Shown here one piece after another: positions 1 to 64,000 of a DNA stretch of 64,000 nucleotides (position 1 is the stretch's first letter; each line of letters opens with the position of its first letter). The translations under genes were made by a program, and so were the position numbers. The notes beneath the pieces are model-generated. The model made no database searches. It was not told the origin of the DNA and was given only the letters and a program-made list of their open reading frames with translations. This DNA comes from a virus, in IMG/VR virus record IMGVR_UViG_3300007863_000001, positions 1 to 64,000 of that record; one strand, written 5' to 3'.

Positions 1-90
1 AGACTCGTCCACTTTGAGAAGTGTCCACGAGACGCAGTAGTCTCATTGTTTATGCTGTAGACTACTAGGGTGGTTCTGAGGGAGGGAAGT

Positions 91-421
91 AATACACAGT
101 GTTCGTGTATTATAATTACACAGTATTGTGAGATATTCCATACCCCCGGTAGGGTTTTATATTACAATTAAGCAGTGTTGTTTGAGTTCGTTATAAGCAG
201 TCCTATGTGTTGACAATACCTTCGTGTTATGATATCATGATACCTGGGTAATATATTCTTAATTGTAATTACACAGTGTTGTTTGAGAAGAAATATAAGA
301 GACCTTCGTTATTACATACCCCCCATAGGGTTTTATATTATAATTAAACAGTACAGTATAATAAGTATTCGTTATTGTTCGTGCATTATAATTAAACAGT
401 GCTAAGTGTTAAATACACAGT
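91..421. repeat. Degenerate direct-repeat array in a non-coding region (8 x WWTAMRCAGT plus longer duplicated blocks)
   Basis: Copies start at 91, 115, 167, 192, 268, 343, 391 and 412. Block 139-176 matches 315-352 at 34/38 nt, 102-124 matches 378-400 at 21/23 nt, and cagtgttgtttgag occurs at 173 and 274. Confidence 0.85.
210..238 (+). promoter_or_regulatory. Sigma70-type promoter inside the repeat array
   Basis: TTGACA (210-215), 17-nt spacer, TATCAT (233-238), with an extended -10 TG at 230-231. Confidence 0.7.
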
Positions 422-630
422 TATATGTGATTAATGATGTAAAGTATTATAAACCGATGGGGGGTCCGAAAAGAAAAACGCATAAGTCCCTAACCTACAA
501 AAGTATGCGTCTGCGAGTGATATATAATTCGATAAAAGAAAACAATTTAGAATAAAAAATTTTCCACCAATAAAAAATCACCTATAGGGTTGATATATAG
601 AGACTAAGTAAGTATCATCAAAAGAATGCA

Positions 631-774
631 ATGTTAGAATTTACACAAGAGGAGAGGGAATTATTAATTGAGACTCTTCAATATAGATTAGAGAATGATA
701 AGATAGTAAAAGTGAATGAGTTATTACGAGAGGATCTTGAAGATTTATTGTTTAAAGTAGAAGACACTGAATGA
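631..774 (+). CDS. Small acidic hypothetical protein, 47 aa (MLEFTQEERELLIETLQYRLEND...)
   Basis: Translated by hand, not in the ORF track. Stop overlaps the next ATG (ATGA), suggesting translational coupling. Confidence 0.6.
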   Translation: MLEFTQEERELLIETLQYRLENDKIVKVNELLREDLEDLLFKVEDTE

Positions 775-923
775 ATACTTATAGTATTGAATATCAAGGG
801 ATTACGATAGTGAGTGAAGTAAAACCAGAGGAATTAGAGAGGACACTAATTCAAGTAAGGGGTATAGTTGCATTTGGGGGGAAGGATGAGGAGCAAATAG
901 AAGTAATTCTAAATAGGGAGTAA
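771..923 (+). CDS. Small hypothetical protein, 50 aa (MNTYSIEYQGITIVSEVKPEELERTL...)
   Basis: Translated by hand; ATGA overlap with the upstream ORF; protein-like composition. Confidence 0.6.
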   Translation: MNTYSIEYQGITIVSEVKPEELERTLIQVRGIVAFGGKDEEQIEVILNRE

Positions 924-930
924 CCACCCA

Positions 931-959
931 TTGCAATGATTGATTTGTAGTGGTATAAT
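931..959 (+). promoter_or_regulatory. Sigma70-type promoter for the glycosyltransferase-like gene
   Basis: TTGCAA (931-936), 17 nt, TATAAT (954-959), with extended TG at 951-952. Confidence 0.7.
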
Positions 960-983
960 AGTAAATGTCGGAATTAATTTTTT

Positions 984-1739
984 ATGGCTAAAGGATTCAC
1001 AGTAAAAGCAAAAGCCCCGGTAATAAATCCAGAGAATGCTGATGCATTTAATATGGAGAGGGCAAAGGAAAAGATTCGTGGGAAGTCGGTAGTATTTTGT
1101 CTTCCTGGAAGAGGAGTATCATATCAATTTCTGAAGAGTTTTGTACAGTTATGTTTTGACTTAGTTCAGAACGGTGCAAGTATTCAGATTTCACAAGATT
1201 ATAGTTCAATGGTGAACTTTGCACGTTGTAAGTGTTTAGGTGCAAATGTATTGCGTGGACCAAAGCAAGTACCATGGGATGGTAAGTTAAAGTATGACTA
1301 TCAGTTATGGATTGATAGTGATATTGTATTTGATAGTGAGAAGTTTTATCGTCTTGTTGATATGGACCAGGACATTGCATCTGGATGGTATTGTACAGAG
1401 GATGGAAAGACATCATCAGTTGCTCATTGGTTAGAAGAGGATGACTTCAAGAACAATGGTGGAGTTATGAATCATGAGACACTTGAGAGCATGGCAAAAC
1501 GTCGCAAACCATTCACAGTTGACTACACAGGTTTCGGATGGGTGTTGATTAAGAAGGGAGTATTTGAGAATCTTGAGTATCCTTGGTTTGCTCCGAAGAT
1601 GCAAGTGTTTGATTCTGGTGAAGTGCAAGATATGTGCGGGGAAGATGTCTCATTCTGTCTCGATGCAAAAGAAGCAGGATTTGAGATTTGGTGTGATCCA
1701 AAGATTCGTGTTGGGCATGAGAAGACTAGAGTTATCTAA
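984..1739 (+). CDS. GT-A fold (GT2-like) glycosyltransferase-like protein, conserved cyanomyovirus type
   Basis: DxD motif (LWIDSDIVF), 'YTGFGWVLIKKGVFE', 'GEDVSFC' and 'RVGHEK' motifs typical of phage GT2-like proteins. Confidence 0.75.
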   Translation: MAKGFTVKAKAPVINPENADAFNMERAKEKIRGKSVVFCLPGRGVSYQFLKSFVQLCFDLVQNGASIQISQDYSSMVNFARCKCLGANVLRGPKQVPWDGKLKYDYQLWIDSDIVFDSEKFYRLVDMDQDIASGWYCTEDGKTSSVAHWLEEDDFKNNGGVMNHETLESMAKRRKPFTVDYTGFGWVLIKKGVFENLEYPWFAPKMQVFDSGEVQDMCGEDVSFCLDAKEAGFEIWCDPKIRVGHEKTRVI

Positions 1740-1760
1740 TGTCCTTTTAGAAACGTCTAC

Positions 1761-1790
1761 TTGACGTTTCACCAAAGGCTTTGGTATGAT
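1761..1790 (+). promoter_or_regulatory. Possible sigma70 promoter overlapping two inverted repeats
   Basis: TTGACG (1761-1766), 18 nt, TATGAT (1785-1790), with extended TG. Confidence 0.45.
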
Positions 1791-1828
1791 ACCCTTAGGA
1801 GAGATATGAGTTCTTCTGAGGGTCTTTT
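1791..1828 (+). terminator. Hairpin followed by a short T tract (possible terminator or processing stem)
   Basis: acccttaggagag / ttcttctgagggt stem with GU pairs, followed by ctttt. Confidence 0.45.
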
Positions 1829-1878
1829 AATAAGAAAAAAAACCCGAAAAAAACCGTTAAAAAGGAGATTAATTAATC

Positions 1879-2019
1879 ATGGCAAATCGTCGTCTGATGG
1901 GTGGTAACAAACTTGAATCACTACCAAAGAATACTCGTCAAGGAAGTAGTAAGAATACTAAGTATGCTGCAACAAGTCGTAATAAAGCACGCAAAGCATA
2001 TCGTGGTCAAGGACGTTGA
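1879..2019 (+). CDS. Small highly basic protein, 46 aa (MANRRLMGGNKLESLPKNTRQGSSKNTKYAATSRNKARKAYRGQGR)
   Basis: Translated by hand; AGGAG Shine-Dalgarno at 1863-1867; C-terminal YRGQGR resembles small basic proteins of marine phages. Confidence 0.8.
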   Translation: MANRRLMGGNKLESLPKNTRQGSSKNTKYAATSRNKARKAYRGQGR

Positions 2020-2391
2020 ATGTATAACCTTCAATTATTGACTTATTTGGCACCTAGTTCCGTTTGTGATGGAGTAGGTGTCTTTTCTTTAGTTGATATT
2101 CCTCAAGATACATGTATTTTCAAACCAAAAGAGAAGAAACATGTATTTTGGTGTGAGGTTTCGTCTGAAATCAGGAACAATATAGAAAACCTAGTGTATG
2201 GTGATGAGCATGGGTTTTGGGTTGACTGTGATTTAGACCGTATTGGGCAACAATATTACATAAATCACTCAAATTTACCTAATGTTTCATATAATAAGGA
2301 CACTGGTGAGTTATATTCTGTTCGTAATATCAAAAAAGATGAAGAATTAACAGATTATTACTTCCCAAGAGAAAGAGATTGGCTTACTTAA
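2020..2391 (+). CDS. SET-domain protein (putative lysine methyltransferase)
   Basis: SET motifs GVGVF..VDI, YINHSxxPN and RNIKKDEELTDYY. Confidence 0.85.
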   Translation: MYNLQLLTYLAPSSVCDGVGVFSLVDIPQDTCIFKPKEKKHVFWCEVSSEIRNNIENLVYGDEHGFWVDCDLDRIGQQYYINHSNLPNVSYNKDTGELYSVRNIKKDEELTDYYFPRERDWLT

Positions 2392-3014
2392 ACCATAGTT
2401 TACCTGATTGGTCTTGTTATATACGTAATGAGTTCCTTTATAATCATAAAAAAGGGCATGGGGAGGTTACAAAGTGTGACGTTCACTCTGTTGCTAGTAT
2501 TGAGAAGAGAGTTCCTCTCTTTGAAGCATTTCTAGAGAATGGTGTGAACTGGACTAGACGACCTTTACATGCCTTTTGCTGGAAAGAAGACGCACCCATA
2601 GAGCCTTTAGAGGACATAATGTACTGGGACTGCTTTTCACCTTACATAGACGTTCAGAGAAGGCATAGACTAGCTAATTTAGATGCACAATTGATACGTC
2701 CAGACGGAAAAAAGGTACTTGGAACGTATATGTTCACCCTAGATTGGTCTTGGGAGAACAAAGGAGTGCCAGATTTGAACTTTTCAGAGACTCCAGAGCA
2801 TAAATGTGCCCATTTGTTCAAAGTTGAGACTGGGAATTACTATGCATACCCCAACAATCGTATTATTTGGTACGATAATGCTTGGGTATTCAATAGAATT
2901 GAGAAAAATCCTGGTTATGAGATTGATTTGACTGTTTATTCAGTTGAAAATAAGAAAAAACTGGAAACTTCTGATCATTACATGTATGAGATTAGGAATT
3001 TAGAAAAAGAGTAA
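2379..3014 (+). CDS. Conserved phage hypothetical protein (TTG start)
   Basis: MAYLNHSLP...WDCFS...YMFTLDW...EHKCAH...GNYYAYPNNRIIW, a family I recognise from marine phages; function unknown. Confidence 0.75.
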   Translation: MAYLNHSLPDWSCYIRNEFLYNHKKGHGEVTKCDVHSVASIEKRVPLFEAFLENGVNWTRRPLHAFCWKEDAPIEPLEDIMYWDCFSPYIDVQRRHRLANLDAQLIRPDGKKVLGTYMFTLDWSWENKGVPDLNFSETPEHKCAHLFKVETGNYYAYPNNRIIWYDNAWVFNRIEKNPGYEIDLTVYSVENKKKLETSDHYMYEIRNLEKE

Positions 3015-3023
3015 ATAGAAAAA

Positions 3024-3067
3024 GGGATAGAACCCCTCAAAAAGTTCTGTTTTTCACAAAACAGGAG
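3024..3067 (+). promoter_or_regulatory. Structured 5' leader: GGG/CCC hairpin plus a hairpin that sequesters the Shine-Dalgarno
   Basis: ttctgtttt (3045-3053) pairs with aaaacagga (3058-3066), covering AGGAG (3063-3067). agaac (3029-3033) can alternatively pair with gttct (3044-3048). Confidence 0.5.
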
Positions 3068-3073
3068 CAAAAA

Positions 3074-3214
3074 ATGGCAAAGTATCATGTTGACAGAGAT
3101 ACTGAGTACATGTATAAGATGTGGGGAACTACATCGTTGATAACAGACTATTGGACTAAGCCAAAAAAGAGTAATGATTCAGAAGAAACACTTAATAAAC
3201 AGAAAAAAAAATAA
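3074..3214 (+). CDS. Small conserved cyanophage-type protein, 46 aa (MAKYHVDRDTEYMYKMWGTTSLITDYW...)
   Basis: Translated by hand; AGGAG SD 6 nt upstream of the ATG; 'MWGTT.LITDY' motif. Confidence 0.75.
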   Translation: MAKYHVDRDTEYMYKMWGTTSLITDYWTKPKKSNDSEETLNKQKKK

Positions 3215-3263
3215 AACAGTATAAAAACTCTTATAGATATATTAAATAGAGTGTAAATCTTTA

Positions 3264-3659
3264 ATGTCAATAGAGGTTTCAAAAGCATTTAGAGATATTA
3301 GTTTATCTTTTGCTAAACATCCTGTAACCAATGATATTTTAATTCTTAAGAATGAGGATGCAGTTAAAAAATCTGTATCTAATATTGTAAGAACTTCATT
3401 AGGTGAAAGATTTTTTAATGTTAATTTTGGAACAAGTGTAAATGATTACCTATTTGAGAATACTACTCAAGATTTGGTATTTGCTGTAAGGGACGAAATT
3501 AGAGATGCCCTTGATAACTATGAACCAAGAATTAAAATTGATAGAATTGACGTTAATACTCCAGCAGACAGTAATGAATTGAATGTACAAGTTGTCTATG
3601 ACATTATTGGTCTAAGTATTTTACCACAAAAAGTAAATTTCATCTTATCACCAACTTAA
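3264..3659 (+). CDS. gp25: Baseplate wedge subunit / sheath initiator gp25
   Basis: GPW_gp25 motifs (AVKKSVSNIVRT..GERFF...FG, YEPRI); directly upstream of gp6. Confidence 0.92.
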   Translation: MSIEVSKAFRDISLSFAKHPVTNDILILKNEDAVKKSVSNIVRTSLGERFFNVNFGTSVNDYLFENTTQDLVFAVRDEIRDALDNYEPRIKIDRIDVNTPADSNELNVQVVYDIIGLSILPQKVNFILSPT

Positions 3660-3665
3660 AGTATA

Positions 3666-5552
3666 ATGTCATTTAATCAGTTTACAAATTTAGATTTTGA
3701 TAGTCTAAAAGTCCAACTAAAAGATTACTTAAGAGAAAACAGTAACTTTACTGATTTTGACTTTGAAGGTTCAAACTTTTCAACGTTAATTGATTTACTA
3801 GCATATAATTCTTATATTACGTCATATAACACAAATATGACGGTGAATGAATCTTTTCTAGACAGTGCTACTGTCAGAGAAAATATAGTAGCACTTGCCA
3901 GAAATATTGGATATGTTCCTAGGTCAGCAAGGTCATCCAAAGCAAGAATTAGTTTTAGTGTTAATACTGAAGGTTTCTTAGATGTAAGAGCAGTAACATT
4001 AAAGGCAGGAGTTGTAGCATTAGGAGATATTACAGCAGGTAGTTATATTTTTTCTATTCCAGAAGATATCACAGTATCTGTTGATGCTTTTGGATTTGCA
4101 TTTTTTAATGACATTTTAATATCAGAGGGCGTATTTTTAACAAAGTCATTCTCAATCAACAATTCTTTACCAAATCAAAGATTTGTCCTATCAAATCCAC
4201 GTATTGATACTACAAGTATTCGTGTCTTTGTTAGTGAGACTACCACTGAAGAATATAAGTTATATTCAAATATATTAAATATTAATTCTGAATCTAAGAT
4301 ATTCTTATTTCAAGAAGTAGAAGATGAAACGTATGAACTAATCTTTGGTGATAATATTTTTGGTAAGAGACCACAGTCTGGAAGTTCAATTTTTTCAAGT
4401 TATATTGTAACTAATGGAAAAATCGGAAATGGTTGTTCCAAATTTAATTTCACAGGAATCTTAGAAGATAATAATCAAAATAAAATAACTACAGGTATAT
4501 CACCGATTACAACATTAGCAGCATCTGAAAATGGTGATGATATTGAAAAAATTGATAGTGTAAAATATCTCGCACCTAGAGTATATTCATCTCAATATAG
4601 AGCAGTAACTGCCAATGATTATAAAGGACTAATACCATACATCTTTCCTAATGTAGAATCAGTTAGTGCTTATGGTGGTGATGAAGTAGATCCTCCAGAG
4701 TATGGTAAAGTATTCATATCAGTCAAACCTAGACAGGGTAAGTATATATCAAAAATAACAAAAGAACAAATTAAAAAAGAATTAAAGCAATATGCAATTG
4801 CTGGTATCAAAACAGAAATAATCGATTTAAAGTATCTTTACATAGAATTGAATACTAGTGTTTACTATGACAAAGGTTCTATTGGTGAGGTATCAGAGTT
4901 ACAAAAACAAGTTATAGAATCTCTACAATCTTATGGATCTTCTTATGAATTAAATAATTTTGGAGGAAGATTTAAGTATAGTAAAGTTAATGCATTGATT
5001 GATAGTATTAGTCCAGCAATTACATCAAACATTACGAAAGTTATTATGCGAAGAGATTTACAACCACTGTTAAATATTTTTGCAACTTATGAGTTGTGTT
5101 TTGGTAATAGATTCCATATAAAGAAAAATAATATAGTTGATAATAAAGGATATAATATTAAATCAACAGGATTTAATATATCTAATATTGATGGTACAGT
5201 TTATTTGTCTGATGTTCCAGTTAATGATGACTATGGAACAATATTTTTCTTTACTCTAAAAGATAACATTCCATTTATTGTTAATAATAGTGCAGGAACT
5301 GTTTATTATAAAAAAGGAGAAGTATTATTAGACACAGTAAATATAGTTGGAACTGATAGTCCTAATGGAATAGAAGTTCAGGCAATTCCAGAGTCAAACG
5401 ACGTAATTGCATTGAAGGATATATACTTAGAATTAAGTTCAGAAAATCTCATAGTTAATATGATTGAAGATAAGATTACTTCTGGAGAAAATACGTCAGC
5501 TACAGAATATATTATAACATCAAGTTACTCAAACGGAACTTATACAAGATAA
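3666..5552 (+). CDS. gp6: Baseplate wedge subunit gp6
   Basis: NLDFD..K..LK.YL...FTDFDFEGS, ESFLDSAT.REN, YELIFGD, QYRAVTANDY. Confidence 0.95.
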   Translation: MSFNQFTNLDFDSLKVQLKDYLRENSNFTDFDFEGSNFSTLIDLLAYNSYITSYNTNMTVNESFLDSATVRENIVALARNIGYVPRSARSSKARISFSVNTEGFLDVRAVTLKAGVVALGDITAGSYIFSIPEDITVSVDAFGFAFFNDILISEGVFLTKSFSINNSLPNQRFVLSNPRIDTTSIRVFVSETTTEEYKLYSNILNINSESKIFLFQEVEDETYELIFGDNIFGKRPQSGSSIFSSYIVTNGKIGNGCSKFNFTGILEDNNQNKITTGISPITTLAASENGDDIEKIDSVKYLAPRVYSSQYRAVTANDYKGLIPYIFPNVESVSAYGGDEVDPPEYGKVFISVKPRQGKYISKITKEQIKKELKQYAIAGIKTEIIDLKYLYIELNTSVYYDKGSIGEVSELQKQVIESLQSYGSSYELNNFGGRFKYSKVNALIDSISPAITSNITKVIMRRDLQPLLNIFATYELCFGNRFHIKKNNIVDNKGYNIKSTGFNISNIDGTVYLSDVPVNDDYGTIFFFTLKDNIPFIVNNSAGTVYYKKGEVLLDTVNIVGTDSPNGIEVQAIPESNDVIALKDIYLELSSENLIVNMIEDKITSGENTSATEYIITSSYSNGTYTR

Positions 5553-5553
5553 C

Positions 5554-8500
5554 ATGTCATTAGAAATTAATAAGACTAAGGTTTCAATTCAAAATATAAT
5601 AGATGCCCAAATCCCATCATTTTTGAATGAGGATTCACCTCTATTCAGAGAATTTTTAAATCAATATTACTTATCTCAAGAGTATCCAACTGGATCAATA
5701 AATCTTGCGGATAATTTAACTGAGTTAAAAAATATTGAAACCTATAACAATGAATTATTTTTTACTGCATTTGTTCCATCTAAGTTAACTTCCAACTTAA
5801 GTGCATTTTCTACAACTATAAATGTATCTCATACAATAGGATTTCCTGAAAAGTATGGATTATTAAGAATTGGTAATGAGATAATTACATATCGGTCAAA
5901 GACATCAAATTCATTTATTGATTGTTCCAGAGGATTTAGTGGAGTTACTGATGTTTCAAGTCCTGTATTAACTTTTACTAAAACTGTATCTGAAGGCAAT
6001 GAACTTGATACAGAAGTACAGAACTTAAACTTAGTTTTTTATCAATTTTTATTTACAAAGTTTAAGGCACAGTTCCTTCCTGGATTTGAAAATAGGCAAT
6101 TTGTGCCAGAATTAAAAATTAAAAATATACTATCAAGAGCAGTAGATTTTTATACATCAAAAGGAACAGAAGTTTCATATCAACTTTTGTTTAATGTATT
6201 ATATAATAAAAAAGTTTCTATGATTCGTCCTCAAGAATTTATCTTGAGACCATCTGATGATAATTATTTCATAACTAATAATATCTTACTTGAGAAAGTT
6301 AGTGGTGGAGATCCATTTTCAATTGAAGGTAAGACATTATTTCAAAATGTAAGTGATTCTGCTGAGGCAAGTGCTTCAGTATATTCTGTTGAATATCGAC
6401 CAGTTAATGGAAAAGATTTTTATGAAGTTTACTTGGATAGTACTTCATTAACATTTTCTTTTCTAAGTACAAATAAAACAAATATATCAAAAAATGTATT
6501 ATCTACTAGTGATATATTATTTGTTGATTCAACTATTGGTTTTCCAAACCAAGGTACAGTTCTTTTAAAAGGTAAAAACACTAGTAATACTTTTATAGAA
6601 TTATCTTATAGTGGGAAAACAAATACTCAATTTTTGAATGTTACTGGATTAACTGTAGATGTTGAATATGGGGATGAAATTTTAGAATCTAATTTTGCAT
6701 ATTCTTATGATGATGACGATAATCAAATTAGATTTAGAATTGTTAGTGTTATTGGTGAAGTAGAATATGAAGAAAGTTCAAATTTATTAGTAAATGATAC
6801 TATTACTTTATCTTCTTTTGGTGCAGATTTAGGTAGCAGATCAGAATTCAATAGTTGGATTTATAATATTCCATCAGAGCATGATATAAAGGAAATAACA
6901 CTTTCTGCAGATGTCAGTGGAAATATATATAGTGTTCTTTTTTATGAGAACGTCGATTTTTACTTCGAGCAAGAAGTTAGTTTACGAAATCCAACTGATC
7001 CAAATGATATTGTTACTTATGGTTATGTGAGAAAAATATTAGAAAAGGATAGAGTAGAAATTTTCTCTAATCAAAATATTTTATCAAAAACATTAGTAAA
7101 GAAAGAAATATCTCTAGGTAAAAGTGAAAATAATAAGTTTGACTCGATAAAAAATATTCCAGTAGCAATTCAAAACTCATATATTGATACCAATAACGAG
7201 TTTTATTATGTATCTTCATCTGGTGTACCACAGTATGAAATTCACTCAGAAGTTCCAAAAGTATTTGTTTCTGCAAATGTTGTAAGTGGTGGGTCAACAG
7301 ATATTTTAGACACAGATAGAATACATAAATTCTATACTGGAGAAAAAATATATTACACTCCTACACAGAATTCTGGTATTGCAACAGGAGTTTATCATTT
7401 AACTGCTATTGGTAGTAATGCTGATAGTAGACAATTAAAACTCTCTCTTAGTAAAAGTGATTTATTTTCTAAAAAGTATGTTTCAACAATAATTAATATA
7501 TCTTCAGATAGTTTTGTTAAACTTGATTATGAAAACAAAAATATAGAAAATCAAAAAATACTTAAAAAGTTTAATTTAAATAAGAATAGTGATAGTTTAA
7601 AGGAAGTCGCATCAAGATCGACCAATAATAAAACTGTTGGTATGTTGGTTAATGGTGTAGAACTTTATTCACCAACATTATTTGATGAAAACATCTACTA
7701 TGGAAAATTAGATTCAATTGAAATAACAAATGCTGGTAGTGGTTATGATATCATTAATCCACCCCAATTAATGATATCTGACAGTACTGGTATTGGAGCA
7801 ACGGCATATGTAAATATTAGAGGAAAACTAGATGATGTAAGAATATCATCAGCTGGACTTGGATATCAAACAAAACCAAAAATTACTATTGTTGGTGGTA
7901 ATGGCACTGGTGCAGCAGTAGAACCAAATTTAGTAAAACGTGCAATATCTGCTACATTCAGGGGTGATGGAATTGGATTTAATTCTGTAGATAATACTAT
8001 TACATTCCAAACAAAACATAACTTTGACCCAGGTGAGGAAATTTTATATGATCCAAATTCCAATCCAGAGTGTTTGCCATTAAAAGCAAATTCTACTTAT
8101 TTTCCTGGTATAATAAATGATTACACAATTAAATTATACGAGACTGAAAGAGATGCTCTCACCCAACAAAATGAAATAAATTTACAGGGCATAAGTTCTG
8201 GTACACACACTTTTACTACACTAAAAGTAAGAAATACTATCACTAAAATTTATATAAAAGATAGTGGTAGTGGGTATTCAAATAAATCTATTAAAATTCC
8301 ATCAGTTTTAGCATTTGATGGTAAAACAAATGGTGTTAATACCTTTGATGATTATATTTTTGCAACAAATCACGGGTTTAAAGACAAAGATCTTTTGCTC
8401 TATTCTTCTACCCAAACAAATGTTGGTGGATTATCATCAGAAACAGAATATGTTGTAACTGTTTTAGATGAAAATAAGTTTAAGTTGTCTAGTACGGTAG

Positions 8501-11500
8501 TTGGTATTACTACAACTGGATACTCTAGTGTCTCTGAGACTGTAAAGTATCAAAATTATAGCAATAGAGTTTATGTAGGATTTTCTTCAATTGGATCAGG
8601 TGTTCATACCTTAAAATATCCACCCATAAGAGTTGAAGTAGAATCACTTTCTGGTATTGGATTAACAGTAATTTCTCCTGTATTTGAACCATTGGTTACT
8701 GGAAGTATTGAAAGTGTCTTCTTAGAGGATTCTGGAGTTGGATATGGTGTATCTGATATCTTTAATTTTCATAGAAGACCAACTGTTGTATTTAAAAATA
8801 TTGAATCCAAAGCTTTACTACGTCCCATTGTGGTGGATGGTTCAATTGTAGATGTCCAGTTCTTATCTTTTGGACGAGGATACAATGAAGGTATTGATAT
8901 TGTAGTTTCTGGTGATGGAAGTTTTGCTGATTTACGTCCAGTTGTTGAAAATGGTAGAATAGTAGACGTTACTATTTCAAATGGTGGTATTGGATACAAC
9001 CAAAATAATACCGAAATAACTATAGAAGAAAGAGGCAGGGATGCAAAATTTATTGCTAATGTAAATCAATGGAAAATAAATCAGGTAGTTAGAAATAAAA
9101 ACATATTAAACACTCCAGATGAAGGTGTTCTTGCACCAAGTACTAATACTAACTTAGGTGTAAGACTTATAAATTTCAATACACCAAAAATACTTAGAAA
9201 ATCACTTGGAGACCATATTGATGAAATATCAAATAGAGAGGTCTTATCAAATACACACTCACCAATTGTTGGATGGGCATATGATGGAAATCCAATTTAT
9301 GGTCCTTATGGAAAAGTAGGAAATCAGATTAAAAAGATAGATTCTAGTTATGAAACAAGAATTGAAAATAATACACAATTGAGACCAAATTTTCCAGAAG
9401 GATTTTTCATTCAAGACTATTATTACGATAGAGCTCTTGGTGATTTAGATGAATATAATGGAAGATTTTGTACTACTCCCGAATATCCAGATGGAATTTA
9501 TGCATATTTTTCAACAATTGATAGTAAAACACTATCATCACCAACTTACCCTTACATAATTGGGGAAAATTTTAAAGATTATATCATTGAAGAAAACTCT
9601 ATTCCATCATTTACTCATGATACTCAATTAGATAAATTAGATTTAATTAGAAATATTAGTCCATACTACATTAACTCAACATTTTCAAGATATCCACTGA
9701 TTTCAAACGTTGATAAAAAATATAAACAGGAATTTACAGTAACTACTACTTTATCTTCTGGAGTAGACTCTATTGATATTTTTTCACCTGGTGAAGGATA
9801 TAAAATTGGTGACAATATTATTTTTGACAATAAAGGTACAGGTGGAACAGGATTATCTGCAGAAGTATCAAGAATTAAAGGTAAAGAGTTAACTGAATTT
9901 GAAACTACAGTTGCTACATTTACTGATGTAAACTTTTCAACCAGAGGATCTACAGTTGTTGGAATTGCACAAACACCACATAACTTAGTTACTGGTGATA
10001 AAATTGTTATCTCTGAAATTTCGGATACAAATTATCAATACTTATCTGGTATAAAAGAAATCCTCGTACCACAAAAATCTGTTGGTATCGCTAGTACTGT
10101 TCCTGAAATTGGGATTACTGGATTAACAGTAACACTTTATGTTAAGGATATTGGAACATTTTTAGTTGATGATTATATTAAGATAGAAAATGAAACCCTT
10201 AAAATTATTGATATAATCCCTGAAGCATCTCAAATCATAGCTAATAGACTATCATCTACATCACAACATCTTGTAGGTACTGAGGTAAAACTTTTACCGA
10301 CAAGATTATATTTTAATGAAAAAGAGATTGATAGAAGAATTGCTCCAAACAATACTGTATATTTTAGTGCAAAAACTTTAATTGGTTTTGGTACACAAGC
10401 AAATAACTACAATTTATATAATAATCAAAACATAAATGTTCCATCAAGAGCAATTTATGTAAAGAATCATAATTTCCGTACAGGTCAAAAAGTAGATTAC
10501 AATGTTGGATTTGGTGGTACTAGTATAAATGTTTCATCTGAATCAAATGTATCTAATTTATTCCCACTACAGCAAGGTCTTATATCAGTAATCAATCTTG
10601 GTAGAGATTTTATTGGAATAACTACAAACATTTCTGGTATAGGAACTGGTTTAGAGTCACTGTACATATGGGATGACGTTTCTGTAACAGGTTCTGCACA
10701 CTCTTTTACTACTGTATATGATAATGTTACAGGAGTAGTTGAAAATTATAATTTAGAAATAACTACAGTTGAAAACCATGGGTTATCTGATGGTGATAAA
10801 GTTAAATTTAGTTTGATACCAGATGCTATAGATACATTTGCATTAAGATATGATACAAATTTAAGAAAAGTTACTACGGACATTCTTGATTTTGATGTTA
10901 ATGTTGCAGTTTCTGTAACTACATCAGAGGTTTATTTACCAAATAATACATATGAAACTGGAGATAAACTTGTTTACTATAAGGAAGTAGATGCTAATTC
11001 CTCACCAAACACTGGAATCGGTGGTCTGTCTGATGGTGAAACCTATTATGTATTAAGAGAAAAGAGAGATTATATAAAACTTTCAGAATCTCTAAAGAAT
11101 TCCACAGATGGTTCTTTTATAAACATATCATCCCAAGGTACTGGTATTCAAGGATTTGCATTAATTAATCCACCATTATATGCAACCAAGGGCAATAAAA
11201 TAAGATTCGATTTATCAGATACTTCTCTATCTGGTATGGATTTGGTGGTTTACAAAGATAGTAAATTACTTATCGAACTGGAAACGTATCGTTATAAAAG
11301 AAATAGTATTGAGGCTGGTTCTGACGATGCCAAGTTAGATATTATCACCACTGAGGACTACATTGGAAATACACTTTATTATAGTTTAATACCATTATCA
11401 CCAAGTGTTTCCGAAAAATATCAAATATCTTCAGATGATGAAGTGAATGGAAACAATCAACTTGTCATCAACGCAAGTGTTCTAACTCAAGAGTACCCAA

Positions 11501-13431
11501 TTGTATCAATAGCTAATACTTCATTTAGATTCAACTTATTGAGAAAACCAGAAAGTATTACTTATAATTCATCAAGTGGAATTAACACTGTATTTTATGA
11601 TACAAATTCAGTAAATGCAAGTGGTCCAATATCTAAAGTTAGAATTAACTTTGAAGGTAGAGGGTATAAGAAAGTACCTAAAGTAGATAGTATAGACACA
11701 GTTGGTGGTAGTAGTGCAATATTAAAAGCCACATCGTCCACTGTAGGTAAAATTGATAATCTAGAAAGAGTAAAAGATGGTTTTGATTATCCAACTGATC
11801 CAACTCTGAAACCAGTATTGAGTGTTCCTACAGTATGCCAAATAAAGGACATCTTTAGTGTAGGTTCTATTGGAATTGTAACTGGTGGAAATAATTACAA
11901 TGTTCCACCTACTTTAAAAGTTATTGGAAATGATGAAATAGAACTTGAAGCAAATATACAAGGTGGTTCTGTCGTAGATGTAATTATTGAGCAAAACGTT
12001 AAAAATTTATCTGGACCATTAAAAGTAGTACCAACAAGAAACTCTAATGGATATGACATTGATGATATTATCTATAATCCATTTCAGAATACGGTAACTT
12101 TAGAATTAGTTAATGCTGATACTCAAATTTTCCCTCTTATAACCAATGCTTTTGGTGATACTGAGATTGAGTTCCCATTTGAAGTTGGTGATTCTATTTT
12201 TATAGAAAATTGTAGAATTACTGATGTTTCTCGTGGAAGAGGATTTCTTGATTATAACTCATCTAATTTTGATTTTAGATTCTTTACTGTAACTGGAATA
12301 AGCACAGTAAACTTCACTGTTACTTATAGTATGGACGGTATTGGACTGAATATGGGTGACTACAATACAGATATTAATTTTGGATATGTAATTAATAAGA
12401 AAGATATGGCAGAATTTGAAATGGTTATTTCTGATGATCTTTCTTATATTTCTGGTGAAAATGTAGTTGGATATGATTCAAATAATAAAGTAGTATTTTC
12501 TGCTGTTGTTACTGAAAATGGATGGGATAATGATATTAATCAACTAAGATTAATAGATTCAAAAGGTGAACTAGAAGTTGCAAATAAACTTTTAGGAACA
12601 AGGTCTAGATTGAATGGAACAGTTGCAAATATTAATCAGTTTAATTTAAAATCAACTCTAAATGTCACTAGCAAAAGGGTAAATGATTTTAGAGATAATG
12701 CTGGATATTTAAATGATTTCCAACAAAGAATTTCTGATAATGATTATTACCAAAAGTTTTCATATGCATTAAAATCAGAATTACCATATGATTCTTGGAG
12801 TGAATCTGTAAGATCTCTCGTTCATCCATCTGGATATAAAGAATTCTCAGATTTAGATATTGTTGAAAAAGCATCAAATTCAATGAAGATTGATGTTGGT
12901 GATTCTTCACTGAGTGTAAGTGTGAGCATTGATTCAAAAGAGTCAATGTATAATAAGTACAACTTCAGTATGGTTACGGAAGAAGACTCTCTCCCAGACG
13001 GTAGTGTTGAAAGAATATTCTTCCCAGAGGGTGTAGACCTAACCCCATTCATCTTAAGTTTAACTAATAAAGTCATATCTATTGATAATATTAGTGACCA
13101 ATTTACTGGAATTTCAAGTGATATTGGTGGAACAATAGTTGGTTTAAGTACATTTAAGTTAAAAAATAATGGAGATTCGTTATTCTATAGAGAGTTTAAC
13201 TCTTCTGATTTCAATTTAGTTTCTATTGATAATAATAAATTTTCTTTAACAAATCATAATTATCAGACAGGGCAAAGAATATTCTATGATGTTCAAGAAT
13301 CTGATATCGACCCATTAGGTTCAGCAGTTACTATAGTTGATTTAAACTATCAAGCACCAAATGTTTCTCGGAATTTTGATAGTCCAATATTCACATTTGA
13401 CACGGACCAGTTAAGTTTCGATCAAACTTAA
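5554..13431 (+). CDS. gp7: Baseplate wedge initiator gp7 (giant cyanophage form, N-terminal part), with an embedded YHYH-like segment
   Basis: N-terminal FREFL.QYY and DFYTSKGT..SY..LF; YHYH-like HSPIVGWAYDGNPIYGPYG...DLDEYNGRF at about 9250-9570; DNDYYQKFSY and LVHPSG motifs; follows gp6. Confidence 0.82.
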   Translation: MSLEINKTKVSIQNIIDAQIPSFLNEDSPLFREFLNQYYLSQEYPTGSINLADNLTELKNIETYNNELFFTAFVPSKLTSNLSAFSTTINVSHTIGFPEKYGLLRIGNEIITYRSKTSNSFIDCSRGFSGVTDVSSPVLTFTKTVSEGNELDTEVQNLNLVFYQFLFTKFKAQFLPGFENRQFVPELKIKNILSRAVDFYTSKGTEVSYQLLFNVLYNKKVSMIRPQEFILRPSDDNYFITNNILLEKVSGGDPFSIEGKTLFQNVSDSAEASASVYSVEYRPVNGKDFYEVYLDSTSLTFSFLSTNKTNISKNVLSTSDILFVDSTIGFPNQGTVLLKGKNTSNTFIELSYSGKTNTQFLNVTGLTVDVEYGDEILESNFAYSYDDDDNQIRFRIVSVIGEVEYEESSNLLVNDTITLSSFGADLGSRSEFNSWIYNIPSEHDIKEITLSADVSGNIYSVLFYENVDFYFEQEVSLRNPTDPNDIVTYGYVRKILEKDRVEIFSNQNILSKTLVKKEISLGKSENNKFDSIKNIPVAIQNSYIDTNNEFYYVSSSGVPQYEIHSEVPKVFVSANVVSGGSTDILDTDRIHKFYTGEKIYYTPTQNSGIATGVYHLTAIGSNADSRQLKLSLSKSDLFSKKYVSTIINISSDSFVKLDYENKNIENQKILKKFNLNKNSDSLKEVASRSTNNKTVGMLVNGVELYSPTLFDENIYYGKLDSIEITNAGSGYDIINPPQLMISDSTGIGATAYVNIRGKLDDVRISSAGLGYQTKPKITIVGGNGTGAAVEPNLVKRAISATFRGDGIGFNSVDNTITFQTKHNFDPGEEILYDPNSNPECLPLKANSTYFPGIINDYTIKLYETERDALTQQNEINLQGISSGTHTFTTLKVRNTITKIYIKDSGSGYSNKSIKIPSVLAFDGKTNGVNTFDDYIFATNHGFKDKDLLLYSSTQTNVGGLSSETEYVVTVLDENKFKLSSTVVGITTTGYSSVSETVKYQNYSNRVYVGFSSIGSGVHTLKYPPIRVEVESLSGIGLTVISPVFEPLVTGSIESVFLEDSGVGYGVSDIFNFHRRPTVVFKNIESKALLRPIVVDGSIVDVQFLSFGRGYNEGIDIVVSGDGSFADLRPVVENGRIVDVTISNGGIGYNQNNTEITIEERGRDAKFIANVNQWKINQVVRNKNILNTPDEGVLAPSTNTNLGVRLINFNTPKILRKSLGDHIDEISNREVLSNTHSPIVGWAYDGNPIYGPYGKVGNQIKKIDSSYETRIENNTQLRPNFPEGFFIQDYYYDRALGDLDEYNGRFCTTPEYPDGIYAYFSTIDSKTLSSPTYPYIIGENFKDYIIEENSIPSFTHDTQLDKLDLIRNISPYYINSTFSRYPLISNVDKKYKQEFTVTTTLSSGVDSIDIFSPGEGYKIGDNIIFDNKGTGGTGLSAEVSRIKGKELTEFETTVATFTDVNFSTRGSTVVGIAQTPHNLVTGDKIVISEISDTNYQYLSGIKEILVPQKSVGIASTVPEIGITGLTVTLYVKDIGTFLVDDYIKIENETLKIIDIIPEASQIIANRLSSTSQHLVGTEVKLLPTRLYFNEKEIDRRIAPNNTVYFSAKTLIGFGTQANNYNLYNNQNINVPSRAIYVKNHNFRTGQKVDYNVGFGGTSINVSSESNVSNLFPLQQGLISVINLGRDFIGITTNISGIGTGLESLYIWDDVSVTGSAHSFTTVYDNVTGVVENYNLEITTVENHGLSDGDKVKFSLIPDAIDTFALRYDTNLRKVTTDILDFDVNVAVSVTTSEVYLPNNTYETGDKLVYYKEVDANSSPNTGIGGLSDGETYYVLREKRDYIKLSESLKNSTDGSFINISSQGTGIQGFALINPPLYATKGNKIRFDLSDTSLSGMDLVVYKDSKLLIELETYRYKRNSIEAGSDDAKLDIITTEDYIGNTLYYSLIPLSPSVSEKYQISSDDEVNGNNQLVINASVLTQEYPIVSIANTSFRFNLLRKPESITYNSSSGINTVFYDTNSVNASGPISKVRINFEGRGYKKVPKVDSIDTVGGSSAILKATSSTVGKIDNLERVKDGFDYPTDPTLKPVLSVPTVCQIKDIFSVGSIGIVTGGNNYNVPPTLKVIGNDEIELEANIQGGSVVDVIIEQNVKNLSGPLKVVPTRNSNGYDIDDIIYNPFQNTVTLELVNADTQIFPLITNAFGDTEIEFPFEVGDSIFIENCRITDVSRGRGFLDYNSSNFDFRFFTVTGISTVNFTVTYSMDGIGLNMGDYNTDINFGYVINKKDMAEFEMVISDDLSYISGENVVGYDSNNKVVFSAVVTENGWDNDINQLRLIDSKGELEVANKLLGTRSRLNGTVANINQFNLKSTLNVTSKRVNDFRDNAGYLNDFQQRISDNDYYQKFSYALKSELPYDSWSESVRSLVHPSGYKEFSDLDIVEKASNSMKIDVGDSSLSVSVSIDSKESMYNKYNFSMVTEEDSLPDGSVERIFFPEGVDLTPFILSLTNKVISIDNISDQFTGISSDIGGTIVGLSTFKLKNNGDSLFYREFNSSDFNLVSIDNNKFSLTNHNYQTGQRIFYDVQESDIDPLGSAVTIVDLNYQAPNVSRNFDSPIFTFDTDQLSFDQT

Positions 13432-13433
13432 AC

Positions 13434-13441
13434 CATAAATA
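13434..13441 (+). promoter_or_regulatory. T4-type late promoter
   Basis: CATAAATA, 21 nt before the ATG at 13463. Confidence 0.6.
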
Positions 13442-13462
13442 AAAGTAAATGTGTAGTGCATA

Positions 13463-16180
13463 ATGGCGAAGCAAGCAATAGGCATAGGAAGTTTACCCAA
13501 TGATGGAGGGGGTGATAGCCTTAGAGATGGTGCTATTAAGCTCAATAGCAATTTTAGTGAAATCTATACTGCTTTAGGTGATGGAAACACCATAACAAAC
13601 TCCATTGCTTTTGCATCTGTTGCTGGGGTTTCAACCCTTTCTGATTATGCAACTAATGCAGGCATTGCTACTTTTTCAACTACTTCTGGATTTACTAGTT
13701 TCACTACAAATGCTGGTCTTTCTAGTGTTGCTGATTATGCTACTGTTGCTGGATTGGCAACAAATGCCACCTATGCAGATACATTAATCAATTCCCCAAA
13801 TATTATTGTTGGTGTTATAACAGCATCAAGATTTGTTGGAGATGCATCTTATGCCAGTGGTATAGTTACTACACTAGTTGCTGGTTCTAATGTAAATATT
13901 GAAAGAACTGGTGGAATCGCAACAGTTAGTGTTGCTGGAGGTGGAGGTGGAGGTGGATTTGGTGTTGCCTCCCAGTGGTTAGACACACTTTCTGGCATTA
14001 CCACTAGTTCCATAGTTGGTATCGGCACAACTGTACCTGATGTTTCTAGTCAATTGCATGTAAAAGGTGGCAGAATCAACGTCACTGGAGTTTCTGCTGG
14101 CAATGAAGCATTACAAATAGAGAATGGAGTAAAGATAAACTATGGTACATCTGGTGCTTCAATTTACTATGATTCAGTTGACTTAAGAATTGATACAAAT
14201 TCATCTATTAGGATGAGTGATGGTGTCAGGAACGTATTTACCGCAACTGCCGGTGGTGGATCTGAATTATTCTTTGATGGTTCCAGAAAATTCACGACCA
14301 CACAAATTGGTGGTCAGGTTGATGGAACTTTAAAAGTTGCTGGTCTTACCACCACGAATGCATTATATTCTGTAGGAGATATTACTGCTGCAGGGTTTAT
14401 CACAGCAACAACTTATTATGGTAATGGTGGTAATTTAACTGGAATTGTAACCACATTAGTTGGTGGTTCTAATGTAAATCTTACTTTAGATGGTGGTCAG
14501 GTAACAATTGACGTAAACTCTGATTCTGTTTGGAATGGAAATGCCACTGGCATTAATACTTTAGGAAATATTGGAATTGGAACTACAACTGCATCACACA
14601 AATTAACCGTTGTTGGTGAGTCTTCATTTGATGGTGCAGTAGGATTTACTAGTGATATTACACTTTCCTCAGGAAGAATTGAAGTTCCTGCATCAAGCAA
14701 TATAAAAATTGGAGCAGATATTATTGGGTCTGGGAGTTCAAGAAATATTGGTCTTGGTGATAGGGCACTCTCAACATTAAGTAGTGGTGGTGGTCATAAC
14801 ATTGCAATCGGTGATTTGTCTGGACAGACATTCTCATCTGGTCAGTATAATATTACCATTGGTGATAGATGTGGTCGTGAAATGACGACTGGTGATTATA
14901 ATGTTATTTTAGGTGGTTTTAATGGTCAGAACTCTGAATTAGATATTAGAACATCAGATAATAACATCGTATTATCTGATGGACAAGGAAATGTTCGTTA
15001 TTTTGTAGACTCAAACGGAAAAACTGGTATAAACACTACCATTACACCAGAAGCACTTAATGTTCTTGGTATTGTTTCTGCAACAGGTTTCTATGGTCAA
15101 ATAAATGCAGAGCAACTGACTGGAGTTCTTCCAATTATTGATGGTAGTAATTTAACAGGGGTTACTGCTGTTGGTTCTGGTATTGAATTGGAAAATAATG
15201 GGTCTAGTATTGGTGTTGCTGCAACAGTTAACTTTAGTTCCAATTTAGATGTTTCTCTGAGTGCAGGTACTGCTACAGTATCCGTTTCCGATTTAAGTAT
15301 CACCGATTTGAATGTAAGTGTTGCATCAACACTTGGAGTTGCTGATGCAACACAACTGACTGTTTCCGGTGTTGTAACTGCAACTACATTCAGTGGTTCG
15401 GGTACTTCACTCACTACACTTAATGCATCTGAACTAAGTTCAGGAACTATTCCTGATGCCAGATTCCCAGCAACTCTTCCAGCAGCATCTGGTGCATCAT
15501 TAACTTCACTTAATGCATCAGAACTAAGTTCAGGAACTATTCCTGATGCTAGATTCCCAGCAACATTACCAGCAGCATCTGGTACAAACTTAACTAATCT
15601 ACCATCATCACAACTAACTGGTGCTCTACCAGCAATTGACGGTTCTGCATTAACTGGCATTGTTGCATCAGGTACTGGTATTGCAATTGAAAGTAACGGA
15701 TTCCCTGTAGGGTCTGCTACCACAATTGATTTGGGAGCAGGATTATCAGTTGAGATTAGTGGTGGTATTGCTACAGTCACTGCATCAGGTGGTTCTGGTG
15801 GTTCAAGAGTAGTTGTATCTGGTACAACTACTTCTATTACAGATGAGAGTATCGGTAATATAGATATAACAGGATATAAATCTTATGCATTAATGCATGT
15901 TGGTCTATCAACCGCAGGTTGGATACGACTATATACTGATAGCACATCAAGAGCAAATGATATTAATAGAGGTCTTGGGAATGACCCAACACCTGGCAGT
16001 GGGGTGATTGCTGAAGTTGTAACTACTGGAATTTCTACAGAACAAATAGTTTCTCCATTCACAATGGGTGGTAATCTGATGGATCCAGCAAATACAACAA
16101 TATATGCATCAATTAAAAATCTTTCTGGTTCAACTCAAACTATTACAGCAAACCTAACAATTCTCCCACTGGAGGCTTAA
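13463..16180 (+). CDS. Virion fibre protein with a gp9/gp10-like N-terminal baseplate anchor
   Basis: MAKQ.IGIG..PNDG.GDSLRDG..KLN.NFSEIY anchor; Gly/Thr-rich fibre repeats. Confidence 0.75.
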   Translation: MAKQAIGIGSLPNDGGGDSLRDGAIKLNSNFSEIYTALGDGNTITNSIAFASVAGVSTLSDYATNAGIATFSTTSGFTSFTTNAGLSSVADYATVAGLATNATYADTLINSPNIIVGVITASRFVGDASYASGIVTTLVAGSNVNIERTGGIATVSVAGGGGGGGFGVASQWLDTLSGITTSSIVGIGTTVPDVSSQLHVKGGRINVTGVSAGNEALQIENGVKINYGTSGASIYYDSVDLRIDTNSSIRMSDGVRNVFTATAGGGSELFFDGSRKFTTTQIGGQVDGTLKVAGLTTTNALYSVGDITAAGFITATTYYGNGGNLTGIVTTLVGGSNVNLTLDGGQVTIDVNSDSVWNGNATGINTLGNIGIGTTTASHKLTVVGESSFDGAVGFTSDITLSSGRIEVPASSNIKIGADIIGSGSSRNIGLGDRALSTLSSGGGHNIAIGDLSGQTFSSGQYNITIGDRCGREMTTGDYNVILGGFNGQNSELDIRTSDNNIVLSDGQGNVRYFVDSNGKTGINTTITPEALNVLGIVSATGFYGQINAEQLTGVLPIIDGSNLTGVTAVGSGIELENNGSSIGVAATVNFSSNLDVSLSAGTATVSVSDLSITDLNVSVASTLGVADATQLTVSGVVTATTFSGSGTSLTTLNASELSSGTIPDARFPATLPAASGASLTSLNASELSSGTIPDARFPATLPAASGTNLTNLPSSQLTGALPAIDGSALTGIVASGTGIAIESNGFPVGSATTIDLGAGLSVEISGGIATVTASGGSGGSRVVVSGTTTSITDESIGNIDITGYKSYALMHVGLSTAGWIRLYTDSTSRANDINRGLGNDPTPGSGVIAEVVTTGISTEQIVSPFTMGGNLMDPANTTIYASIKNLSGSTQTITANLTILPLEA
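15419..15600 (+). repeat. Intragenic tandem repeat, 90-nt (30-aa) unit x2
   Basis: LNASELSSGTIPDARFPATLPAASG at 15419 and 15509 with near-identical DNA. Confidence 0.9.
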
Positions 16181-16187
16181 TTAACAA

Positions 16188-18149
16188 ATGGCAATTTCTA
16201 CACATAGAGTCACGATAAACCCTCAGGATTTATCATCATATACTAAAGAAGATGTTCTAACACAGTTAGAAGATGGAATATCATGGTTGGGATGGCATGG
16301 TGATAGTCTTAGTGGATTAGTCTGTGGAGTTACCTCATTTACTGGTGGTGGAAGTATTACAGATGAAACCGTCTTCAATTATGAAGACGTTTATCCAATT
16401 GCAACAACTGGTATTGGAACAGGTGCATCATTTTTCGTAGCAAGAGGTAAGGGAGAAGTTGGATATGTTGTTGCAAATAGACCAGGTAAAAATTATGTTC
16501 CAGGTGACACAGTAACGTTATCAGCAGAAGACATTGGTGGTTCTGCAAATGGTGCTACAGATATTACAGTAAGACTTACAATTGCTGGTGAAGCAACTGG
16601 TGGTCTTGGATATGGTATCACTCTTACTGGAACATATGAAACAGAAGGGGCAGATAGGAACGGATTTGTTACAGGTAATGATGCGACTATAACGATTAAA
16701 GAGGGTGATACTCTTACTCTTGAAAATTATATGTCAAGTAGTAGTTATGAAGTCAATATTATTCAAAGTGGAGCACACTTTAGCAAAAATTATAGACATA
16801 CTAATAGTAGTGATTATAAAGTTGGATATTATGATGGTTTAATTCATAACGTTATAGGAAATAATGATACAAGTAGCAATAGTGGTGGTATAACTAGATT
16901 CAAACCTTTACCTGGACAGAGAGGAACATACTTTGTTGTTGATAATGGCGGTGATTTCGCATCATTTACTCCAAAAATTGTAGTTCAACCAGCTACTTCT
17001 GGTATTACTACCTTTAGTTATGGTTCAACTGCATCTTACTATGCAAAGGACACTTCAGGTAGTTATCCTTGGGCTTGTTGGAGACACGTTGTCCAGGATA
17101 ACAAAAAATTTGGAGACACATATCGTGTCTTTGGTATGGTAAACTCAACTCAATATTTAACTACTTGGGCTGGTTCTGGATTTTTCCCAGCTAGTTTTAA
17201 TAGCACTGATACTAATTCATATCAGTATGGTTCTGGACATGCAAGGAATTTTAGATTAGCAGGACTAGAAAATGCTGATATATCAGCATATGATATATTC
17301 GACGAGCAGTCATCACCAGAGGATAGTATGACTGGATTTGAGTATATTAGTCAAGGAAGCAGAACTAGCACAGCATACAAAATAGATACTGGTGGATCAA
17401 CTAGTCGTCAATTAGACTTGAATATATTTAAGTCTGGTATTGACCCAAGATTTGCAGTCTTTTCATATACTAAACCAACACAATCAGCAACTAAACTAAG
17501 AGATAGAACATTTGGTACATTCTTTTTCCACAATTTTGAATCAACAATCTGGGATTATGATGATCAATTTTTGAGTGGACTTACTCATATAATACCAAGT
17601 GACGATGATAATCGTGCAGGACTTACATTTAGAACATTTTTAAATGGAACTTCCTATTACTACGGCAGTAGTAATAAGAGATATCCAGCAAAAAGAAGTG
17701 CTGAATTTGGATATTCTACAGTAGATGATAGTAACAGTAATTCACCGAGTGAGCACTATCATGATTCTTGGATAGACACGTTTTATCAGACAAATACTGA
17801 TAATGAAACTGTAAACCCTGGAACTGTAAAAATTTACTATAGAGATTCAACGGCAAGAGGTAGATCATATACAAATCAGAGTGGATATGCCATTAATAGA
17901 TTATCAAGTGACTTAGATTTCAATGCTGTAATTAAAGGAATACCTTTAAATGCAAGAATCATGCCTGTTCCATATTACATACCTGATGATTTTGTTTTAA
18001 TTGATTTTTACTACAATGTATCAGGTGTAAACATTCAGCAGGGAGATACAATTTCAATTAGTGGTTCTGAGCAGTATACAGTTATTCAGGGTTCATATCG
18101 TCAAACTGGTGGAACATATGGTGTTCTGTTCTGCGGAAGGGTTGTGTAA
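16188..18149 (+). CDS. Putative virion structural protein
   Basis: Long ORF in the late cluster; G.GASF.V / PG.NY..GD.VT repeat shared with the baseplate proteins; its stop overlaps the next start. Confidence 0.65.
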   Translation: MAISTHRVTINPQDLSSYTKEDVLTQLEDGISWLGWHGDSLSGLVCGVTSFTGGGSITDETVFNYEDVYPIATTGIGTGASFFVARGKGEVGYVVANRPGKNYVPGDTVTLSAEDIGGSANGATDITVRLTIAGEATGGLGYGITLTGTYETEGADRNGFVTGNDATITIKEGDTLTLENYMSSSSYEVNIIQSGAHFSKNYRHTNSSDYKVGYYDGLIHNVIGNNDTSSNSGGITRFKPLPGQRGTYFVVDNGGDFASFTPKIVVQPATSGITTFSYGSTASYYAKDTSGSYPWACWRHVVQDNKKFGDTYRVFGMVNSTQYLTTWAGSGFFPASFNSTDTNSYQYGSGHARNFRLAGLENADISAYDIFDEQSSPEDSMTGFEYISQGSRTSTAYKIDTGGSTSRQLDLNIFKSGIDPRFAVFSYTKPTQSATKLRDRTFGTFFFHNFESTIWDYDDQFLSGLTHIIPSDDDNRAGLTFRTFLNGTSYYYGSSNKRYPAKRSAEFGYSTVDDSNSNSPSEHYHDSWIDTFYQTNTDNETVNPGTVKIYYRDSTARGRSYTNQSGYAINRLSSDLDFNAVIKGIPLNARIMPVPYYIPDDFVLIDFYYNVSGVNIQQGDTISISGSEQYTVIQGSYRQTGGTYGVLFCGRVV

Positions 18150-19720
18150 TGGCAGATTTTAGTTTTTCTGGGTTAGATGGTGCAGTTGCAGCAGGATTAA
18201 CCACTAAAATTCAAAGTGAAGAAATAAGTTTTGATGGTGCGAGTTTAGATAATGTTGTACTTAATATTGATGGAGTATATGGACCAATTGGTAGTGCAGT
18301 AACTTTTATTCCCGATCAAGGTTCATCAAGAACTGATTTTAATTTATCCAATGTTGTTCGTGAAGAAGTTGATTTTATACCAACATTAGTTTTTAATGGA
18401 AATACTTCAAGTGGTATTGAAACATCATCAACTTCAATTGTTGAAGAAGGTTTGGTGTTGTATTTAGAATCTACGAATTCCTCTTCTTACGGTGGTGCTG
18501 GCAATACTTGGACAGATATAAGTGGACGTGGAAATGATGCAACATTAATTGGGAATTATTCTTTCGCAAATTCCCAAATGATTTTTACCGATAATGGGTA
18601 TGCAAGAATTCCAATAGATCCAGATTTTGATTTAATTGGTGATTTTGCATTTGAAACTGTTGTTTATATGACAGGAACTCCAGATTCAACATATCCATCT
18701 GGGTTAATTTCATGTTGGTCTGAACTAGACGATGGAAATAGAAATAATTTTCTTCTTGCGGTTAATAGTTCAAGACAAGTTTTTGTTCAAATGAATAATA
18801 ATTCATTGTTATTAACACATCCAACTCCTCTTGATTTAAATCGTTGGCATCATATTGTATTTACTAGAAGAGGTTCTACAGTAGAATTATATATTGATAG
18901 TGTAAAACACTCTTTAGGGACAACATCATATTCTGATAATGTCTTGATGAGACGTGACCATCTAGAAATTGGAAGATATTCTGCATCTTCTGGTCAATCG
19001 TTTGAGGGTTCTATCCCAGTCGTAAGGATTTACACTGGAAGAGGATTATCATCTCAGGAAATATATGAAAACTCTAGAACTATTCCATATTACCCAAACA
19101 AAAGGTTGAATTTAACTGACGGCAAATTTACTATTGAAACTTTGCTTTATTGGTCTGGTTTATCACCTAGTGATGTTGCTGGAATAATTCTTGCACAAGA
19201 TCCTAGTGATGGGATAAATCCAATGAATTTTAGATTTAGGATAAGAGATAGTTTAAAAAGGGCGCAGTTCCAGTATCAAACTACAGCATCAAGATCCAGT
19301 ACACAGACATTGCACTCTGGAAGTGTTCAATTAGTAGCAAACTCATGGAATCACATTGCTGTTACTTATGATACCGTCACTCTAAGAATGTATATTAATG
19401 GTGTATTAGTTTCTTCTGCAGTAAGAACATTATACACAACTGAGGGTGTGTCAACTACAATTGGAGACTCTATAGATAATGATGAGCACCTATATGGAAA
19501 AGTTTCATATATACGTGCATATAAAGATAGGTGTTTTGATGATTATGAAGTCTTCTCTAATGCTAATAAATTATATGTAAGAGACTCAGTAGAATCAGAA
19601 GGTACAGTTAGTGTTGGTGTGGCAACAGACCTTGGTGTCACGGGAGCAATTCCTGGATACCTGACAGGTAGAAGACCAATAACAGGTTTAGTATTTCCTC
19701 GTGGTGTTTACAACAAGTAA
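18149..19720 (+). CDS. LamG/concanavalin-A-like lectin domain virion protein (two LamG domains)
   Basis: GLVLYL...SY.G.GNTWTDISG.GN; WHHIVFTR...LYID; WNHIAVTYD...MYING. Confidence 0.8.
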   Translation: MADFSFSGLDGAVAAGLTTKIQSEEISFDGASLDNVVLNIDGVYGPIGSAVTFIPDQGSSRTDFNLSNVVREEVDFIPTLVFNGNTSSGIETSSTSIVEEGLVLYLESTNSSSYGGAGNTWTDISGRGNDATLIGNYSFANSQMIFTDNGYARIPIDPDFDLIGDFAFETVVYMTGTPDSTYPSGLISCWSELDDGNRNNFLLAVNSSRQVFVQMNNNSLLLTHPTPLDLNRWHHIVFTRRGSTVELYIDSVKHSLGTTSYSDNVLMRRDHLEIGRYSASSGQSFEGSIPVVRIYTGRGLSSQEIYENSRTIPYYPNKRLNLTDGKFTIETLLYWSGLSPSDVAGIILAQDPSDGINPMNFRFRIRDSLKRAQFQYQTTASRSSTQTLHSGSVQLVANSWNHIAVTYDTVTLRMYINGVLVSSAVRTLYTTEGVSTTIGDSIDNDEHLYGKVSYIRAYKDRCFDDYEVFSNANKLYVRDSVESEGTVSVGVATDLGVTGAIPGYLTGRRPITGLVFPRGVYNK

Positions 19721-19733
19721 TAAGTAATAAGAA

Positions 19734-22700
19734 ATGACAACTAGAGTAATTCCAGGTTCAGGTGCAGTATTTACACCAAATTTTGATGCTGAATATCGTG
19801 TTACATCATTTACGATACTTGATGGTGGTACTGGATATGCGAGTACAGACCCTCCTAAAATTGAAATATTAGGAACTAGAACTCCACTTGAGGAGGGTTC
19901 TTTTTATCCAATTATTGCTAATGGTAAGATTACTCAAATTGCTATATTGAATTCTGGAAGAGGATATTTTCCAGTTGAGGGGACATCAGATACAAAAGTT
20001 GGAATTGTTACTACAGAATATGTTGAAAGTTCATTAAAAGTAACTAAATTCGATTCAAATAATAATCCTTATGTCTCAGTTGCATCAACTGAGTCTCATG
20101 TTGTAATGCATGTTACTTCAGGAAAAGGAAGTGCTATTTTTGAGAATGGATATAATCGTACTATTGATCAATCTGGATATTCTGGAGTAACTGCTCCAAT
20201 AACACCAAATTATTCTGGGCAACAAAATAGATTTTGGGGATTTTTCAATCCATTCCCATCTTACTTCACAACTGGTCTTGGCACTGACGCAAAATTCAAT
20301 GCATTCATTGTTTATGATTCCTTTACTGGTGATGCAATATCAACTTCATTAGTATTAAGGTCTGGTGGTCAAAAATATTCAATTGGAGATCAAGTTTCAA
20401 TATCTGGAACATATTTTGGTGGTAACACTCCAGCAAATGATATATCATTTACAGTTTCAACTACAACTAACACAAGAATTGGTTCTGAAGCAAATAATAG
20501 TTATGTTGGAGTTCCTGGTGAAACAATATCAGGAATTGGTTCTGGTGTAATTTTAACTCTCACAAGAGACCAATTGGGTGATATTGATGAAATAGAAGTC
20601 ACCAATGGTGGTGCTGGTTATGCATTAACAAGCACCATTGGTGTTTCTGGAACTTTCATCGGTGGTTCTACACCAGGAGATGATTTAAAGTTATCTCCAG
20701 AAGTTTTGGGTGCAAATACACTACCACCAGTCTCTTACATCCAGAAGACCGATGATAATGGATTTAGAGTTAGTGGATTATCAACTACTTCTCCATTTAT
20801 AACATTAAGAAGTTATGGTATTGGAACTCATTCATTTAATTTCGAGAATCCAAATGCAAGTTCAATTATTCTAATTGATAATATTATTCAAAGTGCTCTA
20901 TACAGAAGAGATTTAAATAGAACACTAACACAGCCAATTGGCATTAAAACAACAACTATACATTTAAGTGGAATCACCTCAATAACCTCTTTAGATACAA
21001 TTCAAGTTGATTCTGAATACTTTGATGTTAAGGATGTCGGATTAAATGGTCCTAATACAGTTGAAGTTGTTAGGGGTACGATGGGTTCCGAGGTTGGTTA
21101 CCACACGGTTGGAGCAGCAGTTACTGTCCTTAGAGGAGACTTTAACATCATTAGGGATGAGATTAATTTTAAATCTGCACCTTTTGGTCCTATTGGACCA
21201 GATGGATTAGAAATTAACTCATCCTTTAATGGAAGAATGTTCTCAAGACAAGTTGATTATGGAAATCAACCAAATGATAAAAACGTTGTATTTGATGATA
21301 TTAGCACAAAGTTTGTTGGGGCATCATCAACAGAGTTTTTCCTAGAAAGTAATACTCAACCACTGGTTGGCATTTTTACTGATACATCGGCAGTTTTAGT
21401 TGGTGGTATTGATGTAAACTTAAATCCATTAGTTCTCATCAATAATGTATCACAGATTTCAGGAACAGATTTTGATATTGATAACGATAGACTACAATTA
21501 GAAAAAGGAAATAGAATCAAATTTTTAACAGGAACTCCAGGTGCTGGAAAAATTTCAAGAACAACCAATAACAGTGGATTGGGATATCAGAGACTTGTTG
21601 GAGCAGGTGGAACAATAGTAGTTGGAGCAGGTGGAACTATTGTTAGTATTGATATACAACAATTTGGTAGTGGGTATAGAACAGCACCAGAAGTTCAAGT
21701 TATATCAAATGTTGGTAGTGGAGCATCATTAGTTGCAAATATTGGTGCAGGTGGAGTTATTACCTCTATTGATATAATTGAATCTGGAACTGGTTATGTT
21801 GAACCAAGATTAAAAGTCGATATTCCTATTAATTATAGTGATATAGAACTTGAGTATGCAACATCACCACCAGGTGAGGGAATTGGTGCAAGAGCATCTG
21901 TTGTAGTTGGAAATAGGGGAGATATTATTGGTTTTGAAATGGAAGAACCTGGAATATATTATAAGATTGGAGATAGATTGAAGTTCCCAATAACAGAATT
22001 ACTACCAAGTACAGGTATATCCACAGTAAATGTTATTGCTCTTTCTTATGAAAATACTACAGGTCTTACCACAGTATTCACAGATACTGCACATGGATTA
22101 ATGCCAGATGACTATGTGAGGTTGTCAGGAGTTGCAATGACTTGCGAATCTTGGACAGGATTTACAACATTTACAATCAACAGCTTCAATTATGAACCGT
22201 CTGCTGGTATTTGCACTATAACAACCGAAATACCTCATGGATTACCAGAGGGTGACTATATTCAGTTGGAGGAAATTAATTTAACGTGTATATCTGAGTA
22301 TACTGGTATTACTTCAACTGTTTTCCCATATCCAGCAGGAATTAACACCTTTGGTAATACATACCCACAAAGTAGTCCAAATACTCTTGGTGGAACATAT
22401 AATGTATTCAGATCTATAGCAGGTACATCAGGGACAACTATCGTTTTCAATGCTGGTGTTTCTACCATAACTCATCTTTATGATCCAGGTAGTTTTATTC
22501 AAAATGTAACACCAACAGATGCTTATTATGACCCACTAAGTGGTGAATTTACAGTCACTTCTGTTGGGCATACAGTGACTACTAATAATAGAATTCAACT
22601 GTTGGAGGGTGGATTTGCATTCACATGTTCGATGGATAATAATGTCACTGAGCATTATTTACCAGAAAGTGATCACTTCGCAATAGGAAGATTGCTTCAG

Positions 22701-25700
22701 GTAACTGGAGTAACCACAGATACTTTCACAGCATATGTTGGTGCTGCTGGTCCAGGAGATTTTTATACCCCATCAAATGCCTCATACAATACAAGTACTG
22801 GAGATATTACTCTCACATTAGGAAATCATAATGTTTCAATTGGTGATACTATCTTTATACGTGATAGTGCTTTGACATTTACTTGTGATATGGATTCCAA
22901 CCAGGCACAAAAAACTTATCCCCGTCCTGGAATTGATCCATATGCAAACAAAGGAATCGAAGTTACAGGAGTTGCGGGAACAACAGTAACAATAAATGTT
23001 GGATCTGCAGGAACGGATAGATTCTATACACCTTCTGATGCTGATTATAATCCAGTAACAGGTGATTTAACTGTTACTGTAGGACAACATGGACTAGGTG
23101 TTGGTAGAAATGTAGTTCTTGCAGATAATTCGTTTACATTTACATGTGCGTTAGATGGACATGGAACACAACACAATTATCCCCGTCCTGGTATTGATCC
23201 CTATGCAGGAAAATCAATACCAATTACGAATGTTGGATTAACAACTCATACAGTAACTAATGCGGTTTATAATGCAACTGTAGGTGTTGTTTCTTTCACC
23301 GTTCCAAATCACGGATTTAGTAATAGTGATTATGTAAAAGTAGATGATAATTCACTACTGTTTACATGTGATCTTGATGGAAATACAGCAATTAAGGCAT
23401 ATCCAAGACCAAATTATGATTTCCCAAGTGGTAGATGGATGATTATCAGTAATTCAACAACTGATACTTTTGAAATTAATGTAGGACCATCAACATATAC
23501 AGGTAATCATACATTTGTGAGTGCCGATCCTTACAGTCTCGAAAGGCAAGATGGAACATTTACAATTAATGTGGGTACAGGGGGGACAGATACTAGTGAA
23601 CATACTTTCGTTACTGCTTCATTAAATGCAATTGAATATACCCCACAATCTACACATACATTTGTAAGTGCATTAACAAACTCAATAGCAAGAAATCCAG
23701 AAAGATATTTCACCCCATCTGATGCAACTTATAATCCAATTTCTGGTGATGTAGTTTTAACAATTGGAGAGCATCCATTTACAAAAGGTGAAGGAATTGT
23801 ATTAAGACCAAATTCATTATCATTTACTTGTGATATGGACAATAATCAGTCCGTTAAATCATATCCACGTCCTGGTATCGACCCATATGCAGCAAGATCA
23901 ATTCCAGTTAAAGATTTTACATCAACAACAATTACTTTAAATGTTGGTGTTTCTGGACCAAACAGATATTATACTCCAACAGATGCAAACTACAATCCAT
24001 CTACTGGTAATTTAACTGTCACTGTAGGTCAACACGGATTAGGTGTAGGAAGAAATGTTGTTTTAGATGACAATTCATTCACATTTACTTGTGATTTAGA
24101 TGGTAATTCTACACAACATACTTACCCACGTCCTGGAAGTGATCCTTATGCAGGACGTTCTATAGAAATTATACAAGTAGGTCTAACTACACACACTGCG
24201 ACTGATGCACCTTACAATGCAGTAACTGGAGTTGTTACACTAGAAGTTACTGGTCATGGATTTAGTAATGGTGATTATGTATTAATTGAAGATAATTCAT
24301 TGAGATATTCTTGTGATTTAGATGGTCATTCTCAATGGAAATATTACCCAAGACCAAATTATGATTACCCAAGTGGAAGATGGTTAGCAATTTCAAATGT
24401 AACCACTGACACTTTCGATATTAATGTTGGTGAATCAAGTTATACAGGAATTCATACATTCATAAGTGCAACTACTGATGGAATTAAGAGACAGGATGGA
24501 ACATTTATAATGTATGTTGGTACTGGTGGAACAGACACTAGTAATCATACATTTGTAAGTGCATCTACAAATGCTATTAAGCATGAACCACAGTCAAATC
24601 ATACTTTTATTGCTGGAATTCCATATTCAGTAAGACAAGATATACAAGCACCTCATACTTTTGTCAGGTCTTCAGATGATGCTATTTCTGTCTATAGTTA
24701 TAATGGAACTGCAACAATAGGTATTACTTCAACTGTTTTCCCATATCCAGGAGCAAGTTACAACACTGTTGGTGATACATTCGATGTATTCACTGCACTA
24801 GAAGGAACAGAAGGGACAACTGTCGTATTAAATGCTGGAATTTCAACTATTGCACATACCTATGACTTTGGTGGAACAATAACAAATACACCTTTCACTG
24901 AATTTGAAGTAGTTGTTGATGAATCAATGACTGATAAGTTTAGTGGTTTCTATCCAGGTCAGTTTATACAATTTGATGATGTCTCAAGATTATTCAACGG
25001 AAGAAAAAGAAAATTCACTTTAACAGTTACTGAAGGAAATGAAACCAAAATCTTAAGTTTAAAGACTAAAAAAGAATCTGATATGAGAATGGAAAACAAT
25101 TTATTCGTTTTCGTTAATGATGTATTGCAGCAACCATATTATTCATACATTTGGAATGGTTCTAGAATTGTATTTAAAGAGGCACCTTTAAGAAATTCCA
25201 AATGTACTATATTATTCTTCAGAGGTTCTGATTTAGATGTTATTCAGATAGATCCACCAGAAACAATCAAAGAGGGTGATGTTGTTCAGATTGGTGAGAA
25301 TAAATTTGACCCAATTGATAGAGAACAGTTTGAGAGAGTTGTTAAGAAAATTATTTCTACAGATACCTTAGATACATTTACTTATGATAGTCTTGGAATT
25401 AATACCGATCCAAATAAAGAAAGACCAGTAAGATGGGAAAAACAAACCCAAGATAAAATTATTAATGGTGTCTTGTATTCTAAAGCAAGACCAAGTTTAC
25501 GTTCTAGAGTTGCTCCAATTACTAGACTCATTAAATCAGTTGAAGAAGATGATATTGAAATCTACGTAAATAATGCTTTTCCATTATTTACTGATGTTGA
25601 TAAATTACAGGAAAGTTTGAGAAATATAAAAATTGTTGATGACGGAGAAATAGAACCAGCAATAGTTCAATCAACAGTTTCAACAACATCTTCAATAGAA

Positions 25701-27494
25701 TCATTAACAATTGTTGATGGTGGGTCTGGTTTTGACACTATAGTAAATCCAACTGTAGCAATTTCCTCTGCATTTATTGATAAAAAAGACCCAATTTATA
25801 ATTGGACTGGTGCATCTGGTATCTCAAGTATCTTTAACTTCACAAGTGTCTTAATTTCATCTCCAATAGTTGCAGTTGGATCTAGTAATCTATTGGGAAT
25901 TTCAACAGATGGAACAAATTGGCAAGAAAGTACTATTGGATATGGAAGTACTGATGTCATAGATTTTAACTCTATTGCATTTGCACCACAAGACAATTTT
26001 GTTGCAGTTGGAAGCACTGGAACTATAGTTAAAGGTTCTGGTATTGGTGGAACTTCAATGACCTGGAGTGAACTGACTAAGTTCAAAGAAACATTCTTTA
26101 TTGGTTCACCTATTCCAACTTTATCTGCAAGTAACTATGATGATGCACTTAATGAGATAATTTATCACCCACAAAAAGATACATGGATTGCTGTTGGTGA
26201 TAATCGTGGTGTGTTTAAAGCAGTAGGAATTGGGACAACAACTTTCTATGAAAAGACACCACCAACTTTAGGTAATCTCAATAGTGTAGCATTTAATTCA
26301 ACTACGATTGTAGCAGTTGGAGATGGAGCAAATATAGCTTATTCAAATGATGGTAATATTTGGTCTCAATCTTTTGGCATTCCTTCGACAAGAGATTTAG
26401 AATCTGTAATATGGACTGGAACTACTTTTATTGCTGTAGGAAATCAAGGTACAATATTAACATCTGATAACGGGTCTACTAATTGGATAAAAATTACTCC
26501 AAATATATCCTTCAATTTTACTAAGATAAGGTATGAATATGGTTTATTTGTTGCTTTAAATGACTCTGGTCAATTATATTACTCAATGAATTTAGAAACC
26601 TGGGTGTTCAGAGAGACAAATTCTTTATATCAATTAAATGATTTAAGATTTATACCCACACCTCCACCAGTAGAGCAGAGAGATCCAAATGTTCCTGTAA
26701 TTACAGATGAAGGTAGATTTGTTGCTGTAGGTTCAGCAGGAACTGCTATCTATGCCGAACCAATCTTCAATAGAGCAACAGGAATTTCTACAGTAACAAA
26801 TGGTTCCGTATCTTCAGTTACAATTACAAATCCTGGATTTGGTTATCAGTATAATATTGCACCTCCAGTCATAATTGAATCCGATACAATTCAGTCTGAG
26901 CAAATCAGGTCAATAAAAGTTGTTGGTGACTTTGGACTTATTAAAAATGTTTCTGTTGGAAATTCCTTTATTAATTTCGAGTTAGAATCTGAGAGATATG
27001 ATAATACTACTCTAGGTATTGGTTATTCATCACTAAATACCTATGGTGTAAACTTTAGTGAACTTGAAGTTGGTGATTACTTTGTAATTACTGAAAGTAA
27101 TACCGTTGTTGGTCAAGCACTTACTGGAATTACTACTTACAGTGGTGGATTAAATAATTATCCAGATTCTAAAGTTGGAACTGCACAATCTGGTGGTTCT
27201 ATCAATGGCATATACAGAGCAGAACGTGTTTCTCCACCACCAAGTGGTGTTGGGATTGTTACAGTAAGATGCATGTTTGCATATGGTTCGGATTATGCAG
27301 AGCAACCTATAACAGCATTTGTAGATACCACTGCAAATACTAATGGAACTCATGGAAGATACTCTTGGGGTAAAATATATGATTATCAGAATAGAAGAGC
27401 ATTTACACCAAAGGAATTTGTTGTAAATACAGATAATGGTACTGTTGGTTTATCTACTGCACCACAAGTGTATAGAACCCGTACTATAAAATAG
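19734..27494 (+). CDS. Giant baseplate-associated virion protein (gp7 C-terminal-like) with a nested Cys/His domain array and a beta-propeller
   Basis: G.GY repeats; FDDIS..F.G modules; nine 'Y..TG..T...H...TC...YP...HT[FY]' domains at about 22020-24885; VAVG..G.I..S.DG..W blades at about 25800-26760; C-terminal G.YSWGKI; directly upstream of gp8. Confidence 0.75.
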   Translation: MTTRVIPGSGAVFTPNFDAEYRVTSFTILDGGTGYASTDPPKIEILGTRTPLEEGSFYPIIANGKITQIAILNSGRGYFPVEGTSDTKVGIVTTEYVESSLKVTKFDSNNNPYVSVASTESHVVMHVTSGKGSAIFENGYNRTIDQSGYSGVTAPITPNYSGQQNRFWGFFNPFPSYFTTGLGTDAKFNAFIVYDSFTGDAISTSLVLRSGGQKYSIGDQVSISGTYFGGNTPANDISFTVSTTTNTRIGSEANNSYVGVPGETISGIGSGVILTLTRDQLGDIDEIEVTNGGAGYALTSTIGVSGTFIGGSTPGDDLKLSPEVLGANTLPPVSYIQKTDDNGFRVSGLSTTSPFITLRSYGIGTHSFNFENPNASSIILIDNIIQSALYRRDLNRTLTQPIGIKTTTIHLSGITSITSLDTIQVDSEYFDVKDVGLNGPNTVEVVRGTMGSEVGYHTVGAAVTVLRGDFNIIRDEINFKSAPFGPIGPDGLEINSSFNGRMFSRQVDYGNQPNDKNVVFDDISTKFVGASSTEFFLESNTQPLVGIFTDTSAVLVGGIDVNLNPLVLINNVSQISGTDFDIDNDRLQLEKGNRIKFLTGTPGAGKISRTTNNSGLGYQRLVGAGGTIVVGAGGTIVSIDIQQFGSGYRTAPEVQVISNVGSGASLVANIGAGGVITSIDIIESGTGYVEPRLKVDIPINYSDIELEYATSPPGEGIGARASVVVGNRGDIIGFEMEEPGIYYKIGDRLKFPITELLPSTGISTVNVIALSYENTTGLTTVFTDTAHGLMPDDYVRLSGVAMTCESWTGFTTFTINSFNYEPSAGICTITTEIPHGLPEGDYIQLEEINLTCISEYTGITSTVFPYPAGINTFGNTYPQSSPNTLGGTYNVFRSIAGTSGTTIVFNAGVSTITHLYDPGSFIQNVTPTDAYYDPLSGEFTVTSVGHTVTTNNRIQLLEGGFAFTCSMDNNVTEHYLPESDHFAIGRLLQVTGVTTDTFTAYVGAAGPGDFYTPSNASYNTSTGDITLTLGNHNVSIGDTIFIRDSALTFTCDMDSNQAQKTYPRPGIDPYANKGIEVTGVAGTTVTINVGSAGTDRFYTPSDADYNPVTGDLTVTVGQHGLGVGRNVVLADNSFTFTCALDGHGTQHNYPRPGIDPYAGKSIPITNVGLTTHTVTNAVYNATVGVVSFTVPNHGFSNSDYVKVDDNSLLFTCDLDGNTAIKAYPRPNYDFPSGRWMIISNSTTDTFEINVGPSTYTGNHTFVSADPYSLERQDGTFTINVGTGGTDTSEHTFVTASLNAIEYTPQSTHTFVSALTNSIARNPERYFTPSDATYNPISGDVVLTIGEHPFTKGEGIVLRPNSLSFTCDMDNNQSVKSYPRPGIDPYAARSIPVKDFTSTTITLNVGVSGPNRYYTPTDANYNPSTGNLTVTVGQHGLGVGRNVVLDDNSFTFTCDLDGNSTQHTYPRPGSDPYAGRSIEIIQVGLTTHTATDAPYNAVTGVVTLEVTGHGFSNGDYVLIEDNSLRYSCDLDGHSQWKYYPRPNYDYPSGRWLAISNVTTDTFDINVGESSYTGIHTFISATTDGIKRQDGTFIMYVGTGGTDTSNHTFVSASTNAIKHEPQSNHTFIAGIPYSVRQDIQAPHTFVRSSDDAISVYSYNGTATIGITSTVFPYPGASYNTVGDTFDVFTALEGTEGTTVVLNAGISTIAHTYDFGGTITNTPFTEFEVVVDESMTDKFSGFYPGQFIQFDDVSRLFNGRKRKFTLTVTEGNETKILSLKTKKESDMRMENNLFVFVNDVLQQPYYSYIWNGSRIVFKEAPLRNSKCTILFFRGSDLDVIQIDPPETIKEGDVVQIGENKFDPIDREQFERVVKKIISTDTLDTFTYDSLGINTDPNKERPVRWEKQTQDKIINGVLYSKARPSLRSRVAPITRLIKSVEEDDIEIYVNNAFPLFTDVDKLQESLRNIKIVDDGEIEPAIVQSTVSTTSSIESLTIVDGGSGFDTIVNPTVAISSAFIDKKDPIYNWTGASGISSIFNFTSVLISSPIVAVGSSNLLGISTDGTNWQESTIGYGSTDVIDFNSIAFAPQDNFVAVGSTGTIVKGSGIGGTSMTWSELTKFKETFFIGSPIPTLSASNYDDALNEIIYHPQKDTWIAVGDNRGVFKAVGIGTTTFYEKTPPTLGNLNSVAFNSTTIVAVGDGANIAYSNDGNIWSQSFGIPSTRDLESVIWTGTTFIAVGNQGTILTSDNGSTNWIKITPNISFNFTKIRYEYGLFVALNDSGQLYYSMNLETWVFRETNSLYQLNDLRFIPTPPPVEQRDPNVPVITDEGRFVAVGSAGTAIYAEPIFNRATGISTVTNGSVSSVTITNPGFGYQYNIAPPVIIESDTIQSEQIRSIKVVGDFGLIKNVSVGNSFINFELESERYDNTTLGIGYSSLNTYGVNFSELEVGDYFVITESNTVVGQALTGITTYSGGLNNYPDSKVGTAQSGGSINGIYRAERVSPPPSGVGIVTVRCMFAYGSDYAEQPITAFVDTTANTNGTHGRYSWGKIYDYQNRRAFTPKEFVVNTDNGTVGLSTAPQVYRTRTIK
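22752..24641 (+). repeat. Tandem duplication of a 945-nt (315-aa) three-domain arm
   Basis: 22752-23696 (PGDFYTP...SIARN) and 23697-24641 (PERYFTP...VRQD) are equal in length with matching motif order; a third copy lies at about 55046-55978. Confidence 0.88.
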
Positions 27495-27495
27495 C

Positions 27496-27503
27496 AATAA
27501 ATA
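27496..27503 (+). promoter_or_regulatory. T4-type late promoter for gp8
   Basis: AATAAATA in the intergenic gap. Confidence 0.6.
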
Positions 27504-27528
27504 AAGAAAAAAGTATTGTAGTATAAAA

Positions 27529-29097
27529 ATGCCTGCTATTATCACTGAAAATTTTAGAGTAATGAACGCCGAAACTTTTATACAGAGTTTTGTTTCGGTT
27601 GGTAATACTTCTAATACATATTATACTTTTATTGGTCAACCCAATAGTCTGAATCCTCTAGCTGGTGGAACAGACTCTTGGGGTCTTGGGTACTCACCTA
27701 CAGATGGAATAGAAGAACAGAATAGAATTAAAGAAACTATTCTTTCCATGAAAAAGGTGACAAACCAAGATGTAAGGAGAATGATTAGAAAAGTTGAGTG
27801 GACATCTGGAACTACTTATGAAATGTACCGTCATGATTATACAATCTACAATAAAACTCCAATAACAAATCAACCAAGTTTATATGAATCTAATTTTTAT
27901 GTTATAAACGAAGATTTCAGAGTTTATGTTTGTCTTCAGAATGGTAGTGACCCAGAAAACCCAACAGGAAGACCATCATTTGACCAACCAGAATTTGTTG
28001 ACTTAGAACCAAGACCAGCAGGAACTTCTGGTGATGGATATATTTGGAAATATCTTTTTACAATCAAACCATCCGAGATTGTAAAATTTGATTCTATTGA
28101 GTTTATTCCTGTACCAGAAAATTGGGGAAATGTAGGAGAAACAATATCAACAAAAAATAATGCTATTGATGGAAAGATTGAGGTAATTACTATTGCAAAC
28201 AGAGGTATTGGTTATCAACCAATTTCTAAATCTTTTACTAATATTCCTATATTGGGTGATGGGATAGGTGGAAAGGCAACAATTACTGTAGATTCTTTTG
28301 GTAAAGTTTCTGAGGTATTTGTAACAGATGGTGGTTCTAATTATACTAGTGGAATTATAAAATTCCAACCAGGTGCTCCTGGAGTACCATTAGAATTAAC
28401 AAATAATGGAACTGTTGCTGAATTTAATGTAATAATTCCCCCAAAAGGTGGACATGGTTTTGATATATACAAAGAATTGGGTGCATATCGAGTCTTAGTA
28501 TACTCTAGATATGCTACAGATGAAACAAATCCAGACGTAATCTTAGGAAACGATTTTGCTAGAATTGGAATAATTAAAAATCCAACAGTATTTGGAAGCA
28601 CAACAGAAAAATTGTCTTTAAATGAAGTTAGTGCTCTAGACTCGTTGAAATTGTCTGGAATTGCAACTGCAAATAATGAAACTTATCCAGTAGATTCGCA
28701 AATTACCCAAACTATCGGTACTGGACAAACTGCTGTTGGTTTTGTAGCATCTTGGGATTCTATAACTGGAGTATTAAAATACTATCAACCAGTTGGATTA
28801 GCAACTGAGGGTGTTAATTATCAACTTAGTAAGTTTAGTTCCTCACCAATTGCTGGAGGAAATCTTATAGTTAATTGCAGTAATTCAAATGCATCATTAT
28901 CAGTTGATACTAATTTTACTGGTGTTAGTACCGTAATAAATAATAGGACATATCAGTTAGGTAGTACTTTTGTTTCTGGGATTTCTTCTGCAGAGTTTAA
29001 CAAAAAATCAGGTGACATAATCTACGTCGATAACAGGCAACCAATCCCAAGATCGGCTAATCAAAAAGAAGATATTAAAATCATATTGGAGTTCTAA
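27529..29097 (+). CDS. gp8: Baseplate wedge subunit gp8
   Basis: MPAIITENFR, W..GTTYEMYRHDY, VYVCLQNG, DGYIWKYLFTI, SGDIIYVDNR, QKEDIKIILEF. Confidence 0.93.
   Translation: MPAIITENFRVMNAETFIQSFVSVGNTSNTYYTFIGQPNSLNPLAGGTDSWGLGYSPTDGIEEQNRIKETILSMKKVTNQDVRRMIRKVEWTSGTTYEMYRHDYTIYNKTPITNQPSLYESNFYVINEDFRVYVCLQNGSDPENPTGRPSFDQPEFVDLEPRPAGTSGDGYIWKYLFTIKPSEIVKFDSIEFIPVPENWGNVGETISTKNNAIDGKIEVITIANRGIGYQPISKSFTNIPILGDGIGGKATITVDSFGKVSEVFVTDGGSNYTSGIIKFQPGAPGVPLELTNNGTVAEFNVIIPPKGGHGFDIYKELGAYRVLVYSRYATDETNPDVILGNDFARIGIIKNPTVFGSTTEKLSLNEVSALDSLKLSGIATANNETYPVDSQITQTIGTGQTAVGFVASWDSITGVLKYYQPVGLATEGVNYQLSKFSSSPIAGGNLIVNCSNSNASLSVDTNFTGVSTVINNRTYQLGSTFVSGISSAEFNKKSGDIIYVDNRQPIPRSANQKEDIKIILEF
28935..28942 (+). 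promoter_or_regulatory. Candidate late promoter embedded in gp8, for the VrlC-like gene
   Basis: AATAAATA about 160 nt upstream of 29104; the 6-nt intergenic gap has no room for a promoter. Confidence 0.4.
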
Positions 29098-29103
29098 AAA
29101 AAA

Positions 29104-32100
29104 ATGCCACAAAATACAAATTTAAATATTTCTCCATATTTTGATGACTTTGAATCTGATAAAAATTATCAGAGAGTGTTGTTTAAGCCTGCTACTCCAA
29201 TACAGGCAAGAGAATTAACAACTTTACAATCTATCTTACAAAATCAAATTGAAAAATTTGGTCAGCACTTCTTCAAAGAAGGTGCTATGGTTGTGCCTGG
29301 TCAAATATCATATGATTCCAACTATACTTGTGTTGAGATTGATGAAACCCATTTAGGTATACCTGTTTCATTGTATATCAATGAAATGATTGGTAAAAAA
29401 ATTAGAGGAGAAGTAAGTGGTGTTACTGCAAAAGTAGAAAACTTCATTAGTAATGTAACTTCAGAAAGAGGTAATTATACACTATACATTAAATATCAAG
29501 GTTCTAGTAATACAAACTTTTCAACAAGTACGTTCCTAGATGGAGAAAACTTGATTGTTGAAGAAAATGTTTCTTACGGAGTATCGTCTTTAAGAGAAGA
29601 TACAACTTTTGCAACAACTATCATTTCTGGTTCAACATCCGTTGGTTCTGCAGTAAAAATTGAGTCTGGTGTATACTTCATTAGAGGATTTTTTGTAACT
29701 GTCAATCCAGAAACTGTTGTTTTAGATCAATACTCTAACTCACCAAGTTATAGAGTTGGTTTACTAATTAATGAAGAATTAGCAGTTGCTTCAAATAATT
29801 ATAATGATTTATATGATAATGCCCAGGGATTTTCTAATTTCTCTGCCCCTGGAGCAGATAGATTAGAAGTAGGTGTTACATTAATAAAAAAAGAAATTGA
29901 TAATTTTAATGATGAAAATTTTGTTGAACTTTTAAGATTAGTAAATGGTGGTTTACAGAAGTTTGTTAAAGAGACTAATTATAATTTAATTAGAGATGAA
30001 TTAGCAAAAAGGACTTATGAAGAATCTGGAGATTATTATATAAAACCATATAATATCTCTATTAAAGAGTCTTTAAATAATAGAGTTGGAAATAATGGAA
30101 TATATCTTGAAAATCAGGAAACAAAACAAGGAAATATTCCAAGTGATGATTTAGGGTGTTTGCAAATTTCACCAGGAAAAGCATATGTAAAGGGTTATTC
30201 AGTTGAAACTATAAGCAGTTCGATTATAGATTTCAGAAAACCAAGAGATACTGAAAAAGCAGATAATGATTCTGTTCCTTTCAGTGTTGGTAGACAGGTA
30301 ATTATCAATAATGTTTATGGTTCTATTCCTGTTGGATTTGACAATACCTCAACAGTAGAATTGTATGATAGTAGAACAGTAACTCCAGGTTCTGCATCTG
30401 GTAATAAAATCGGTGTTGCTAGATTATATAATCTGAAATTAAAAAATGCAGAATACATTAATGCAACAACTCAGTATGAGTGTTCACTCTATGATATTCA
30501 AACATATACAACAATAACACTTAATACCAGTTTATCAAAACCATCTTCAACTTTCATTGAAGGAAAAAATAGTTCAGCTAGTGGATATTTGGTATCAGAT
30601 GTTGTAAATAGTAATTTACTTACTTTATATCAAGTATCTGGTAATTTTAAAGATGAAGAAGCAATAATAATTGATGGGGTTGATGATGGAAGAGTTATTA
30701 GTAACGTAAGAGACTATAGTCTTAGTGATGTTCATCAATTAAGAACTGATAATTCTGGAAGTAGTCTTGGAAGCTTCACTGCTGATCCAGTTCTTTCTAA
30801 TAAAGTTAATTTAGCAGATATTTCAGCACAGTTCACTATAACTGGTGAATCTGCTGGTATAAGTACAGTTACAACTTCATCGAGTTCATTCTATGAAGGA
30901 CTTTATGTCGGTAGTATTGTTTCATATACAAAAGAAGGGAATAGTGTTCCAACTTTTAACAAAGTTACGGAAATTGATAAAACAGCAGATATAGTAAAGA
31001 TTCAAGCAGTTGGAACTACTCCTGGTATAAATGATGGTACACTCCCAGGAACAAGTATAGTAACTAATGACTTTAGAAAGGTAACATTAGAAATATTAAA
31101 TACATCAAACGCATTTTTATACACAAAATTAAGGCATAAAAATATTTCTTCTGTTGATTTGAGTAATGCTCAATCAGTAATTAAAAAGTCATATCCAATT
31201 ACAGTTTCTGCAAATGCATATAGTGCAACACTAGAAACTGATACTAGTTTAACTTTAGAACCATTTGATGAAGAGGATTATAACTTAACTTTTATATCTA
31301 ATGGAGCAATTGAATCCTTATCTAATCAAAAAATACAACTATCAGGAAGAACTGTAAGTTTAAGTAATTTGTCCGGTAATGGTTCAGCAATACTTACTGT
31401 TTCATATAGAAAAGTTAATACTACAGTAAAAAGAAAATTATATAACCGATGCAATACCCTAGTTATTAATGGTTCATCATCACCTGCTTCTGGTATTGGA
31501 AACACAACTCTTGACGATGGATTAGTATATAGTGAATATTATGGATTAAGAGTACAAGATAAAATAATTTCTCTAAATGTTCCTGATGTTGAGAGAATTT
31601 TGGGAATTTATGAATCATCTACTACTTCAGATCCAAATTTACCAAAGGTAACATTAACATCACTTAACTCTAGTGTTAATAACTTATTAAAGGGTGAAAG
31701 ACTCGTAGGTCAAACTAGTGGTGCTGTTGCAAACTTTGTCGGTAGTGATAGTGTAAACACAATTGATGTTGTATATATTAATGAAAACAGATTTTCACTA
31801 AATGAAACTATTATTTCTGATGAGACTAATATTAGTGGAGTAGTATTTTCAGTAGTTCTCGGTGATAAAAATATTAAAAATAGTTTCATTTTTGATAATG
31901 GGCAAAGATCTGAATATTACGATTACTCAAGAATAATTAGAAAGTCTGAAATATCTTCTCCAACTAAAAAAATTAAAATTGTATACAATCAGTATTCAAT
32001 CAACTCATCCGATGATGGTGACTTTGTATCAGTTGACTCTTATGATAGTGATAGATATAGTAAGAATATTCCAGTAATCGATGGAGTAAGAAATACAGAT

Positions 32101-35100
32101 ATCATTGATTTTAGACCAAGAGTTTCATTGTTTGATACATCTTCTGCTACAAAATCACCATTTGAATATGATTCAAGATTATTCTCATTATCGGCAAATT
32201 CATCTAATTATGTATTTGCAAAAGATAAGAATTTAAATATATCTTACAATTACTATCTTGCTAGAATTGATAAGTTATTTTTAACAAAGGATGGTGCTTT
32301 TATATTAAATCAGGGTGTCCCATCATTAACACCAAAGGCACCAAATGTTATTGATTCTTCATTAGAGATAGCAACAATTTACTATCCACCATATGTTTAT
32401 GATACAAAAACAATAAAAACATCTCTTTCTGCACATAAGAGATATAGAATGAAAGATATCTCTAGATTAGAGGATAGACTTTCTAATGTTGAATATTACA
32501 GTTCACTGTCTTTATTAGAAACTGACACCAAAAATTTACTTATAAGAAATCCAAAAACTGGTCTAGATAAGTTCAAATGTGGTTTCTTTGTTGATAATTT
32601 TAAAAGTGGTTTTGGTGGTGATATTTCAAATCCATCTTATAAAGCAAGTACAGATACTGCAATTGGTGTAGTAAGACCAACACATTATACCACTTCTACT
32701 GGACTAATTCTTGGTTCAGAAGCTATTATTGGTATTGGACAATCCTCAAACCCAAATATTGATTTAAGACACGCAACAGATTTGGGAACCAATAATCTTA
32801 AGAGAGTTGGTGATTTGGTCATGTTAAACTACAATGATGAGATATACACTAAGAATCAATTTGCAACCAGAGCAGTAAACGTAAATCCATTTAATATCCC
32901 AGTATGGATTGGTTCAATTGAATTGAATCCTTCTACTGATACTTGGATTGAAACAAGATTGACGACTAGAACCGAAGATGTTGAAGGAACATATAAAAAT
33001 GCTATAGCACAATTGGGTGCGGACACAAATACTGGACTATCTCCTATAAATTGGAATTCTTGGGAAACTAATTGGACTGGAGTTACAAATCTAAATTCTG
33101 AATTAACCGGAACTAGTACAGAGGTAAATTCATCTTCTGGTAATAATGTTGATACATCAACAACCACAACAACACAATTTATAACAGACACTTTCAGACA
33201 AACAACAGATCAATCCAGAACAGGAATTCAATGGCAAGTTAGTGAAAGATTCAATAATGTTTCTATTGGAGATAAGATTGTTTCGAGATCAATTGTTGGA
33301 TTTATGCGTTCTAGAAACGTTGAGATGATTTCTCGTAGATTAAAACCTTCTACAAGATTCTATTCATTCTTTGATAATGTTTCTATGAATGATTTTGTAG
33401 TTCCAAAACTACTTGAAGTAAACATGGTCAGTGGTACATTTGTTGAGGGTGAGACTGTTATTGGACAAATGCCTGTTTCTATTTTGAATAATAAAGGAAT
33501 TGTATTCAGACTAGCAAAACAAAATCATAAGTATGGTCCATATAATTCTCCAGAAGAAGTTTATGCAGAAAATCCATACAATTCAGGAAATCAACTTTCT
33601 TCATCGTATTCATCAACAACTACAATTTTGAATGTTGATACTGCAAGTTTGGAAAATCAAGCAGATTCAAATTTCTTTGGATGTATTTCTATTGGTATGC
33701 AATTAATTGGAGAAACAAGTAATGCAATTGCAGAAGTATCAGATATAAGACTTATTACTGATAAATCTGGAACATTAATTGCATCATTATTCTTCCCAGA
33801 CCCAACTATATTATCAAACCCAACATTTGAAACAGGAACAAAAACACTTACATTATCGACAAGTTCAACAAATACCTTAGCACCAGGAGTTTCTGAAAGT
33901 TCTGCTGAAACTAATTTCACATCAAGTGGAACAATTGATAACGTAGAATCACTGACATTGAGTATCAGAGAAGCTGATATTGAAAGAGTTGCAGTTCCAC
34001 CAGAAAATAGAACATTAACAAATGACTTTAGTGTAGACCGCACTAATACTCTTGTTAACACTAATACTGTTCGCACAGAAATAATTGAAAGTACCGTTAT
34101 TGTAACTGAAATTGTTAGGGTTCCTGCTGATCCACCAATTCCAAGAAGATGGAGAGATCCACTCGCACAAACATTCCAAGTTACTGATAAAAATGGAATT
34201 TTTATCACCAAGTGCGATGTATTCTTCCAATCAAAAGATACCTCAGATATTCCAGTAACTTTACAAATAAGAACAAGTTCTTTAGGTGTACCTACACAAG
34301 AAGTATTACCATTTAGTGAAGTTACATTATCACCAAGTAATATCAATACTTCTGAAGATGCTTCTTCTGCAACAACATTCACATTCCCATCTCCATTATT
34401 CTTAGGTGGAATAAAAGACTATGCAATAGTTCTAATGTCGGATTCAACAGAATATAATGTTTGGATTTCTAGAATGACTGAAGTTGATATTTCAACAGTG
34501 AATAATGCAGATTCCGAAAAAATTCTTGTTTCACAACAACCAACATTAGGTTCTCTATTCAAATCACAGAATGGTGCTACATGGGAACCATCACAATTAG
34601 AAGACTTGAAGTTTACCCTGTACAGAGCAGATTTTAACTCAAGTAGTGGATCTTTTAGACTTTATAATCCAAAACTTGGAATTGGAAATAGACAAGTAGC
34701 ATCGTTGAGACCCAATCCAATAGTAGCATCTACTAAAAAAGTTTTAGTTGGACTCGCATTGAGTTTAAGTAGCTCCGATATTTCAAATCTAGTACCAGGA
34801 ATTACAATACGACAAAGTGGTTATGACAATTTCTCTGGAAAACTTGAAAGTGTTGTTGGTTCTATTGGCATTGGAAGTGTCTTAAGTATTACAAATGCTG
34901 GTGTAGCATATACTTCAAATGCAACATATTCTGATGCTCCACTCTTAACATTATCAGGAAGAGGTTCTGGAGCAAAGGTTGACCTAACTATTGAGAATAA
35001 TATTGCTATTGCTGCTACTGTTTCTATTGGAGGAACAGGATATGCTAAAGGTGATACTTTAACTGTCTCACCTTCAGAAACAGGTGGTTTTGGTAAAAAC

Positions 35101-36681
35101 TTGGTCTTGTCTATTCCAAATAGTGTTGGAGTTATTTCAGCATTTAACTCACTAATTATTGATAAAGTTCAAGATGAAGTAAATACATCTGGTGTTTCAA
35201 ATGAGATATCTTACATAAATTCTGGTGGAGGAATATCAACTATTTCAGATGGTTACGTTAATTACTCTGAAACAATTACTGATGGATTGTATTTTAAAGT
35301 AAATCACAATAATCATGGAATGTATTCACAGCAGAATAAGGTAACAATTACTGGAATTGAGCCTGATATCGCACCAGAAAAACTCATTGTTGACTATAAT
35401 CAGGCATCGACAAATAGTATTCAAGTAAATTCTGTTGGTATATTCACCAGTTTTGAAAACTTAGAAGTTTCAGCAACAAATCCTGGATATATTAAAATTA
35501 ATGGTGAAATTATTAAATATACTTCATATGAACTCAGCACAAATACATTAACTGGAATAACAAGAGGGATTATTGATGGGCAAGAGGATTTCCTTCTCCC
35601 TATGGTCATTCCTTACCATAATGTTGGGTCACCAGTATTTAAATATGAATTTAATGGTATTTCTTTAAGAAGAATTAATAGAACACATTCATTTGCAGAT
35701 GTTGATATTAATAAGTATCCTATTAGTTTAGATAGTTACTATATTAAACTTAATACTGAATCTAATGGACCAGATAGGAAATTTATTAGTCCTAAATTAT
35801 TCTTCAATGATACAAAATCGGGTGGAACTTATGATTTAGATGATTCTGCTTCTGGTTCAAACACAATATCTGGACCAAAAGCAACACAGAATATTCAGTT
35901 TAATTCAATCAAACCAAATATACAAACTATGATTCCAGAAAAAACATCTATCTCTGCAAAGGCAAGAACATTCTCTGGTCAAAGTATAAATGGAAATGAA
36001 TCTACTTATGTAAGTAAAGAGTTCCAATCAATTTCATTGAATTCAAATAATTATCTATCAACACCAAGTATAATTGCATCAAACGTAAATGAACTTGAAT
36101 ACTTAGATGATTATCTTGGAAATAAATCATTTACATTAGAATTAAATCTATCTACTAGTGATAGTAAGTTGTCACCAGTTGTAGATCTTGATAGAATTGA
36201 TATGATAACAACTATGAATAGAATCGATAGTCCAGTATCTAACTATAAAACAGATTCTAGAGTTAATAGTTTATATGATGATCCATCATCTGCAATATAC
36301 ATATCAAAAATTATTAGATTAGAAAGGAGTTCTGATAGTTTAAAAGTTTACTTTGATGCGTATAGAGATTCTTCAAATGAATTAATCGTTATGTATAGAA
36401 TACTAAGACCCGATACACCAGATGACCAACAATTGTATGAACTATTCCCTGGATTTGAAAATATTGATGAAAATGGTAATGTAATTGACCCTAAAGATAA
36501 TAATGGACAACCAGATGCATTTGCTCCTGCTTCAACTTCATTAGATGATTTTAGAAGTTATGAATACACTGCAGAAAACTTACCATTGTTTAATGGATTC
36601 CAAATTAAAATTATTATGGCAGGAACAAATCAATCATTTGTTCCAAATATTAGAGACTTAAGAGTAATTGCAACGTTATGA
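29104..36681 (+). CDS. vrlC: VrlC-like / DUF4815 giant virion structural protein
   Basis: NLNISPYFDDF, VLFKP...IQARELTTLQSILQNQIE, APGADR, RTYEESGDY, GFFVDNF, DPLAQTF, GSLFKSQNG.TW...Q.EDLKF. Confidence 0.85.
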   Translation: MPQNTNLNISPYFDDFESDKNYQRVLFKPATPIQARELTTLQSILQNQIEKFGQHFFKEGAMVVPGQISYDSNYTCVEIDETHLGIPVSLYINEMIGKKIRGEVSGVTAKVENFISNVTSERGNYTLYIKYQGSSNTNFSTSTFLDGENLIVEENVSYGVSSLREDTTFATTIISGSTSVGSAVKIESGVYFIRGFFVTVNPETVVLDQYSNSPSYRVGLLINEELAVASNNYNDLYDNAQGFSNFSAPGADRLEVGVTLIKKEIDNFNDENFVELLRLVNGGLQKFVKETNYNLIRDELAKRTYEESGDYYIKPYNISIKESLNNRVGNNGIYLENQETKQGNIPSDDLGCLQISPGKAYVKGYSVETISSSIIDFRKPRDTEKADNDSVPFSVGRQVIINNVYGSIPVGFDNTSTVELYDSRTVTPGSASGNKIGVARLYNLKLKNAEYINATTQYECSLYDIQTYTTITLNTSLSKPSSTFIEGKNSSASGYLVSDVVNSNLLTLYQVSGNFKDEEAIIIDGVDDGRVISNVRDYSLSDVHQLRTDNSGSSLGSFTADPVLSNKVNLADISAQFTITGESAGISTVTTSSSSFYEGLYVGSIVSYTKEGNSVPTFNKVTEIDKTADIVKIQAVGTTPGINDGTLPGTSIVTNDFRKVTLEILNTSNAFLYTKLRHKNISSVDLSNAQSVIKKSYPITVSANAYSATLETDTSLTLEPFDEEDYNLTFISNGAIESLSNQKIQLSGRTVSLSNLSGNGSAILTVSYRKVNTTVKRKLYNRCNTLVINGSSSPASGIGNTTLDDGLVYSEYYGLRVQDKIISLNVPDVERILGIYESSTTSDPNLPKVTLTSLNSSVNNLLKGERLVGQTSGAVANFVGSDSVNTIDVVYINENRFSLNETIISDETNISGVVFSVVLGDKNIKNSFIFDNGQRSEYYDYSRIIRKSEISSPTKKIKIVYNQYSINSSDDGDFVSVDSYDSDRYSKNIPVIDGVRNTDIIDFRPRVSLFDTSSATKSPFEYDSRLFSLSANSSNYVFAKDKNLNISYNYYLARIDKLFLTKDGAFILNQGVPSLTPKAPNVIDSSLEIATIYYPPYVYDTKTIKTSLSAHKRYRMKDISRLEDRLSNVEYYSSLSLLETDTKNLLIRNPKTGLDKFKCGFFVDNFKSGFGGDISNPSYKASTDTAIGVVRPTHYTTSTGLILGSEAIIGIGQSSNPNIDLRHATDLGTNNLKRVGDLVMLNYNDEIYTKNQFATRAVNVNPFNIPVWIGSIELNPSTDTWIETRLTTRTEDVEGTYKNAIAQLGADTNTGLSPINWNSWETNWTGVTNLNSELTGTSTEVNSSSGNNVDTSTTTTTQFITDTFRQTTDQSRTGIQWQVSERFNNVSIGDKIVSRSIVGFMRSRNVEMISRRLKPSTRFYSFFDNVSMNDFVVPKLLEVNMVSGTFVEGETVIGQMPVSILNNKGIVFRLAKQNHKYGPYNSPEEVYAENPYNSGNQLSSSYSSTTTILNVDTASLENQADSNFFGCISIGMQLIGETSNAIAEVSDIRLITDKSGTLIASLFFPDPTILSNPTFETGTKTLTLSTSSTNTLAPGVSESSAETNFTSSGTIDNVESLTLSIREADIERVAVPPENRTLTNDFSVDRTNTLVNTNTVRTEIIESTVIVTEIVRVPADPPIPRRWRDPLAQTFQVTDKNGIFITKCDVFFQSKDTSDIPVTLQIRTSSLGVPTQEVLPFSEVTLSPSNINTSEDASSATTFTFPSPLFLGGIKDYAIVLMSDSTEYNVWISRMTEVDISTVNNADSEKILVSQQPTLGSLFKSQNGATWEPSQLEDLKFTLYRADFNSSSGSFRLYNPKLGIGNRQVASLRPNPIVASTKKVLVGLALSLSSSDISNLVPGITIRQSGYDNFSGKLESVVGSIGIGSVLSITNAGVAYTSNATYSDAPLLTLSGRGSGAKVDLTIENNIAIAATVSIGGTGYAKGDTLTVSPSETGGFGKNLVLSIPNSVGVISAFNSLIIDKVQDEVNTSGVSNEISYINSGGGISTISDGYVNYSETITDGLYFKVNHNNHGMYSQQNKVTITGIEPDIAPEKLIVDYNQASTNSIQVNSVGIFTSFENLEVSATNPGYIKINGEIIKYTSYELSTNTLTGITRGIIDGQEDFLLPMVIPYHNVGSPVFKYEFNGISLRRINRTHSFADVDINKYPISLDSYYIKLNTESNGPDRKFISPKLFFNDTKSGGTYDLDDSASGSNTISGPKATQNIQFNSIKPNIQTMIPEKTSISAKARTFSGQSINGNESTYVSKEFQSISLNSNNYLSTPSIIASNVNELEYLDDYLGNKSFTLELNLSTSDSKLSPVVDLDRIDMITTMNRIDSPVSNYKTDSRVNSLYDDPSSAIYISKIIRLERSSDSLKVYFDAYRDSSNELIVMYRILRPDTPDDQQLYELFPGFENIDENGNVIDPKDNNGQPDAFAPASTSLDDFRSYEYTAENLPLFNGFQIKIIMAGTNQSFVPNIRDLRVIATL

Positions 36682-36881
36682 TTCCAATAAAAGACAATGT
36701 GGGTTTTTATAGAGATGAAAAAACTAATGCAGTTCTAAACTGTAATGATGTACAATATAATGAGTATATAAAAATAAAAAATAAAAAATCTCTAGAAGAA
36801 CAAGAGTTGAGTAAAATGAAAAATGATATTGAGGAAATTAAAAGTGCATTGAAGACTCTAATTGAAACGATAAATAAATAA
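36678..36881 (+). CDS. Small coiled-coil protein typically found after VrlC
   Basis: YRDEKTNAVLN...MKNDIEEIKSAL; ATGA overlap. Confidence 0.75.
   Translation: MIPIKDNVGFYRDEKTNAVLNCNDVQYNEYIKIKNKKSLEEQELSKMKNDIEEIKSALKTLIETINK
36869..36880 (+). promoter_or_regulatory. T4-type late promoter(s)
   Basis: GATAAATAAATA contains two overlapping NATAAATA. Confidence 0.55.
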
Positions 36882-36903
36882 AGGTTATTAATCTATTTTT
36901 CTG

Positions 36904-37239
36904 ATGTCAGCTAAAGTAATCAATTTAGTTCTTGAACAGGGAACAGATTTCCAAAGTACATTTACTATATACAATGATAATGGGACTAAATTGAATTTGA
37001 CTGGATATACAGGAAAAGGTTTAGTCAAGAAAAGTACATACTCATCAACTTCATATCCATTTTCTCTAACCTTTCCGAATAGGATTGGTGGTCAAATAAA
37101 GGTTTCTATGGCAAAAACAGATACTTCATTGATGGAAGGTGGTAGATACTTATATGATGTGGTGATAACATCTCCAAATGATTTTTCGACAAGAGTTGTT
37201 CAGGGTAGTGTGTTAGTAACACCAGGAGTTAGTATATGA
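36904..37239 (+). CDS. Small Ig-like virion protein (BppU-N-like)
   Basis: NL..EQGTDF...F, NLTGYT, GRYLYDVVI, RVVQG.V.V.PGV. Confidence 0.7.
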   Translation: MSAKVINLVLEQGTDFQSTFTIYNDNGTKLNLTGYTGKGLVKKSTYSSTSYPFSLTFPNRIGGQIKVSMAKTDTSLMEGGRYLYDVVITSPNDFSTRVVQGSVLVTPGVSI

Positions 37240-37916
37240 CAAATTATGACGTAAGACTAACTTCACAAGATAGGTTTACTGTTGACTTAAATTATGAAGT
37301 TCCATTTAAGCAGATACAATACAGTAATGTAATTCTTGATGATATTAATGTACAATTTGATGGAAATCAGACTAATTTTACATTATATGCAAATGGTGAA
37401 GAATACTTTCCGGTTAATGAACAACAATTAGTCATTTCTCTAGATGGTGTTTTACAAAAACCAGTAATTGATTATCAAATATCTGGTAGTACGATTACAT
37501 TTTTAACTGCACCAACAGCAGGTCAACAATACTCAGCAATTGCACTTGCTACTGCAGCAGATGCTACTAGAAATATTGTCTTTATGATTGACAATGGTAG
37601 TATAGATATTACTCCAGGTGATAAAGGTTACTTACCATTAGATATTGGTGGAAAGATTGAATCATGGTCAATTTTATCAGAACAAACTGGAAACATTGCA
37701 ATAGATATTGAAAAAACAACTTATGATGATTATCCATCAAATTTTGTTTCAATAGTTGGAACTGAATATCCAACTCTAATAAATGAAAATAAAAATAAAG
37801 ATATTGAATTAACAACTTGGTTACCTATAATCAATATAAATGATGTGCTCAGATTTAGTGTTCTCAGTTGCTCTGGAATAAGTAGGTGTACAGTAGTTTT
37901 GAAGATGAAAGTCTAA
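37236..37916 (+). CDS. Virion structural protein
   Basis: LDDI..QFDG..T.FTL...ISLDGVLQ.P..DY.ISG..ITF..AP module; ATGA overlap. Confidence 0.7.
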   Translation: MTNYDVRLTSQDRFTVDLNYEVPFKQIQYSNVILDDINVQFDGNQTNFTLYANGEEYFPVNEQQLVISLDGVLQKPVIDYQISGSTITFLTAPTAGQQYSAIALATAADATRNIVFMIDNGSIDITPGDKGYLPLDIGGKIESWSILSEQTGNIAIDIEKTTYDDYPSNFVSIVGTEYPTLINENKNKDIELTTWLPIININDVLRFSVLSCSGISRCTVVLKMKV

Positions 37917-37928
37917 ATATTTTTAGAT

Positions 37929-37936
37929 TATAAATA
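37929..37936 (+). promoter_or_regulatory. T4 late promoter (perfect consensus)
   Basis: TATAAATA. Confidence 0.75.
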
Positions 37937-37983
37937 ACAATAGGAAAAAAAATTTTGTTTCATAAAATAACGGAGACAGGTAA

Positions 37984-39360
37984 ATGGCACTTTTAGTCCC
38001 AGATAGTGGTGAACTACAGACTCTACGATATCTTGTAAACACCAATCAAGATATCCCTAGAAACTTGATTCTCAAGTTGTACACTAGTAATACTACACCT
38101 GCAGAGGGTGATGTCCCAACTCAGGCAGCTTACTTTGAACCATATAATGAGTCTGGAACCATTGGTTATGGAACCGCACCAAATAATGGTTACCCATCAT
38201 TAGTTAATAACAGATGGGATCAAGACTATACTAGTCAGTATGGTATTCTTCTCGACGGTACACGTTGGAATGTAAGAACAATTACAACTCCAATCGTAAA
38301 TACCACTGGTAGTGGTACTGCTGGAGAATATACAATTACTGTTGCATCAACACTCAACATTGCAGTAGGACACTACGTAAGTGGTGGTAATGTTGGTTCA
38401 AATGCTACCGTTTGTGCCATTGACGGTAATGTACTTGTTCTTTCAGTTCCTAACACTGGTAACTTCTCCAACCAGTCACTTGATTTTGGTGTAGGAACAA
38501 CAACTGCTTCATATCCAGAGCAAACATTCACCTTTACTGGTCCTGCAAACCAACAGTATGGTTACTACCTCGTAAGAGCAAACAATCTTCCACTAACACT
38601 TCATGGTGTTGATTCTGCAGCAACTTCTTTAGCAAACACTGGTGTTGCTAAGACTTTAACAACTGGTGTTATTGCACAAGAATTCATTACACTCAATCAG
38701 TTCAAGTGGGAACCAACAGGTGTTGGTACAGCAAGTAACTTTGAACTTGTTGTTTCTGATGCAACTGGTATTATGCCAAACCAAAGAGTGGTTGGTACAG
38801 GTCTTGCTGCTGAAACAAGAGTTGTTGGTGTAAATGGTGTTCAGGTCTATCTAGATAAAGCACTTTCTGGTGCTGCTTCTGGTGTAACTACTTTCTATAA
38901 GAGTATCACTGAGGACATCACACTTGGTATGGGTGTTACTCACACCAATGCTGGTGGTGAAACTAATGCACTTCCTGCTGATACAACTGTCACTGGTATT
39001 GATGAGAAAAACGGTATTGTATATCTAAGCAATGCTCTTGTAAATAACATTCAGGTTGCAACTGGTGACGAAGTAACCTTCGGTTCCAGTAAAGTAATCG
39101 GTACTGCACATGGTCTTGAGCCAGGTGATGTTATCTACATCGCAGCAGGTACAGGTAACACAACTACCACATCAAGTACATATACTGTATTTGAAGCTCC
39201 TGATGCAAATACATTCACACTATCACCAGCACTTGATGGTGTAGGAAATGTAACTCTATACAGCAGCATCTTCTTCGCAGAAAGATTCACAAATGGTCCA
39301 TACAACGTTCAGAACAACGGTGACCAAATTAAGGTAACTCTAAACGTCAGCCTCGACTGA
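37984..39360 (+). CDS. Putative high-copy virion/fibre subunit with inserted domains
   Basis: Core LKLY..N.TP...D / ASYPEQTFTF / YGYY / AERF..GP; own promoter, GGAG SD and terminator; many C-ending codons. Confidence 0.7.
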   Translation: MALLVPDSGELQTLRYLVNTNQDIPRNLILKLYTSNTTPAEGDVPTQAAYFEPYNESGTIGYGTAPNNGYPSLVNNRWDQDYTSQYGILLDGTRWNVRTITTPIVNTTGSGTAGEYTITVASTLNIAVGHYVSGGNVGSNATVCAIDGNVLVLSVPNTGNFSNQSLDFGVGTTTASYPEQTFTFTGPANQQYGYYLVRANNLPLTLHGVDSAATSLANTGVAKTLTTGVIAQEFITLNQFKWEPTGVGTASNFELVVSDATGIMPNQRVVGTGLAAETRVVGVNGVQVYLDKALSGAASGVTTFYKSITEDITLGMGVTHTNAGGETNALPADTTVTGIDEKNGIVYLSNALVNNIQVATGDEVTFGSSKVIGTAHGLEPGDVIYIAAGTGNTTTTSSTYTVFEAPDANTFTLSPALDGVGNVTLYSSIFFAERFTNGPYNVQNNGDQIKVTLNVSLD

Positions 39361-39380
39361 TTTACGATTTACATTTTTTC

Positions 39381-39407
39381 AAAGGAGGGTCTACCCCTCC
39401 TTTTTTT
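39381..39407 (+). terminator. Intrinsic terminator
   Basis: aaaggaggg-tctac-ccctccttt followed by a T run. Confidence 0.85.
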
Positions 39408-39414
39408 GTGTCTT

Positions 39415-39422
39415 TATAAATA
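39415..39422 (+). promoter_or_regulatory. T4 late promoter
   Basis: TATAAATA immediately after the terminator. Confidence 0.75.
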
Positions 39423-39446
39423 ATTCAATAAAAGGTTTCTAGATAG

Positions 39447-41072
39447 ATGGCAAGAAACGTAGGGGTAAATTCAACATTTGAGCAACAACGTTTAGTCATT
39501 AACGAGCTTGCTGTTGATGTTGAAACATTAGAAAATGCTGGTTATATTACTGATTACACAGAACAGGACAACTTAGGAACTGTTCTTTCTAGGGGAAATC
39601 AGGCAACTAGTGATATTCAGTTAACTGGTATTATTACAGCAACATCTTTTGTTGGTGATGGTTCTAACTTAACTGGAATTTCTGCTGGTGCTGGTGGTAC
39701 AGATAATGTTTCCACATCAACTTTAACAGTTGCTGGTATTTCTACTTTTAATGGAAGAATTGTTGGTTCAGCAACAACCAATATTATTCCATTCCTTTAT
39801 GCAAATCTCAGTGATTTGCCAAGTGCAACTGAATACCATGGTGCTTTTGCACATGTTCATGCTACTGGAAAGGCATATTACGCACATTCTGGTGCGTGGG
39901 TAGAGTTAGTAAACATCGACAGTGGTATAGTTACAGCAACAACTTTTGATGGTGATTTAACAGGTAATGCTGATACAGCTACCAATCTTAATGGTAATAC
40001 ATATAATTTAAGTACCTCTGGTATTATTACCGCAACTCAGTTTGTTGGTGATGGTTCTGGTCTTACTGGTGTTGTTGCAGAAGGAACGGGAATTGTCATC
40101 CAAGAGGAAGGTTCTTCTGTTGGTACTGCAGGTACTATTAACTTTATAGGTGCTGGAGTTACAGCAACGTTATCTAATGGTGTTGCATCAGTAGAAATTA
40201 CCGCAACTGGAGGGGGTGGAGGAATCTCCAATGTTGTAGAAGATACTGCACCACAACTTGGTGGTAATTTAGATATTAATAATAAGTATATTACTGGAAC
40301 AGGTGGTGCAAATATTACTGGTGTTGTTACTGCTACAAGATTCGAGAGTACTTCTGCAGGAACTCCTACTATCGATTCACCAAATAATTTAAATATTAAT
40401 GCCGTAACTGTTGCCATTAGTACTAATTTAACTGCTGGGGGTTCAGTTACAGCAGCATCATTTGTTGGTGATGGTTCTGGACTAACTGGAGTTGTTGGTT
40501 CTGGTTCTGGTGTTGTAGTTCAAGAAGAAGGTTCTTCTGTTGGTACTGCAGGTACTATTAACTTTATAGGTGCTGGTGTTACAGCAACATTTGCTGGTGG
40601 TATTGCATCAGTAGAAATTACAACCTCTGGAGGAGCAGAAACTGATACCTTAGCAACAGTAACTGGTAGAGGAAATACAACTACAGACGAAATCACTGCT
40701 GCAAACTTCAGGTCAAATGATACAACTGGTGATGGATCTGATGTAGGATTTGCACTTAAATACTACATTACAGCAAATGGTTCTTCTGCGTATAGATTTG
40801 CTGGTCCTGGTGTTCTAAACTCTACTGATAATCCAACATTATACTTCCATAGAGGATTTACTTACATCTTAGAGAACTCTACTGGAAGTAATCACCCATT
40901 TGAACTAAGAGTAAGTAATGGTGGCGCAGCATACGCACCTGGTGGTAGTTTCTTATCAGGTTCAATTAACGGCACACAAATTCTTACAGTTCCATTTGAC
41001 GCACCAAATTCTATCGTTTACCAATGCACTTTACATGGCAGTATGGTAGGTAATATCAACATTGTTTCCTGA
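39447..41072 (+). CDS. Fibre protein with a C-terminal cupredoxin (plastocyanin-like) domain
   Basis: N-terminal TFEQQR..IN anchor; repeated FVGDGSGLTGV..G.G.V.QEEGSSVGTAGTINF; C-terminal NHPF...YQCTLHGSM.G. Confidence 0.75.
   Translation: MARNVGVNSTFEQQRLVINELAVDVETLENAGYITDYTEQDNLGTVLSRGNQATSDIQLTGIITATSFVGDGSNLTGISAGAGGTDNVSTSTLTVAGISTFNGRIVGSATTNIIPFLYANLSDLPSATEYHGAFAHVHATGKAYYAHSGAWVELVNIDSGIVTATTFDGDLTGNADTATNLNGNTYNLSTSGIITATQFVGDGSGLTGVVAEGTGIVIQEEGSSVGTAGTINFIGAGVTATLSNGVASVEITATGGGGGISNVVEDTAPQLGGNLDINNKYITGTGGANITGVVTATRFESTSAGTPTIDSPNNLNINAVTVAISTNLTAGGSVTAASFVGDGSGLTGVVGSGSGVVVQEEGSSVGTAGTINFIGAGVTATFAGGIASVEITTSGGAETDTLATVTGRGNTTTDEITAANFRSNDTTGDGSDVGFALKYYITANGSSAYRFAGPGVLNSTDNPTLYFHRGFTYILENSTGSNHPFELRVSNGGAAYAPGGSFLSGSINGTQILTVPFDAPNSIVYQCTLHGSMVGNINIVS
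40041..40623 (+). repeat. Intragenic direct repeat, offset 420 nt
   Basis: gaaggttcttctgttggtactgcaggtactattaactttataggtgctgg is identical at about 40107 and 40527. Confidence 0.85.
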
Positions 41073-41078
41073 TAAGAT

Positions 41079-43010
41079 ATGACATTAAAAAAATATGAGT
41101 TAAAGGTAAAAAGACCTGAAGACTGGGATGGAGTTTTAAATACTCTTTCCGAAACATCAAGTATTGAAAATTTTCCTAATAGACAGGTGACATGCTTTGA
41201 TGATAAACTGCATAGTCCAACCAGAGGAACATTTCTACTTCACAAATCTGAAGTAGAAACTCTAATGAATGACTCATCTATTGATTGGATTGAACTTGAC
41301 CCGACAGAAAATCCAGATGAATATCCCAAACCAAGTCATTATACCAAAAGATGGGAAAAGAATGTAAAAGTATATCGTGATTTAAATGGAGGTGGTCAGC
41401 CGGTTTCCACTGGTGCAACTGTTGGTGAACTGGATAGGACAGGGTGGCAAATTGTTAGGACTGGTATCAAAACTAATGGAGATTTTTGGGGAGTATTATC
41501 AGGAAATATTTCAGCACAACCATCAGATGCAAGTTACAGTTTAACTGGAAAAAATGTTGATACAATAATTCATGATTCTGGTGTATTACAATATCATCCA
41601 GAGTTTTTAGATTCCAATAACAGGTCTAGAGTAAGAGATATTGTTCTTGATGGTCCATACTACATTGATCCTGATTATTTTGATGCTAATGGATTTACAT
41701 ATACTAAACCAGATGGAAGAACAGGAATAACCACAACTTCTGCACGTAATTGGTGGAATAACTCCTCCTTAAGATCTGTTGGATTTAGTACAATTGGAAC
41801 TATAAGCATAACTTCTGGTTATACAGAAGCAAGAGCAATTGGAAATAGTTTGGATGGTTCTAGTGAAATGACAAGTGGTCATGGAACATCATCTGCTTCT
41901 CTAGTTGCTGGTAAGAATTTTGGTCTTGCATTTGAGGCAAATATATGGAATATGTCTGGTATTGGAGAGCCAGCAGGAATGGGTATAACCAAAGAGCAGG
42001 AATATGATTTAATGAAATTATTTCACTTATATAAACCAATTAATCCTGAAACTGGAATAAAAAATCCAACCTTAGTAAATGGGAGTTGGGGATATCAATC
42101 AGGATTTGAAAGTGGTGATAGTATAGATTATAGTTTCAGAGGAATTACAGGAACATTTATTGGTAATGATTCAGTATCAGACCAAGTAACTGCAATGAAA
42201 GATGGACTCAATAATCAACTACAAGGTGCATATAGATCTTGGTCAACATCTTCACGTTCAAACTCAATTGATGCTGCTGGAGCAGAAGCAATTGATAGTG
42301 GACTAATTTATGTTGCAGCATCAGGAAATAATAACCAGAGATTGGGTGTTGGTAGTACAGACCCCGATAGACTGAATTATATGTCAGATGAATGGTTTGG
42401 AAGTACAGACCCCAGAGGAGAGTTTCCATCAGGGACAGTCCCATGCAACCATAGGGATTGGATGAATCCCCAAGGACTTGGTTTTGATGCCTCTGTGGAC
42501 CCAGAATTTCATCCTGTTATTTGTGTTGGTGCTATGGATGAATATGTGATACCTTCTACATTATCAGAAAGAAAAGCAGACTATTCAAATAATGGACCAG
42601 GAATTGACATCTGGTCACCTGCCGATGAAACACTATCTGCAGGAACAAATGGAGTTGCTAACTACACCGATTATGAACGTTATGATGATTCTAGATTTTA
42701 TGATCATTATTTTAATGGAACGTCTGCTGCTGCTCCAGTTACTTCTGGGTTATTAGTTTTATATCTTCAATCAAATCCAAAAGCAACCTCAAGAGAAGTA
42801 AAAACTTGGTTAAAAAATAATGGTTCTGTTATTGCAGTTCCTTCAGAGTATCAGGATGAATATTCAGACGATACACAAACTTCGTATTGGACTGGTTCTT
42901 TTAATATGAGAGGTGCAGAAAGAAGAATACTTTACAATCCATTTGCAAATGACGTTGTACCAAAAATAGATGGATTAAGTGTAACTGGAGTCAACTTTAA
43001 ACTCTCCTAA
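41079..43010 (+). CDS. Subtilisin-like serine protease (peptidase S8)
   Basis: Catalytic Asp (IIHDSG), His (HGTSSAS) and Ser (FNGTSAAAP); oxyanion Asn (AASGNN); YSNNGPGIDIWSP. Confidence 0.9.
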   Translation: MTLKKYELKVKRPEDWDGVLNTLSETSSIENFPNRQVTCFDDKLHSPTRGTFLLHKSEVETLMNDSSIDWIELDPTENPDEYPKPSHYTKRWEKNVKVYRDLNGGGQPVSTGATVGELDRTGWQIVRTGIKTNGDFWGVLSGNISAQPSDASYSLTGKNVDTIIHDSGVLQYHPEFLDSNNRSRVRDIVLDGPYYIDPDYFDANGFTYTKPDGRTGITTTSARNWWNNSSLRSVGFSTIGTISITSGYTEARAIGNSLDGSSEMTSGHGTSSASLVAGKNFGLAFEANIWNMSGIGEPAGMGITKEQEYDLMKLFHLYKPINPETGIKNPTLVNGSWGYQSGFESGDSIDYSFRGITGTFIGNDSVSDQVTAMKDGLNNQLQGAYRSWSTSSRSNSIDAAGAEAIDSGLIYVAASGNNNQRLGVGSTDPDRLNYMSDEWFGSTDPRGEFPSGTVPCNHRDWMNPQGLGFDASVDPEFHPVICVGAMDEYVIPSTLSERKADYSNNGPGIDIWSPADETLSAGTNGVANYTDYERYDDSRFYDHYFNGTSAAAPVTSGLLVLYLQSNPKATSREVKTWLKNNGSVIAVPSEYQDEYSDDTQTSYWTGSFNMRGAERRILYNPFANDVVPKIDGLSVTGVNFKLS

Positions 43011-43011
43011 A

Positions 43012-43019
43012 TATAAATA
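43012..43019 (+). promoter_or_regulatory. T4 late promoter
   Basis: TATAAATA. Confidence 0.7.
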
Positions 43020-43065
43020 TCGGAAAGAATATCTCTAAATGAGATAGGACTGCATAAAAAAAAAT

Positions 43066-46000
43066 ATGGCAGTTTATACGCATACCACAGAGTCGCAATC
43101 AATATTTCAAATACAAACCCCGACTTTTGCAATTGAGTCGGGGTCATTTGCGTATAATCAGGATTCAGGATTATATATTACTATTGTAGATTATGGTGAT
43201 ATCTTAGATGGAATCGATGCAGAAATAGATTCTGGGAATATATTTGAGAATATTTCATATATTGAAGATTATGGAGACATTCTAGCTGAAACTGACCCCG
43301 CATTTGGGAAAATTGATACACTTGATTCAAAATCTATAACAAAATTTGCATTAGGACATATTGGTGGTGGAATAATATTTGCCCTTCAAGGTGGTTCTGT
43401 TTCCTCCTTTTCAAATGCATATATTGGATATGACGGAAACATATTTGACATTAACGACTCATCCGAATTAGCATTCTCCTATGGACATATTGGTTCGGGT
43501 GAGTTAAGTACAATAATAGGAGCAGCAGAAAGAGTAACGTCTTCGTTCAATATCTCTTCTGTTGCTCTTTTTGCGCTTGAAGATTATAACCTAATTTCGG
43601 AATCTGCTGTTGAAGCAGAAGATTATGAGTATATTTCTAATGATATAATAAAATTATTTGAAGATTATAATACAATAACAATAACTTCTCAAGATAATCC
43701 TTTTGGATTGTTTAGAGTTGCTGGTGATGCTTCACGATTTACCAGGTTCTCACTAACAACGAATGATCCAATAACACAAGCAATTCAATATCATGGAACT
43801 GGTAATGAAGCAATAGTACCATTTATTCCACCTGGTTCTGGTAAGTTTGGAATTTCAGGTGGACTCTCAAAAGAATCGTTCACACCATCAACAGAAATTG
43901 GATCTGGAACGATTTCCAACTTTGTTACCAAAGAAGAAAGAGCATCATTTAGTTATAATCAATCAGCACAAAACTTCCTCACAGATGAAGACTTTGGATT
44001 TATTAGTGAATCTTCACCAACAATTTCATCTTATGCTAATACACAGATTAGTACTCTTGCAAATGAAATAGTATCAACCTTTACTGTAGCAGGTAATATT
44101 GATTCGGATGACTTTGGTATTATTTCAGAATTGGTTAATAGACCTGATTCTGAAGACTTCGGTTTAATAACTAGTCAAGATGATAAACCATTTGGATTAT
44201 TCAGATTTGAAGGTGATACATCGAAGACAGTTACCTTTATTCTTACTGCAAATCCAGAAGGTGGTTCACTATTTGGATTTGGTGGTGGTGCAGAAGCAGT
44301 TGTACCGGTTATTCCACTTAAGTCTGGGTTATTTAACTTCTTCGGTACTGCTGAAGAAAGAATTACACCAGCACCAGCAGTTGGAACAGGATCACTCTTC
44401 AACTTCATTAGTAAGGAAGAAAGAAGAACATTTAGTTACAATGGTTCTTCTGTTGTTGAACAAGATGATATTGACTTTGGATTTGTATCTGAAGCACACG
44501 TCGATCAAGACGACTTTGGTATTATTTCAGAATTGGTTAATAGACCCGATTCTGAAGACTTTGGATTCATATCAACAGTACAAAATAGACCCTATGGTTC
44601 TCTAAGGTTTGAAGGTGATAATGCTAAGACTACAAGAATTAGATTAAGGTATCCTGGTTCTGGAAGACTATTTGCTGCATCCGGTTCTGCAGAAACTTTT
44701 GGCACAAAAGAAGAAGCAAAAGTACTATTCAGATTTGCTGGTGATAGCACTCAGAGTGCTTCTCTTGGACATATTGGTTCTGGTTCTCTATTCAATATCA
44801 TTACAACTGATAAGAGCAGAACATTCAGCTATAATGGTTCTTCAGTAACTGGAACTAGAATTGATGATTATAGATTAATTAATGAGTCTGCAGTTGAATT
44901 TGAAGATTATGGCACTGTAACTGACTTCCCAGAGTCTGGAATTTACGACACAATCACATATCATCAAGAAGATTATGGATTAATTAGTGTTCCTGTAGGT
45001 GAATCTAGAAGACCATTTGGTAGATTTAGATTTGCTGGTAATTTAGAGGAATCAACAACACCTACAACAGAAATTGGTTCTGGATCACTCTTTGGATTTG
45101 TTGGTTCTGCAGAATCTTCTGGTGCAAAAGAAGAAGTATCTACACTATTCACATTTGCTGGTGCAGTTACACAATCATTTACACCAGCACCAGCAGTTGG
45201 AACTGGATCACTCTTCAACTTCATTAGTAAGGAAGAAAGAAGAACATTTAGTTACAATGGTTCATCTGTTGTAACTCAGGACGATATTGACTTTGGATTT
45301 ATATCCGAAGCACATTCTGACCAAGATGACTTTGGTATTATTTCAGAATTGGTTAATAGACCTGATTCGGAAGACTTTGGATTCATATCAACAGTACAAT
45401 CAAGACCATTTGGTAGATTTAAATTTACTGGTGATGCTTCCAAGGGAGTTAGATTTAGAGTTAGAACAAGTGGTGGTGGATCACTATTTGCATTTGGTGG
45501 TGGAAATGAGGCAACCGTACCATTTATACCAGCAAGATTTGTATTGTTTGCAGTTGCTGGTGCAGTTACACAATCATTTACACCAGCACCAGAAATTGGT
45601 ACAGGAACATTATTCAACTTCGTAACTAAGGAAGAGAGAAGAACTTATAGTTACAATGGTTCTTCTGTTGTAACTCAAGAAGACATTGATTATGGATTTA
45701 TCAATGATATTGCAGTAACTCCATCTCCTTCAATATCCACTTATGCAAGTACACCTATCAGTGATATTGCTGATGAAGTAGTATCAACATTTGGTGTTGT
45801 TGGTGATTATGATGATTATGGTTCTATCGGTGAAATTGTCAATGCTCCTGGATCTGCTGATTATGGAATCCTAGATTCTGTAGATAAGAGACCATTTGGT
45901 GGATTTAGATTCTCTGGTAAATTAACTGAAAAATATACTCCAGATTATCCAGGTTCTGGTTCACTATTTGGATTTGATGGTTCTGGAGAAGTTGTTTCTA

Positions 46001-48261
46001 GAACAGACGATACCAAAGTACTATTTACAGTTGGTGGTGGTGCTACATTAGCATCAACACCTTCACCCCATATTGGATCTGGTGTTCTATTCAACTTTGT
46101 TAGTGCAGACGAAAGTAAAACATTCAGGCACATTTCTGATGACAGCACTGGACTCAGAATTTCTGGTGAAGTATCAGACCTTGCAAGTACCGTTGATGAA
46201 GTTGGTGTTGGAAGACTATTTGCTGCAACAGGTGCTGCAGAAACCTTTGGTGCAAATCCGTTCATACCACCCGCATTATTCAGATTCAAGAGTGGTTCAA
46301 CAGAGAGTTTCACCCCAGCACCAGAAATTGGTACAGGGATTGTTTCACCAAGAAGATCTTCTGCAATCTTCGACCCAGAAGAGAAGATTCGTCTGGTCGG
46401 TGCGACAGAATCTACTACCACTAATCTTGATATTCCAGCATCTGGATTTAGTATTAAGGCACCTCCAGTTAGAATCTACTTCCAATATGGAGAGATAGGT
46501 GGTGGCAGATTAACACTTAGTGGTGAAGCATTTATTAGAACCAACCCAAGACACTTTGGTGATGGTAGATTTGCTATTAATGGTATTGGTAATGAAGCAA
46601 TTGTACCATTTATTCCACCTGGTTCTGGTTCACTATTCTCATTTGTCAATGGTGATGAATCAACTACACCTGCGACTCATATTGGGCAAGGCAATCTATT
46701 CAGACCTCGCGGTCAAGCATTCGCTCAATTCCCAAGAGGATTTACTGGTAATGGTCTGATAAGAGTCAATGTTGAAACTGGAATCATAGTAATTTGGGAT
46801 TACCCAGTCAATCTAACAATTCCTGTTAGAGGTGAGTCTGATAATGCAATCACATATGATTATAATGGATCTGGTAAATTTACCATTTCAGATGAGTCTG
46901 CTAACTACTTTGCTAATAGGTTCTTCTCATTCTCTGGTGGATTCAGCATACTTGGCAATGCAAGAGTTCGTACTCCTAGAGCTCACAGTGGTTCTGGTAC
47001 ATTATTTGCATTCGATAGTTCTGCTGAAAATACTGGAGCAAATCCACCAGATAGAACTCTACCAATTAGACTCATTGGTACTGCTAATGAGTCTAAGACT
47101 GAAATCTTTAATGGTTCTGGATTTATTACTTCTGCAGAGAAGAGAGCAGAAAGAGTACTTCGTTATACTGGTCTTTCTTCACCACAAATTTCACAGTATG
47201 CAAATACTCCAATTAGTGATATTTCTGATGAAGTTATTTCAGAATTCCTACAAGAGGGACTACTTGAAGAGTACGCATTAGCAAGTGCCAATGAATCCTT
47301 TGTTTCTGCACCTCCAACTAAGGATAGTGCAATCACAATTGAAGGTTCTCGTGAAAATGAGAATGCATCATCTGATTATGTTGGTTCTGGATCTCTATTC
47401 ACATTCGATAGTTCTTCGGAATCTACTCTATACAGTCCAATTGGTGAAATTACTCTCTTCGAGTTTGAAGGCAATCTTGAAGAATCAAGAGCATTCAGTT
47501 ACTCGGAAAAAACACAAGGACTATTTGGGAAGGATACCAATCTTCCAAAACCATTTGGTCAGCAATTTGTATTTGGTTCTGCATATGTGGTTTCCACATC
47601 AGCAGAAGAATCGAAAGACAAGGCATTTGAGTTTAATGGTGGTATTTCTACAGAAATATTTGCTCCTGCAAACAAAGCAGAAGGTGGATTATTCGGATTC
47701 AATTCATCCACAGAATCCGTACTCTACAGTCCAATTGGTGAAATTACTCTCTTCGAGTTTGAAGGAAATTCGGACGAAAGTATAACAGCAGTTAATATTG
47801 GTTCTGGTTCACTCTTCGGATTTGTAAGTAGTGCAGAGTCTGCTCTCGTAGAACCACCATTAGAAACTTTACTTCTCAATATTACTGGTTCTGCAGCAGA
47901 AAGAATTACTCCTGCACCACATTCTGGTTCTGGAACAGTATTCGCATTTGTTGGTTCAGCAGAAAGCAAGACTTCAGCAGAAGATAAGAAAGTACTCTTC
48001 AGATTCAACATTGAAGGTGTTGAACGTAGTGTATCTGTATTTGAAGGTTCGGGAACAATCACTTCGTTTGTTGGTTCCGCAAATGCAGTTACATTCGATT
48101 ATCCACTCACTCAAAAGATTCTCAAAATATTTGGAACCAAATTGGAATCTTTCGCAAGAGCAAATTACGATGGAGAATGTACAACAGAATTTGTTGGTGC
48201 ATCAGGTGACAAAGTTGTAGAATTTGAGTCACCAAAACCAACCAGACTCTATATCATCTAA
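43066..48261 (+). CDS. Large acidic repeat protein, probably virion-associated
   Basis: Dozens of G[ST]G[ST]LF.F...E..T strands and D[FY]G.I motifs. Confidence 0.7.
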   Translation: MAVYTHTTESQSIFQIQTPTFAIESGSFAYNQDSGLYITIVDYGDILDGIDAEIDSGNIFENISYIEDYGDILAETDPAFGKIDTLDSKSITKFALGHIGGGIIFALQGGSVSSFSNAYIGYDGNIFDINDSSELAFSYGHIGSGELSTIIGAAERVTSSFNISSVALFALEDYNLISESAVEAEDYEYISNDIIKLFEDYNTITITSQDNPFGLFRVAGDASRFTRFSLTTNDPITQAIQYHGTGNEAIVPFIPPGSGKFGISGGLSKESFTPSTEIGSGTISNFVTKEERASFSYNQSAQNFLTDEDFGFISESSPTISSYANTQISTLANEIVSTFTVAGNIDSDDFGIISELVNRPDSEDFGLITSQDDKPFGLFRFEGDTSKTVTFILTANPEGGSLFGFGGGAEAVVPVIPLKSGLFNFFGTAEERITPAPAVGTGSLFNFISKEERRTFSYNGSSVVEQDDIDFGFVSEAHVDQDDFGIISELVNRPDSEDFGFISTVQNRPYGSLRFEGDNAKTTRIRLRYPGSGRLFAASGSAETFGTKEEAKVLFRFAGDSTQSASLGHIGSGSLFNIITTDKSRTFSYNGSSVTGTRIDDYRLINESAVEFEDYGTVTDFPESGIYDTITYHQEDYGLISVPVGESRRPFGRFRFAGNLEESTTPTTEIGSGSLFGFVGSAESSGAKEEVSTLFTFAGAVTQSFTPAPAVGTGSLFNFISKEERRTFSYNGSSVVTQDDIDFGFISEAHSDQDDFGIISELVNRPDSEDFGFISTVQSRPFGRFKFTGDASKGVRFRVRTSGGGSLFAFGGGNEATVPFIPARFVLFAVAGAVTQSFTPAPEIGTGTLFNFVTKEERRTYSYNGSSVVTQEDIDYGFINDIAVTPSPSISTYASTPISDIADEVVSTFGVVGDYDDYGSIGEIVNAPGSADYGILDSVDKRPFGGFRFSGKLTEKYTPDYPGSGSLFGFDGSGEVVSRTDDTKVLFTVGGGATLASTPSPHIGSGVLFNFVSADESKTFRHISDDSTGLRISGEVSDLASTVDEVGVGRLFAATGAAETFGANPFIPPALFRFKSGSTESFTPAPEIGTGIVSPRRSSAIFDPEEKIRLVGATESTTTNLDIPASGFSIKAPPVRIYFQYGEIGGGRLTLSGEAFIRTNPRHFGDGRFAINGIGNEAIVPFIPPGSGSLFSFVNGDESTTPATHIGQGNLFRPRGQAFAQFPRGFTGNGLIRVNVETGIIVIWDYPVNLTIPVRGESDNAITYDYNGSGKFTISDESANYFANRFFSFSGGFSILGNARVRTPRAHSGSGTLFAFDSSAENTGANPPDRTLPIRLIGTANESKTEIFNGSGFITSAEKRAERVLRYTGLSSPQISQYANTPISDISDEVISEFLQEGLLEEYALASANESFVSAPPTKDSAITIEGSRENENASSDYVGSGSLFTFDSSSESTLYSPIGEITLFEFEGNLEESRAFSYSEKTQGLFGKDTNLPKPFGQQFVFGSAYVVSTSAEESKDKAFEFNGGISTEIFAPANKAEGGLFGFNSSTESVLYSPIGEITLFEFEGNSDESITAVNIGSGSLFGFVSSAESALVEPPLETLLLNITGSAAERITPAPHSGSGTVFAFVGSAESKTSAEDKKVLFRFNIEGVERSVSVFEGSGTITSFVGSANAVTFDYPLTQKILKIFGTKLESFARANYDGECTTEFVGASGDKVVEFESPKPTRLYII
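44110..45413 (+). repeat. Near-identical intragenic DNA repeats
   Basis: 35-nt gactttggtattatttcagaattggttaatagacc is exact at 44110, 44512 and 45328; a block of about 230 nt at 44364 recurs at 45180 (offset 816). Confidence 0.9.
47431..47765 (+). repeat. 41-nt exact direct repeat
   Basis: tacagtccaattggtgaaattactctcttcgagtttgaagg at 47431 and 47725. Confidence 0.9.
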
Positions 48262-48297
48262 ATACCATTATAGAAGTAGTGTGTCTTTATTTGTTAG

Positions 48298-51144
48298 ATG
48301 TCTAATAACGCTAAACGGGTTTTATTTAGGAAGGGGACAACTTCCGATCACCAGTTATTTACTGGGGCAAGGGGGGAAATAACTGTAGATGTCACTAGAA
48401 ATATTGCAATTGTTCATAATGGAATTACCACTGGTGGTCATGAACTCGTAGGTGTTGCTGCAACTGGACAATCAATAACAAATAAAGATTCAATTGGTAT
48501 AGGAACAGCAATAGCAGATTCTGCACTGACTGTAGAAGGAGATGCAAGAGTTAGTGGAATAGTCACTACAAATAGTTTAGACGCCGTTAATATACTTGTA
48601 GGTATATTAACGGGAACAGACAATAATATCATATCATTATCTACTAGCATCATTCCCAATGTAAATGAAACTTATGATTTAGGAAGTTTAACAAATAGAT
48701 TTCGTGATTTATATTTAAGTGGGAATACATTAAAACTAGGTGATGCATCTTTTTCATCATCTTCAGAGACACTAAGTCTTTCTGGTGTGGGACTTGGAGT
48801 TAGTCATCTTAATGCAGAATCACTTAATATTACTGGTATTGCAACATTTCAACATGTTGATCTTAATAATGTAAGTGTTGTTGGTGTTTCTACATTTATT
48901 GGAACAACAGAAGTTAAGGACTCATCATTCAAAGTTACAAATTCTAGTGCATCAGGTCATTATTTACAAATAACTCAAAATGCTAATGATTCATTAAATC
49001 TGGACAAGGTTGGTGATGGTGCCTTTTTCATTGGGGGAAATAACATATACCTCAAGAATGATGGAAATAATGAAGTTTATGCTGGTTTTGAAGCAAATAG
49101 TAGATCATATTTAAATTATGATGGTTCTACCAAACTTGAAACCACTGCCTCTGGTATTGATGTAGATGGTCATACTGAACTTGATAACGTAAATGTATCT
49201 GGTGCTACAACTACTGCATCGTTAAATGTAACTGGAACATCATTATTTCAGGGAAATGTTGATTTAAGTGATAATGTAAATCTTAGGATAGGAACAGGAA
49301 ATGATTTACAATTATATCATGATTCAAATAACAGTTATATAAGCAATATAGTTGGAAATCTCTATATTACAGATAATGGTGGAAGTATTTTTGTACAACC
49401 ACAAAGTGGAGAAAATTCTGCAGTATTTAATGGAAACACTAGTGTAGAACTTTATTATAATGGTGCTAAGAAATTTGAGACTTCAATCGCAGGTGTAGGC
49501 GTAACTGGTAATTTGGTAGTCACGGGTAATGTTGTTGCAACAACATTAAGTGGTAGTCTACCGACAACTGATCTTGCTGGAACTATTGCCAATACACAAC
49601 TAGCAGGTTCTATACCATATGCCAAACTACAGAACGTAAGTAATACCAGTAGAATTCTTGGTAGAGATAGTGCTGGTGCTGGTGTAATTGAAGAAATAAC
49701 ACCAGCAAATTTACGTACTATGCTTGGTATCGAAGCAGGTGCTACTGCGGATCAGACTAAAGCAGATATTGATGCGTTAAATATTAATGCCAGTACTTCT
49801 ACCAAAGCATATGTAACAGAGAGTGATGGTGATACGGTTAATAGAGGTCTTGTTTTCTGTGACGCAGCAAATAATGCTAGTGGAAATAAAGACCTGAAGT
49901 ATGATAGGAATTTAACGTATAATGCAAGCTCTAATACACTTTATACCACTAAGTTTCAGGGAACTGAAGTAAACATATCAACAATTTCTCTTGGTGGATC
50001 AACTGGTACAAATGGGCAATATATCAAATCAACTGGTTCTGGTGCTACATGGTCACAAGTAGACGCTACTACATTAGGCGGTTTAAACCTTCATACTGGT
50101 AGAAACGATGATGCCAATAAAGTTGTAAGAACCCAGGGCAATGGATACTGCGAATTCGGTTGGATCAATACAACATCCGGGGCACACACAAGCACAGTAA
50201 CAAAGGTATATTCAACATATACAACTGACGGATATATCCGATATTGTACGCCAAATCATTTGGCAAATTCAATGACGAATGTATTACATTCTGATGCTGC
50301 TGATACTTTCTCTGGCGATTTAACATCCTCTGGTAGTGCTCGTATTCTTCTAAAGAAAACAGATAATAATGTTTCTGATCATATTATTTTCTACAACGGA
50401 ACCACAAGGATGGGTGAGATTGGATGCGAAGATACTACTTGGTTAAGAATTAATCAGGAAACTGATAAGAACATCTACACCCCTCGATACATACGTGCAG
50501 ATGCTGGTTTCTTTGTTGATGGCACGACAAAAGGTATTAACGGTTCTGGTAACTTTATTGGAGGTACAATTGCAGGTGCTTCTGACTACGGAACTCTCTT
50601 GAGATCAAATGCTGATGATTCAGCATCTGGAACTATTACTTTTAACGGTCGAGTAAACATCAGAGGTCACATAGATTTATCAGATAACGAATATCTCTAT
50701 TTTGGAAGTGGTGATGATGTTGAGATGTTCTGTAATGGTTCACATATGTATATGGACCTTAACAGCGGAATCGGTAACTTCTACATCCGTGATGGTTCAA
50801 CAACACGTTTTACCTTTGATGATAATGGAAGTTTTACCGCTTCAAGTAACGTAACGGCTTATTCTGACATCACTCTGAAGAAAAACATTGAAGTTATTCC
50901 CAATGCCCTTGATAAGGTGATGCAACTACGTGGTATTACTTTTGATCGTAAAGATATTGAAACTTCACGTCAGTCAGGTGTGATTGCACAAGAGGTCGAG
51001 AAAGTTCTTCCTGAAGTAGTTGCCACCAACGATGAAGGTATAAAATCGGTTGCTTATGGTAATATGGTTGGTTTATTAATTGAAGCAATCAAAGAACAGC
51101 AGCAACAAATTGATGAATTGAAAAGAAAACTAGAAGAAAAATAA
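48298..51144 (+). CDS. Tail fibre: Mtd_N-like anchor, knob repeats and C-terminal S74 intramolecular chaperone
   Basis: VLFRKGT...H..FTGA.GEITVD...VH.G.T.GG; AY|SDITLKKNI...GVIAQEVEKVLPE...VAYGNMVGLLIEAIKE. Confidence 0.88.
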   Translation: MSNNAKRVLFRKGTTSDHQLFTGARGEITVDVTRNIAIVHNGITTGGHELVGVAATGQSITNKDSIGIGTAIADSALTVEGDARVSGIVTTNSLDAVNILVGILTGTDNNIISLSTSIIPNVNETYDLGSLTNRFRDLYLSGNTLKLGDASFSSSSETLSLSGVGLGVSHLNAESLNITGIATFQHVDLNNVSVVGVSTFIGTTEVKDSSFKVTNSSASGHYLQITQNANDSLNLDKVGDGAFFIGGNNIYLKNDGNNEVYAGFEANSRSYLNYDGSTKLETTASGIDVDGHTELDNVNVSGATTTASLNVTGTSLFQGNVDLSDNVNLRIGTGNDLQLYHDSNNSYISNIVGNLYITDNGGSIFVQPQSGENSAVFNGNTSVELYYNGAKKFETSIAGVGVTGNLVVTGNVVATTLSGSLPTTDLAGTIANTQLAGSIPYAKLQNVSNTSRILGRDSAGAGVIEEITPANLRTMLGIEAGATADQTKADIDALNINASTSTKAYVTESDGDTVNRGLVFCDAANNASGNKDLKYDRNLTYNASSNTLYTTKFQGTEVNISTISLGGSTGTNGQYIKSTGSGATWSQVDATTLGGLNLHTGRNDDANKVVRTQGNGYCEFGWINTTSGAHTSTVTKVYSTYTTDGYIRYCTPNHLANSMTNVLHSDAADTFSGDLTSSGSARILLKKTDNNVSDHIIFYNGTTRMGEIGCEDTTWLRINQETDKNIYTPRYIRADAGFFVDGTTKGINGSGNFIGGTIAGASDYGTLLRSNADDSASGTITFNGRVNIRGHIDLSDNEYLYFGSGDDVEMFCNGSHMYMDLNSGIGNFYIRDGSTTRFTFDDNGSFTASSNVTAYSDITLKKNIEVIPNALDKVMQLRGITFDRKDIETSRQSGVIAQEVEKVLPEVVATNDEGIKSVAYGNMVGLLIEAIKEQQQQIDELKRKLEEK

Positions 51145-51193
51145 TAATCCATAAAAAATTTGACTTTTGGTAAAAAACACCAGAAAGAATATT

Positions 51194-51201
51194 GATAAAT
51201 A
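51194..51201 (+). promoter_or_regulatory. T4-type late promoter
   Basis: GATAAATA upstream of the ATG at 51236. Confidence 0.6.
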
Positions 51202-51235
51202 ACAATATAGAAATCCGTTGTCAGTTGGTAAAGTA

Positions 51236-54200
51236 ATGGCAAATACGAAAAGAGTACAGTTTAGAAGAGGAACCGATGCTGAACACCAGGTGTTCACTGG
51301 TGCTCCTGGTGAAATAACTGTTAATACCTCTAATAATTCCATCCATGTTCATGATGGAGTTACTCCTGCGGGAGTAGCAGCAGCAAGGTCCGACTTCAAT
51401 AATGTGACTGCTGGTATTATTACTGGTTCTCTAAGAGTTGGTGGAGCAAATACACTGGGAACTCACAGTTATGAGATGACTGTTGGAGTGGGAGAAACTG
51501 CAGGTGTTATAATAGATGGTGGTGTAGATATTTACGGTAGTCAGAATATCGTAGGAAGTTCTACTATTACTGATGGAAATTTCTCTGTTTCTGGTGCGAC
51601 TACAACCTCAAGTTGGGGAATGACGGTTGGTCATGGAACAACGGAAGTTATCATTCAGGGTAATGCAAGAATAACTGGTATTCTTTCTGTTGGTCAGAAT
51701 ACGATTTCTATTGATGGTAATACAAATAAAATTTCAGTTATTGATCTAGAATCTGAAACCATTACTTCTAACAACTTTAACTTTGTTAGTATTGCACAAA
51801 CTACATTTACTCACTCAACAGAAACTTCAGATATTGTTGCGATAGGGGGAACTATAATTCCTGTTGTTGGACTTAATACGGTTGCAGTTGGTGATTTTGT
51901 AACTATCAGTCCATATTTTACAAATGCTAAGGTAGTTGGAATTGGTTCAACTACAGTTACAACAAGTTTCACTAAGATAATTAAATTTACTTCTGTTGTA
52001 AATGATGTAGGTGTGGGTGCAACATCATTTGCAGTTGGAAATTTAGATGGCGTAATTGTTGGTAACAGTATAGATGTTGGTAATTTTATTTCTGGTGCAT
52101 CTATTACTGGAATTTCATCCATAGCAACATCAACTACTAACACTGATTTAGAATTATTCTTAACTGTAACACAAGATGCAGATGCTGGAGCAACTCAAAT
52201 TGCAGTCGGATCTACTTCAGGTATTGGTGTAGGTAATTCTGTAACAACTGGTTCTGGTGGAACATCCTTTGTTGCAGATGGTGGCACAACAACAGAAAGA
52301 ATTACTGCTATAGGAACAATTCCAGTAGGGACAGTCAATGTAATTACAAATTCAACAAGTACTGTTGGAAGTGCTGGAACTGAAGGAGAACTATCCATTG
52401 TTGGTGGTGGAACAACTTTCTTCGTAGATAGTGCAACTAAAATTGATACAGGTTATACTGTATTAATCTCAGGTGAGTCCGATAATACAGTTGCATCCGT
52501 TAATGTAAACACTGGTCTAATTACACTCTCAACTGGTGTATCCGGGGATGTTTTTTCAGGTACTGATGTAGATTTCACGAGAATAACTGTAGGATTTACT
52601 GATTCCGTTATAGGTTCTACTCAAGCAACAAATACAGCTAGTGCTGGTGCAAACTTAATCGAAGTTAATAGTGTTGAAAATGTATCTATTGGTAGTTCTG
52701 TATCAGTAATTACTGGTGATTTATCAACAGAATTATATTTCAGAAGAATTGCTGGTATTAATACGGTCACTCCATCAATTACCATTGATGGCACTCTACC
52801 TTTTGATGTCGATGCAGCAACTACACTAGAATATACTGATAGATTAACAACTCTTCCAGCAATTACATTAGCTAATGGTGTTGGAGCTGCTGTAACTGCA
52901 AATGCAACTACACTTTCGGTTAGTAGTGCAGAGCAAAATTTTTCACCTTCTGTTTCTGTCAGTTCTGGTTCTACCGAGACAATTACCTCTGGAACACAAG
53001 TTTCAATTTCATCATTTACTAATAATGCAGATACAGTTTTAATTAGACCTGGTGCTGCATCAACTTCAGAAATTGCCTTAGCATCAACTATCGATTTCCG
53101 TCGTGAATCATCTTCCAATACAATTATCAATCCAGCATCATCAGAGATTGGTAATTTAAATGTTACTGGAATTGCAACACTTGGTGAACTAACTTACCCA
53201 ATGTTTGACGGTAAAGAGGGACAAGTTCTTCAGACAGATGGCAATGGAAATATTGTCTTTGGTGCTGGTGGTAATAGTGGTTCTGATACTATTATTTTTG
53301 TATCGTCGGTAAATGGTAATGATGAGAATGACGGTATCTTACTGCCAGTTAAGTCAATCAAAAAAGGTGCTCAGTTAGCATCTAAAGTACAAAAAACAGA
53401 AGTCAGTGTTCTCGTAGAAACTGGTGAATATCTTGAAGATAACCCTATTATCGTTTATGATAATGTTTCTATTATCGGTGACTCACTAAGAAACATTGTC
53501 GTAAGACCTTTAAATGCAGGTAAGGACTTATTTAAAGTTAGAAATGGTTGTTATATAACAGGCATGACTTTCAACGACTTCGTTGATGGTGATACTAAAG
53601 TTCCTCAGCATACTTGGGATTATGCTATTGCATTTGATGATCCATTTGATACTAATTTAGACAGAACTGGATATGCATCAACAGAAATTCTAAAACTAAC
53701 TAATGCAATTTATACCAAAGAAACTGGTATTACTACATTTACCACCGAAAAGAAACATGATTTCTATAGAGGTAATACTGCAAGAGTTGCTGGTATTGCA
53801 TGGACTTGTGGTTATGATGAAGGTGGCATTAGAAATATTAACTATGACCACGTAAGTGGTGTTTCAACACTAACTTTCTATGGTGATGCAAACTTCACTG
53901 CAAATAATGTTGGTGGAGCAACAAGTTCTAGTAAGTACTATTGGTCAGAAGGACAAAGATTATATCTCAATAACTTAATGTTTGAGTGTAGCCCAGAGCA
54001 TATTGGGTTAACAACTGGAACATATCCATATCCTGGTCTAGATGACACATATGGTGCAGTTTATCCAATTACTGGTGTTAACACTGCAACTAAGCAAATT
54101 ACAATTCAAGGTGGTGTAAGTACAATTCCTCACGTCTACAAGGCATGGGAATCTCTAGGTATTTCCACTTTTGAATATGATAACGTAAGTGGCATTTGCA

Positions 54201-57200
54201 CAATTGAAACAAGATATAGGCATAATTTAAATGATAATGACAATATTACATTAGGTAATTTACCATTTACATGTTCAGCAGAGCATACTGGTGTTACAAC
54301 ACATGTATTCCCAGATGGAACTTTAAATACATTCAACCATGATGGTTATACGTTTAAGGTACGTTCCTCTGGTATAGCAGCATCTATCACTGGAGCAGAT
54401 TATGATGGTGTAAGTGGAATCATGACGGTGACATCACCAAGTCACGGAATGTCAACTGGTGATGAACTTAGAATCGCAACTGAAGGAATATCATTCACTT
54501 GTGACCAAGACGACAACCAACAACCATCTGCATATCCTCGTGCTACAGACCCAGCAGCAGGACAATGGTTATCTGTTACTGTTATTGACGCAAATACATT
54601 ATCAGTTGATGTTGGAAATGCAGGAACCGCATCCACATCAGTTCACACTTACTCTAGTTCAACTGATTTCCCAATATCCCTCTTCCCAAATAAATTCACA
54701 GTAAATGCTGGAACATCAACAATTCCACATACTTATGAGGGATATGCACCAGAAAACATTTCTGGATTTACATATGATGCATACACTGGTATTGCAACCG
54801 TAACAACAGCAGCAACACTAAATGCTGTTGCTGGTGAGCACATAAGTTTAGTTGGTCTTCAATTAACTTGCACAGACCAATCTCTGGGAATTACGAAGGA
54901 TATTACTTTCGCAGATTACGACCATATCTCTGGTGTAACTACAATCCATACCAAAAATGCACATGACTTAAAACTAGGAAGTAAGATTCATCTAGAAGAT
55001 TTAAGATTTGAGTGTGATTATGGAATCAGTGTATATCCTAAAGGGGAATACTTCACACCAACTGATGTAAGTTACAACACGGCAAATGGTGATTTAGTAT
55101 TCACTATTGGATCTCACAGTCTTACTACTAATGATTACATCGATATTGCAGACAATTCCATTGCATTTACATGCACAATGGATGGTGGTCAAGAAGCTAA
55201 GACTTATCCAAGAGCAGGAATTGATCCATATGCTGGACGTTCCATACAAATCTCTGGAACAACTGCAACACAAATTACGGTAAATGTGGGTTCTGCAGGA
55301 ACAGATGTTTACTTTACACCAACTGGTGCAACTTATGACCCATCTACTGGTGTCATGGAAGTCACAGTTGGACAGCACGGTTTAGGTGTTGGACGTGGTG
55401 TTGTTCTAGAAGACAATTCTTTCACCTTCACTTGCCTAACTGATCCTAATGATCCTAAGACATATCCACGTTCTGGTCAGGACCCATTTGCAGGTAAGTC
55501 CATTCCTATCACATCTGTTGGTATGTCAACCCATACCGCAACAGATGCACCTTATAACGCAGGAACTGGAGCAATTACAGTTACAGTATCTGCTCATGGA
55601 TTTGCAAATGGTGACTTTGTTCTTATCGAAGACGATTCACTAACATATAACTGTGTACTTGATGGTAATGTAGAGCAGAAGTCTTATCCAAGAAAGAATT
55701 ATGACTATGCAAGTGGTAGATGGTTAAGAGTTTCAAATGTAACTACAAATACATTTGATATTAACATCGGTGCTTCTTCTTATGCTGGTGCTCATACCTT
55801 TATAAGTGCTTCATCAAATGGTGTTAAGAGACAAACAGGTACATTCACTCTTCAGGTTGGTACATCTTCTGATACCAGTGATCATACATTCGTAAGTGCA
55901 ACTGCAAATGCAATTAAGCATGAACCACAAGCAGCACATACTTTCAATGCTGCTGCAAGTAACTTAACTAACGCAGTATCGACAAGTGGCAAGGATCTAA
56001 ATGTATTATCTGTAATTAGTCCCAACAAATTTACAGTTAATGTTGGTGTTTCTACATTAGCACACACATACTTAGATAAAGGTGTTCTTAACAGATACTA
56101 TACACCTAAGAACAATGTAACTGCTGCAGATTATGACCACATTTCTGGTGTAACCACAATCACTGCACCTGGTTCATACTTTAACCCTGGTGAGATTATC
56201 TACCTAGATGGTATGACATTCTCATGTGCATACGGTACAGATACTTATCCATCAGGAAATCTTGGTTATGGATTCACTGTAACATCAGTAACAAACAATG
56301 AATTTGATACTTTCACCTTCGTGTGTAATGTTGGTGTTTCTACATTAGCACATACTTATGTAAGTGGTGGTACAGTTCAGTCGGGAATTACAACAACAAT
56401 CTTCCCAGATGGAACATCATACCCAAGAGATGCATTTGAAGTTCTTACAGTAAATAATGCTACAGAAATAGAAATTCAAGTAGGTAAGTCAGACATTCCA
56501 CACACTTACATAAGTGGTGGTACTGCACAGGTTACTCCAATTACAAGGAAGGTTGGTACTGCACAGCAAGTACAATACTATCCAGAATTAAATCGTAGTG
56601 GAAAAATCGACTTTGGTGTTGTTAACAGTCTCAATGATCTACAATTCTTAATACGTGGTGAGACTAACGAAAGAGATCACTTCTATACACAAGGTGGTCA
56701 AGTAGAATTATCTAAACCAAAGATTAACAAATCACCTTATATTCAGAATTGCTCAATTCTATCTTCTCTTGGTGGTAATGGTATTCTCGTTGATGGTGAT
56801 AAAATTATTTCCACAAATAGAGGTCTGATTCCCGAACTTGGTGAAATTCCAGTAGTTCTACCATCACCAGAATTTGGTAAGTCGATGGTTGCTGCAACCT
56901 TCACCATGATTTCATTTGGTGGTATTGGTTGGAGAACTATTAACGATGGTTATGCACAGGTTGTTTCTTGCTTCCAAATTTTCTGTGGATATGGTTCCCT
57001 CTGTCAGTCTGGTGGTTATCTCTCCATCACGAACTCCGCAACTAACTTTGGTCGTTTCTCTCTAAGAGCAACTGGTTACAGCAGAAATTCATTCGTATTC
57101 GATAGAGGAAGAGTTGTTAACACTGGTACTTCTGGTGGATTACAGACACTAAGAGTCGTTGGTCTAGGTAGAAGTGATCAGCAGTTATATGTTCTTAAGT

Positions 57201-60200
57201 TCCTTGATAACGAACTTGCAGATAGAACTCCCGACTTCAAGCCTTCTCTTGTCACTCAGCAGTTCACGGGTGCTAATATCTCCACAGAGACAAATATCTT
57301 TAATATTGCAGCTCATCCATTCCAGAATGAAGATTCTATTATCTATGAAGGTAATGAAGATGCAAATCCAAGAGATTTAGTTGGTGGACTTGTCAATAAT
57401 GGCATCTATTATGTTGGATACATTGATGCTTCTAACTTTAAATTGTATCTAGATGAAGGTCTTGATAGTGCTGTAAATATTGATTCGTCTATTACTGGTG
57501 TTAACACATTCACAAAGAACTCTATTGAATTCTTCGTTGATGATATCATTGAGCATCATCAGCAATATCAGCAACTACAACTTGCATCTACCCCAACATC
57601 TACTTGGGTTGCAGGTAGAGAAGTTACACAGTCAGGTAGTGGAGCAGTTGGTTTTGCTGTTACTTATCTCTCAGATGTAAACAGTTTGATTGTTTCCGTT
57701 GAAGAAGTTGGTGGGGTAAGGAATGTATTTAATACTTCCGGCGCAGTTGCAGACCATGCACCTTCACCTGTAGCAATAGGAGTCACTGGTGTTGTTGGTC
57801 TTACCACTTATCACACCATTAACTTCAAAGTTAATTCAACTGATAATGCGAGCACTGTTATCGGTATCGCAAGTCTTGTTGAGACTTATAGATGCCATAT
57901 GCACAGACCATCTATCATTAACTCCTCTGCACACACTTGGGAGTACTCTGGTTCTGGTACTGACTATAACGCACTACCACAGAATGGTGGTCAATCACAA
58001 CCAAATACTGAGCAAATCTCTGAACTTGGTGGTCGAGTCTTCGCATCAGGTACTACTGAACTAGGTGACTTTAAGATTGGTTCTCAAATTACTGCGTTTA
58101 ACAGAACTGGTAGTATCGTCTTCAACAACAAAGTAACCATTGGTGAACTTGATTCAATCCGATTATCACTTTCTGGTGGTGTTGCGATTGAAGAATTCTC
58201 AACTGATGTCGGACTTGGTGAAAACGAAACTGGTGGTCCTCAGAATAAGAGAGTTGCAACTCAGTTAGCAGTTAGAAGTTTCTTAAGCAACAGACTAGGA
58301 ACATTCATTGACAAGGTTGTATCAACCAACGCAATTCCAAATGCTGTTGTTCAGTTGAACTCTAATGGTCAAATTAACTCTGACCTAATTCCACCTAAAG
58401 TTGTCAACTTTGTTCAAACAAACGTTGCAGCAGGTAGAACCGTTCTTGTTAACGAGATTCCTGCTTACAACATCATTCAGGGTGACACAGTTGTTGAACC
58501 AGATGATGCGTTCGTACTTGTAAATGATACTTTAGGACAGTACCTAATCATTGATAATAACTATGGTGGTTCTGGATACATTCACAATTTCAGCAATGGA
58601 GATACTGTTACTAGTGCTCTAAGTGCTATTGTAACTGGTGTTGTTACTGCACCTCCTGGTGGAGTTGGAATTGGAACAACTATTGCCGAGTACACTGGTT
58701 ACGGTTCTACAGGTTATGTCAGAGGTGTTGGTTTAGGTCTAGTAGTCACACAAGCAGGTTCTGGGTATAACAATGCAGGCATTTACAGTGGCATTCCACT
58801 CAGTCCAGTAACTGGTTCTGGTTCAGGAATGCTCGCAATTGTTACAATTAATATTTCTGGACAAGTTAATCAAATTGATGTCCTTGCCGGTGGTAAGGGA
58901 TATGCAACAAATGATATCCTGACAGTTTCCGACCCTAACTTATTGGGTGGAAGAACTGGAGGTGCAGATGTTCAGTTGAAGGTTACTGATTGGGAGACAA
59001 GACTGTATATTGCACTAACAAATAATCAGAAGTTTGCTGGTTCTGCAGCACTCAATGACTATATTGCAGATGCAAATGCTGGTACTGCAACAACTACACT
59101 CACTGCATCATATAGTGTTCCATTCGACCCAACTGACATTGGAATTGGTGGTGATGTTGACTTTGCAAACGATAGAATTGTAGTTGGAGCAAGTCAATAC
59201 GCAGATGGTGACCCAGTTCTTTATAATACGAATGGTGGCAATATTCTCGTTGCTGGTGGACAGGGAATTCTTAACTTAACCACATATTACACTAAAGTTG
59301 TTGGTGCTGGTACTTCTATCGAGATTTATAGAAACTACTCACTAACAGATCAGGTTGACTTAACCGGTAGTGGTGGTGGAACCCACGAATTCCGTAGAGA
59401 TACTGCAAGATTTGAGAAGAATACAATTGCTTGGGTCAATCATGGATTCAGCACAGGTGAAGCAATCAGAGTAAGTGGACAAACTCCATTAGGTATTTCC
59501 ACTGGTTCCTTCTACTATACTGGTTCTATCACACAGAACTCCTTCACATTGCACGAAACTGCATCTGATGCTGGTTTCTCTGTTGCTGGTGTAATCTTCA
59601 ACGAAGTTGGAATTGCAGCATCTGCAACTGGTTCTATGACATTCACAGAATCGAATGTCAGATACAATGATTCAGTCAATACATCTTCAACTAATGTAAA
59701 CAACTGGTCACTACTTGCAAGACAAGATATTGACGCATCCAACATCATCTCTGGTATTGTCAATACCTCAAGACTTGGTGGTGGTACTGCAAACTCCGAT
59801 ACTGTCTTAACGGGTGGTTCTGCGTTCCTCAAGAACGTATTCAAGATGGGCATTGATGCTAATGCTCCAATTACACTTTCATCCTCCTCACAGGAGTTCC
59901 CGAATGGTGGAACAGGAATTGTTACCCACTACGGAACAGTTAACATTGGAATTACTTCTGTTGCACAATCACTTGATACATATTCAACTATTGGTTTCGC
60001 AAAATTCAAGAACTCTACATTTGCTATTGATGCAACTGGTGGTGTAAGTATAAAGAATTCTTCAACTGGTGACATTGATGCAGTATCACTTGAATCACGC
60101 AGTCTCGCATACGTACTCAACTCTGCTAATCACACTGGTGCAATTCCAGTAACAAGAGGTGGTACAGGTCTATCTGCTGCTCCAGCAAACGGTGCATTCC

Positions 60201-61558
60201 TCCAAGGTAATGGTACTGGTTATAACTTAACTACAAGTCCAACATTCACTGGTCAACTTAAAATCACTGCTAGTGTTGACTATGCACTTGATATCAACAC
60301 CAACAGAGATGCTAAGATTGTTCTTAGAGGAACAAATAATCCTTATATCCGTTGGAGACAATCTAATACTGATAGACTCTATATTCAGTGGGTAGATAGT
60401 TATAATGCACCACTCTATAGAAACCAAGAGTCCTCATATCATTACTTTAGAGGTAATAACTCTGGTGGTATCATACTTCAGGATAATGGTGGATCCAATC
60501 GTGGTTATCTATATCATGATGGTGGTGATAGTTTCGGTCTCCTTGACCGTGATGGTAACTGGGCAGTTCGTGTCGTAAGAGATAGTCATGTTGACTTCCG
60601 TGATAATAACGAATCAGTATTTACCGTAGGTCAAGGTGGACATAGTTCAAACTATGGTACTGTTTCCACCCAAGGTGGTGGTAGAGGTGGATGGGAAGGT
60701 TATTCCATCAACGGTCGTTATGTATTCATGAGTTCTGATAACAATTCTTGTGGTTGGTATAATGACGTTGATAACCGTTGGTTAATTTACTATCAGAGAA
60801 ATGATAGATTAGACTTCTATGATCCTGATGGTGGTCAGGTTTGGTTCCGTAATGATAACGGTGAAATCCAAACGTTCATCCACGAACGTAAGTATGATAA
60901 TGATTATCTATACTTCGGTAATGATGCAGACTTCAGAACTCATCACAATGGCAGTCACCAGTACTTCCGCAATTATAACCACGGAAGTGGTGACTACTAC
61001 TTCCAAGGTGAAGACCATCAGGGAACTAACCATGCTCTCCTCTACCTGATTACCAATGGTAATAATCCATATGTTGACCTATATTATGATGGTGACTTAA
61101 AACTTAGAACTATCAATAATGGTATTCAGGTTTATGGTAGAGTATATGCAAGAGGTGGATTCCAAAACCAGTCAGACTCTAGACTTAAAGATAATGTTGA
61201 AAAGATTAATAATGCACTAGAAAAAATTGAGGCAATTAGAGGTGTAACATTCGACTGGAATGAAAAGTCAAAAGACATGGCTGGTATTCGTGATTATGGT
61301 GTTATCGCACAAGAGGTTGAACCAGTTCTCCCAGAACTTGTTGAAGAAAGAGAAGAGGAGATTACAAGAAAGAGAACAGAGGAAGAAATTGAGGATGATG
61401 GAACTCCAGTTGACATTGTTATCGGAATTGAAACTTACAAGGTTATGAATTACAATGGTCTAATTCCTGTTCTCATTGAAGGTGTTAAAGAACTTTCCGA
61501 AAAACTCAACATAATTGAAACAAGACTGAATAGTGCTGGGATTAGTTCGGGTTCCTAA
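51236..61558 (+). CDS. Giant tail fibre/spike (about 3440 aa): Mtd_N anchor, two nested domain trees, a beta-helix-like region and an S74 chaperone
   Basis: ATG 51236 preferred over TTG 51218 because MANTKRVQFRRGT aligns with the preceding gene's start. IFVS..NG.D.NDG, G.Y.E.NPI...GDSLR and SPYIQNCS beta-helix motifs; NQ|SDSRLKDNV...GVIAQEVE. Confidence 0.88.
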   Translation: MANTKRVQFRRGTDAEHQVFTGAPGEITVNTSNNSIHVHDGVTPAGVAAARSDFNNVTAGIITGSLRVGGANTLGTHSYEMTVGVGETAGVIIDGGVDIYGSQNIVGSSTITDGNFSVSGATTTSSWGMTVGHGTTEVIIQGNARITGILSVGQNTISIDGNTNKISVIDLESETITSNNFNFVSIAQTTFTHSTETSDIVAIGGTIIPVVGLNTVAVGDFVTISPYFTNAKVVGIGSTTVTTSFTKIIKFTSVVNDVGVGATSFAVGNLDGVIVGNSIDVGNFISGASITGISSIATSTTNTDLELFLTVTQDADAGATQIAVGSTSGIGVGNSVTTGSGGTSFVADGGTTTERITAIGTIPVGTVNVITNSTSTVGSAGTEGELSIVGGGTTFFVDSATKIDTGYTVLISGESDNTVASVNVNTGLITLSTGVSGDVFSGTDVDFTRITVGFTDSVIGSTQATNTASAGANLIEVNSVENVSIGSSVSVITGDLSTELYFRRIAGINTVTPSITIDGTLPFDVDAATTLEYTDRLTTLPAITLANGVGAAVTANATTLSVSSAEQNFSPSVSVSSGSTETITSGTQVSISSFTNNADTVLIRPGAASTSEIALASTIDFRRESSSNTIINPASSEIGNLNVTGIATLGELTYPMFDGKEGQVLQTDGNGNIVFGAGGNSGSDTIIFVSSVNGNDENDGILLPVKSIKKGAQLASKVQKTEVSVLVETGEYLEDNPIIVYDNVSIIGDSLRNIVVRPLNAGKDLFKVRNGCYITGMTFNDFVDGDTKVPQHTWDYAIAFDDPFDTNLDRTGYASTEILKLTNAIYTKETGITTFTTEKKHDFYRGNTARVAGIAWTCGYDEGGIRNINYDHVSGVSTLTFYGDANFTANNVGGATSSSKYYWSEGQRLYLNNLMFECSPEHIGLTTGTYPYPGLDDTYGAVYPITGVNTATKQITIQGGVSTIPHVYKAWESLGISTFEYDNVSGICTIETRYRHNLNDNDNITLGNLPFTCSAEHTGVTTHVFPDGTLNTFNHDGYTFKVRSSGIAASITGADYDGVSGIMTVTSPSHGMSTGDELRIATEGISFTCDQDDNQQPSAYPRATDPAAGQWLSVTVIDANTLSVDVGNAGTASTSVHTYSSSTDFPISLFPNKFTVNAGTSTIPHTYEGYAPENISGFTYDAYTGIATVTTAATLNAVAGEHISLVGLQLTCTDQSLGITKDITFADYDHISGVTTIHTKNAHDLKLGSKIHLEDLRFECDYGISVYPKGEYFTPTDVSYNTANGDLVFTIGSHSLTTNDYIDIADNSIAFTCTMDGGQEAKTYPRAGIDPYAGRSIQISGTTATQITVNVGSAGTDVYFTPTGATYDPSTGVMEVTVGQHGLGVGRGVVLEDNSFTFTCLTDPNDPKTYPRSGQDPFAGKSIPITSVGMSTHTATDAPYNAGTGAITVTVSAHGFANGDFVLIEDDSLTYNCVLDGNVEQKSYPRKNYDYASGRWLRVSNVTTNTFDINIGASSYAGAHTFISASSNGVKRQTGTFTLQVGTSSDTSDHTFVSATANAIKHEPQAAHTFNAAASNLTNAVSTSGKDLNVLSVISPNKFTVNVGVSTLAHTYLDKGVLNRYYTPKNNVTAADYDHISGVTTITAPGSYFNPGEIIYLDGMTFSCAYGTDTYPSGNLGYGFTVTSVTNNEFDTFTFVCNVGVSTLAHTYVSGGTVQSGITTTIFPDGTSYPRDAFEVLTVNNATEIEIQVGKSDIPHTYISGGTAQVTPITRKVGTAQQVQYYPELNRSGKIDFGVVNSLNDLQFLIRGETNERDHFYTQGGQVELSKPKINKSPYIQNCSILSSLGGNGILVDGDKIISTNRGLIPELGEIPVVLPSPEFGKSMVAATFTMISFGGIGWRTINDGYAQVVSCFQIFCGYGSLCQSGGYLSITNSATNFGRFSLRATGYSRNSFVFDRGRVVNTGTSGGLQTLRVVGLGRSDQQLYVLKFLDNELADRTPDFKPSLVTQQFTGANISTETNIFNIAAHPFQNEDSIIYEGNEDANPRDLVGGLVNNGIYYVGYIDASNFKLYLDEGLDSAVNIDSSITGVNTFTKNSIEFFVDDIIEHHQQYQQLQLASTPTSTWVAGREVTQSGSGAVGFAVTYLSDVNSLIVSVEEVGGVRNVFNTSGAVADHAPSPVAIGVTGVVGLTTYHTINFKVNSTDNASTVIGIASLVETYRCHMHRPSIINSSAHTWEYSGSGTDYNALPQNGGQSQPNTEQISELGGRVFASGTTELGDFKIGSQITAFNRTGSIVFNNKVTIGELDSIRLSLSGGVAIEEFSTDVGLGENETGGPQNKRVATQLAVRSFLSNRLGTFIDKVVSTNAIPNAVVQLNSNGQINSDLIPPKVVNFVQTNVAAGRTVLVNEIPAYNIIQGDTVVEPDDAFVLVNDTLGQYLIIDNNYGGSGYIHNFSNGDTVTSALSAIVTGVVTAPPGGVGIGTTIAEYTGYGSTGYVRGVGLGLVVTQAGSGYNNAGIYSGIPLSPVTGSGSGMLAIVTINISGQVNQIDVLAGGKGYATNDILTVSDPNLLGGRTGGADVQLKVTDWETRLYIALTNNQKFAGSAALNDYIADANAGTATTTLTASYSVPFDPTDIGIGGDVDFANDRIVVGASQYADGDPVLYNTNGGNILVAGGQGILNLTTYYTKVVGAGTSIEIYRNYSLTDQVDLTGSGGGTHEFRRDTARFEKNTIAWVNHGFSTGEAIRVSGQTPLGISTGSFYYTGSITQNSFTLHETASDAGFSVAGVIFNEVGIAASATGSMTFTESNVRYNDSVNTSSTNVNNWSLLARQDIDASNIISGIVNTSRLGGGTANSDTVLTGGSAFLKNVFKMGIDANAPITLSSSSQEFPNGGTGIVTHYGTVNIGITSVAQSLDTYSTIGFAKFKNSTFAIDATGGVSIKNSSTGDIDAVSLESRSLAYVLNSANHTGAIPVTRGGTGLSAAPANGAFLQGNGTGYNLTTSPTFTGQLKITASVDYALDINTNRDAKIVLRGTNNPYIRWRQSNTDRLYIQWVDSYNAPLYRNQESSYHYFRGNNSGGIILQDNGGSNRGYLYHDGGDSFGLLDRDGNWAVRVVRDSHVDFRDNNESVFTVGQGGHSSNYGTVSTQGGGRGGWEGYSINGRYVFMSSDNNSCGWYNDVDNRWLIYYQRNDRLDFYDPDGGQVWFRNDNGEIQTFIHERKYDNDYLYFGNDADFRTHHNGSHQYFRNYNHGSGDYYFQGEDHQGTNHALLYLITNGNNPYVDLYYDGDLKLRTINNGIQVYGRVYARGGFQNQSDSRLKDNVEKINNALEKIEAIRGVTFDWNEKSKDMAGIRDYGVIAQEVEPVLPELVEEREEEITRKRTEEEIEDDGTPVDIVIGIETYKVMNYNGLIPVLIEGVKELSEKLNIIETRLNSAGISSGS

Positions 61559-61581
61559 ACAACTTATGGTGTCATGACCGT

Positions 61582-61589
61582 TATAAATA
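61582..61589 (+). promoter_or_regulatory. T4 late promoter
   Basis: TATAAATA. Confidence 0.7.
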
Positions 61590-61615
61590 AAAATAAACAG
61601 TTTGTTTGTTGAGAC

Positions 61616-61984
61616 ATGGCACCATACAATATAACTTCAGAAACCGTTGAGTGGACTTGGAACATCAGGGACGCAGAGGTTAGTAGGAAAATAGATGGAC
61701 GCACAGATGTTGTTGCGTCCATTTTGTGGTCTCTTGAAGGTGAATTTTTCGGACCAAATGATAGACCTGGACATTCAGATCAGTACATGGAGCAAGTATC
61801 TGGTACTACTATACTAGCACCTCCTTCTGATGATAACTTTTCCGATATTAGTACTGTCAAAAAAAGTGTTTTAAGAAGATGGTTACTTGGAACATTGACT
61901 GATTTTGAACAAAATGAAATAAAGCAAAAAGTACTAAAAAAGTTAGACAAGACTTGCAATAGTGATACGTATTGGCTTGGCTAA
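61616..61984 (+). CDS. Small tail-fibre-associated protein (possible assembly factor)
   Basis: WTWNI.......DG..DVV..I.W pattern, which I associate with genes downstream of S74 fibres in marine phages. Confidence 0.6.
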   Translation: MAPYNITSETVEWTWNIRDAEVSRKIDGRTDVVASILWSLEGEFFGPNDRPGHSDQYMEQVSGTTILAPPSDDNFSDISTVKKSVLRRWLLGTLTDFEQNEIKQKVLKKLDKTCNSDTYWLG

Positions 61985-62028
61985 TAACACAATTTAATTG
62001 TATAATTTTTTTATTATAAAGTAATACT

Positions 62029-62739
62029 ATGAAAGAACAAGAAAAAAAAATAGAGCAGTCTATAATTTTTGGTGACTGTATCTGGAGTCAAGATATAGAT
62101 CTCAATAATACAGATATTGATAATGATAATTTAATTGATTATGCATATGAAGTTTATCGAACACAGTCTAAGATTAAAAAATCTAATAGACTAGGATTTC
62201 AAAGTAGTAGTCTACCAACAACACCACAAACGGCTGACTCACGATTAAAACCATTACTTACAGAAGTTGTAAGTTTTGCTCAGAGTATTTGTTATGATCA
62301 ATTATATAAAAATGCAGAGGAATCTGGTTTACTTTTTGGTGTAGATTCTTGGTTGAATATAAATCAAAAATATGCATACAATCAACCCCATATCCATGGA
62401 GGCAATACTCTCCTTAGTTTAATTTATTATGCACAGACTCCAGAGAATTGTGGCAATTTTTATCTTACTAGAGAAGATTCCAGAGTAGATTTAATATCAA
62501 GATTTAAGATTGATAATTTTTTCCCTATGGCACCGCAAATACATTATAAACCTACACCAGGAAAAATATTAGCTACTCCTGGTTGGGTTACTCATGGTGT
62601 CGAACAGAACCTTTCTGATGAAGATAGGATTTCATTTGCGTTTAATATAAATTTAATGCCAAATAATAATAATGATAATGATAATGATAATCAACCTTTA
62701 GACAAAGAAGAGCAAAAAGTGAATAAGTATGCATATTGA
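62029..62739 (+). CDS. 2OG-Fe(II) oxygenase-like protein (TIGR02466-type)
   Basis: KSNRLGFQS, WLNIN..YAYN.PHIH, LS.IYY, PGWVTHGV..N.S.EDRISFAFN. Confidence 0.85.
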   Translation: MKEQEKKIEQSIIFGDCIWSQDIDLNNTDIDNDNLIDYAYEVYRTQSKIKKSNRLGFQSSSLPTTPQTADSRLKPLLTEVVSFAQSICYDQLYKNAEESGLLFGVDSWLNINQKYAYNQPHIHGGNTLLSLIYYAQTPENCGNFYLTREDSRVDLISRFKIDNFFPMAPQIHYKPTPGKILATPGWVTHGVEQNLSDEDRISFAFNINLMPNNNNDNDNDNQPLDKEEQKVNKYAY

Positions 62740-63358
62740 ATTAAGTAGGAAAAAAATATCTTTATTTCCTACAATATTATATCAATTTAAAATCGATGAA
62801 TATTTAATAGACGAATTGAGCAAAATAATATTAAATGAATATAAACAATGGGGAAATAGCAACTATATTTCAGTAAGTTCTGATGATCAACATAAAAGAG
62901 AAGATAGTTGCATAAAAGAAATATCTAAGTTATTAGATGACGAAATACTTGCTATATTAGAAAATATGAAAGTAATGAGAATGTCTCATTACATTTCTGG
63001 TATGTGGCATAATGTTTCAAAAGAACCTTATCAACATCAGCAGCACACTCATCCAAATTCATTCTTAAGTGGGATAATTTATATCAATTGTCCTGATGGT
63101 TGTGGGAACACAGTATTTACCGACCCAGTGTCAGAAAGAAAAGTATTTTTACCAGATCTTTTTGATATGAATCAAGAAAACTCTAGGGCATTTTCTGTAA
63201 AACCAGAAAAAGGTCTTGTTACAATATTTCCCTCTTGGTTAAATCATCAGGTAAATAATGGAACTATGAAATCAACAGACTTGAGGATTTCTACTGCATT
63301 CAACTACAATCTACATGGAAAGGCATCTCAATTAAATACTGCTAGACTAGAATACTAA
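62729..63358 (+). CDS. 2OG-Fe(II) oxygenase-like protein (TIGR02466-type)
   Basis: LFPT, MW.N, HTHPNSFLSGIIY, FPSWLNHQV, RISTAFN. Confidence 0.85.
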   Translation: MHIELSRKKISLFPTILYQFKIDEYLIDELSKIILNEYKQWGNSNYISVSSDDQHKREDSCIKEISKLLDDEILAILENMKVMRMSHYISGMWHNVSKEPYQHQQHTHPNSFLSGIIYINCPDGCGNTVFTDPVSERKVFLPDLFDMNQENSRAFSVKPEKGLVTIFPSWLNHQVNNGTMKSTDLRISTAFNYNLHGKASQLNTARLEY

Positions 63359-63386
63359 ATACAACGTATAGTTATTATTTTTACTT

Positions 63387-63662
63387 ATGGAATTGACAGA
63401 TCAACAAAAACACTTGAAGCGTTTAAAGGAACAGCAAGACGAAGTTATTACAAGACACACAAAAGCATCTGCAGAAATCAATGAATGTAGAGATATGATT
63501 ATGAAACTTCAGGGTGCTATTGATTATCTTGAGCAAATTGGTGTCACTATACAGGAAACAGAAGATGACAGTGATAAAGACAATCCATTAGCAACTGAGG
63601 GAGACATAGATGGACCAATAGAACCAGTTGTTGGTCCAGTATTTACACCAAATCCAGATTGA
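63387..63662 (+). CDS. Small coiled-coil hypothetical protein with an acidic tail
   Basis: KLQGAIDYLEQIGV; late-promoter-like CTAAATA at 63355. Confidence 0.7.
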   Translation: MELTDQQKHLKRLKEQQDEVITRHTKASAEINECRDMIMKLQGAIDYLEQIGVTIQETEDDSDKDNPLATEGDIDGPIEPVVGPVFTPNPD

Positions 63663-63670
63663 TATTACTC

Positions 63671-63698
63671 AAAAGACCGCAAATGCGGTCTTTTTTTT
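63671..63698 (+). terminator. Intrinsic terminator
   Basis: aaaagaccgc-aaat-gcggtctttt followed by a T run. Confidence 0.9.
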
Positions 63699-63699
63699 C

Positions 63700-63707
63700 T
63701 ATAAATA
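63700..63707 (+). promoter_or_regulatory. T4 late promoter for gp13
   Basis: TATAAATA directly after the terminator. Confidence 0.75.
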
Positions 63708-63733
63708 CATTTAGAGGTATGTTTGGTTTATAA

Positions 63734-64000
63734 ATGGCACAGCCATCATCGAGAGCAGAACTAAAGGAGTATTGTCTGAAGCAACTAGGCAAACCAGTTT
63801 TAGAAGTAAATGTAGACGATGATCAAATTGATGATTTGATTGATGATGCTCTTCAATATTACAATGAACGTCATTATGATGGTGTAGAAAGAGTTTTCCT
63901 AAAGCATAAAATTACTGCAGAAGAAAAAGAAATTATAAGAACTGGTGTAACAACTACAACAGCAACTTCTTCAGTTGGTGTTTCTACAGTATCGTATAAC
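63734..64000 (+). CDS. gp13: Neck protein gp13 (partial; runs off the window end)
   Basis: Translated by hand: MAQPSSRAELKEYCLKQLGKPVLEVNVDDDQIDDLIDDALQYYNERHYDGVE. Confidence 0.92.
   Translation, partial: MAQPSSRAELKEYCLKQLGKPVLEVNVDDDQIDDLIDDALQYYNERHYDGVERVFLKHKITAEEKEIIRTGVTTTTATSSVGVSTVSYN

Follow-up and report, generated by a model that had tools for sequence, protein, structure and literature searches.

In an uncultured marine cyanobacterial virus, the giant baseplate wedge protein gp7 is encoded in two pieces, gp7N and gp7C, and the break falls inside a small β domain. As judged from the sequences, this fission is real and has been inherited within one clade. We consider it, on balance, probable that the fission is derived and that the pieces rejoin in the baseplate, aided by two elements borne by the cassette that separates them: a C-terminal tail on gp7N and a leader domain, modA, on gp7C. 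The window analysed here comprises positions 1-64,000 (64,000 nucleotides) of IMG/VR record IMGVR_UViG_3300007863_000001, and all features described below lie on its plus strand.

The split gp7 locus and its single-chain relatives

The locus belongs to a baseplate module, in which gp25, gp6 and gp8 were assigned by Pfam and PHROGs. The gp6 baseplate wedge gene (3666..5552; Pfam Gp6-like_1st, E 1.8e-15, and Gp6_C-I; phrog_219, E 1e-189) is directly followed by gp7N, the 2625-aa N-terminal piece (5554..13431), an open reading frame which matches positions 7-2546 of the 4179 of the phrog_2885 profile and is about 41% identical to the gp7 of S-SSM7, Sf-FS3 and S-SCSM2R over 96-98% of its length. 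The C-terminal piece with its leader, gp7C (2586 aa; 19734..27494), covers phrog_2885 positions 3372-4050 and lies just before the gp8 baseplate wedge gene (27529..29097; Pfam Phage-Gp8, E 3.6e-12; phrog_438, E 5e-156). The two pieces are separated by a gap of 6.3 kb with three genes. No T4-type late promoter (TATAAATA) was found between gp6 and gp8, which makes it probable that the gp7 pieces are co-transcribed.

Single-chain gp7 proteins spanning both pieces measure 3884 (S-CAM9), 4369-4387, 5172 (S-SCSM2R) and 5331 aa (IMG/VR L015). A first-pass annotation of the window had proposed one gp7 chain of more than 5000 aa colinear with both proteins, and S-SCSM2R and L015 have such a chain; the absence of any single-chain homologue across both proteins, named there as an argument against a split, was checked, and spanning homologues were found. 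In a profile built from six single-chain gp7 proteins, gp7N residues 2525-2593 matched positions 3-69 (E 2e-24) and gp7C residues 118-807 matched positions 73-738 (E 1.4e-188), so that the two matches are exactly complementary. In S-CAM9, the tblastn matches of the two pieces are only 21 codons apart. The half-domain match, as scored by these searches, is far beyond chance. On its C-terminal side, single-chain gp7 is colinear with gp7C up to the end that they have in common (..YSWGKIYDYQNR..GLST.P.V.RTR).

The break falls, as had been proposed, in a loop of the small domain, named D1, and the same loop holds a nested insert. The intact domain copies claimed elsewhere in gp7 were located as well: paralogous D1-type domains lie at about residues 821 and 1638 of gp7N. 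The first strands of the split domain, D1a (gp7N residues 2556-2580, ..KFSLTNHNYQTGQRIFYDV; 13219..13293), correspond to S-CAM9 D1 positions 2-26, and the match to the single-chain profile runs to position 69. The last gp7 copy had been said to end at the half-domain, at 13293. The half-domain is there, but gp7N runs on for 45 aa beyond it, with a degenerate version of the strand that comes next in D1, PLGSAVTIV (consensus PIGIATTSYV; 13312..13338; profile positions 63-69), and then a conserved 30-aa tail of the cassette type (DLNYQAPNVSRNFDSPIFTFDTDQLSFDQT; 13339..13428).

On the other side of the gap, in the alignment to single-chain sequences, gp7 homology starts with the D1 strand KVGIVTTEYVE (19995..20027), in whose columns, compared with the single-chain proteins, G90, I91 and T94 are invariant and A92, T93, S95, Y96 and V97 reach at least 90%. 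It is followed by a stretch peculiar to the split proteins (SSLKVTKFDSNNNPYVSVASTES; 20028..20096), absent from the single-chain proteins in the alignment, then by the nested insert inside D1, of about 200 aa and two sub-domains (20097..20708; alignment; pLDDT 63-84), and finally by the second half of the domain, D1b (residues 326-367; 20709..20834). D1b corresponds to S-CAM9 D1 positions 45-87 and is part of a match of gp7C 325-744 to S-CAM9 2624-3043 (E 1.6e-53). The peptide of the orphan half-domain reported at 20712-20837 is thus in place, but homology restarts earlier than that, at gp7C residue 88 (nt 19995). The next small domain, D2 (20976..21143; alignment), is intact here and split in S-SSM7-type phages. 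A nested insert of about 200-230 aa is also present in the single-chain proteins L009-L016 and S-SCSM2R and in the gp7N of S-SSM7, and is lacking in S-CAM9, S-8S56 and DSL-LC02.

The cassette and its occurrence in other phages

The inserted cassette begins with the tail, followed by a fibre gene of the gp9/10_N type; between none and three other genes come next, and modA is last. Cassette gene 1 (13463..16180) encodes a fibre-like protein of 905 aa whose N-terminal anchor is of the T4 gp9/gp10 type (PF07880, E 1.1e-7; residues 3-46, 32.5 bits vs. a cut-off of 25); the connector genes of S-SSM7 and Syn9 share 47-48% identity with its N-terminus, and an N-terminus of this type opens every cassette examined. 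Cassette gene 2 (16188..18149) encodes a 653-aa protein with no match in Pfam or PHROG; homologues (MAIT...LFCGR.V) are present at other split loci, and the identity to one such copy (L008) is only 57.5%. Cassette gene 3 (18149..19720) encodes a 523-aa protein with two LamG domains (Laminin_G_3, E 7.6e-34), whose N- and C-termini bracket proteins of only 76-86 aa in relatives. These are the open reading frames which the first-pass annotation had placed in the gap when it described gp7 as split in mid-domain; the description holds, and the peptides it quoted were found at their coordinates. No nuclease family was detected among the three inserted genes in Pfam or PHROGs. The flanks of the cassette show no direct repeat at the DNA level: their best local match scored no higher than shuffled sequence did.

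In ten split relatives the gp7N tail aligned without gaps and did not vary in length, and a tail HMM retrieved 24 ORFs, with the match always at the exact C-terminus. None of the cultured phages in the phage collection has a gp7N tail of the type found in this virus. For the gp7N C-terminus (225 aa, 22-row alignment), AF2 produced a model with a pLDDT of 33.7, too low to be of use. A MAFFT alignment had hinted that the tail might be the decayed product of a duplication of downstream sequence; searched with the single-chain profile it gave no match, hhalign against intact D1 domains was confident for the hairpin only, and the idea was dropped. The other arm of the cassette, modA, is an 86-aa leader domain (gp7C residues 1-86; 19734..19991; phrog_708 N-terminus, E 2.9e-22). 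It is a GxGY-repeat β domain with paralogues inside gp7, gives a single strong match within the window and was modelled by AF2 as β strands with pLDDT 70-82. In 296 cyanophage records, modA forms the N-terminus of the gene following a gp9/10-like gene.

The D1 break, the tail and the leader are common to about 27 IMG/VR contigs. The split group forms one side of a branch with SH-aLRT 100% in two trees, and a single origin of the D1 break would be compatible with these data. In S-SSM7 (SSSM7_101, SSSM7_103), S-SSM6a and Sf-FS3 the order gp6, gp7N, gp9/10-like, modA-gp7C, gp8 is the same as here. The break of S-SSM7-like phages is inside a small domain too, but about 350 aa further on, in D2 and not in D1, and it holds one cassette gene of about 340 aa. 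In S-SSM7 and Sf-FS3, gp7N ends with ..KINQIGDTT and gp7C restarts at VVVERGAFG. The cassette is of the same kind: modA and the connector N-terminus are homologous to those of this virus (modA 55%, gp9/10_N gene 47% identity), and the tail probably is. With hhalign, the two tail types aligned end to end with a score of 22.9 (P 7e-5), as compared to 8.2 ± 1.8 (maximum 14.1) for 60 column-shuffled controls, and a profile-versus-sequence search between them was marginal (E about 0.7). In a third variant (P0037 and L145, the latter a 3.3-kb relative of the P0037 type from a metagenome scan), D1 is intact behind modA.

Proposed rejoining of the two chains and alternative explanations

In the explanation that we favour, the cassette would have entered the D1 coding sequence at a loop already holding the nested insert. 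Its upstream arm codes for the C-terminal tail of gp7N (about 40 aa) and its downstream arm for the 86-aa β-rich modA leader of gp7C, and the arms enclose a fibre gene with a gp9/gp10-type anchor, plus two genes in this phage. Both gp7N and gp7C would be built into the baseplate wedge and be rejoined there non-covalently. The tail and modA, emerging from the same cut loop, may hold gp7N and gp7C together, and the gp7N hairpin may complete the D1 barrel of gp7C, in a fragment complementation with interaction modules; it is plausible that D1 is re-formed in this way in trans from the two chains. The cut loop might serve as a slot for swapping accessory fibre or lectin genes. We hold only tentatively the wider reading that a portable cassette with a docking pair (tail and modA) can cut gp7 at various points within folded domains, that its modules assist the rejoining and that the loop is a slot for host-recognition genes.

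Conservation was expressed as mean pairwise identity among 14 split relatives. It was 0.63 for D1a and 0.61 for D1b, to be compared with 0.64 for modA and 0.63 for the nested insert, and the gp7N hairpin shows the conservation of folded domains. The duplicated D1 strand gave 0.39 for the gp7N copy vs. 0.79 for the gp7C copy. In the AF2 model of gp7C 1-480 alone, modA, the nested insert and D2 had pLDDT 63-84, and exactly the D1 pieces (82-154 and 324-375) were below 50, in a comparison made without a single-chain control. Foldseek with this model against the PDB gave no meaningful match, and neither a repeat region of gp7N nor the D1-D2 profile matched any PDB sequence. The conservation of both D1a and D1b across the split clade with decay of the redundant gp7N strand copy, the low confidence of the D1 pieces in the gp7C model, and the S-SSM7-type break, which is likewise inside a domain and keeps the first half of the cut domain at 0.72, would also be explained if the split D1 alone joined the chains, through the gp7N hairpin and the gp7C remainder, with the tail and modA playing no part. 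We regard this as unlikely, considering the fixed-length conserved tail and the conserved modA found wherever the cassette sits, the cutting of another domain by such a cassette in S-SSM7-like phages, and the fact that a two- or three-strand hairpin would be a weak anchor for a 2586-aa chain. Moreover, the variant with an intact D1 behind modA (P0037 and L145) suggests that D1 complementation is not generally required.

The partner of modA might also be a different one. In Syn9, S-MbCM6 and ACG-2014d, the proteins that start with modA have no relation to the gp7 C-terminus, and their genes invariably follow a gp9/10-like gene; small modA proteins of 225-244 aa are also found. Since the Syn9-type modA heads a non-gp7 protein, modA may dock elsewhere than on gp7N, and gp7C could by now act on its own in the baseplate or as a fibre, not rejoining gp7N, with modA as its anchor on a partner such as the gp9/10-like trimer or gp8 and with D1a packing on the preceding domain and the tail. 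To this possibility we assign little weight: the C-terminal architecture of single-chain gp7, with its conserved end, is complete in gp7C, the break-adjacent strand of gp7C is the best conserved (0.79), and orphan halves have been retained at two different in-domain breaks.

The direction of the change, from one chain to two in the derived fission that we favour, can be read in the opposite sense. When the tree was rooted on S-CAM9, the split, S-SSM7-type and single-chain groups formed a trichotomy, and there is a strand copy on both sides of the cassette. Both observations would fit an ancestral two-gene state from which the single chain was derived when the cassette was precisely lost, for example by recombination between the strand copies. 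This polarity appears quite improbable, given that the outgroup is single-chain and that no DNA-level repeat is left. In addition, D1 belongs to a family with intact copies elsewhere in gp7, so that fission must have occurred at some time. Finally, an artefact or dead gene (mis-assembly, pseudogene), or a product restored by protein trans-splicing or ribosomal bypassing, is very improbable. Nothing was found in its favour, about 27 independent contigs share these junctions and have long, intact ORFs, and the gap extends over 6.3 kb and contains three conserved genes. As regards trans-splicing, the Pfam scans detected no Hint or intein domain and modA is a repeat-type β domain.

Comparison with known systems

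The single-chain giant gp7 proteins, such as those of S-SCSM2R and S-CAM9, have the same domains and occupy the same place between gp6 and gp8, but they are one polypeptide, with D1 and D2 intact and with neither tail, cassette nor modA at the break point; the tail (30 aa) and modA (86 aa) are thus terminal sequences without a counterpart there in unsplit gp7. For annotation, this means that what is labelled in these phages as a second gp7, or as a hypothetical protein of 1600-3000 aa, is the C-terminal half that their gp7 lacks. GenBank labels both S-SSM7 genes gp7, and in the literature we found no paper on the gp7 split of S-SSM7-type phages. Fusions of gp7 have been noted in P-SSM2 and P-SSM4 (PMC1079782).

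In fractured genes that contain a nested endonuclease gene, split inteins rejoin the parts covalently (Dassa et al. 2009, PMC2677866). As in these, an independent ORF interrupts the gene and the parts need rejoining; unlike these, the gp7 break has no intein motif. Another parallel is offered by the 'genes in pieces' of Aeromonas phage Aeh1, in which the parts of a split ribonucleotide reductase, NrdA-a and NrdA-b, reassemble non-covalently and the insertion-born tails are essential for activity (Crona et al. 2010, PMC3045599). In both cases a T4-type phage gene is cut by inserted DNA and new C- and N-terminal tails are present. The insert of Aeh1 is one homing endonuclease gene (mobE) and lies in an enzyme, whereas that of gp7 consists of one to four structural genes and lies in a virion protein of more than 5000 aa. 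Furthermore, no nuclease was found in the gp7 insert, modA, one of the arms, is a complete folded domain, and the cassette occurs at several positions. Reassembly is experimentally known for Aeh1 NrdA, and we infer it for gp7.

Should the tail and modA act as the glue, they would represent a natural, transferable protein-joining pair. If the proposed explanation is true, the cut loop would let fibre genes be swapped with the baseplate core undisturbed, which bears on the evolution of host range in Prochlorococcus and Synechococcus phages. Phage gene fission with non-covalent reassembly had earlier been shown for an enzyme in which a selfish endonuclease made the cut. Here the cut protein is a virion protein of more than 5000 residues, the cutting genes probably serve host recognition, and an entire clade of abundant marine cyanophages has inherited the cut, which recurs at other positions with the same flanking modules.

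The gp7 pieces and the anatomy of the break

The 99,692-bp IMG/VR record, whose first 64 kb make up the window, has a CheckV completeness of 52%. The gene order of the window is that of the T4-like cyanophage baseplate module: gp25 (3264-3659), gp6 (3666-5552), directly followed by the 2625-aa ORF of gp7N (5554-13431), three ORFs of 905, 653 and 523 aa, the 2586-aa ORF of gp7C (19734-27494), gp8 (27529-29097) and a DUF4815 giant protein; gp25, gp6 and gp8 were assigned with Pfam/PHROG. No T4-type late promoter was found between gp6 and gp8 of the window.

The cyanophage gp7 profile phrog_2885 (4179 positions) was matched by gp7N at 7-2546 and by gp7C at 3372-4050. When a profile was built from six uncut gp7 proteins, its positions 3-69 aligned with gp7N 2525-2593 (E 2e-24) and its positions 73-738 with gp7C 118-807 (E 1.4e-188); judged from these matches, gp7N and gp7C therefore complement each other as parts of one protein. 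In a tblastn search of phage genomes, a single 3884-aa ORF of S-CAM9 matched gp7N 9-2579 and then gp7C 325-2585, with 21 codons between the two matches. S-SCSM2R has one 5172-aa gp7, flanked by gp6 and gp8 and colinear with gp7N plus gp7C, and other single-chain gp7 proteins of 4369, 4386, 4387 and 5331 aa are present in IMG/VR contigs. These colinear homologues spanning both proteins support the proposal of the first-pass annotation that an ancestral single chain was cut at a domain loop. The half-domain peptides lie where that annotation had placed them, and gp7N has intact paralogues of the domain.

In single-chain proteins, the first half of the broken small beta domain (D1) reads ..F.I.NHNFQTGQELIY..GSPIGIATTSYV.. 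and is followed, after about 200-230 aa, by ..LP..FVYKLNDN.FK.SGLSTS...GTG.HS. S-CAM9, S-8S56 and DSL-LC02 have a D1 without these 200-230 aa, which therefore represent a nested insert. The gp7N of the window contains the first D1 strands as far as ..RIFYDV, then the following strand as a degenerate copy (PLGSAVTIV), 30 more residues (the tail, 13339..13428, plus strand) and a stop. gp7C starts with an 86-aa leader, modA (19734..19991, plus strand), not present at this point in single-chain gp7. Next comes a good strand copy (KVGIVTTEYVE); about 20 residues specific to the lineage separate it from the nested insert, after which the second D1 half (20712-20837) leads into the remaining gp7 sequence with its conserved C-terminal end. 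That gp7N stops after a first half and that gp7C holds the orphan second half was hence correct in substance; the duplicated strand, the gp7N tail and, in gp7C, the leader and nested insert had been overlooked.

Between the residues equivalent to gp7N 2521 and 2525, single-chain relatives have 290-520 additional aa (for example 2526-2816 in L009 and 2519-3036 in L015), a stretch absent from the window (13120-13218, gp7N 2523-2555) and from split relatives; it makes a further variable slot, shortly before the break.

Inheritance of the split and the inserted cassette

IMGVR_UViG_3300028196_000027 (83-86% identical) has both parts of gp7 and the three inserted genes of the window, and a 99% identical contig of 10 kb covers the C-terminal region of gp7N, including the tail, and breaks off after inserted genes one and two. 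A first census recovered 80 IMG/VR loci with an alignment over D1 and the next small domain (D2). In 12 of them the ORF starts 80-91 aa ahead of the match, with modA and then the strand; the others read through, L060 among them with an apparent frameshift. A second census, started from modA, gained further split contigs, bringing the window-type break to about 27 contigs. A tail profile retrieved 24 ORFs, each match ending exactly at the C-terminus; the tail alignment is gap-free in ten relatives (consensus [FY]..P..S..[FL]D[SN]P...FD[ST]), and no cultured phage of the phage collection carries this tail. In two trees, from 312 columns downstream and 913 columns upstream of the break, a branch supported at 100% SH-aLRT separates the split sequences from all others, and a single origin of the window-type split is therefore compatible with the data. 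By these comparisons, the gp7 split is inherited and no accident.

In the otherwise single-chain gp7 of the IMG/VR locus L060 (7930-8023), two long ORFs in different frames share 94 nt, probably through a frameshift error, because the near-identical L036 reads through. In Synechococcus phage DSL-LC02 (OR032571.1; L103:391-396), gp7 is annotated as two adjacent CDSs with no gene inserted. The gap, a single in-frame stop plus one codon before the next ATG, lies some 130 codons before D1 (NHDF at residue 265) and may be explained by a sequencing error, a nonsense mutation or read-through.

The first gene of every cassette examined (905 aa, 13463-16180 in the window) has the N-terminus MA[KR].GI.TG..PNDG.GD.., that of the T4 gp9/gp10 N-terminal anchor (PF07880), and modA comes after every cassette, with none to three further genes in between. 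In the window these encode a 653-aa protein (16188-18149), without a family match in Pfam or PHROG, and a protein with two LamG domains (18149-19720). The former and its homologue in the closest relative share only 57.5% identity, as compared to 80-88% for neighbouring genes, and the protein may be a fast-evolving one in contact with the host. Counterparts of the latter in relatives have only 76-86 aa (L108:9651-9986; L145:1513-1743) and the same termini (N-terminal MADF.F..L, C-terminal GYLTGRRP..GL.FPRG.YNK); the LamG domains thus seem to have been inserted into a very small protein. The slot content is very fluid: with the same break, one sub-lineage has four cassette genes (578, 161, 1036 and 406 aa; L120:3131-9973) and others a single gene of about 590 aa.

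In S-SSM7, S-SSM6a, Sf-FS3 and about 20 IMG/VR loci, gp7N extends about 350 aa beyond the window-type break; D1 is intact, gp7N ends inside D2 (..DDELVKINQIGDTT plus a 44-aa tail), and in gp7C modA is directly followed by VVVERGAFGT... The connector N-terminus (47% identity) and modA (55%) are homologous between the two types. The tail alignments gave an hhalign score of 22.9 (P 7e-5, 39/44 columns), as compared to 8.2 ± 1.8 (maximum 14.1) for 60 column-shuffled controls; profile-versus-sequence comparison was marginal (E about 0.7), yet colinear to within 3 residues of the C-terminus, and the tails are probably homologous. Protein P0037 and metagenome contig L145 represent a third arrangement: modA is joined upstream of an intact D1, and two genes, one homologous to the 653-aa gene and one encoding 76 aa, come before it. 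From these arrangements, the unit is tail / gp9/10_N gene / 0-3 genes / modA, at no fewer than three positions within about 450 gp7 residues. In the tree rooted on S-CAM9 the three groups form a trichotomy, and the cassette may either have been inserted several times or have moved within gp7.

modA matches the N-terminus of phrog_708 and occurs in 296 cyanophage records. In Syn9, S-MbCM6 and ACG-2014d it heads a protein of ~1150-1390 aa, located after a gp10-like gene and not colinear with the gp7 C-terminus. The members of a family of small proteins (P0018, P0026 and P0034, 225-244 aa) start with modA followed by ..TAVGIASIG.., resembling the D1 strand PIGIATTSYV; modA may have become joined to gp7 through this microhomology.

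Possible cooperation of gp7N and gp7C

Conservation was expressed as mean pairwise identity across 14-15 split relatives. Values were similar for the D1 hairpin in gp7N (0.63), the D1 second half (0.61), modA (0.64) and the nested insert (0.63); the tail gave 0.54, the loop after the hairpin 0.25, and the strand copies 0.39 in gp7N and 0.79 in gp7C. The value for the orphaned D2 first half of S-SSM7-type phages was 0.72. Trans-complementation predicts such a pattern, in which orphan halves are as conserved as folded domains and decay is confined to the redundant strand. In an AF2 model of gp7C 1-480 (36-row alignment, mean pLDDT 62), modA reached pLDDT 70-82, the nested insert 63-84 and D2 67-83; the D1 pieces (82-154 and 324-375) were exactly the parts below 50, as would fit an incomplete domain. 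The model of the gp7N C-terminus had a pLDDT of 33.7.

The first-pass annotation had suggested that the chains may reassemble through the split domain. The variant with an intact D1 means that D1 complementation cannot be a general requirement, and we therefore rank a module-assisted model above a pure split-domain model; reassembly through the split domain would probably be an incomplete mechanism. Should D1 re-form in trans, both tail and modA would emerge from one cut loop and lie side by side. A putative tail-modA clamp is reasonable by analogy with the split NrdA of Aeh1, where the tails created by mobE insertion are essential for activity (PMC3045599).

Comparison with known systems

An intein arrangement was rejected because no Hint domain was found in a Pfam scan, and a homing-endonuclease insertion because no nuclease family was detected among the inserted genes (Pfam, PHROG). 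Our literature searches found no account of the gp7 fission, of its break points within domains, or of the tail or leader. Giant ORFs fused to gp7 have been reported (Sullivan et al., 2005; PMC1079782), and both S-SSM7 genes are already labelled "gp7" in GenBank.

What the first reader, a model, noticed from the sequence alone, without database searches (positions are those of the whole stretch)
22020..24885. Recursive 'Russian-doll' domain tree: nine nested domains forming a predicted Y-shaped branch in the 2586-aa virion protein
Seen in sequence: a domain of about 100 aa has an opening half (Y[DNE]..[ST]G..T.T...H...G..I.L....[FT]TC) and a closing strand (H[TL][FY]). These are not arranged head-to-tail. 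There are nine openings (SYENTTG, NYEPSAG, YYDPLSG, SYNTSTG, DYNPVTG, VYNATVG, TYNPISG, NYNPSTG, PYNAVTG) and nine closings, which come in bursts (HTFVSA..HTFVTA..HTFVSA; HTFISA..HTFVSA..HTFIAG..HTFVRS; plus HLY and the final AHTY). They parse as balanced brackets 1[2[3[4[5[6]]][7[8[9]]]]]]. Domain 1's second half (GITSTVFPYPG...AGISTIAHTY) appears about 860 aa after its first half and mirrors the intact domain 2. Inference: each domain sits in a loop of its parent, so one chain runs out and back to build a six-deep, two-armed antenna on the baseplate. I know of no description of a branched nested architecture this deep in phage proteins.
Basis: partly seen in the sequence, partly recalled or inferred. 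Interest (0 to 1): 0.9.

Follow-up and report, generated by a model that had tools for sequence, protein, structure and literature searches.

The report
Self-nested barrel tree in cyanophage gp7
A giant baseplate protein of a T4-like marine cyanophage carries nine copies of one small beta-barrel domain plugged into each other's loops to form a branched tree; cyanobacterial RNA polymerase is built this way, but I found no paper describing it for a virus particle.

Summary
ORF 19734-27494 (2586 aa) holds nine openings and nine closings at the stated places, against about 0.01 openings expected by chance.

A profile of the intact inner domain matches the split copies in complementary pieces: positions 3-72 plus 73-96 for domain 5, and 3-84 plus 87-95 for domain 4. 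A profile of intact domain 2 matches domain 1 as 2-50 plus 47-109, about 850 aa apart.

AlphaFold2 folds one arm at pLDDT 94.5 and pTM 0.86. Single solved barrels superpose on model ranges that span the inserts for domains 3, 4, 7 and 8.

The correct tree is 1[2, 3[4[5[6]], 7[8[9]]]]. Domain 2 is a closed leaf, so the tree is five levels deep, not six.

The whole tree is itself an insertion. In S-CAM9 gp7 about 18 aa replace 976 aa. Close orthologues carry 6, 9 or 13 domains, the last eight levels deep.

The fold is like the E1 FCCH barrel. Sequence-level Pfam membership is not met.

A rigid Y shape is not shown (whole-region pTM 0.51), and function is inferred.

The closest precedent is the Si3 insertion of cyanobacterial RNA polymerase. 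This scan has already noted the same build in at least 15 other genomes.

The parts
19734..27494 (+). Host gene: 2586-aa gp7-type baseplate wedge protein
   Evidence: The ORF is intact. PHROGs hits are baseplate wedge, tail fibre and virion structural families. The C-terminal 865 aa are 43% identical to S-SSM7 'gp7: baseplate wedge initiator'. The next gene matches phrog_438, a baseplate wedge subunit.
22008..22163 (+). Domain 1, opening half (aa 759-810), interrupted just after its Cys (site C)
   Evidence: The domain-2 profile matches aa 764-811 at profile positions 2-50, E 1.4e-9.
22164..22493 (+). Domain 2 (aa 811-920), an intact leaf of the FPYPG subtype
   Evidence: It opens at aa 820 and closes with HLY at 914, before domain 3 opens. 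Its second half is 52% identical to aa 1663-1713.
22506..22763 (+). Domain 3, opening part (aa 925-1010), the branching node
   Evidence: The inner-domain profile matches at positions 3-83. Single solved barrels align onto model range 161..900.
22764..23024 (+). Domain 4, opening part (aa 1011-1097), base of arm 1
   Evidence: The profile matches at positions 3-84. Solved barrels align onto model ranges 3..316 and 250..566.
23025..23240 (+). Domain 5, opening part (aa 1098-1169), interrupted in a hairpin (site A)
   Evidence: The profile matches at positions 3-72.
23241..23528 (+). Domain 6 (aa 1170-1265), intact tip of arm 1
   Evidence: The profile matches at positions 1-96, E 4e-50. The model resembles the E1 FCCH barrel with Z 8.1, rmsd 2.5, 76 residues aligned.
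23529..23621 (+). Domain 5, closing part (aa 1266-1296)
   Evidence: The profile matches at positions 73-96, the exact complement of 3-72.
23622..23672 (+). Domain 4, closing strand (aa 1297-1313)
   Evidence: The profile matches at positions 87-95, the complement of 3-84.
23709..23969 (+). Domain 7, opening part (aa 1326-1412), base of arm 2
   Evidence: The profile matches at positions 3-84. A solved barrel aligns onto model range 568..881.
23970..24185 (+). Domain 8, opening part (aa 1413-1484)
   Evidence: The profile matches at positions 3-72. A solved barrel aligns onto model range 654..863.
24186..24473 (+). Domain 9 (aa 1485-1580), intact tip of arm 2
   Evidence: The profile matches at positions 1-96, E 4e-50. 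E1 FCCH matches with Z 8.1 on model range 728..831.
24474..24566 (+). Domain 8, closing part (aa 1581-1611)
   Evidence: The profile matches at positions 75-96.
24567..24617 (+). Domain 7, closing strand (aa 1612-1628)
   Evidence: HTFIAG lies at aa 1623 and aligns with the last strand of the intact domains.
24618..24671 (+). Domain 3, closing strand (aa 1629-1646)
   Evidence: HTFVRS lies at aa 1641. Model ranges 161..900 place it with the domain 3 opening part.
24672..24872 (+). Domain 1, closing half (aa 1647-1713)
   Evidence: The domain-2 profile matches aa 1662-1713 at positions 47-109, E 9.5e-15. This half is kept in the orthologues with 6, 9 and 13 domains.

Best explanation
Residues about 757-1715 of this gp7-type baseplate wedge protein are a tree of nine homologous beta-barrel domains of about 95 aa each. 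Their fold resembles the E1 FCCH barrel. The tree is built by recursive insertion of the domain into loops of its own kind.

Layout:
- Domain 1 is split just after its conserved Cys and holds domain 2 (a leaf) and domain 3.
- Domain 3 is split before its last strand and holds two homologous arms in tandem.
- Each arm is a three-deep nest, 4[5[6]] and 7[8[9]].
- The chain leaves barrels unfinished on the way out and supplies their missing strands in reverse order on the way back.
- The tree therefore starts and ends at one point, a loop of the gp7 scaffold. Other cyanophages have only about 18 aa there.

Evolution. Because the two ends meet, whole nests can be gained or lost without disturbing the scaffold. 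Close orthologues carry one arm, two arms, or two arms plus a further four-deep nest.

Inferred, not shown:
- The inner barrels fold first and the outer ones last.
- An invariant His...Cys-x-x-Asp...His set, whose last His lies on the closing strand, ties each closing strand to its opening half, possibly through a metal ion.
- The tree projects from each of the six baseplate wedges as a fairly stiff appendage that touches the host surface or braces the baseplate periphery.
For: Sequence:
- Nine openings and nine closings sit at the stated places, far above chance.
- Rejoined halves align with the intact domains.
- Profile coordinates are complementary: domain 5 matches at 3-72 plus 73-96, domain 8 at 3-72 plus 75-96, domain 4 at 3-84 plus 87-95, and domain 1 at 2-50 plus 47-109.
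- Across 120 homologues, the type of each closing matches the type of the opening that the bracket parse pairs it with. The diagonal counts are 41, 60, 44 and 58, with few off-diagonal pairs.

Structure:
- AlphaFold2 of arm 4[5[6]] from 46 natural arms gave pLDDT 94.5 and pTM 0.86.
- Single barrels from the PDB superpose at rmsd 2.0-2.4 A on model ranges 3..316 and 250..566 (domain 4), 161..900 (domain 3), 568..881 (domain 7) and 654..863 (domain 8).
- An independent BFVD model of a Synechococcus phage ACG-2014d protein matches the arm with TM 0.87.

Natural variants:
- The insertion site is empty in S-CAM9 gp7.
- The orthologues P0038 (2264 aa), P0001 and P0014 (2586 and 2578 aa) and P0002 and P0003 (3007 and 3011 aa) carry 6, 9 and 13 domains. 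The domain 1 halves flank the tree in every case.

Conserved residues: His, Cys, Asp and the closing-strand His are invariant or nearly so in all three domains of the 46 arms.
Against: - I could not read model coordinates. Strand pairing is inferred from which model ranges superpose on single solved barrels, not from a contact map.
- Domains 1 and 2 are poorly modelled, with pLDDT below 50 in their second halves where the alignment has only 10 rows. Closure of domain 1 therefore rests on sequence and on the indel series alone.
- Whole-region pTM is 0.51, so the mutual arrangement of trunk and arms is undefined.
- Conservation is even along the arm, 60-70% identity in every domain. The tips are not hypervariable, as receptor-binding tips often are.
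- No natural unsplit copies of domain types 3, 4 or 5 were found to serve as direct controls.
- Nothing here shows that the protein is in the virion. That rests on annotations of homologues.
Confidence: 0.82

Rival explanations
1. The nest is real, but it is a structural brace rather than a projecting host-binding antenna. It would pack against neighbouring wedges, fibres or the sheath base and set baseplate geometry.
For: Conservation is even along the arm, with no hypervariable tip. One middle domain (type 5) is the most conserved part. Whole-region pTM of 0.51 gives no defined extended shape.
Against: The number of arms varies between close orthologues, and the tree is absent at this site in other gp7 proteins. 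That fits an accessory decoration better than a load-bearing element. Sullivan et al. 2005 read the giant gp7 fusions as fibre-like (PMC1079782).
Confidence: 0.3
2. Completion in trans. The unfinished barrels are closed by HTF strands of another copy of the protein (domain swapping), which would knit subunits into an intertwined fibre.
For: Phage fibres are often intertwined trimers. I could not test oligomers, and the one complex prediction gave no verdict.
Against: A single chain gives a confident closed solution, with pLDDT 94.5 and pTM 0.86. The number, order and type of the closings mirror the openings of the same chain exactly, including in the 13-domain orthologue. From established knowledge of T4, gp7 is present as one copy per wedge.
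Confidence: 0.06
3. Beads on a string. The openings are truncated domains in tandem, and the HTF bursts are a separate short shaft repeat unrelated to them.
For: The closing strands of domains 3, 4 and 7 are short, about 9-18 aa, and on their own score weakly against the profile (iE 0.27 for domain 4).
Against: Profile coordinates are complementary for domains 5, 8, 4 and 1. Openings and closings are equal in number in the 6-, 9- and 13-domain orthologues. Closing types come in mirrored order. Solved barrels superpose across the inserts.
Confidence: 0.03

Closest known systems
Si3 insertion of cyanobacterial and plastid RNA polymerase beta' (RpoC2)
   Same: Many copies of one small beta domain are recursively inserted into each other. 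PMC10120043 counts nine SBHM domains. PMC13114784 describes eight domains in a six-level recursive architecture with bifurcating nodes. The whole array is itself an insertion in a loop of the host protein.
   Different: The fold is different: sandwich-barrel hybrid motif there, FCCH-like closed barrel here. No RNA polymerase chain appeared among the listed structural matches. The host protein and setting also differ: the trigger loop of an enzyme there, a virion baseplate protein here. The copy number varies between close relatives here (0, 6, 9, 13).
E1 FCCH domain (Pfam PF16190) and FCCH-like decoration domains of siphophage tail-tube proteins (PMC13576161)
   Same: It is the best structural match of the intact barrels: 4p22_B with Z 8.1, rmsd 2.5 A and 76 residues aligned. 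There are weak partial Pfam hits. In E1 the FCCH domain is itself an inserted domain, and in phage tail tubes it faces outward as a decoration.
   Different: The sequence score is below Pfam's cut-off (24.5 against 29.5 bits, and only profile positions 3-28). In the known cases the domain occurs once and is not nested in itself. The conserved YPRP motif and the His/Cys/Asp/His set are specific to the phage family.
Single-level inserted beta-barrels in phage proteins: the barrel domain of phage phi92 endosialidase (4hiz) and the I-domain of P22 coat protein (2m5s)
   Same: The barrel type is similar: 4hiz_A matches with Z 8.5, rmsd 2.2 and 83 residues aligned. Each is an accessory domain plugged into a loop of a host domain.
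   Different: These are one level of insertion into an unrelated host domain. There is no self-nesting and no branching.
Giant gp7 fusions of cyanomyoviruses (P-SSM4 orf080, P-SSM2 orf113; Sullivan et al. 2005, PMC1079782)
   Same: It is the same protein family and the same domains. tblastn hits 360 cyanophage records. P-SSM4 gp7 is 7312 aa.
   Different: That paper notes only the size and the fusion to gp7 and suggests a fibre role. It does not describe nested domain topology.

Membership tests
Recursively self-nested domain array (the kind known from RpoC2 Si3) | Domains are discontinuous in sequence, with halves that complement each other | tested here: met
   Profile positions 3-72 plus 73-96 (domain 5), 3-72 plus 75-96 (domain 8), 3-84 plus 87-95 (domain 4) and 2-50 plus 47-109 (domain 1). 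Rejoined halves align with intact domains.
Recursively self-nested domain array (the kind known from RpoC2 Si3) | Closing pieces return in the reverse order of the openings, giving balanced brackets | tested here: met
   The order of motifs was read. Closing types mirror opening types across 120 homologues. The 13-domain orthologue adds four openings and four closings.
Recursively self-nested domain array (the kind known from RpoC2 Si3) | In three dimensions the two halves form one domain | tested here: met
   This rests on predicted structure only. Single solved barrels superpose on model ranges 161..900, 250..566, 568..881 and 654..863 and 3..316. Domain 1 remains inconclusive because its pLDDT is low.
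Recursively self-nested domain array (the kind known from RpoC2 Si3) | Common descent with the SBHM/HABAS domains of Si3 | tested here: inconclusive
   The best structural matches are FCCH, EF-Tu domain 2 and FNR-type barrels. No RNA polymerase chain is among the 50 listed rows, and absence from that list does not exclude it.
Pfam PF16190 E1_FCCH | Sequence score at or above the gathering cut-off (29.5 bits) | tested here: not met
   The whole protein scores 24.5 bits and matches only profile positions 3-28 of 70. Single domains score 12-15 bits.
Pfam PF16190 E1_FCCH | Six-stranded closed beta-barrel fold | tested here: met
   4p22_B and 9mc4_A match with Z 8.1 and rmsd 2.4-2.5 A over 75-76 residues, and 2v31 with Z 6.4-6.5, on intact domains 6 and 9. 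By the tool's own note, Z near 8 is the upper end of common-fold matches.
T4-type gp7 baseplate wedge initiator | Homology to proteins annotated gp7 in T4-like phages, and position in the baseplate gene block | tested here: met
   The flanks are 27-43% identical over 99% of their length to 'gp7: baseplate wedge initiator' of S-SSM7, S-CAM9 and others. The neighbouring genes match baseplate wedge PHROGs.
T4-type gp7 baseplate wedge initiator | Detectable similarity to T4 gp7 itself | tested here: inconclusive
   phmmer against all PDB chains gave no T4 baseplate hit. No fold comparison of the flanks was made.
Tandem decoration domains (Ig-like or FN3 beads on a string) | Complete domains arranged head to tail | tested here: not met
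   Only three of the nine copies (2, 6, 9) are contiguous. The other six are interrupted.

The most novel reading that the evidence does not exclude
Cyanophage baseplates grow branched, stiff protein trees by recursive self-insertion of one barrel. Each joint is stapled by an invariant His/Cys/Asp/His site, possibly a metal site, that ties the late-arriving closing strand to the waiting opening half. This would let the tree fold from the inside out. The number and depth of branches (0, 6, 9 or 13 domains in near relatives, up to eight levels) would be a fast-evolving trait that sets the reach or avidity of host contact.
Probability: 0.2. Interest if true: 0.8.

Novelty: new variant of a known kind. 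Interest (0 to 1): 0.62.

Why it matters
Recursive self-insertion is a rare way to build a protein. The one well-described case is an enzyme insertion, Si3 of cyanobacterial RNA polymerase.

Here the same principle, with a different fold, builds a branched appendage on a virus particle. That particle belongs to one of the most abundant virus groups in the ocean. Close relatives carry trees of 0, 6, 9 and 13 domains, so its evolution can be followed step by step.

What it offers:
- A natural system for studying how a chain folds when a domain's last strand arrives hundreds of residues late.
- A candidate evolvable module for host contact in cyanomyoviruses.
- A warning for annotation and domain-parsing tools, which read these proteins as tandem repeats or as 'hypothetical'.

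An orthologue 93% identical to this protein reaches eight levels. That is deeper than the six-level example given in a 2026 survey of domain insertions (PMC13114784).

Tried and rejected
- Complex prediction on the two halves of domain 1 (aa 757-810 and 1647-1715) gave no verdict: score 0.31 against a mark of 0.32, and the controls were not run. It is not used as evidence either way.
- Foldseek of the whole arm against the PDB found no real match (TM at most 0.18). Domain-level matches came only from VIA-align.
- Megablast of the region against phage records found nothing.
- The PDB sequence search found no relevant hit.
- I looked for natural unsplit copies of domain types 3, 4 and 5 as direct controls. 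Type 5 always carries exactly one inserted domain. The BLAST hits that seemed to span the junctions proved spurious, because the part after the junction aligned to the next nested domain.
- I tested whether the tip domains are hypervariable, as receptor-binding tips often are. They are not.
- Pfam scans of single domains gave only sub-threshold E1_FCCH and DUF7243 hits.
- Literature searches for nested or inserted domains in phage baseplates and fibres, for FCCH in phages, and for cyanophage gp7 found no description of this topology in a phage protein.
- I considered a covariation test of opening against closing pairing. I dropped it because the shared ancestry of whole nests would give the same signal for wrong pairings.


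Full report
**Gene and setting**

The finding lies inside one intact ORF, 19734-27494 on the + strand, 2586 aa.
- PHROGs assigns the protein to baseplate wedge, tail fibre and virion structural families.
- The gene downstream matches a baseplate wedge subunit over its whole length. The genes upstream carry baseplate and fibre-connector matches.
- The parts of the protein that flank the finding are 27-43% identical, over 99% of their length, to proteins annotated 'gp7: baseplate wedge initiator' in S-SSM7, S-CAM9, DSL-LC03 and other Synechococcus phages.
- tblastn with the finding itself hits 360 cyanomyovirus records, all below 60% identity. One is the 7312-aa gp7 of Prochlorococcus phage P-SSM4.
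- The window is therefore from a T4-like marine cyanophage, and the protein is its gp7-type wedge protein. I found no sequence match to T4 gp7 itself among solved structures.

**The observation**
- The nine openings are at aa 772, 820, 932, 1018, 1105, 1179, 1333, 1420 and 1494.
- The nine closings are at aa 914; 1259, 1290, 1308; 1574, 1605, 1623, 1641; and 1708.
- Residue shuffles of the segment give 0.011 openings on average against nine observed. They give 0.55 closing motifs against ten observed, one of which is an internal QHTY.

**An assumption-free version of that test**

I built a profile from the intact innermost domain of 46 natural arms and ran it over the unedited protein.
- Domains 6 and 9 match profile positions 1-96, with E about 4e-50.
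- Domain 5 matches 3-72, and a separate piece 105 aa downstream matches 73-96.
- Domain 8 matches 3-72 and then 75-96.
- Domain 4 matches 3-84 and then 87-95.

A profile of intact domain 2 matches aa 764-811 at positions 2-50 (E 1.4e-9) and aa 1662-1713 at positions 47-109 (E 9.5e-15). Domain 1 is therefore a split copy of the domain 2 type, with its halves about 850 aa apart.

**The tree**
- Domain 2 opens at aa 820 and closes at 914, before domain 3 opens at 932. It is a leaf beside domain 3, not its parent.
- The parse is 1[2, 3[4[5[6]], 7[8[9]]]]. It is five levels deep inside the tree and has three tips.
- There are three insertion sites. Site C lies just after the conserved Cys (domain 1). 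Site A lies in the hairpin before the INVG strand (domains 5 and 8). Site B lies between the INVG strand and the last HTF strand (domains 3, 4 and 7).
- The two arms, aa 1005-1320 and 1320-1635, are 63% identical over 316 aa without a gap. They are a tandem duplicate of a three-domain nest.

**Predicted structure**
- I collected 80 related loci from IMG/VR and aligned 46 natural, contiguous arms that are 51-83% identical to arm 1.
- AlphaFold2 folded arm 4[5[6]] with mean pLDDT 94.5 and pTM 0.86. Every closing piece is a confident strand.
- I could not read coordinates, so I used fold comparison as a proxy for contacts.
- Against 48,161 solved chains, the intact domain 6 matches the E1 FCCH barrel best: 4p22_B with Z 8.1, rmsd 2.5 A and 76 residues aligned.
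- Single barrels of about 80 residues, such as the phi92 endosialidase barrel (Z 6.9, rmsd 2.0 A, 72 aligned), superpose on a model range that runs from residue 3 to residue 316. That is possible only if the two pieces of domain 4 lie together.
- The whole region (aa 757-1720) folded with mean pLDDT 77 and pTM 0.51. Domains 3-9 score 75-95. The second halves of domains 1 and 2 score below 50, where the alignment has only ten rows.
- In that model, single solved barrels superpose on ranges 161..900 (domain 3, pieces about 620 aa apart; 4pgo_A with Z 6.4, rmsd 2.3 A and 69 aligned), 250..566 (domain 4; EF-Tu domain 2 with Z 7.0 and rmsd 2.4 A), 568..881 (domain 7) and 654..863 (domain 8).
- An independent BFVD model of a structural protein of Synechococcus phage ACG-2014d matches the arm with TM 0.87 over 315 columns.
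- The low whole-region pTM means that a defined Y shape is not shown.

**Natural variants act as experiments**
- In S-CAM9 gp7, aa 325-744 and aa 1721-2585 of this protein align to residues 896-1315 and 1334-2145. About 18 aa stand where this protein has 976 aa.
- With the tree removed, the flanks of this protein align contiguously to S-CAM9. DSL-LC03 and S-8S55 show the same short gap. The tree is thus itself an insertion in a loop of gp7.
- Orthologue P0038 (2264 aa) has one arm. P0014 (2578 aa) and this protein have two. P0014 and P0038 differ by 314 aa, the length of one arm.
- P0002 and P0003 (3007 and 3011 aa; 93% and 85% identical) carry four more openings and four more closings. These form a four-deep nest in site B of domain 8, giving 13 domains and the chain 1>3>7>8>10>11>12>13, eight levels deep.
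- The halves of domain 1 flank the tree in every variant.
- A crude bracket parse of 120 homologues shows four-deep nests in many of them, with varied tree shapes. The type of each closing agrees with the type of the opening that the parse pairs it with.
- In some loci the three-domain nest sits inside a helical host domain instead.
- A profile of the inner domain finds only 618 cluster representatives among 1.84 billion proteins, many with several copies and one with 30. The family is narrow.

**What it is called**
- Pfam gives only sub-threshold, partial E1_FCCH hits: 24.5 bits against a cut-off of 29.5 for the whole protein, and 12-15 bits for single domains. The domain is an unnamed family with an FCCH-like barrel fold.
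- FCCH-like barrels are known as outward-facing decorations of siphophage tail tubes (PMC13576161). There they occur once and are not nested.

**How it most likely works**

Shown: the topology, the complementary halves, the empty site and the indel series.

Inferred:
- The chain builds barrels from the inside out. Outer barrels wait, in the case of domain 1 for about 850 residues, until their last strands are made.
- In the 46 arms, each of the three domains keeps an invariant or nearly invariant set of His, Cys-x-x-Asp and the His of the closing HTF strand. In this protein all nine domains keep the two His and the Cys, and domains 3-9 also keep the Asp. A site that joins the closing strand to the opening half, possibly through a metal ion, would explain this. 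I could not test the geometry.
- If gp7 is present once per wedge as in T4 (established knowledge, not tested here), a virion would carry six trees.
- Conservation is even along the arm. The tips therefore do not look like hypervariable receptor binders. What varies is the number and depth of branches.
- I favour a projecting accessory appendage for contact with the cell surface. A bracing role in the baseplate periphery is the main rival.

**Comparison with what is known**
- A 2026 survey of domain insertions describes an eight-domain, six-level recursive nesting with bifurcating nodes in Prochlorococcus RpoC2 Si3 (PMC13114784). The cryo-EM paper on the cyanobacterial enzyme counts nine SBHM domains (PMC10120043). 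The principle is therefore known.
- The fold, the host protein, the virion setting and the variable copy number are different here.
- Sullivan et al. 2005 noted the giant gp7 fusions of P-SSM2 and P-SSM4 but not their topology (PMC1079782).
- My searches found no paper that describes nested domains in a phage baseplate or fibre protein.
- Earlier notes of this scan report the same build in at least 15 other genomes, with the same closest precedent. I reached the Si3 precedent independently.

**Verdict**

The feature is real and well supported. Its shape and its function remain open.

Noticed in passing
L016:5700-7050, and likewise L044, L050, L051, L052, L060: In these cyanophage loci the same three-domain nest is inserted into a helical-looking host domain, not into a barrel of its own kind. 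The flanks read ...KYTRKY..NYFNDAGTDW before the nest and ...GLRGEE..LTAFSKAVELMK after it. The nest therefore behaves as a portable insertion module.
   Followed up: no
Homologues P0062, P0069, P0070, P0072, P0083, P0094, P0114, P0117: Several giant homologues carry precomputed Pfam PF00502 (phycobilisome protein) hits, and others carry PF13599 or PF13385. Earlier notes of this scan also mention phycobiliprotein-like domains in such fibre proteins.
   Followed up: no
Homologues P0044, P0050, P0055, P0056 and others, compared with window 21530-22030 (aa 600-765): In these 3400-3750-aa relatives the scaffold either side of about aa 672-688 of this protein is conserved, but about 2500 aa lie between the two parts. 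The gp7 scaffold therefore has a second site, upstream of the one used here, that accepts very large insertions.
   Followed up: partly
window 25851-26753 (aa about 2040-2340): Six or seven spaced copies of a hydrophobic-x-A-V-G motif (IVAVGSS, FVAVGST, WIAVGDN, IVAVGDG, FIAVGNQ, FVAVGSA) sit about 40-45 aa apart, each followed by a Trp-containing stretch. This looks like a beta-propeller in the C-terminal part of the protein.
   Followed up: no
window 19734-22000 and 26800-27000 (aa 1-756 and about 2350-2375): Short G-G-x-G-Y/F motifs recur (DGGTGYAS, NGGAGYAL, FGSGYRT, SGTGYVE, DGGSGFD, PGFGYQY). They suggest another small repeated domain in the gp7 scaffold.
   Followed up: no
window 22746-24638: In 46 natural arms, every barrel keeps an invariant or nearly invariant set of His (before the third strand), Cys-x-x-Asp (end of the fourth strand) and His (closing HTF strand). 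This may be a metal or other stapling site across the split.
   Followed up: partly

What the first reader, a model, noticed from the sequence alone, without database searches (positions are those of the whole stretch)
53684..56710. Second nested tree (10 domains) of the same family, inserted into the beta-helix of the 3446-aa tail fibre
Seen in sequence: ten openings (IYTKETG, NYDHVSG, EYDNVSG, DYDGVSG, TYDAYTG, DYDHISG, SYNTANG, TYDPSTG, PYNAGTG, DYDHISG), each followed by a Cys (WTC/FEC/FTC/LTC/YNC/FSC), and ten closings (HVY, HTY x5, HTF x3, HFY). They parse as 1[2[3[4][5[6[7[8[9]]]][10]]]]], depth 8 with two branch points. The whole ~1000-aa block lies between 'DYAIAFDDP' and 'KPKINKSPYIQNCS', motifs I expect to be close together in the beta-helix of related cyanophage fibres (recollection, not checked). 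Inference: a dendritic side-branch grown out of one loop of a tailspike. Together with the baseplate protein, this suggests a reusable system for building branched, multivalent host-contact surfaces.
Basis: partly seen in the sequence, partly recalled or inferred. Interest (0 to 1): 0.85.

Follow-up and report, generated by a model that had tools for sequence, protein, structure and literature searches.

The report
Nested beta-barrel tree in cyanophage fibre
One surface loop of a giant tail-fibre protein of a marine cyanobacterial virus holds ten copies of a small beta-barrel domain spliced into one another as a branched tree; relatives carry 0 to 5 copies at the same spot, so this looks like a fast-evolving, probably host-binding, side arm.

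Summary
Residues 823-1831 of the 3446-aa fibre (nt 53684-56710) contain ten copies of an ~88-aa domain. Four are contiguous. Six are split, with N- and C-parts that match complementary parts of a domain HMM.

A stack parse gives 1[2, 3[4], 5[6[7[8[9]]], 10]], depth 5-6 rather than 8.

The loop-insertion claim is strongly supported. In 79 IMG/VR homologues the two flanking motifs are either about 20 aa apart (most) or separated by 96, 188, 286-300, ~400 or 501-509 aa. These inserts parse as balanced trees of 1-5 domains on a conserved root barrel. Five metagenomic relatives (73-99% identity) keep the same ten-domain tree.

AlphaFold2 models the 7[8[9]] arm with pLDDT 92. The barrel resembles the ubiquitin-E1 FCCH domain and the inserted beta-barrel of phage endosialidase. 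The whole-block model was poor, so the overall geometry is unresolved. A host-binding role is inferred, not tested.

Recursive self-nesting is published for the Si3 insertion of cyanobacterial RNA polymerase. I found no paper describing it in phage fibres. This scan has already found the same build in other cyanophage genomes.

The parts
51218..61558 (+). Tail-fibre gene, 3446 aa from a TTG start (an ATG lies at 51236). Mtd_N domain at residues 13-49, Peptidase_S74 intramolecular chaperone at residues 3319-3375.
53294..53683 (+). N-terminal flank of the host domain (residues 693-822), ending in FDDP...RTGYAST. It is a probable right-handed beta-helix and is 95-99% identical in relatives.
   Evidence: (pLDDT 75-93)
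53684..56710 (+). The inserted block, residues 823-1831: ten nested FCCH-like beta-barrels.
53684..53827 (+). Domain 1 (root), N-part, residues 823-870, HMM positions 2-44.
53828..54145 (+). Domain 2, contiguous leaf, residues 871-976.
54158..54385 (+). Domain 3, N-part, residues 981-1056.
54386..54661 (+). Domain 4, contiguous leaf inside domain 3, residues 1057-1148.
54662..54745 (+). Domain 3, C-part, residues 1149-1176, HMM positions 69-87.
54755..54901 (+). Domain 5, N-part, residues 1180-1228, HMM positions 1-43.
54902..55060 (+). Domain 6, N-part, residues 1229-1281, HMM positions 1-53.
55061..55321 (+). Domain 7, residues 1282-1368. Nearly full length by HMM (positions 2-85), ending in 'VYF' rather than H-T-F.
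55322..55540 (+). Domain 8, N-part, residues 1369-1441, HMM positions 2-73.
55541..55807 (+). Domain 9, contiguous leaf at the tip of the long arm, residues 1442-1530.
55808..55891 (+). Domain 8, C-part (last two strands), residues 1531-1558.
55892..55948 (+). Return strand, residues 1559-1577 (conserved '...NAIKHEPQ..HTF'). It either closes domain 7 or packs onto it.
55949..56077 (+). Domain 6, C-part, residues 1578-1620, HMM positions 58-86.
   Evidence: pLDDT 76-92
56117..56368 (+). Domain 10, contiguous leaf, second child of domain 5, residues 1634-1717.
56369..56518 (+). Domain 5, C-part, residues 1718-1767, HMM positions 43-88. It resumes at '...GITTTIFPDGT'.
56519..56710 (+). Domain 1 (root), C-part, residues 1768-1831 ('YYPE...DHFYTQGG').
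56711..57115 (+). C-terminal flank of the host domain (residues 1832-1966), starting SKPKINKSPYIQNCS. It is 97-100% identical in relatives.
19731..27491 (+). The second gene of the genome that carries the same domain family, also nested. It encodes a 2586-aa baseplate-wedge-type protein and includes two copies of the three-domain cassette.

Best explanation
Residues 823-1831 are a rooted tree of ten small six-stranded beta-barrel domains of one family. The fold is like the ubiquitin-E1 FCCH domain and the inserted beta-barrel of phage endosialidases.

The root barrel (#1) is spliced into one turn of the fibre's conserved, probably beta-helical, domain. Three barrels (#2, #3, #5) are spliced side by side into the loop after the root's invariant Cys. 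Barrel #3 holds #4. Barrel #5 holds #6 and #10. Barrels #6 to #9 form a serially nested arm.

The ends of such a barrel probably lie side by side. If so, each insertion leaves the mother fold intact and each daughter is tied to its mother by two chain crossings. The result would be a stiff, branched appendage on the side of each subunit of the (inferred) trimeric fibre.

The number of barrels at this site changes readily in evolution, from 0 to 10. The most likely role is extra, multivalent binding of host cell-surface structures, probably glycans, which tunes adsorption and host range.

Shown: domain family, split and complementary halves, the insertion site, the copy-number series, conservation of the tree, the barrel fold of the 7-8-9 arm. 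Inferred: beta-helix identity, trimer, rigid branched geometry, binding function.
For: Motifs and Cys at the stated places.

HMM matches: full length for #2, #4, #9, #10. Complementary halves for #1 (2-44 | 43-88), #3 (1-56 | 69-87), #5 (1-43 | 43-88), #6 (1-53 | 58-86) and #8 (2-73 | 68-85).

Excision test: cutting out the inner domains in silico gives single full-length HMM matches for #1, #3, #5 and #6 that score above either half.

Natural series at the identical site: inserts of 1-2, 96, 187-188, 286, 300, 396-405, 501, 509 and 1009 aa. An automatic parser gives balanced brackets for all 17: (), (), (), (()), (()), ((())). The root halves are conserved whatever lies between them, and they are contiguous in L023 and L032.

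Five relatives at 73-99% block identity keep the same tree with at most 3 gap positions. Their flanks are 95-100% identical and the block 73-99%.

AlphaFold2 of residues 1282-1577: pLDDT 92, pTM 0.83. The post-#9 segments are modelled as confident strands that supply the last two strands of #8. An independent BFVD model of a 40%-identical module superposes at TM 0.86.

Fold matches: UBA1 FCCH Z 8.2 (rmsd 2.6, 79 aa), phi92 endosialidase residues 255-340 Z 7.8 (rmsd 2.5, 84 aa). Weak Pfam hits to E1_FCCH and End_beta_barrel.

The endosialidase barrel is a polysialic-acid binding site and a host-discrimination hotspot (preprint 10.1101/2025.10.06.680778). The fibre carries the endosialidase-type S74 chaperone.
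Against: - No model coordinates could be read, so strand pairing between the halves was not inspected directly.
- The whole-block model was poor for #1, #2 and the C flank (pLDDT 66.9, pTM 0.38), so the overall shape is not shown.
- #7 is nearly complete by HMM without its trailing strand, so one nesting level is ambiguous.
- The beta-helix identity rests on leads only.
- Structural Z scores of 7-8 are in the range the tool calls 'middling'.
- No binding data, no virion data and no evidence of expression were obtained.
- The faster divergence of the block is also what a weakly constrained decoration would show.
Confidence: 0.72

Rival explanations
1. The architecture is the same nested tree, but the role is purely structural or a non-specific decoration. 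It could be a brace or spacer between fibres, baseplate and sheath. It could also be a Hoc-like, weakly adhesive ornament with no part in specific receptor recognition.
For: FCCH-like barrels occur as outward-facing decorations on siphovirus tail tubes, with no receptor role shown (PMC13576161). The same domains sit in a baseplate-wedge-type protein. Most homologues do without any insert at this site. The tree shape is kept without indels at 73% identity, which suggests a structural constraint.
Against: The nearest phage structural match is a glycan-binding insert of a tailspike. Copy number varies between close relatives at a fixed site of a receptor-binding-type protein. The block diverges several times faster than its scaffold.
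Confidence: 0.2
2. The block is not monomeric barrels. It is a trimeric, intertwined out-and-back shaft, as in the T4 gp37 needle. In that case the H-x-[YF] strands would line a three-fold axis, perhaps binding metal, and the bracket pattern would simply reflect the chain going out and returning.
For: The protein is probably trimeric (S74 chaperone). His and Cys are strikingly conserved: Cys 99%, His19 89%, His80 63% of 907 leaves. An out-and-back path would also give nested brackets.
Against: A monomer model folds with pLDDT 92 into barrels that match monomeric FCCH and endosialidase barrels. A single 96-aa copy exists on its own in a loop. The insert leaves from a side loop of a subunit rather than from the fibre axis (inference). 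Side-by-side siblings (#2, #3, #5) do not fit a single shaft.
Confidence: 0.05
3. The domains are ordinary head-to-tail repeats (beads on a string), and the 'closings' are only linker strands.
For: #7 scores as a nearly complete domain and is followed directly by #8. Domains #2, #4, #9 and #10 are contiguous.
Against: #1 and #5 stop at HMM position 43-44, and the next domain's first strand follows immediately. The missing positions 43-88 appear hundreds of residues later, in stack order. Homologues show the root barrel uninterrupted, or interrupted by 1-4 whole domains at the same point.
Confidence: 0.03

Closest known systems
Si3 insertion of cyanobacterial RNA polymerase beta' (RpoC2), e.g. 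Prochlorococcus marinus A2C6T1; PDB 8EMB
   Same: It is a recursive insertion of one small beta-rich domain family into itself. Published depth is up to six levels, with nodes that hold several insertions, all grown from one loop of a host domain (PMC13114784).
   Different: The domain family is different (sandwich-barrel hybrid motif, HABAS), and no Si3 chain appeared among the top 50 structural matches. Si3 is a cellular enzyme part, not a virion surface protein. Here the copy number ranges from 0 to 10 among close relatives at one site.
Endosialidase tailspikes (K1F endoNF; phi92, PDB 4HIZ)
   Same: These are trimeric phage receptor-binding proteins with the same C-terminal S74 intramolecular chaperone. 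A small beta-barrel is inserted into a loop of the main domain. The structural match is Z 7.8, rmsd 2.5 over 84 residues. That barrel binds polysialic acid and discriminates hosts.
   Different: There is a single barrel, not nested, and the host domain is a beta-propeller sialidase. Sequence similarity is only marginal: PF12195 hits 1 of 35 leaves at E 0.066. That 4HIZ residues 255-340 are the barrel is my reading, not checked in the paper.
Ubiquitin-activating enzyme E1 FCCH domain (Pfam PF16190; UBA1 residues about 211-297)
   Same: It is the best structural match (Z 8.2, rmsd 2.6, 79 aa; Foldseek prob 0.97). It is itself an inserted domain. There are sub-threshold Pfam hits (24.5 bits against a 29.5 cut-off in the sister gene; 2 of 35 leaves).
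   Different: No Pfam hit in the fibre block itself. The biological context is unrelated. There is a single copy with no nesting.
FCCH-like outer domain of siphovirus tail-tube proteins (gp13/gp39 of phages NBD2/MED16)
   Same: The same barrel type is used as an outward-facing add-on of a virion protein (PMC13576161).
   Different: It is fused at a terminus, one copy per subunit. It is not inserted and not nested.

Membership tests
Recursive same-family domain-insertion architecture (as described for RNAP Si3) | A domain is interrupted by a complete domain of its own family (A1-B-A2), and this is repeated within B. | tested here: met
   Complementary HMM halves around whole domains. In-silico excision restores full-length matches. 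The bracket strings balance in the 17 further IMG/VR homologues parsed; the window and its 5 close relatives lack one or two weak closing halves.
Recursive same-family domain-insertion architecture (as described for RNAP Si3) | The domain is a sandwich-barrel hybrid motif, i.e. homologous to Si3. | tested here: inconclusive
   No Si3 or RNAP chain is in the top 50 of the wide structural search. 8EMB appears only as a generic multi-domain match (E 7e-4, prob 0.10).
E1_FCCH (Pfam PF16190) | Sequence match above the Pfam gathering score. | tested here: not met
   No hit in the fibre or its leaves. The sister gene scores 24.5 bits against a 29.5 cut-off. Two of 35 leaves hit, best E 1.3e-3.
E1_FCCH (Pfam PF16190) | [quoted passage not shown] | tested here: inconclusive
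   Top structural matches are UBA1 211-297 (Z 8.2) and 4P22 (Z 7.9). The tool rates Z below 8 as possibly just a common arrangement.
End_beta_barrel (Pfam PF12195, endosialidase beta-barrel) | Sequence match above threshold. | tested here: not met
   One of 35 leaves hits at E 0.066. The structural match to 4HIZ is Z 7.8.
End_beta_barrel (Pfam PF12195, endosialidase beta-barrel) | Binds host capsular glycan. | not testable with these tools
   This needs binding assays.
Peptidase_S74 (Pfam PF13884) intramolecular chaperone of trimeric fibres | Sequence match above the gathering score at the C-terminus. | tested here: met
   63.6 bits against a cut-off of 22, residues 3319-3375.
Right-handed parallel beta-helix (Beta_helix, pectate-lyase-like, DUF1565) | Sequence or structure match of the host domain. 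| tested here: inconclusive
   Only PF12708 at E 0.033, 14.4 bits against 27. The profile of insert-free homologues finds nothing in the PDB. ESM-Atlas neighbours DUF1565 0.89 and Beta_helix/NosD 0.86-0.88 are leads. The modelled N flank is a helix followed by short regular strands.

The most novel reading that the evidence does not exclude
Cyanomyoviruses may have a general 'growth grammar' for virion surface proteins. One FCCH-like barrel that tolerates insertions in two or three of its own loops is spliced recursively into itself and into permissive loops of fibre and baseplate proteins. This would produce heritable, quickly re-shaped branched adhesin trees: 1-10 barrels at this site, and more than 30 barrels at a parsed depth of about 8 in proteins such as S-CAM7 gp208. 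The shape and the tips of the tree would set avidity and host range. That would be a class of receptor-binding architecture not described for any virus.
Probability: 0.35. Interest if true: 0.85.

Novelty: new variant of a known kind. Interest (0 to 1): 0.68.

Why it matters
Receptors and host-range determinants of the abundant T4-like cyanophages are poorly known, and their giant fibre proteins are mostly annotated 'hypothetical' or 'structural'.

This locus offers a clean natural experiment. One loop of a 95-100% conserved scaffold carries 0, 1, 2, 3, 4, 5 or 10 barrels in related phages. That makes the role of the barrels directly testable with swap and deletion series and arm-binding assays.

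It also gives protein evolution and design a second, independent example of deep recursive domain insertion. The example comes with stereotyped junctions and hundreds of natural variants.

Tried and rejected
- **Whole-block fold.** The AlphaFold2 run on residues 693-1892 with a 99-row alignment gave pLDDT 66.9 and pTM 0.38, with #1, #2 and the C flank unmodelled. It neither shows nor contradicts the overall tree geometry or the continuity of the host fold. A Foldseek search with that model returned only generic multi-domain matches.
- **Complex prediction.** I intended to test whether the root N-part (A3) and C-part (A4) dock as one barrel.
- **Model coordinates.** They are not exposed to the script box, so no contact map or strand-pairing check was possible.
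- **PDB sequence searches.** Searches with the block, both flanks, a profile of the insert-free host domain and the leaf profile found nothing meaningful.
- **Pfam.** It gives no family for the block and none above threshold for the host domain.
- **Nucleotide searches.** Searches of phage isolates found no close relative of this genome.
- **Literature.** Searches for nested or recursive domains in phage fibres found nothing. Only the Si3 case turned up.
- **Pairing permutation test.** The stack-matched pairing of HMM end and start coordinates beat or tied all but 112 of 120 permutations (8 of 120 were as good or better). This is supportive but weak.
- **In-situ duplication.** I considered recent duplication in place as the origin and rejected it. 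The ten domains are only 17-46% identical to each other, while the 7-8-9 cassette is 63% identical to one in another gene.
Full report
**Context.** The window is the first 64 kb of a 99.7-kb IMG/VR viral contig, estimated 52% complete. It is a T4-like cyanomyovirus with G+C near 35%. No close isolate exists in the phage collection.

ORF 51218-61558 encodes 3446 aa. It has an Mtd_N domain at residues 13-49 and a Peptidase_S74 intramolecular chaperone at 3319-3375. PHROG matches are to tail-fibre families. It lies in a cluster of fibre and baseplate genes. The S74 chaperone implies a trimeric fibre; that is established knowledge of the family, not tested here.

**Checking the observation.** All ten openings are present at residues 831, 875, 986, 1061, 1185, 1233, 1285, 1372, 1445 and 1638. 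A Cys follows each one, and the ten H-x-[YF] closings are present too. Block residues 823-1831 correspond exactly to nt 53684-56710.

I seeded an HMM from six leaf copies and rebuilt it from 907 unique full-length copies found in homologues (88 positions). The most conserved positions are Y5, G10, H19, C36, P48 and G74.

In the fibre the HMM matches as follows:
- #2, #4, #9 and #10 match end to end.
- #1, #3, #5, #6 and #8 match only as an N-part (HMM 1 to 43-73), directly followed by the first strand of the next domain.
- The missing C-parts (HMM 43-69 to 86-88) occur later, in reverse order.

I then cut out the inner domains in silico and joined the halves. This gives a single full-length match for #1, #3, #5 and #6, scoring above either half, and a two-piece full match for #8.

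Reading openings and closings in order as a stack gives 1[2, 3[4], 5[6[7[8[9]]], 10]].

One level is ambiguous. #7 is almost complete by HMM, ending 'VYF', and all domains of this 'chain' type end '..KYFTP' without the His. However, the number of trailing 'H-x-F' strands equals the number of openings both here (3 and 3) and in ACG-2014j (4 and 4). In either reading the chain must return along the arm to reach the C-part of #6. The depth is therefore 6, or 5 on the stricter reading.

**The insertion site.** The C-flank (residues 1814-1966) retrieved 80 IMG/VR loci. For 79 of them I mapped both flanks.
- In most, including 47 non-identical sequences, 'FDDP.D....R.GYA' and 'KP.I..SPYIQNCS' are about 20 aa apart.
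- In the others the same junction holds 96 aa (L023, L024, L032), 187-188 (L010, L012), 286 (L009), 300 (L007, L008), 396-405 (nine loci), 501 (L011) or 509 aa (L014).

The 96-aa insert is one uninterrupted barrel, homologous to the window's root halves. In the larger inserts the same root is interrupted after its 'W/F-T-C-G-Y-D-E' loop by one to four further domains. The root halves stay alignable throughout.

An automatic HMM and stack parser returns balanced strings for all 17: (), (), (), (()), (()), ((())). The junctions are stereotyped. A child ends '...HTYVSGGTAQ' and the mother resumes 'GITTTIFPDGT', both in these loci and at #5 of the window.

More distant isolates (P-HM2, MED4-213, ACG-2014j) have 1350-1600 aa of partly different content between the same flanks. 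This loop is therefore a general hot spot for insertion.

Five metagenomic proteins (P0005, P0006, P0014, P0015, P0016) are 99, 90, 87, 76 and 73% identical over the block. They keep the same ten-domain tree with at most 3 gap positions, while their flanks stay 95-100% identical. The gene is therefore real and under selection. The tree evolves several times faster than its scaffold.

**Structure.** The 7[8[9]] arm (residues 1282-1577) is a conserved cassette. Sixty-one IMG/VR loci carry it, either at the same length or with one extra ~90-100-aa domain.

With a 46-row alignment AlphaFold2 gives pLDDT 92 and pTM 0.83. In the model the strand order of leaf #9 is reproduced in #8 only if the segments after #9 ('...TGTFTLQ' and 'HTFVSA', pLDDT 87-98) supply its last two strands. 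An independently computed BFVD model of a 40%-identical module from phage ACG-2014d superposes at TM 0.86 over 299 columns.

Against solved structures, the best matches are:
- phi92 endosialidase residues 255-340 (Z 7.8, rmsd 2.5, 84 aa);
- a phage FCWL1 head-to-tail protein (Z 7.5);
- then FNR-type FAD-binding, riboflavin-synthase and ribosomal-L3 barrels at Z 5-6.

Foldseek agrees on Uba1, with probability 0.97 but E about 4e-3. At sequence level there are only sub-threshold Pfam hits to E1_FCCH and End_beta_barrel, and nothing in the PDB. I therefore call the domain FCCH-like/endosialidase-barrel-like, not a member of either Pfam family.

The whole block with its flanks folded poorly, so the overall shape is not shown.

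The host domain has no Pfam or PDB match. A weak pectate-lyase-like hit and ESM-Atlas neighbours (DUF1565, Beta_helix/NosD at 0.86-0.89) make a right-handed beta-helix likely but not proven.

**Family census.** The leaf profile finds 853 proteins at E <= 1e-3 (226 at <= 1e-30) among 1.84 billion representatives, with up to 47 matched stretches per protein. My parser applied to the retrieved proteins gives nesting in most. The parsed depths reach about 8, with 30-34 domains, in proteins such as S-CAM7 gp208 (P0047). Strings with unbalanced brackets make some depths unreliable.

In this genome the domain occurs only in the fibre and in the 2586-aa baseplate-type protein. That protein holds two copies of the cassette, 63% and 57% identical to the fibre's. 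The ten domains of the block are only 17-46% identical to each other. The tree was therefore assembled from old, diverged modules and cassettes, not by recent duplication in place.

**Mechanism.**
- Shown: one domain family acts as both host and guest. There are two or three permissive loops: after the invariant Cys, around HMM 53-69, and before the last strand or strands. There is a fixed entry point in the scaffold.
- Inferred: the barrel's termini probably lie side by side, so each insertion leaves the mother fold intact. Each daughter is then held by two chain crossings, which should give stiffer arms than beads on a string. With a trimeric fibre there would be three such ten-barrel trees per fibre.
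- Function, inferred from three observations. The nearest phage analogue is the inserted, glycan-binding, host-discriminating barrel of endosialidase tailspikes. The location is in a receptor-binding-type protein. Copy number is plastic and divergence is fast.

I put about 0.85 on the architecture. I put about 0.45 on host-surface binding, against about 0.2-0.3 for a structural or decorative role.

**Comparison with what is known.** Recursive self-insertion with branching nodes, six levels deep, is published for the Si3 insertion of cyanobacterial RNA polymerase beta' (PMC13114784). The principle is therefore not new. FCCH-like barrels are known as outer add-ons of siphovirus tail tubes (PMC13576161). 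Six literature searches found no description of nested barrels in phage fibres or baseplates. The library is incomplete, so this is absence of evidence only.

Earlier follow-ups in this scan reached the same reading on other cyanophage genomes. This report adds:
- the exact loop-confined site, with a 0-to-10 copy-number series;
- the corrected tree;
- the FCCH/endosialidase-barrel fold assignment;
- the family census.

**Verdict.** The architectural interpretation is supported, and the function is plausible but untested. I class it as a new variant of a known kind, with interest 0.68.

Noticed in passing
window 19731-27491 (+): The 2586-aa baseplate-wedge-type protein carries about 10-12 copies of the same barrel family, also split and nested. 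Two copies of the 7-8-9 cassette are 63% and 57% identical to the fibre's. It has a sub-threshold Pfam E1_FCCH hit at residues 825-850.
   Followed up: partly
proteins P0035, P0040, P0041, P0047 (S-CAM7 gp208), P0122: The HMM and stack parse gives 30-34 barrels and a bracket depth of about 8 in these 4.0-4.3-kaa cyanophage proteins. The window's tree is therefore not the largest of its kind. Some strings are unbalanced, so the depths are approximate.
   Followed up: partly
each barrel of window 53684-56710; family alignment: One Cys is 99% conserved at the end of the strand before the main insertion loop. His19 is 89% conserved and His80 63%. A single invariant Cys in a virion surface domain is unexplained; it could be a metal site or core packing.
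   Followed up: no
L001 (P-HM2), L002 (MED4-213), L003 (ACG-2014j): In these isolates the same scaffold loop ('..FDDKQR' to '..ASPYIQNSS') holds 1350-1600 aa. There is no root barrel at the borders, only a few FCCH-like barrels inside, and other unidentified domains. This looks like a general insertion hot spot.
   Followed up: partly
window 62029-62739 and 62729-63358 (+): Two adjacent, overlapping 2OG-Fe(II) oxygenase genes (phrog_81) lie directly downstream of the fibre gene.
   Followed up: no
window 48298-51144 (+): A second, 948-aa fibre gene lies immediately upstream. It has a tail-protein N-terminus and a long-tail-fibre distal/S74-type C-terminus by PHROG matches.
   Followed up: no
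homologous giant fibres (e.g. P0036, P0044, P0067, P0088): The precomputed Pfam column lists PF00502 (phycobilisome protein) in several relatives of this fibre, and the top ESM-Atlas neighbour cluster also carries it. This matches an earlier scan note on phycobiliprotein-like modules in cyanophage fibres.
   Followed up: no
window 51218-51238: The ORF is listed from a TTG at 51218. An ATG six codons downstream (51236, 'MANTKRVQF...') sits just before the Mtd_N domain and may be the true start.
   Followed up: no
window 51800-53107 (+): The N-terminal third of the fibre is rich in repeated 'A..G.T.I.V...VG..V'-type segments. A first-reader note proposes a second, Cys-free nested tree there. I did not test it.
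   Followed up: no
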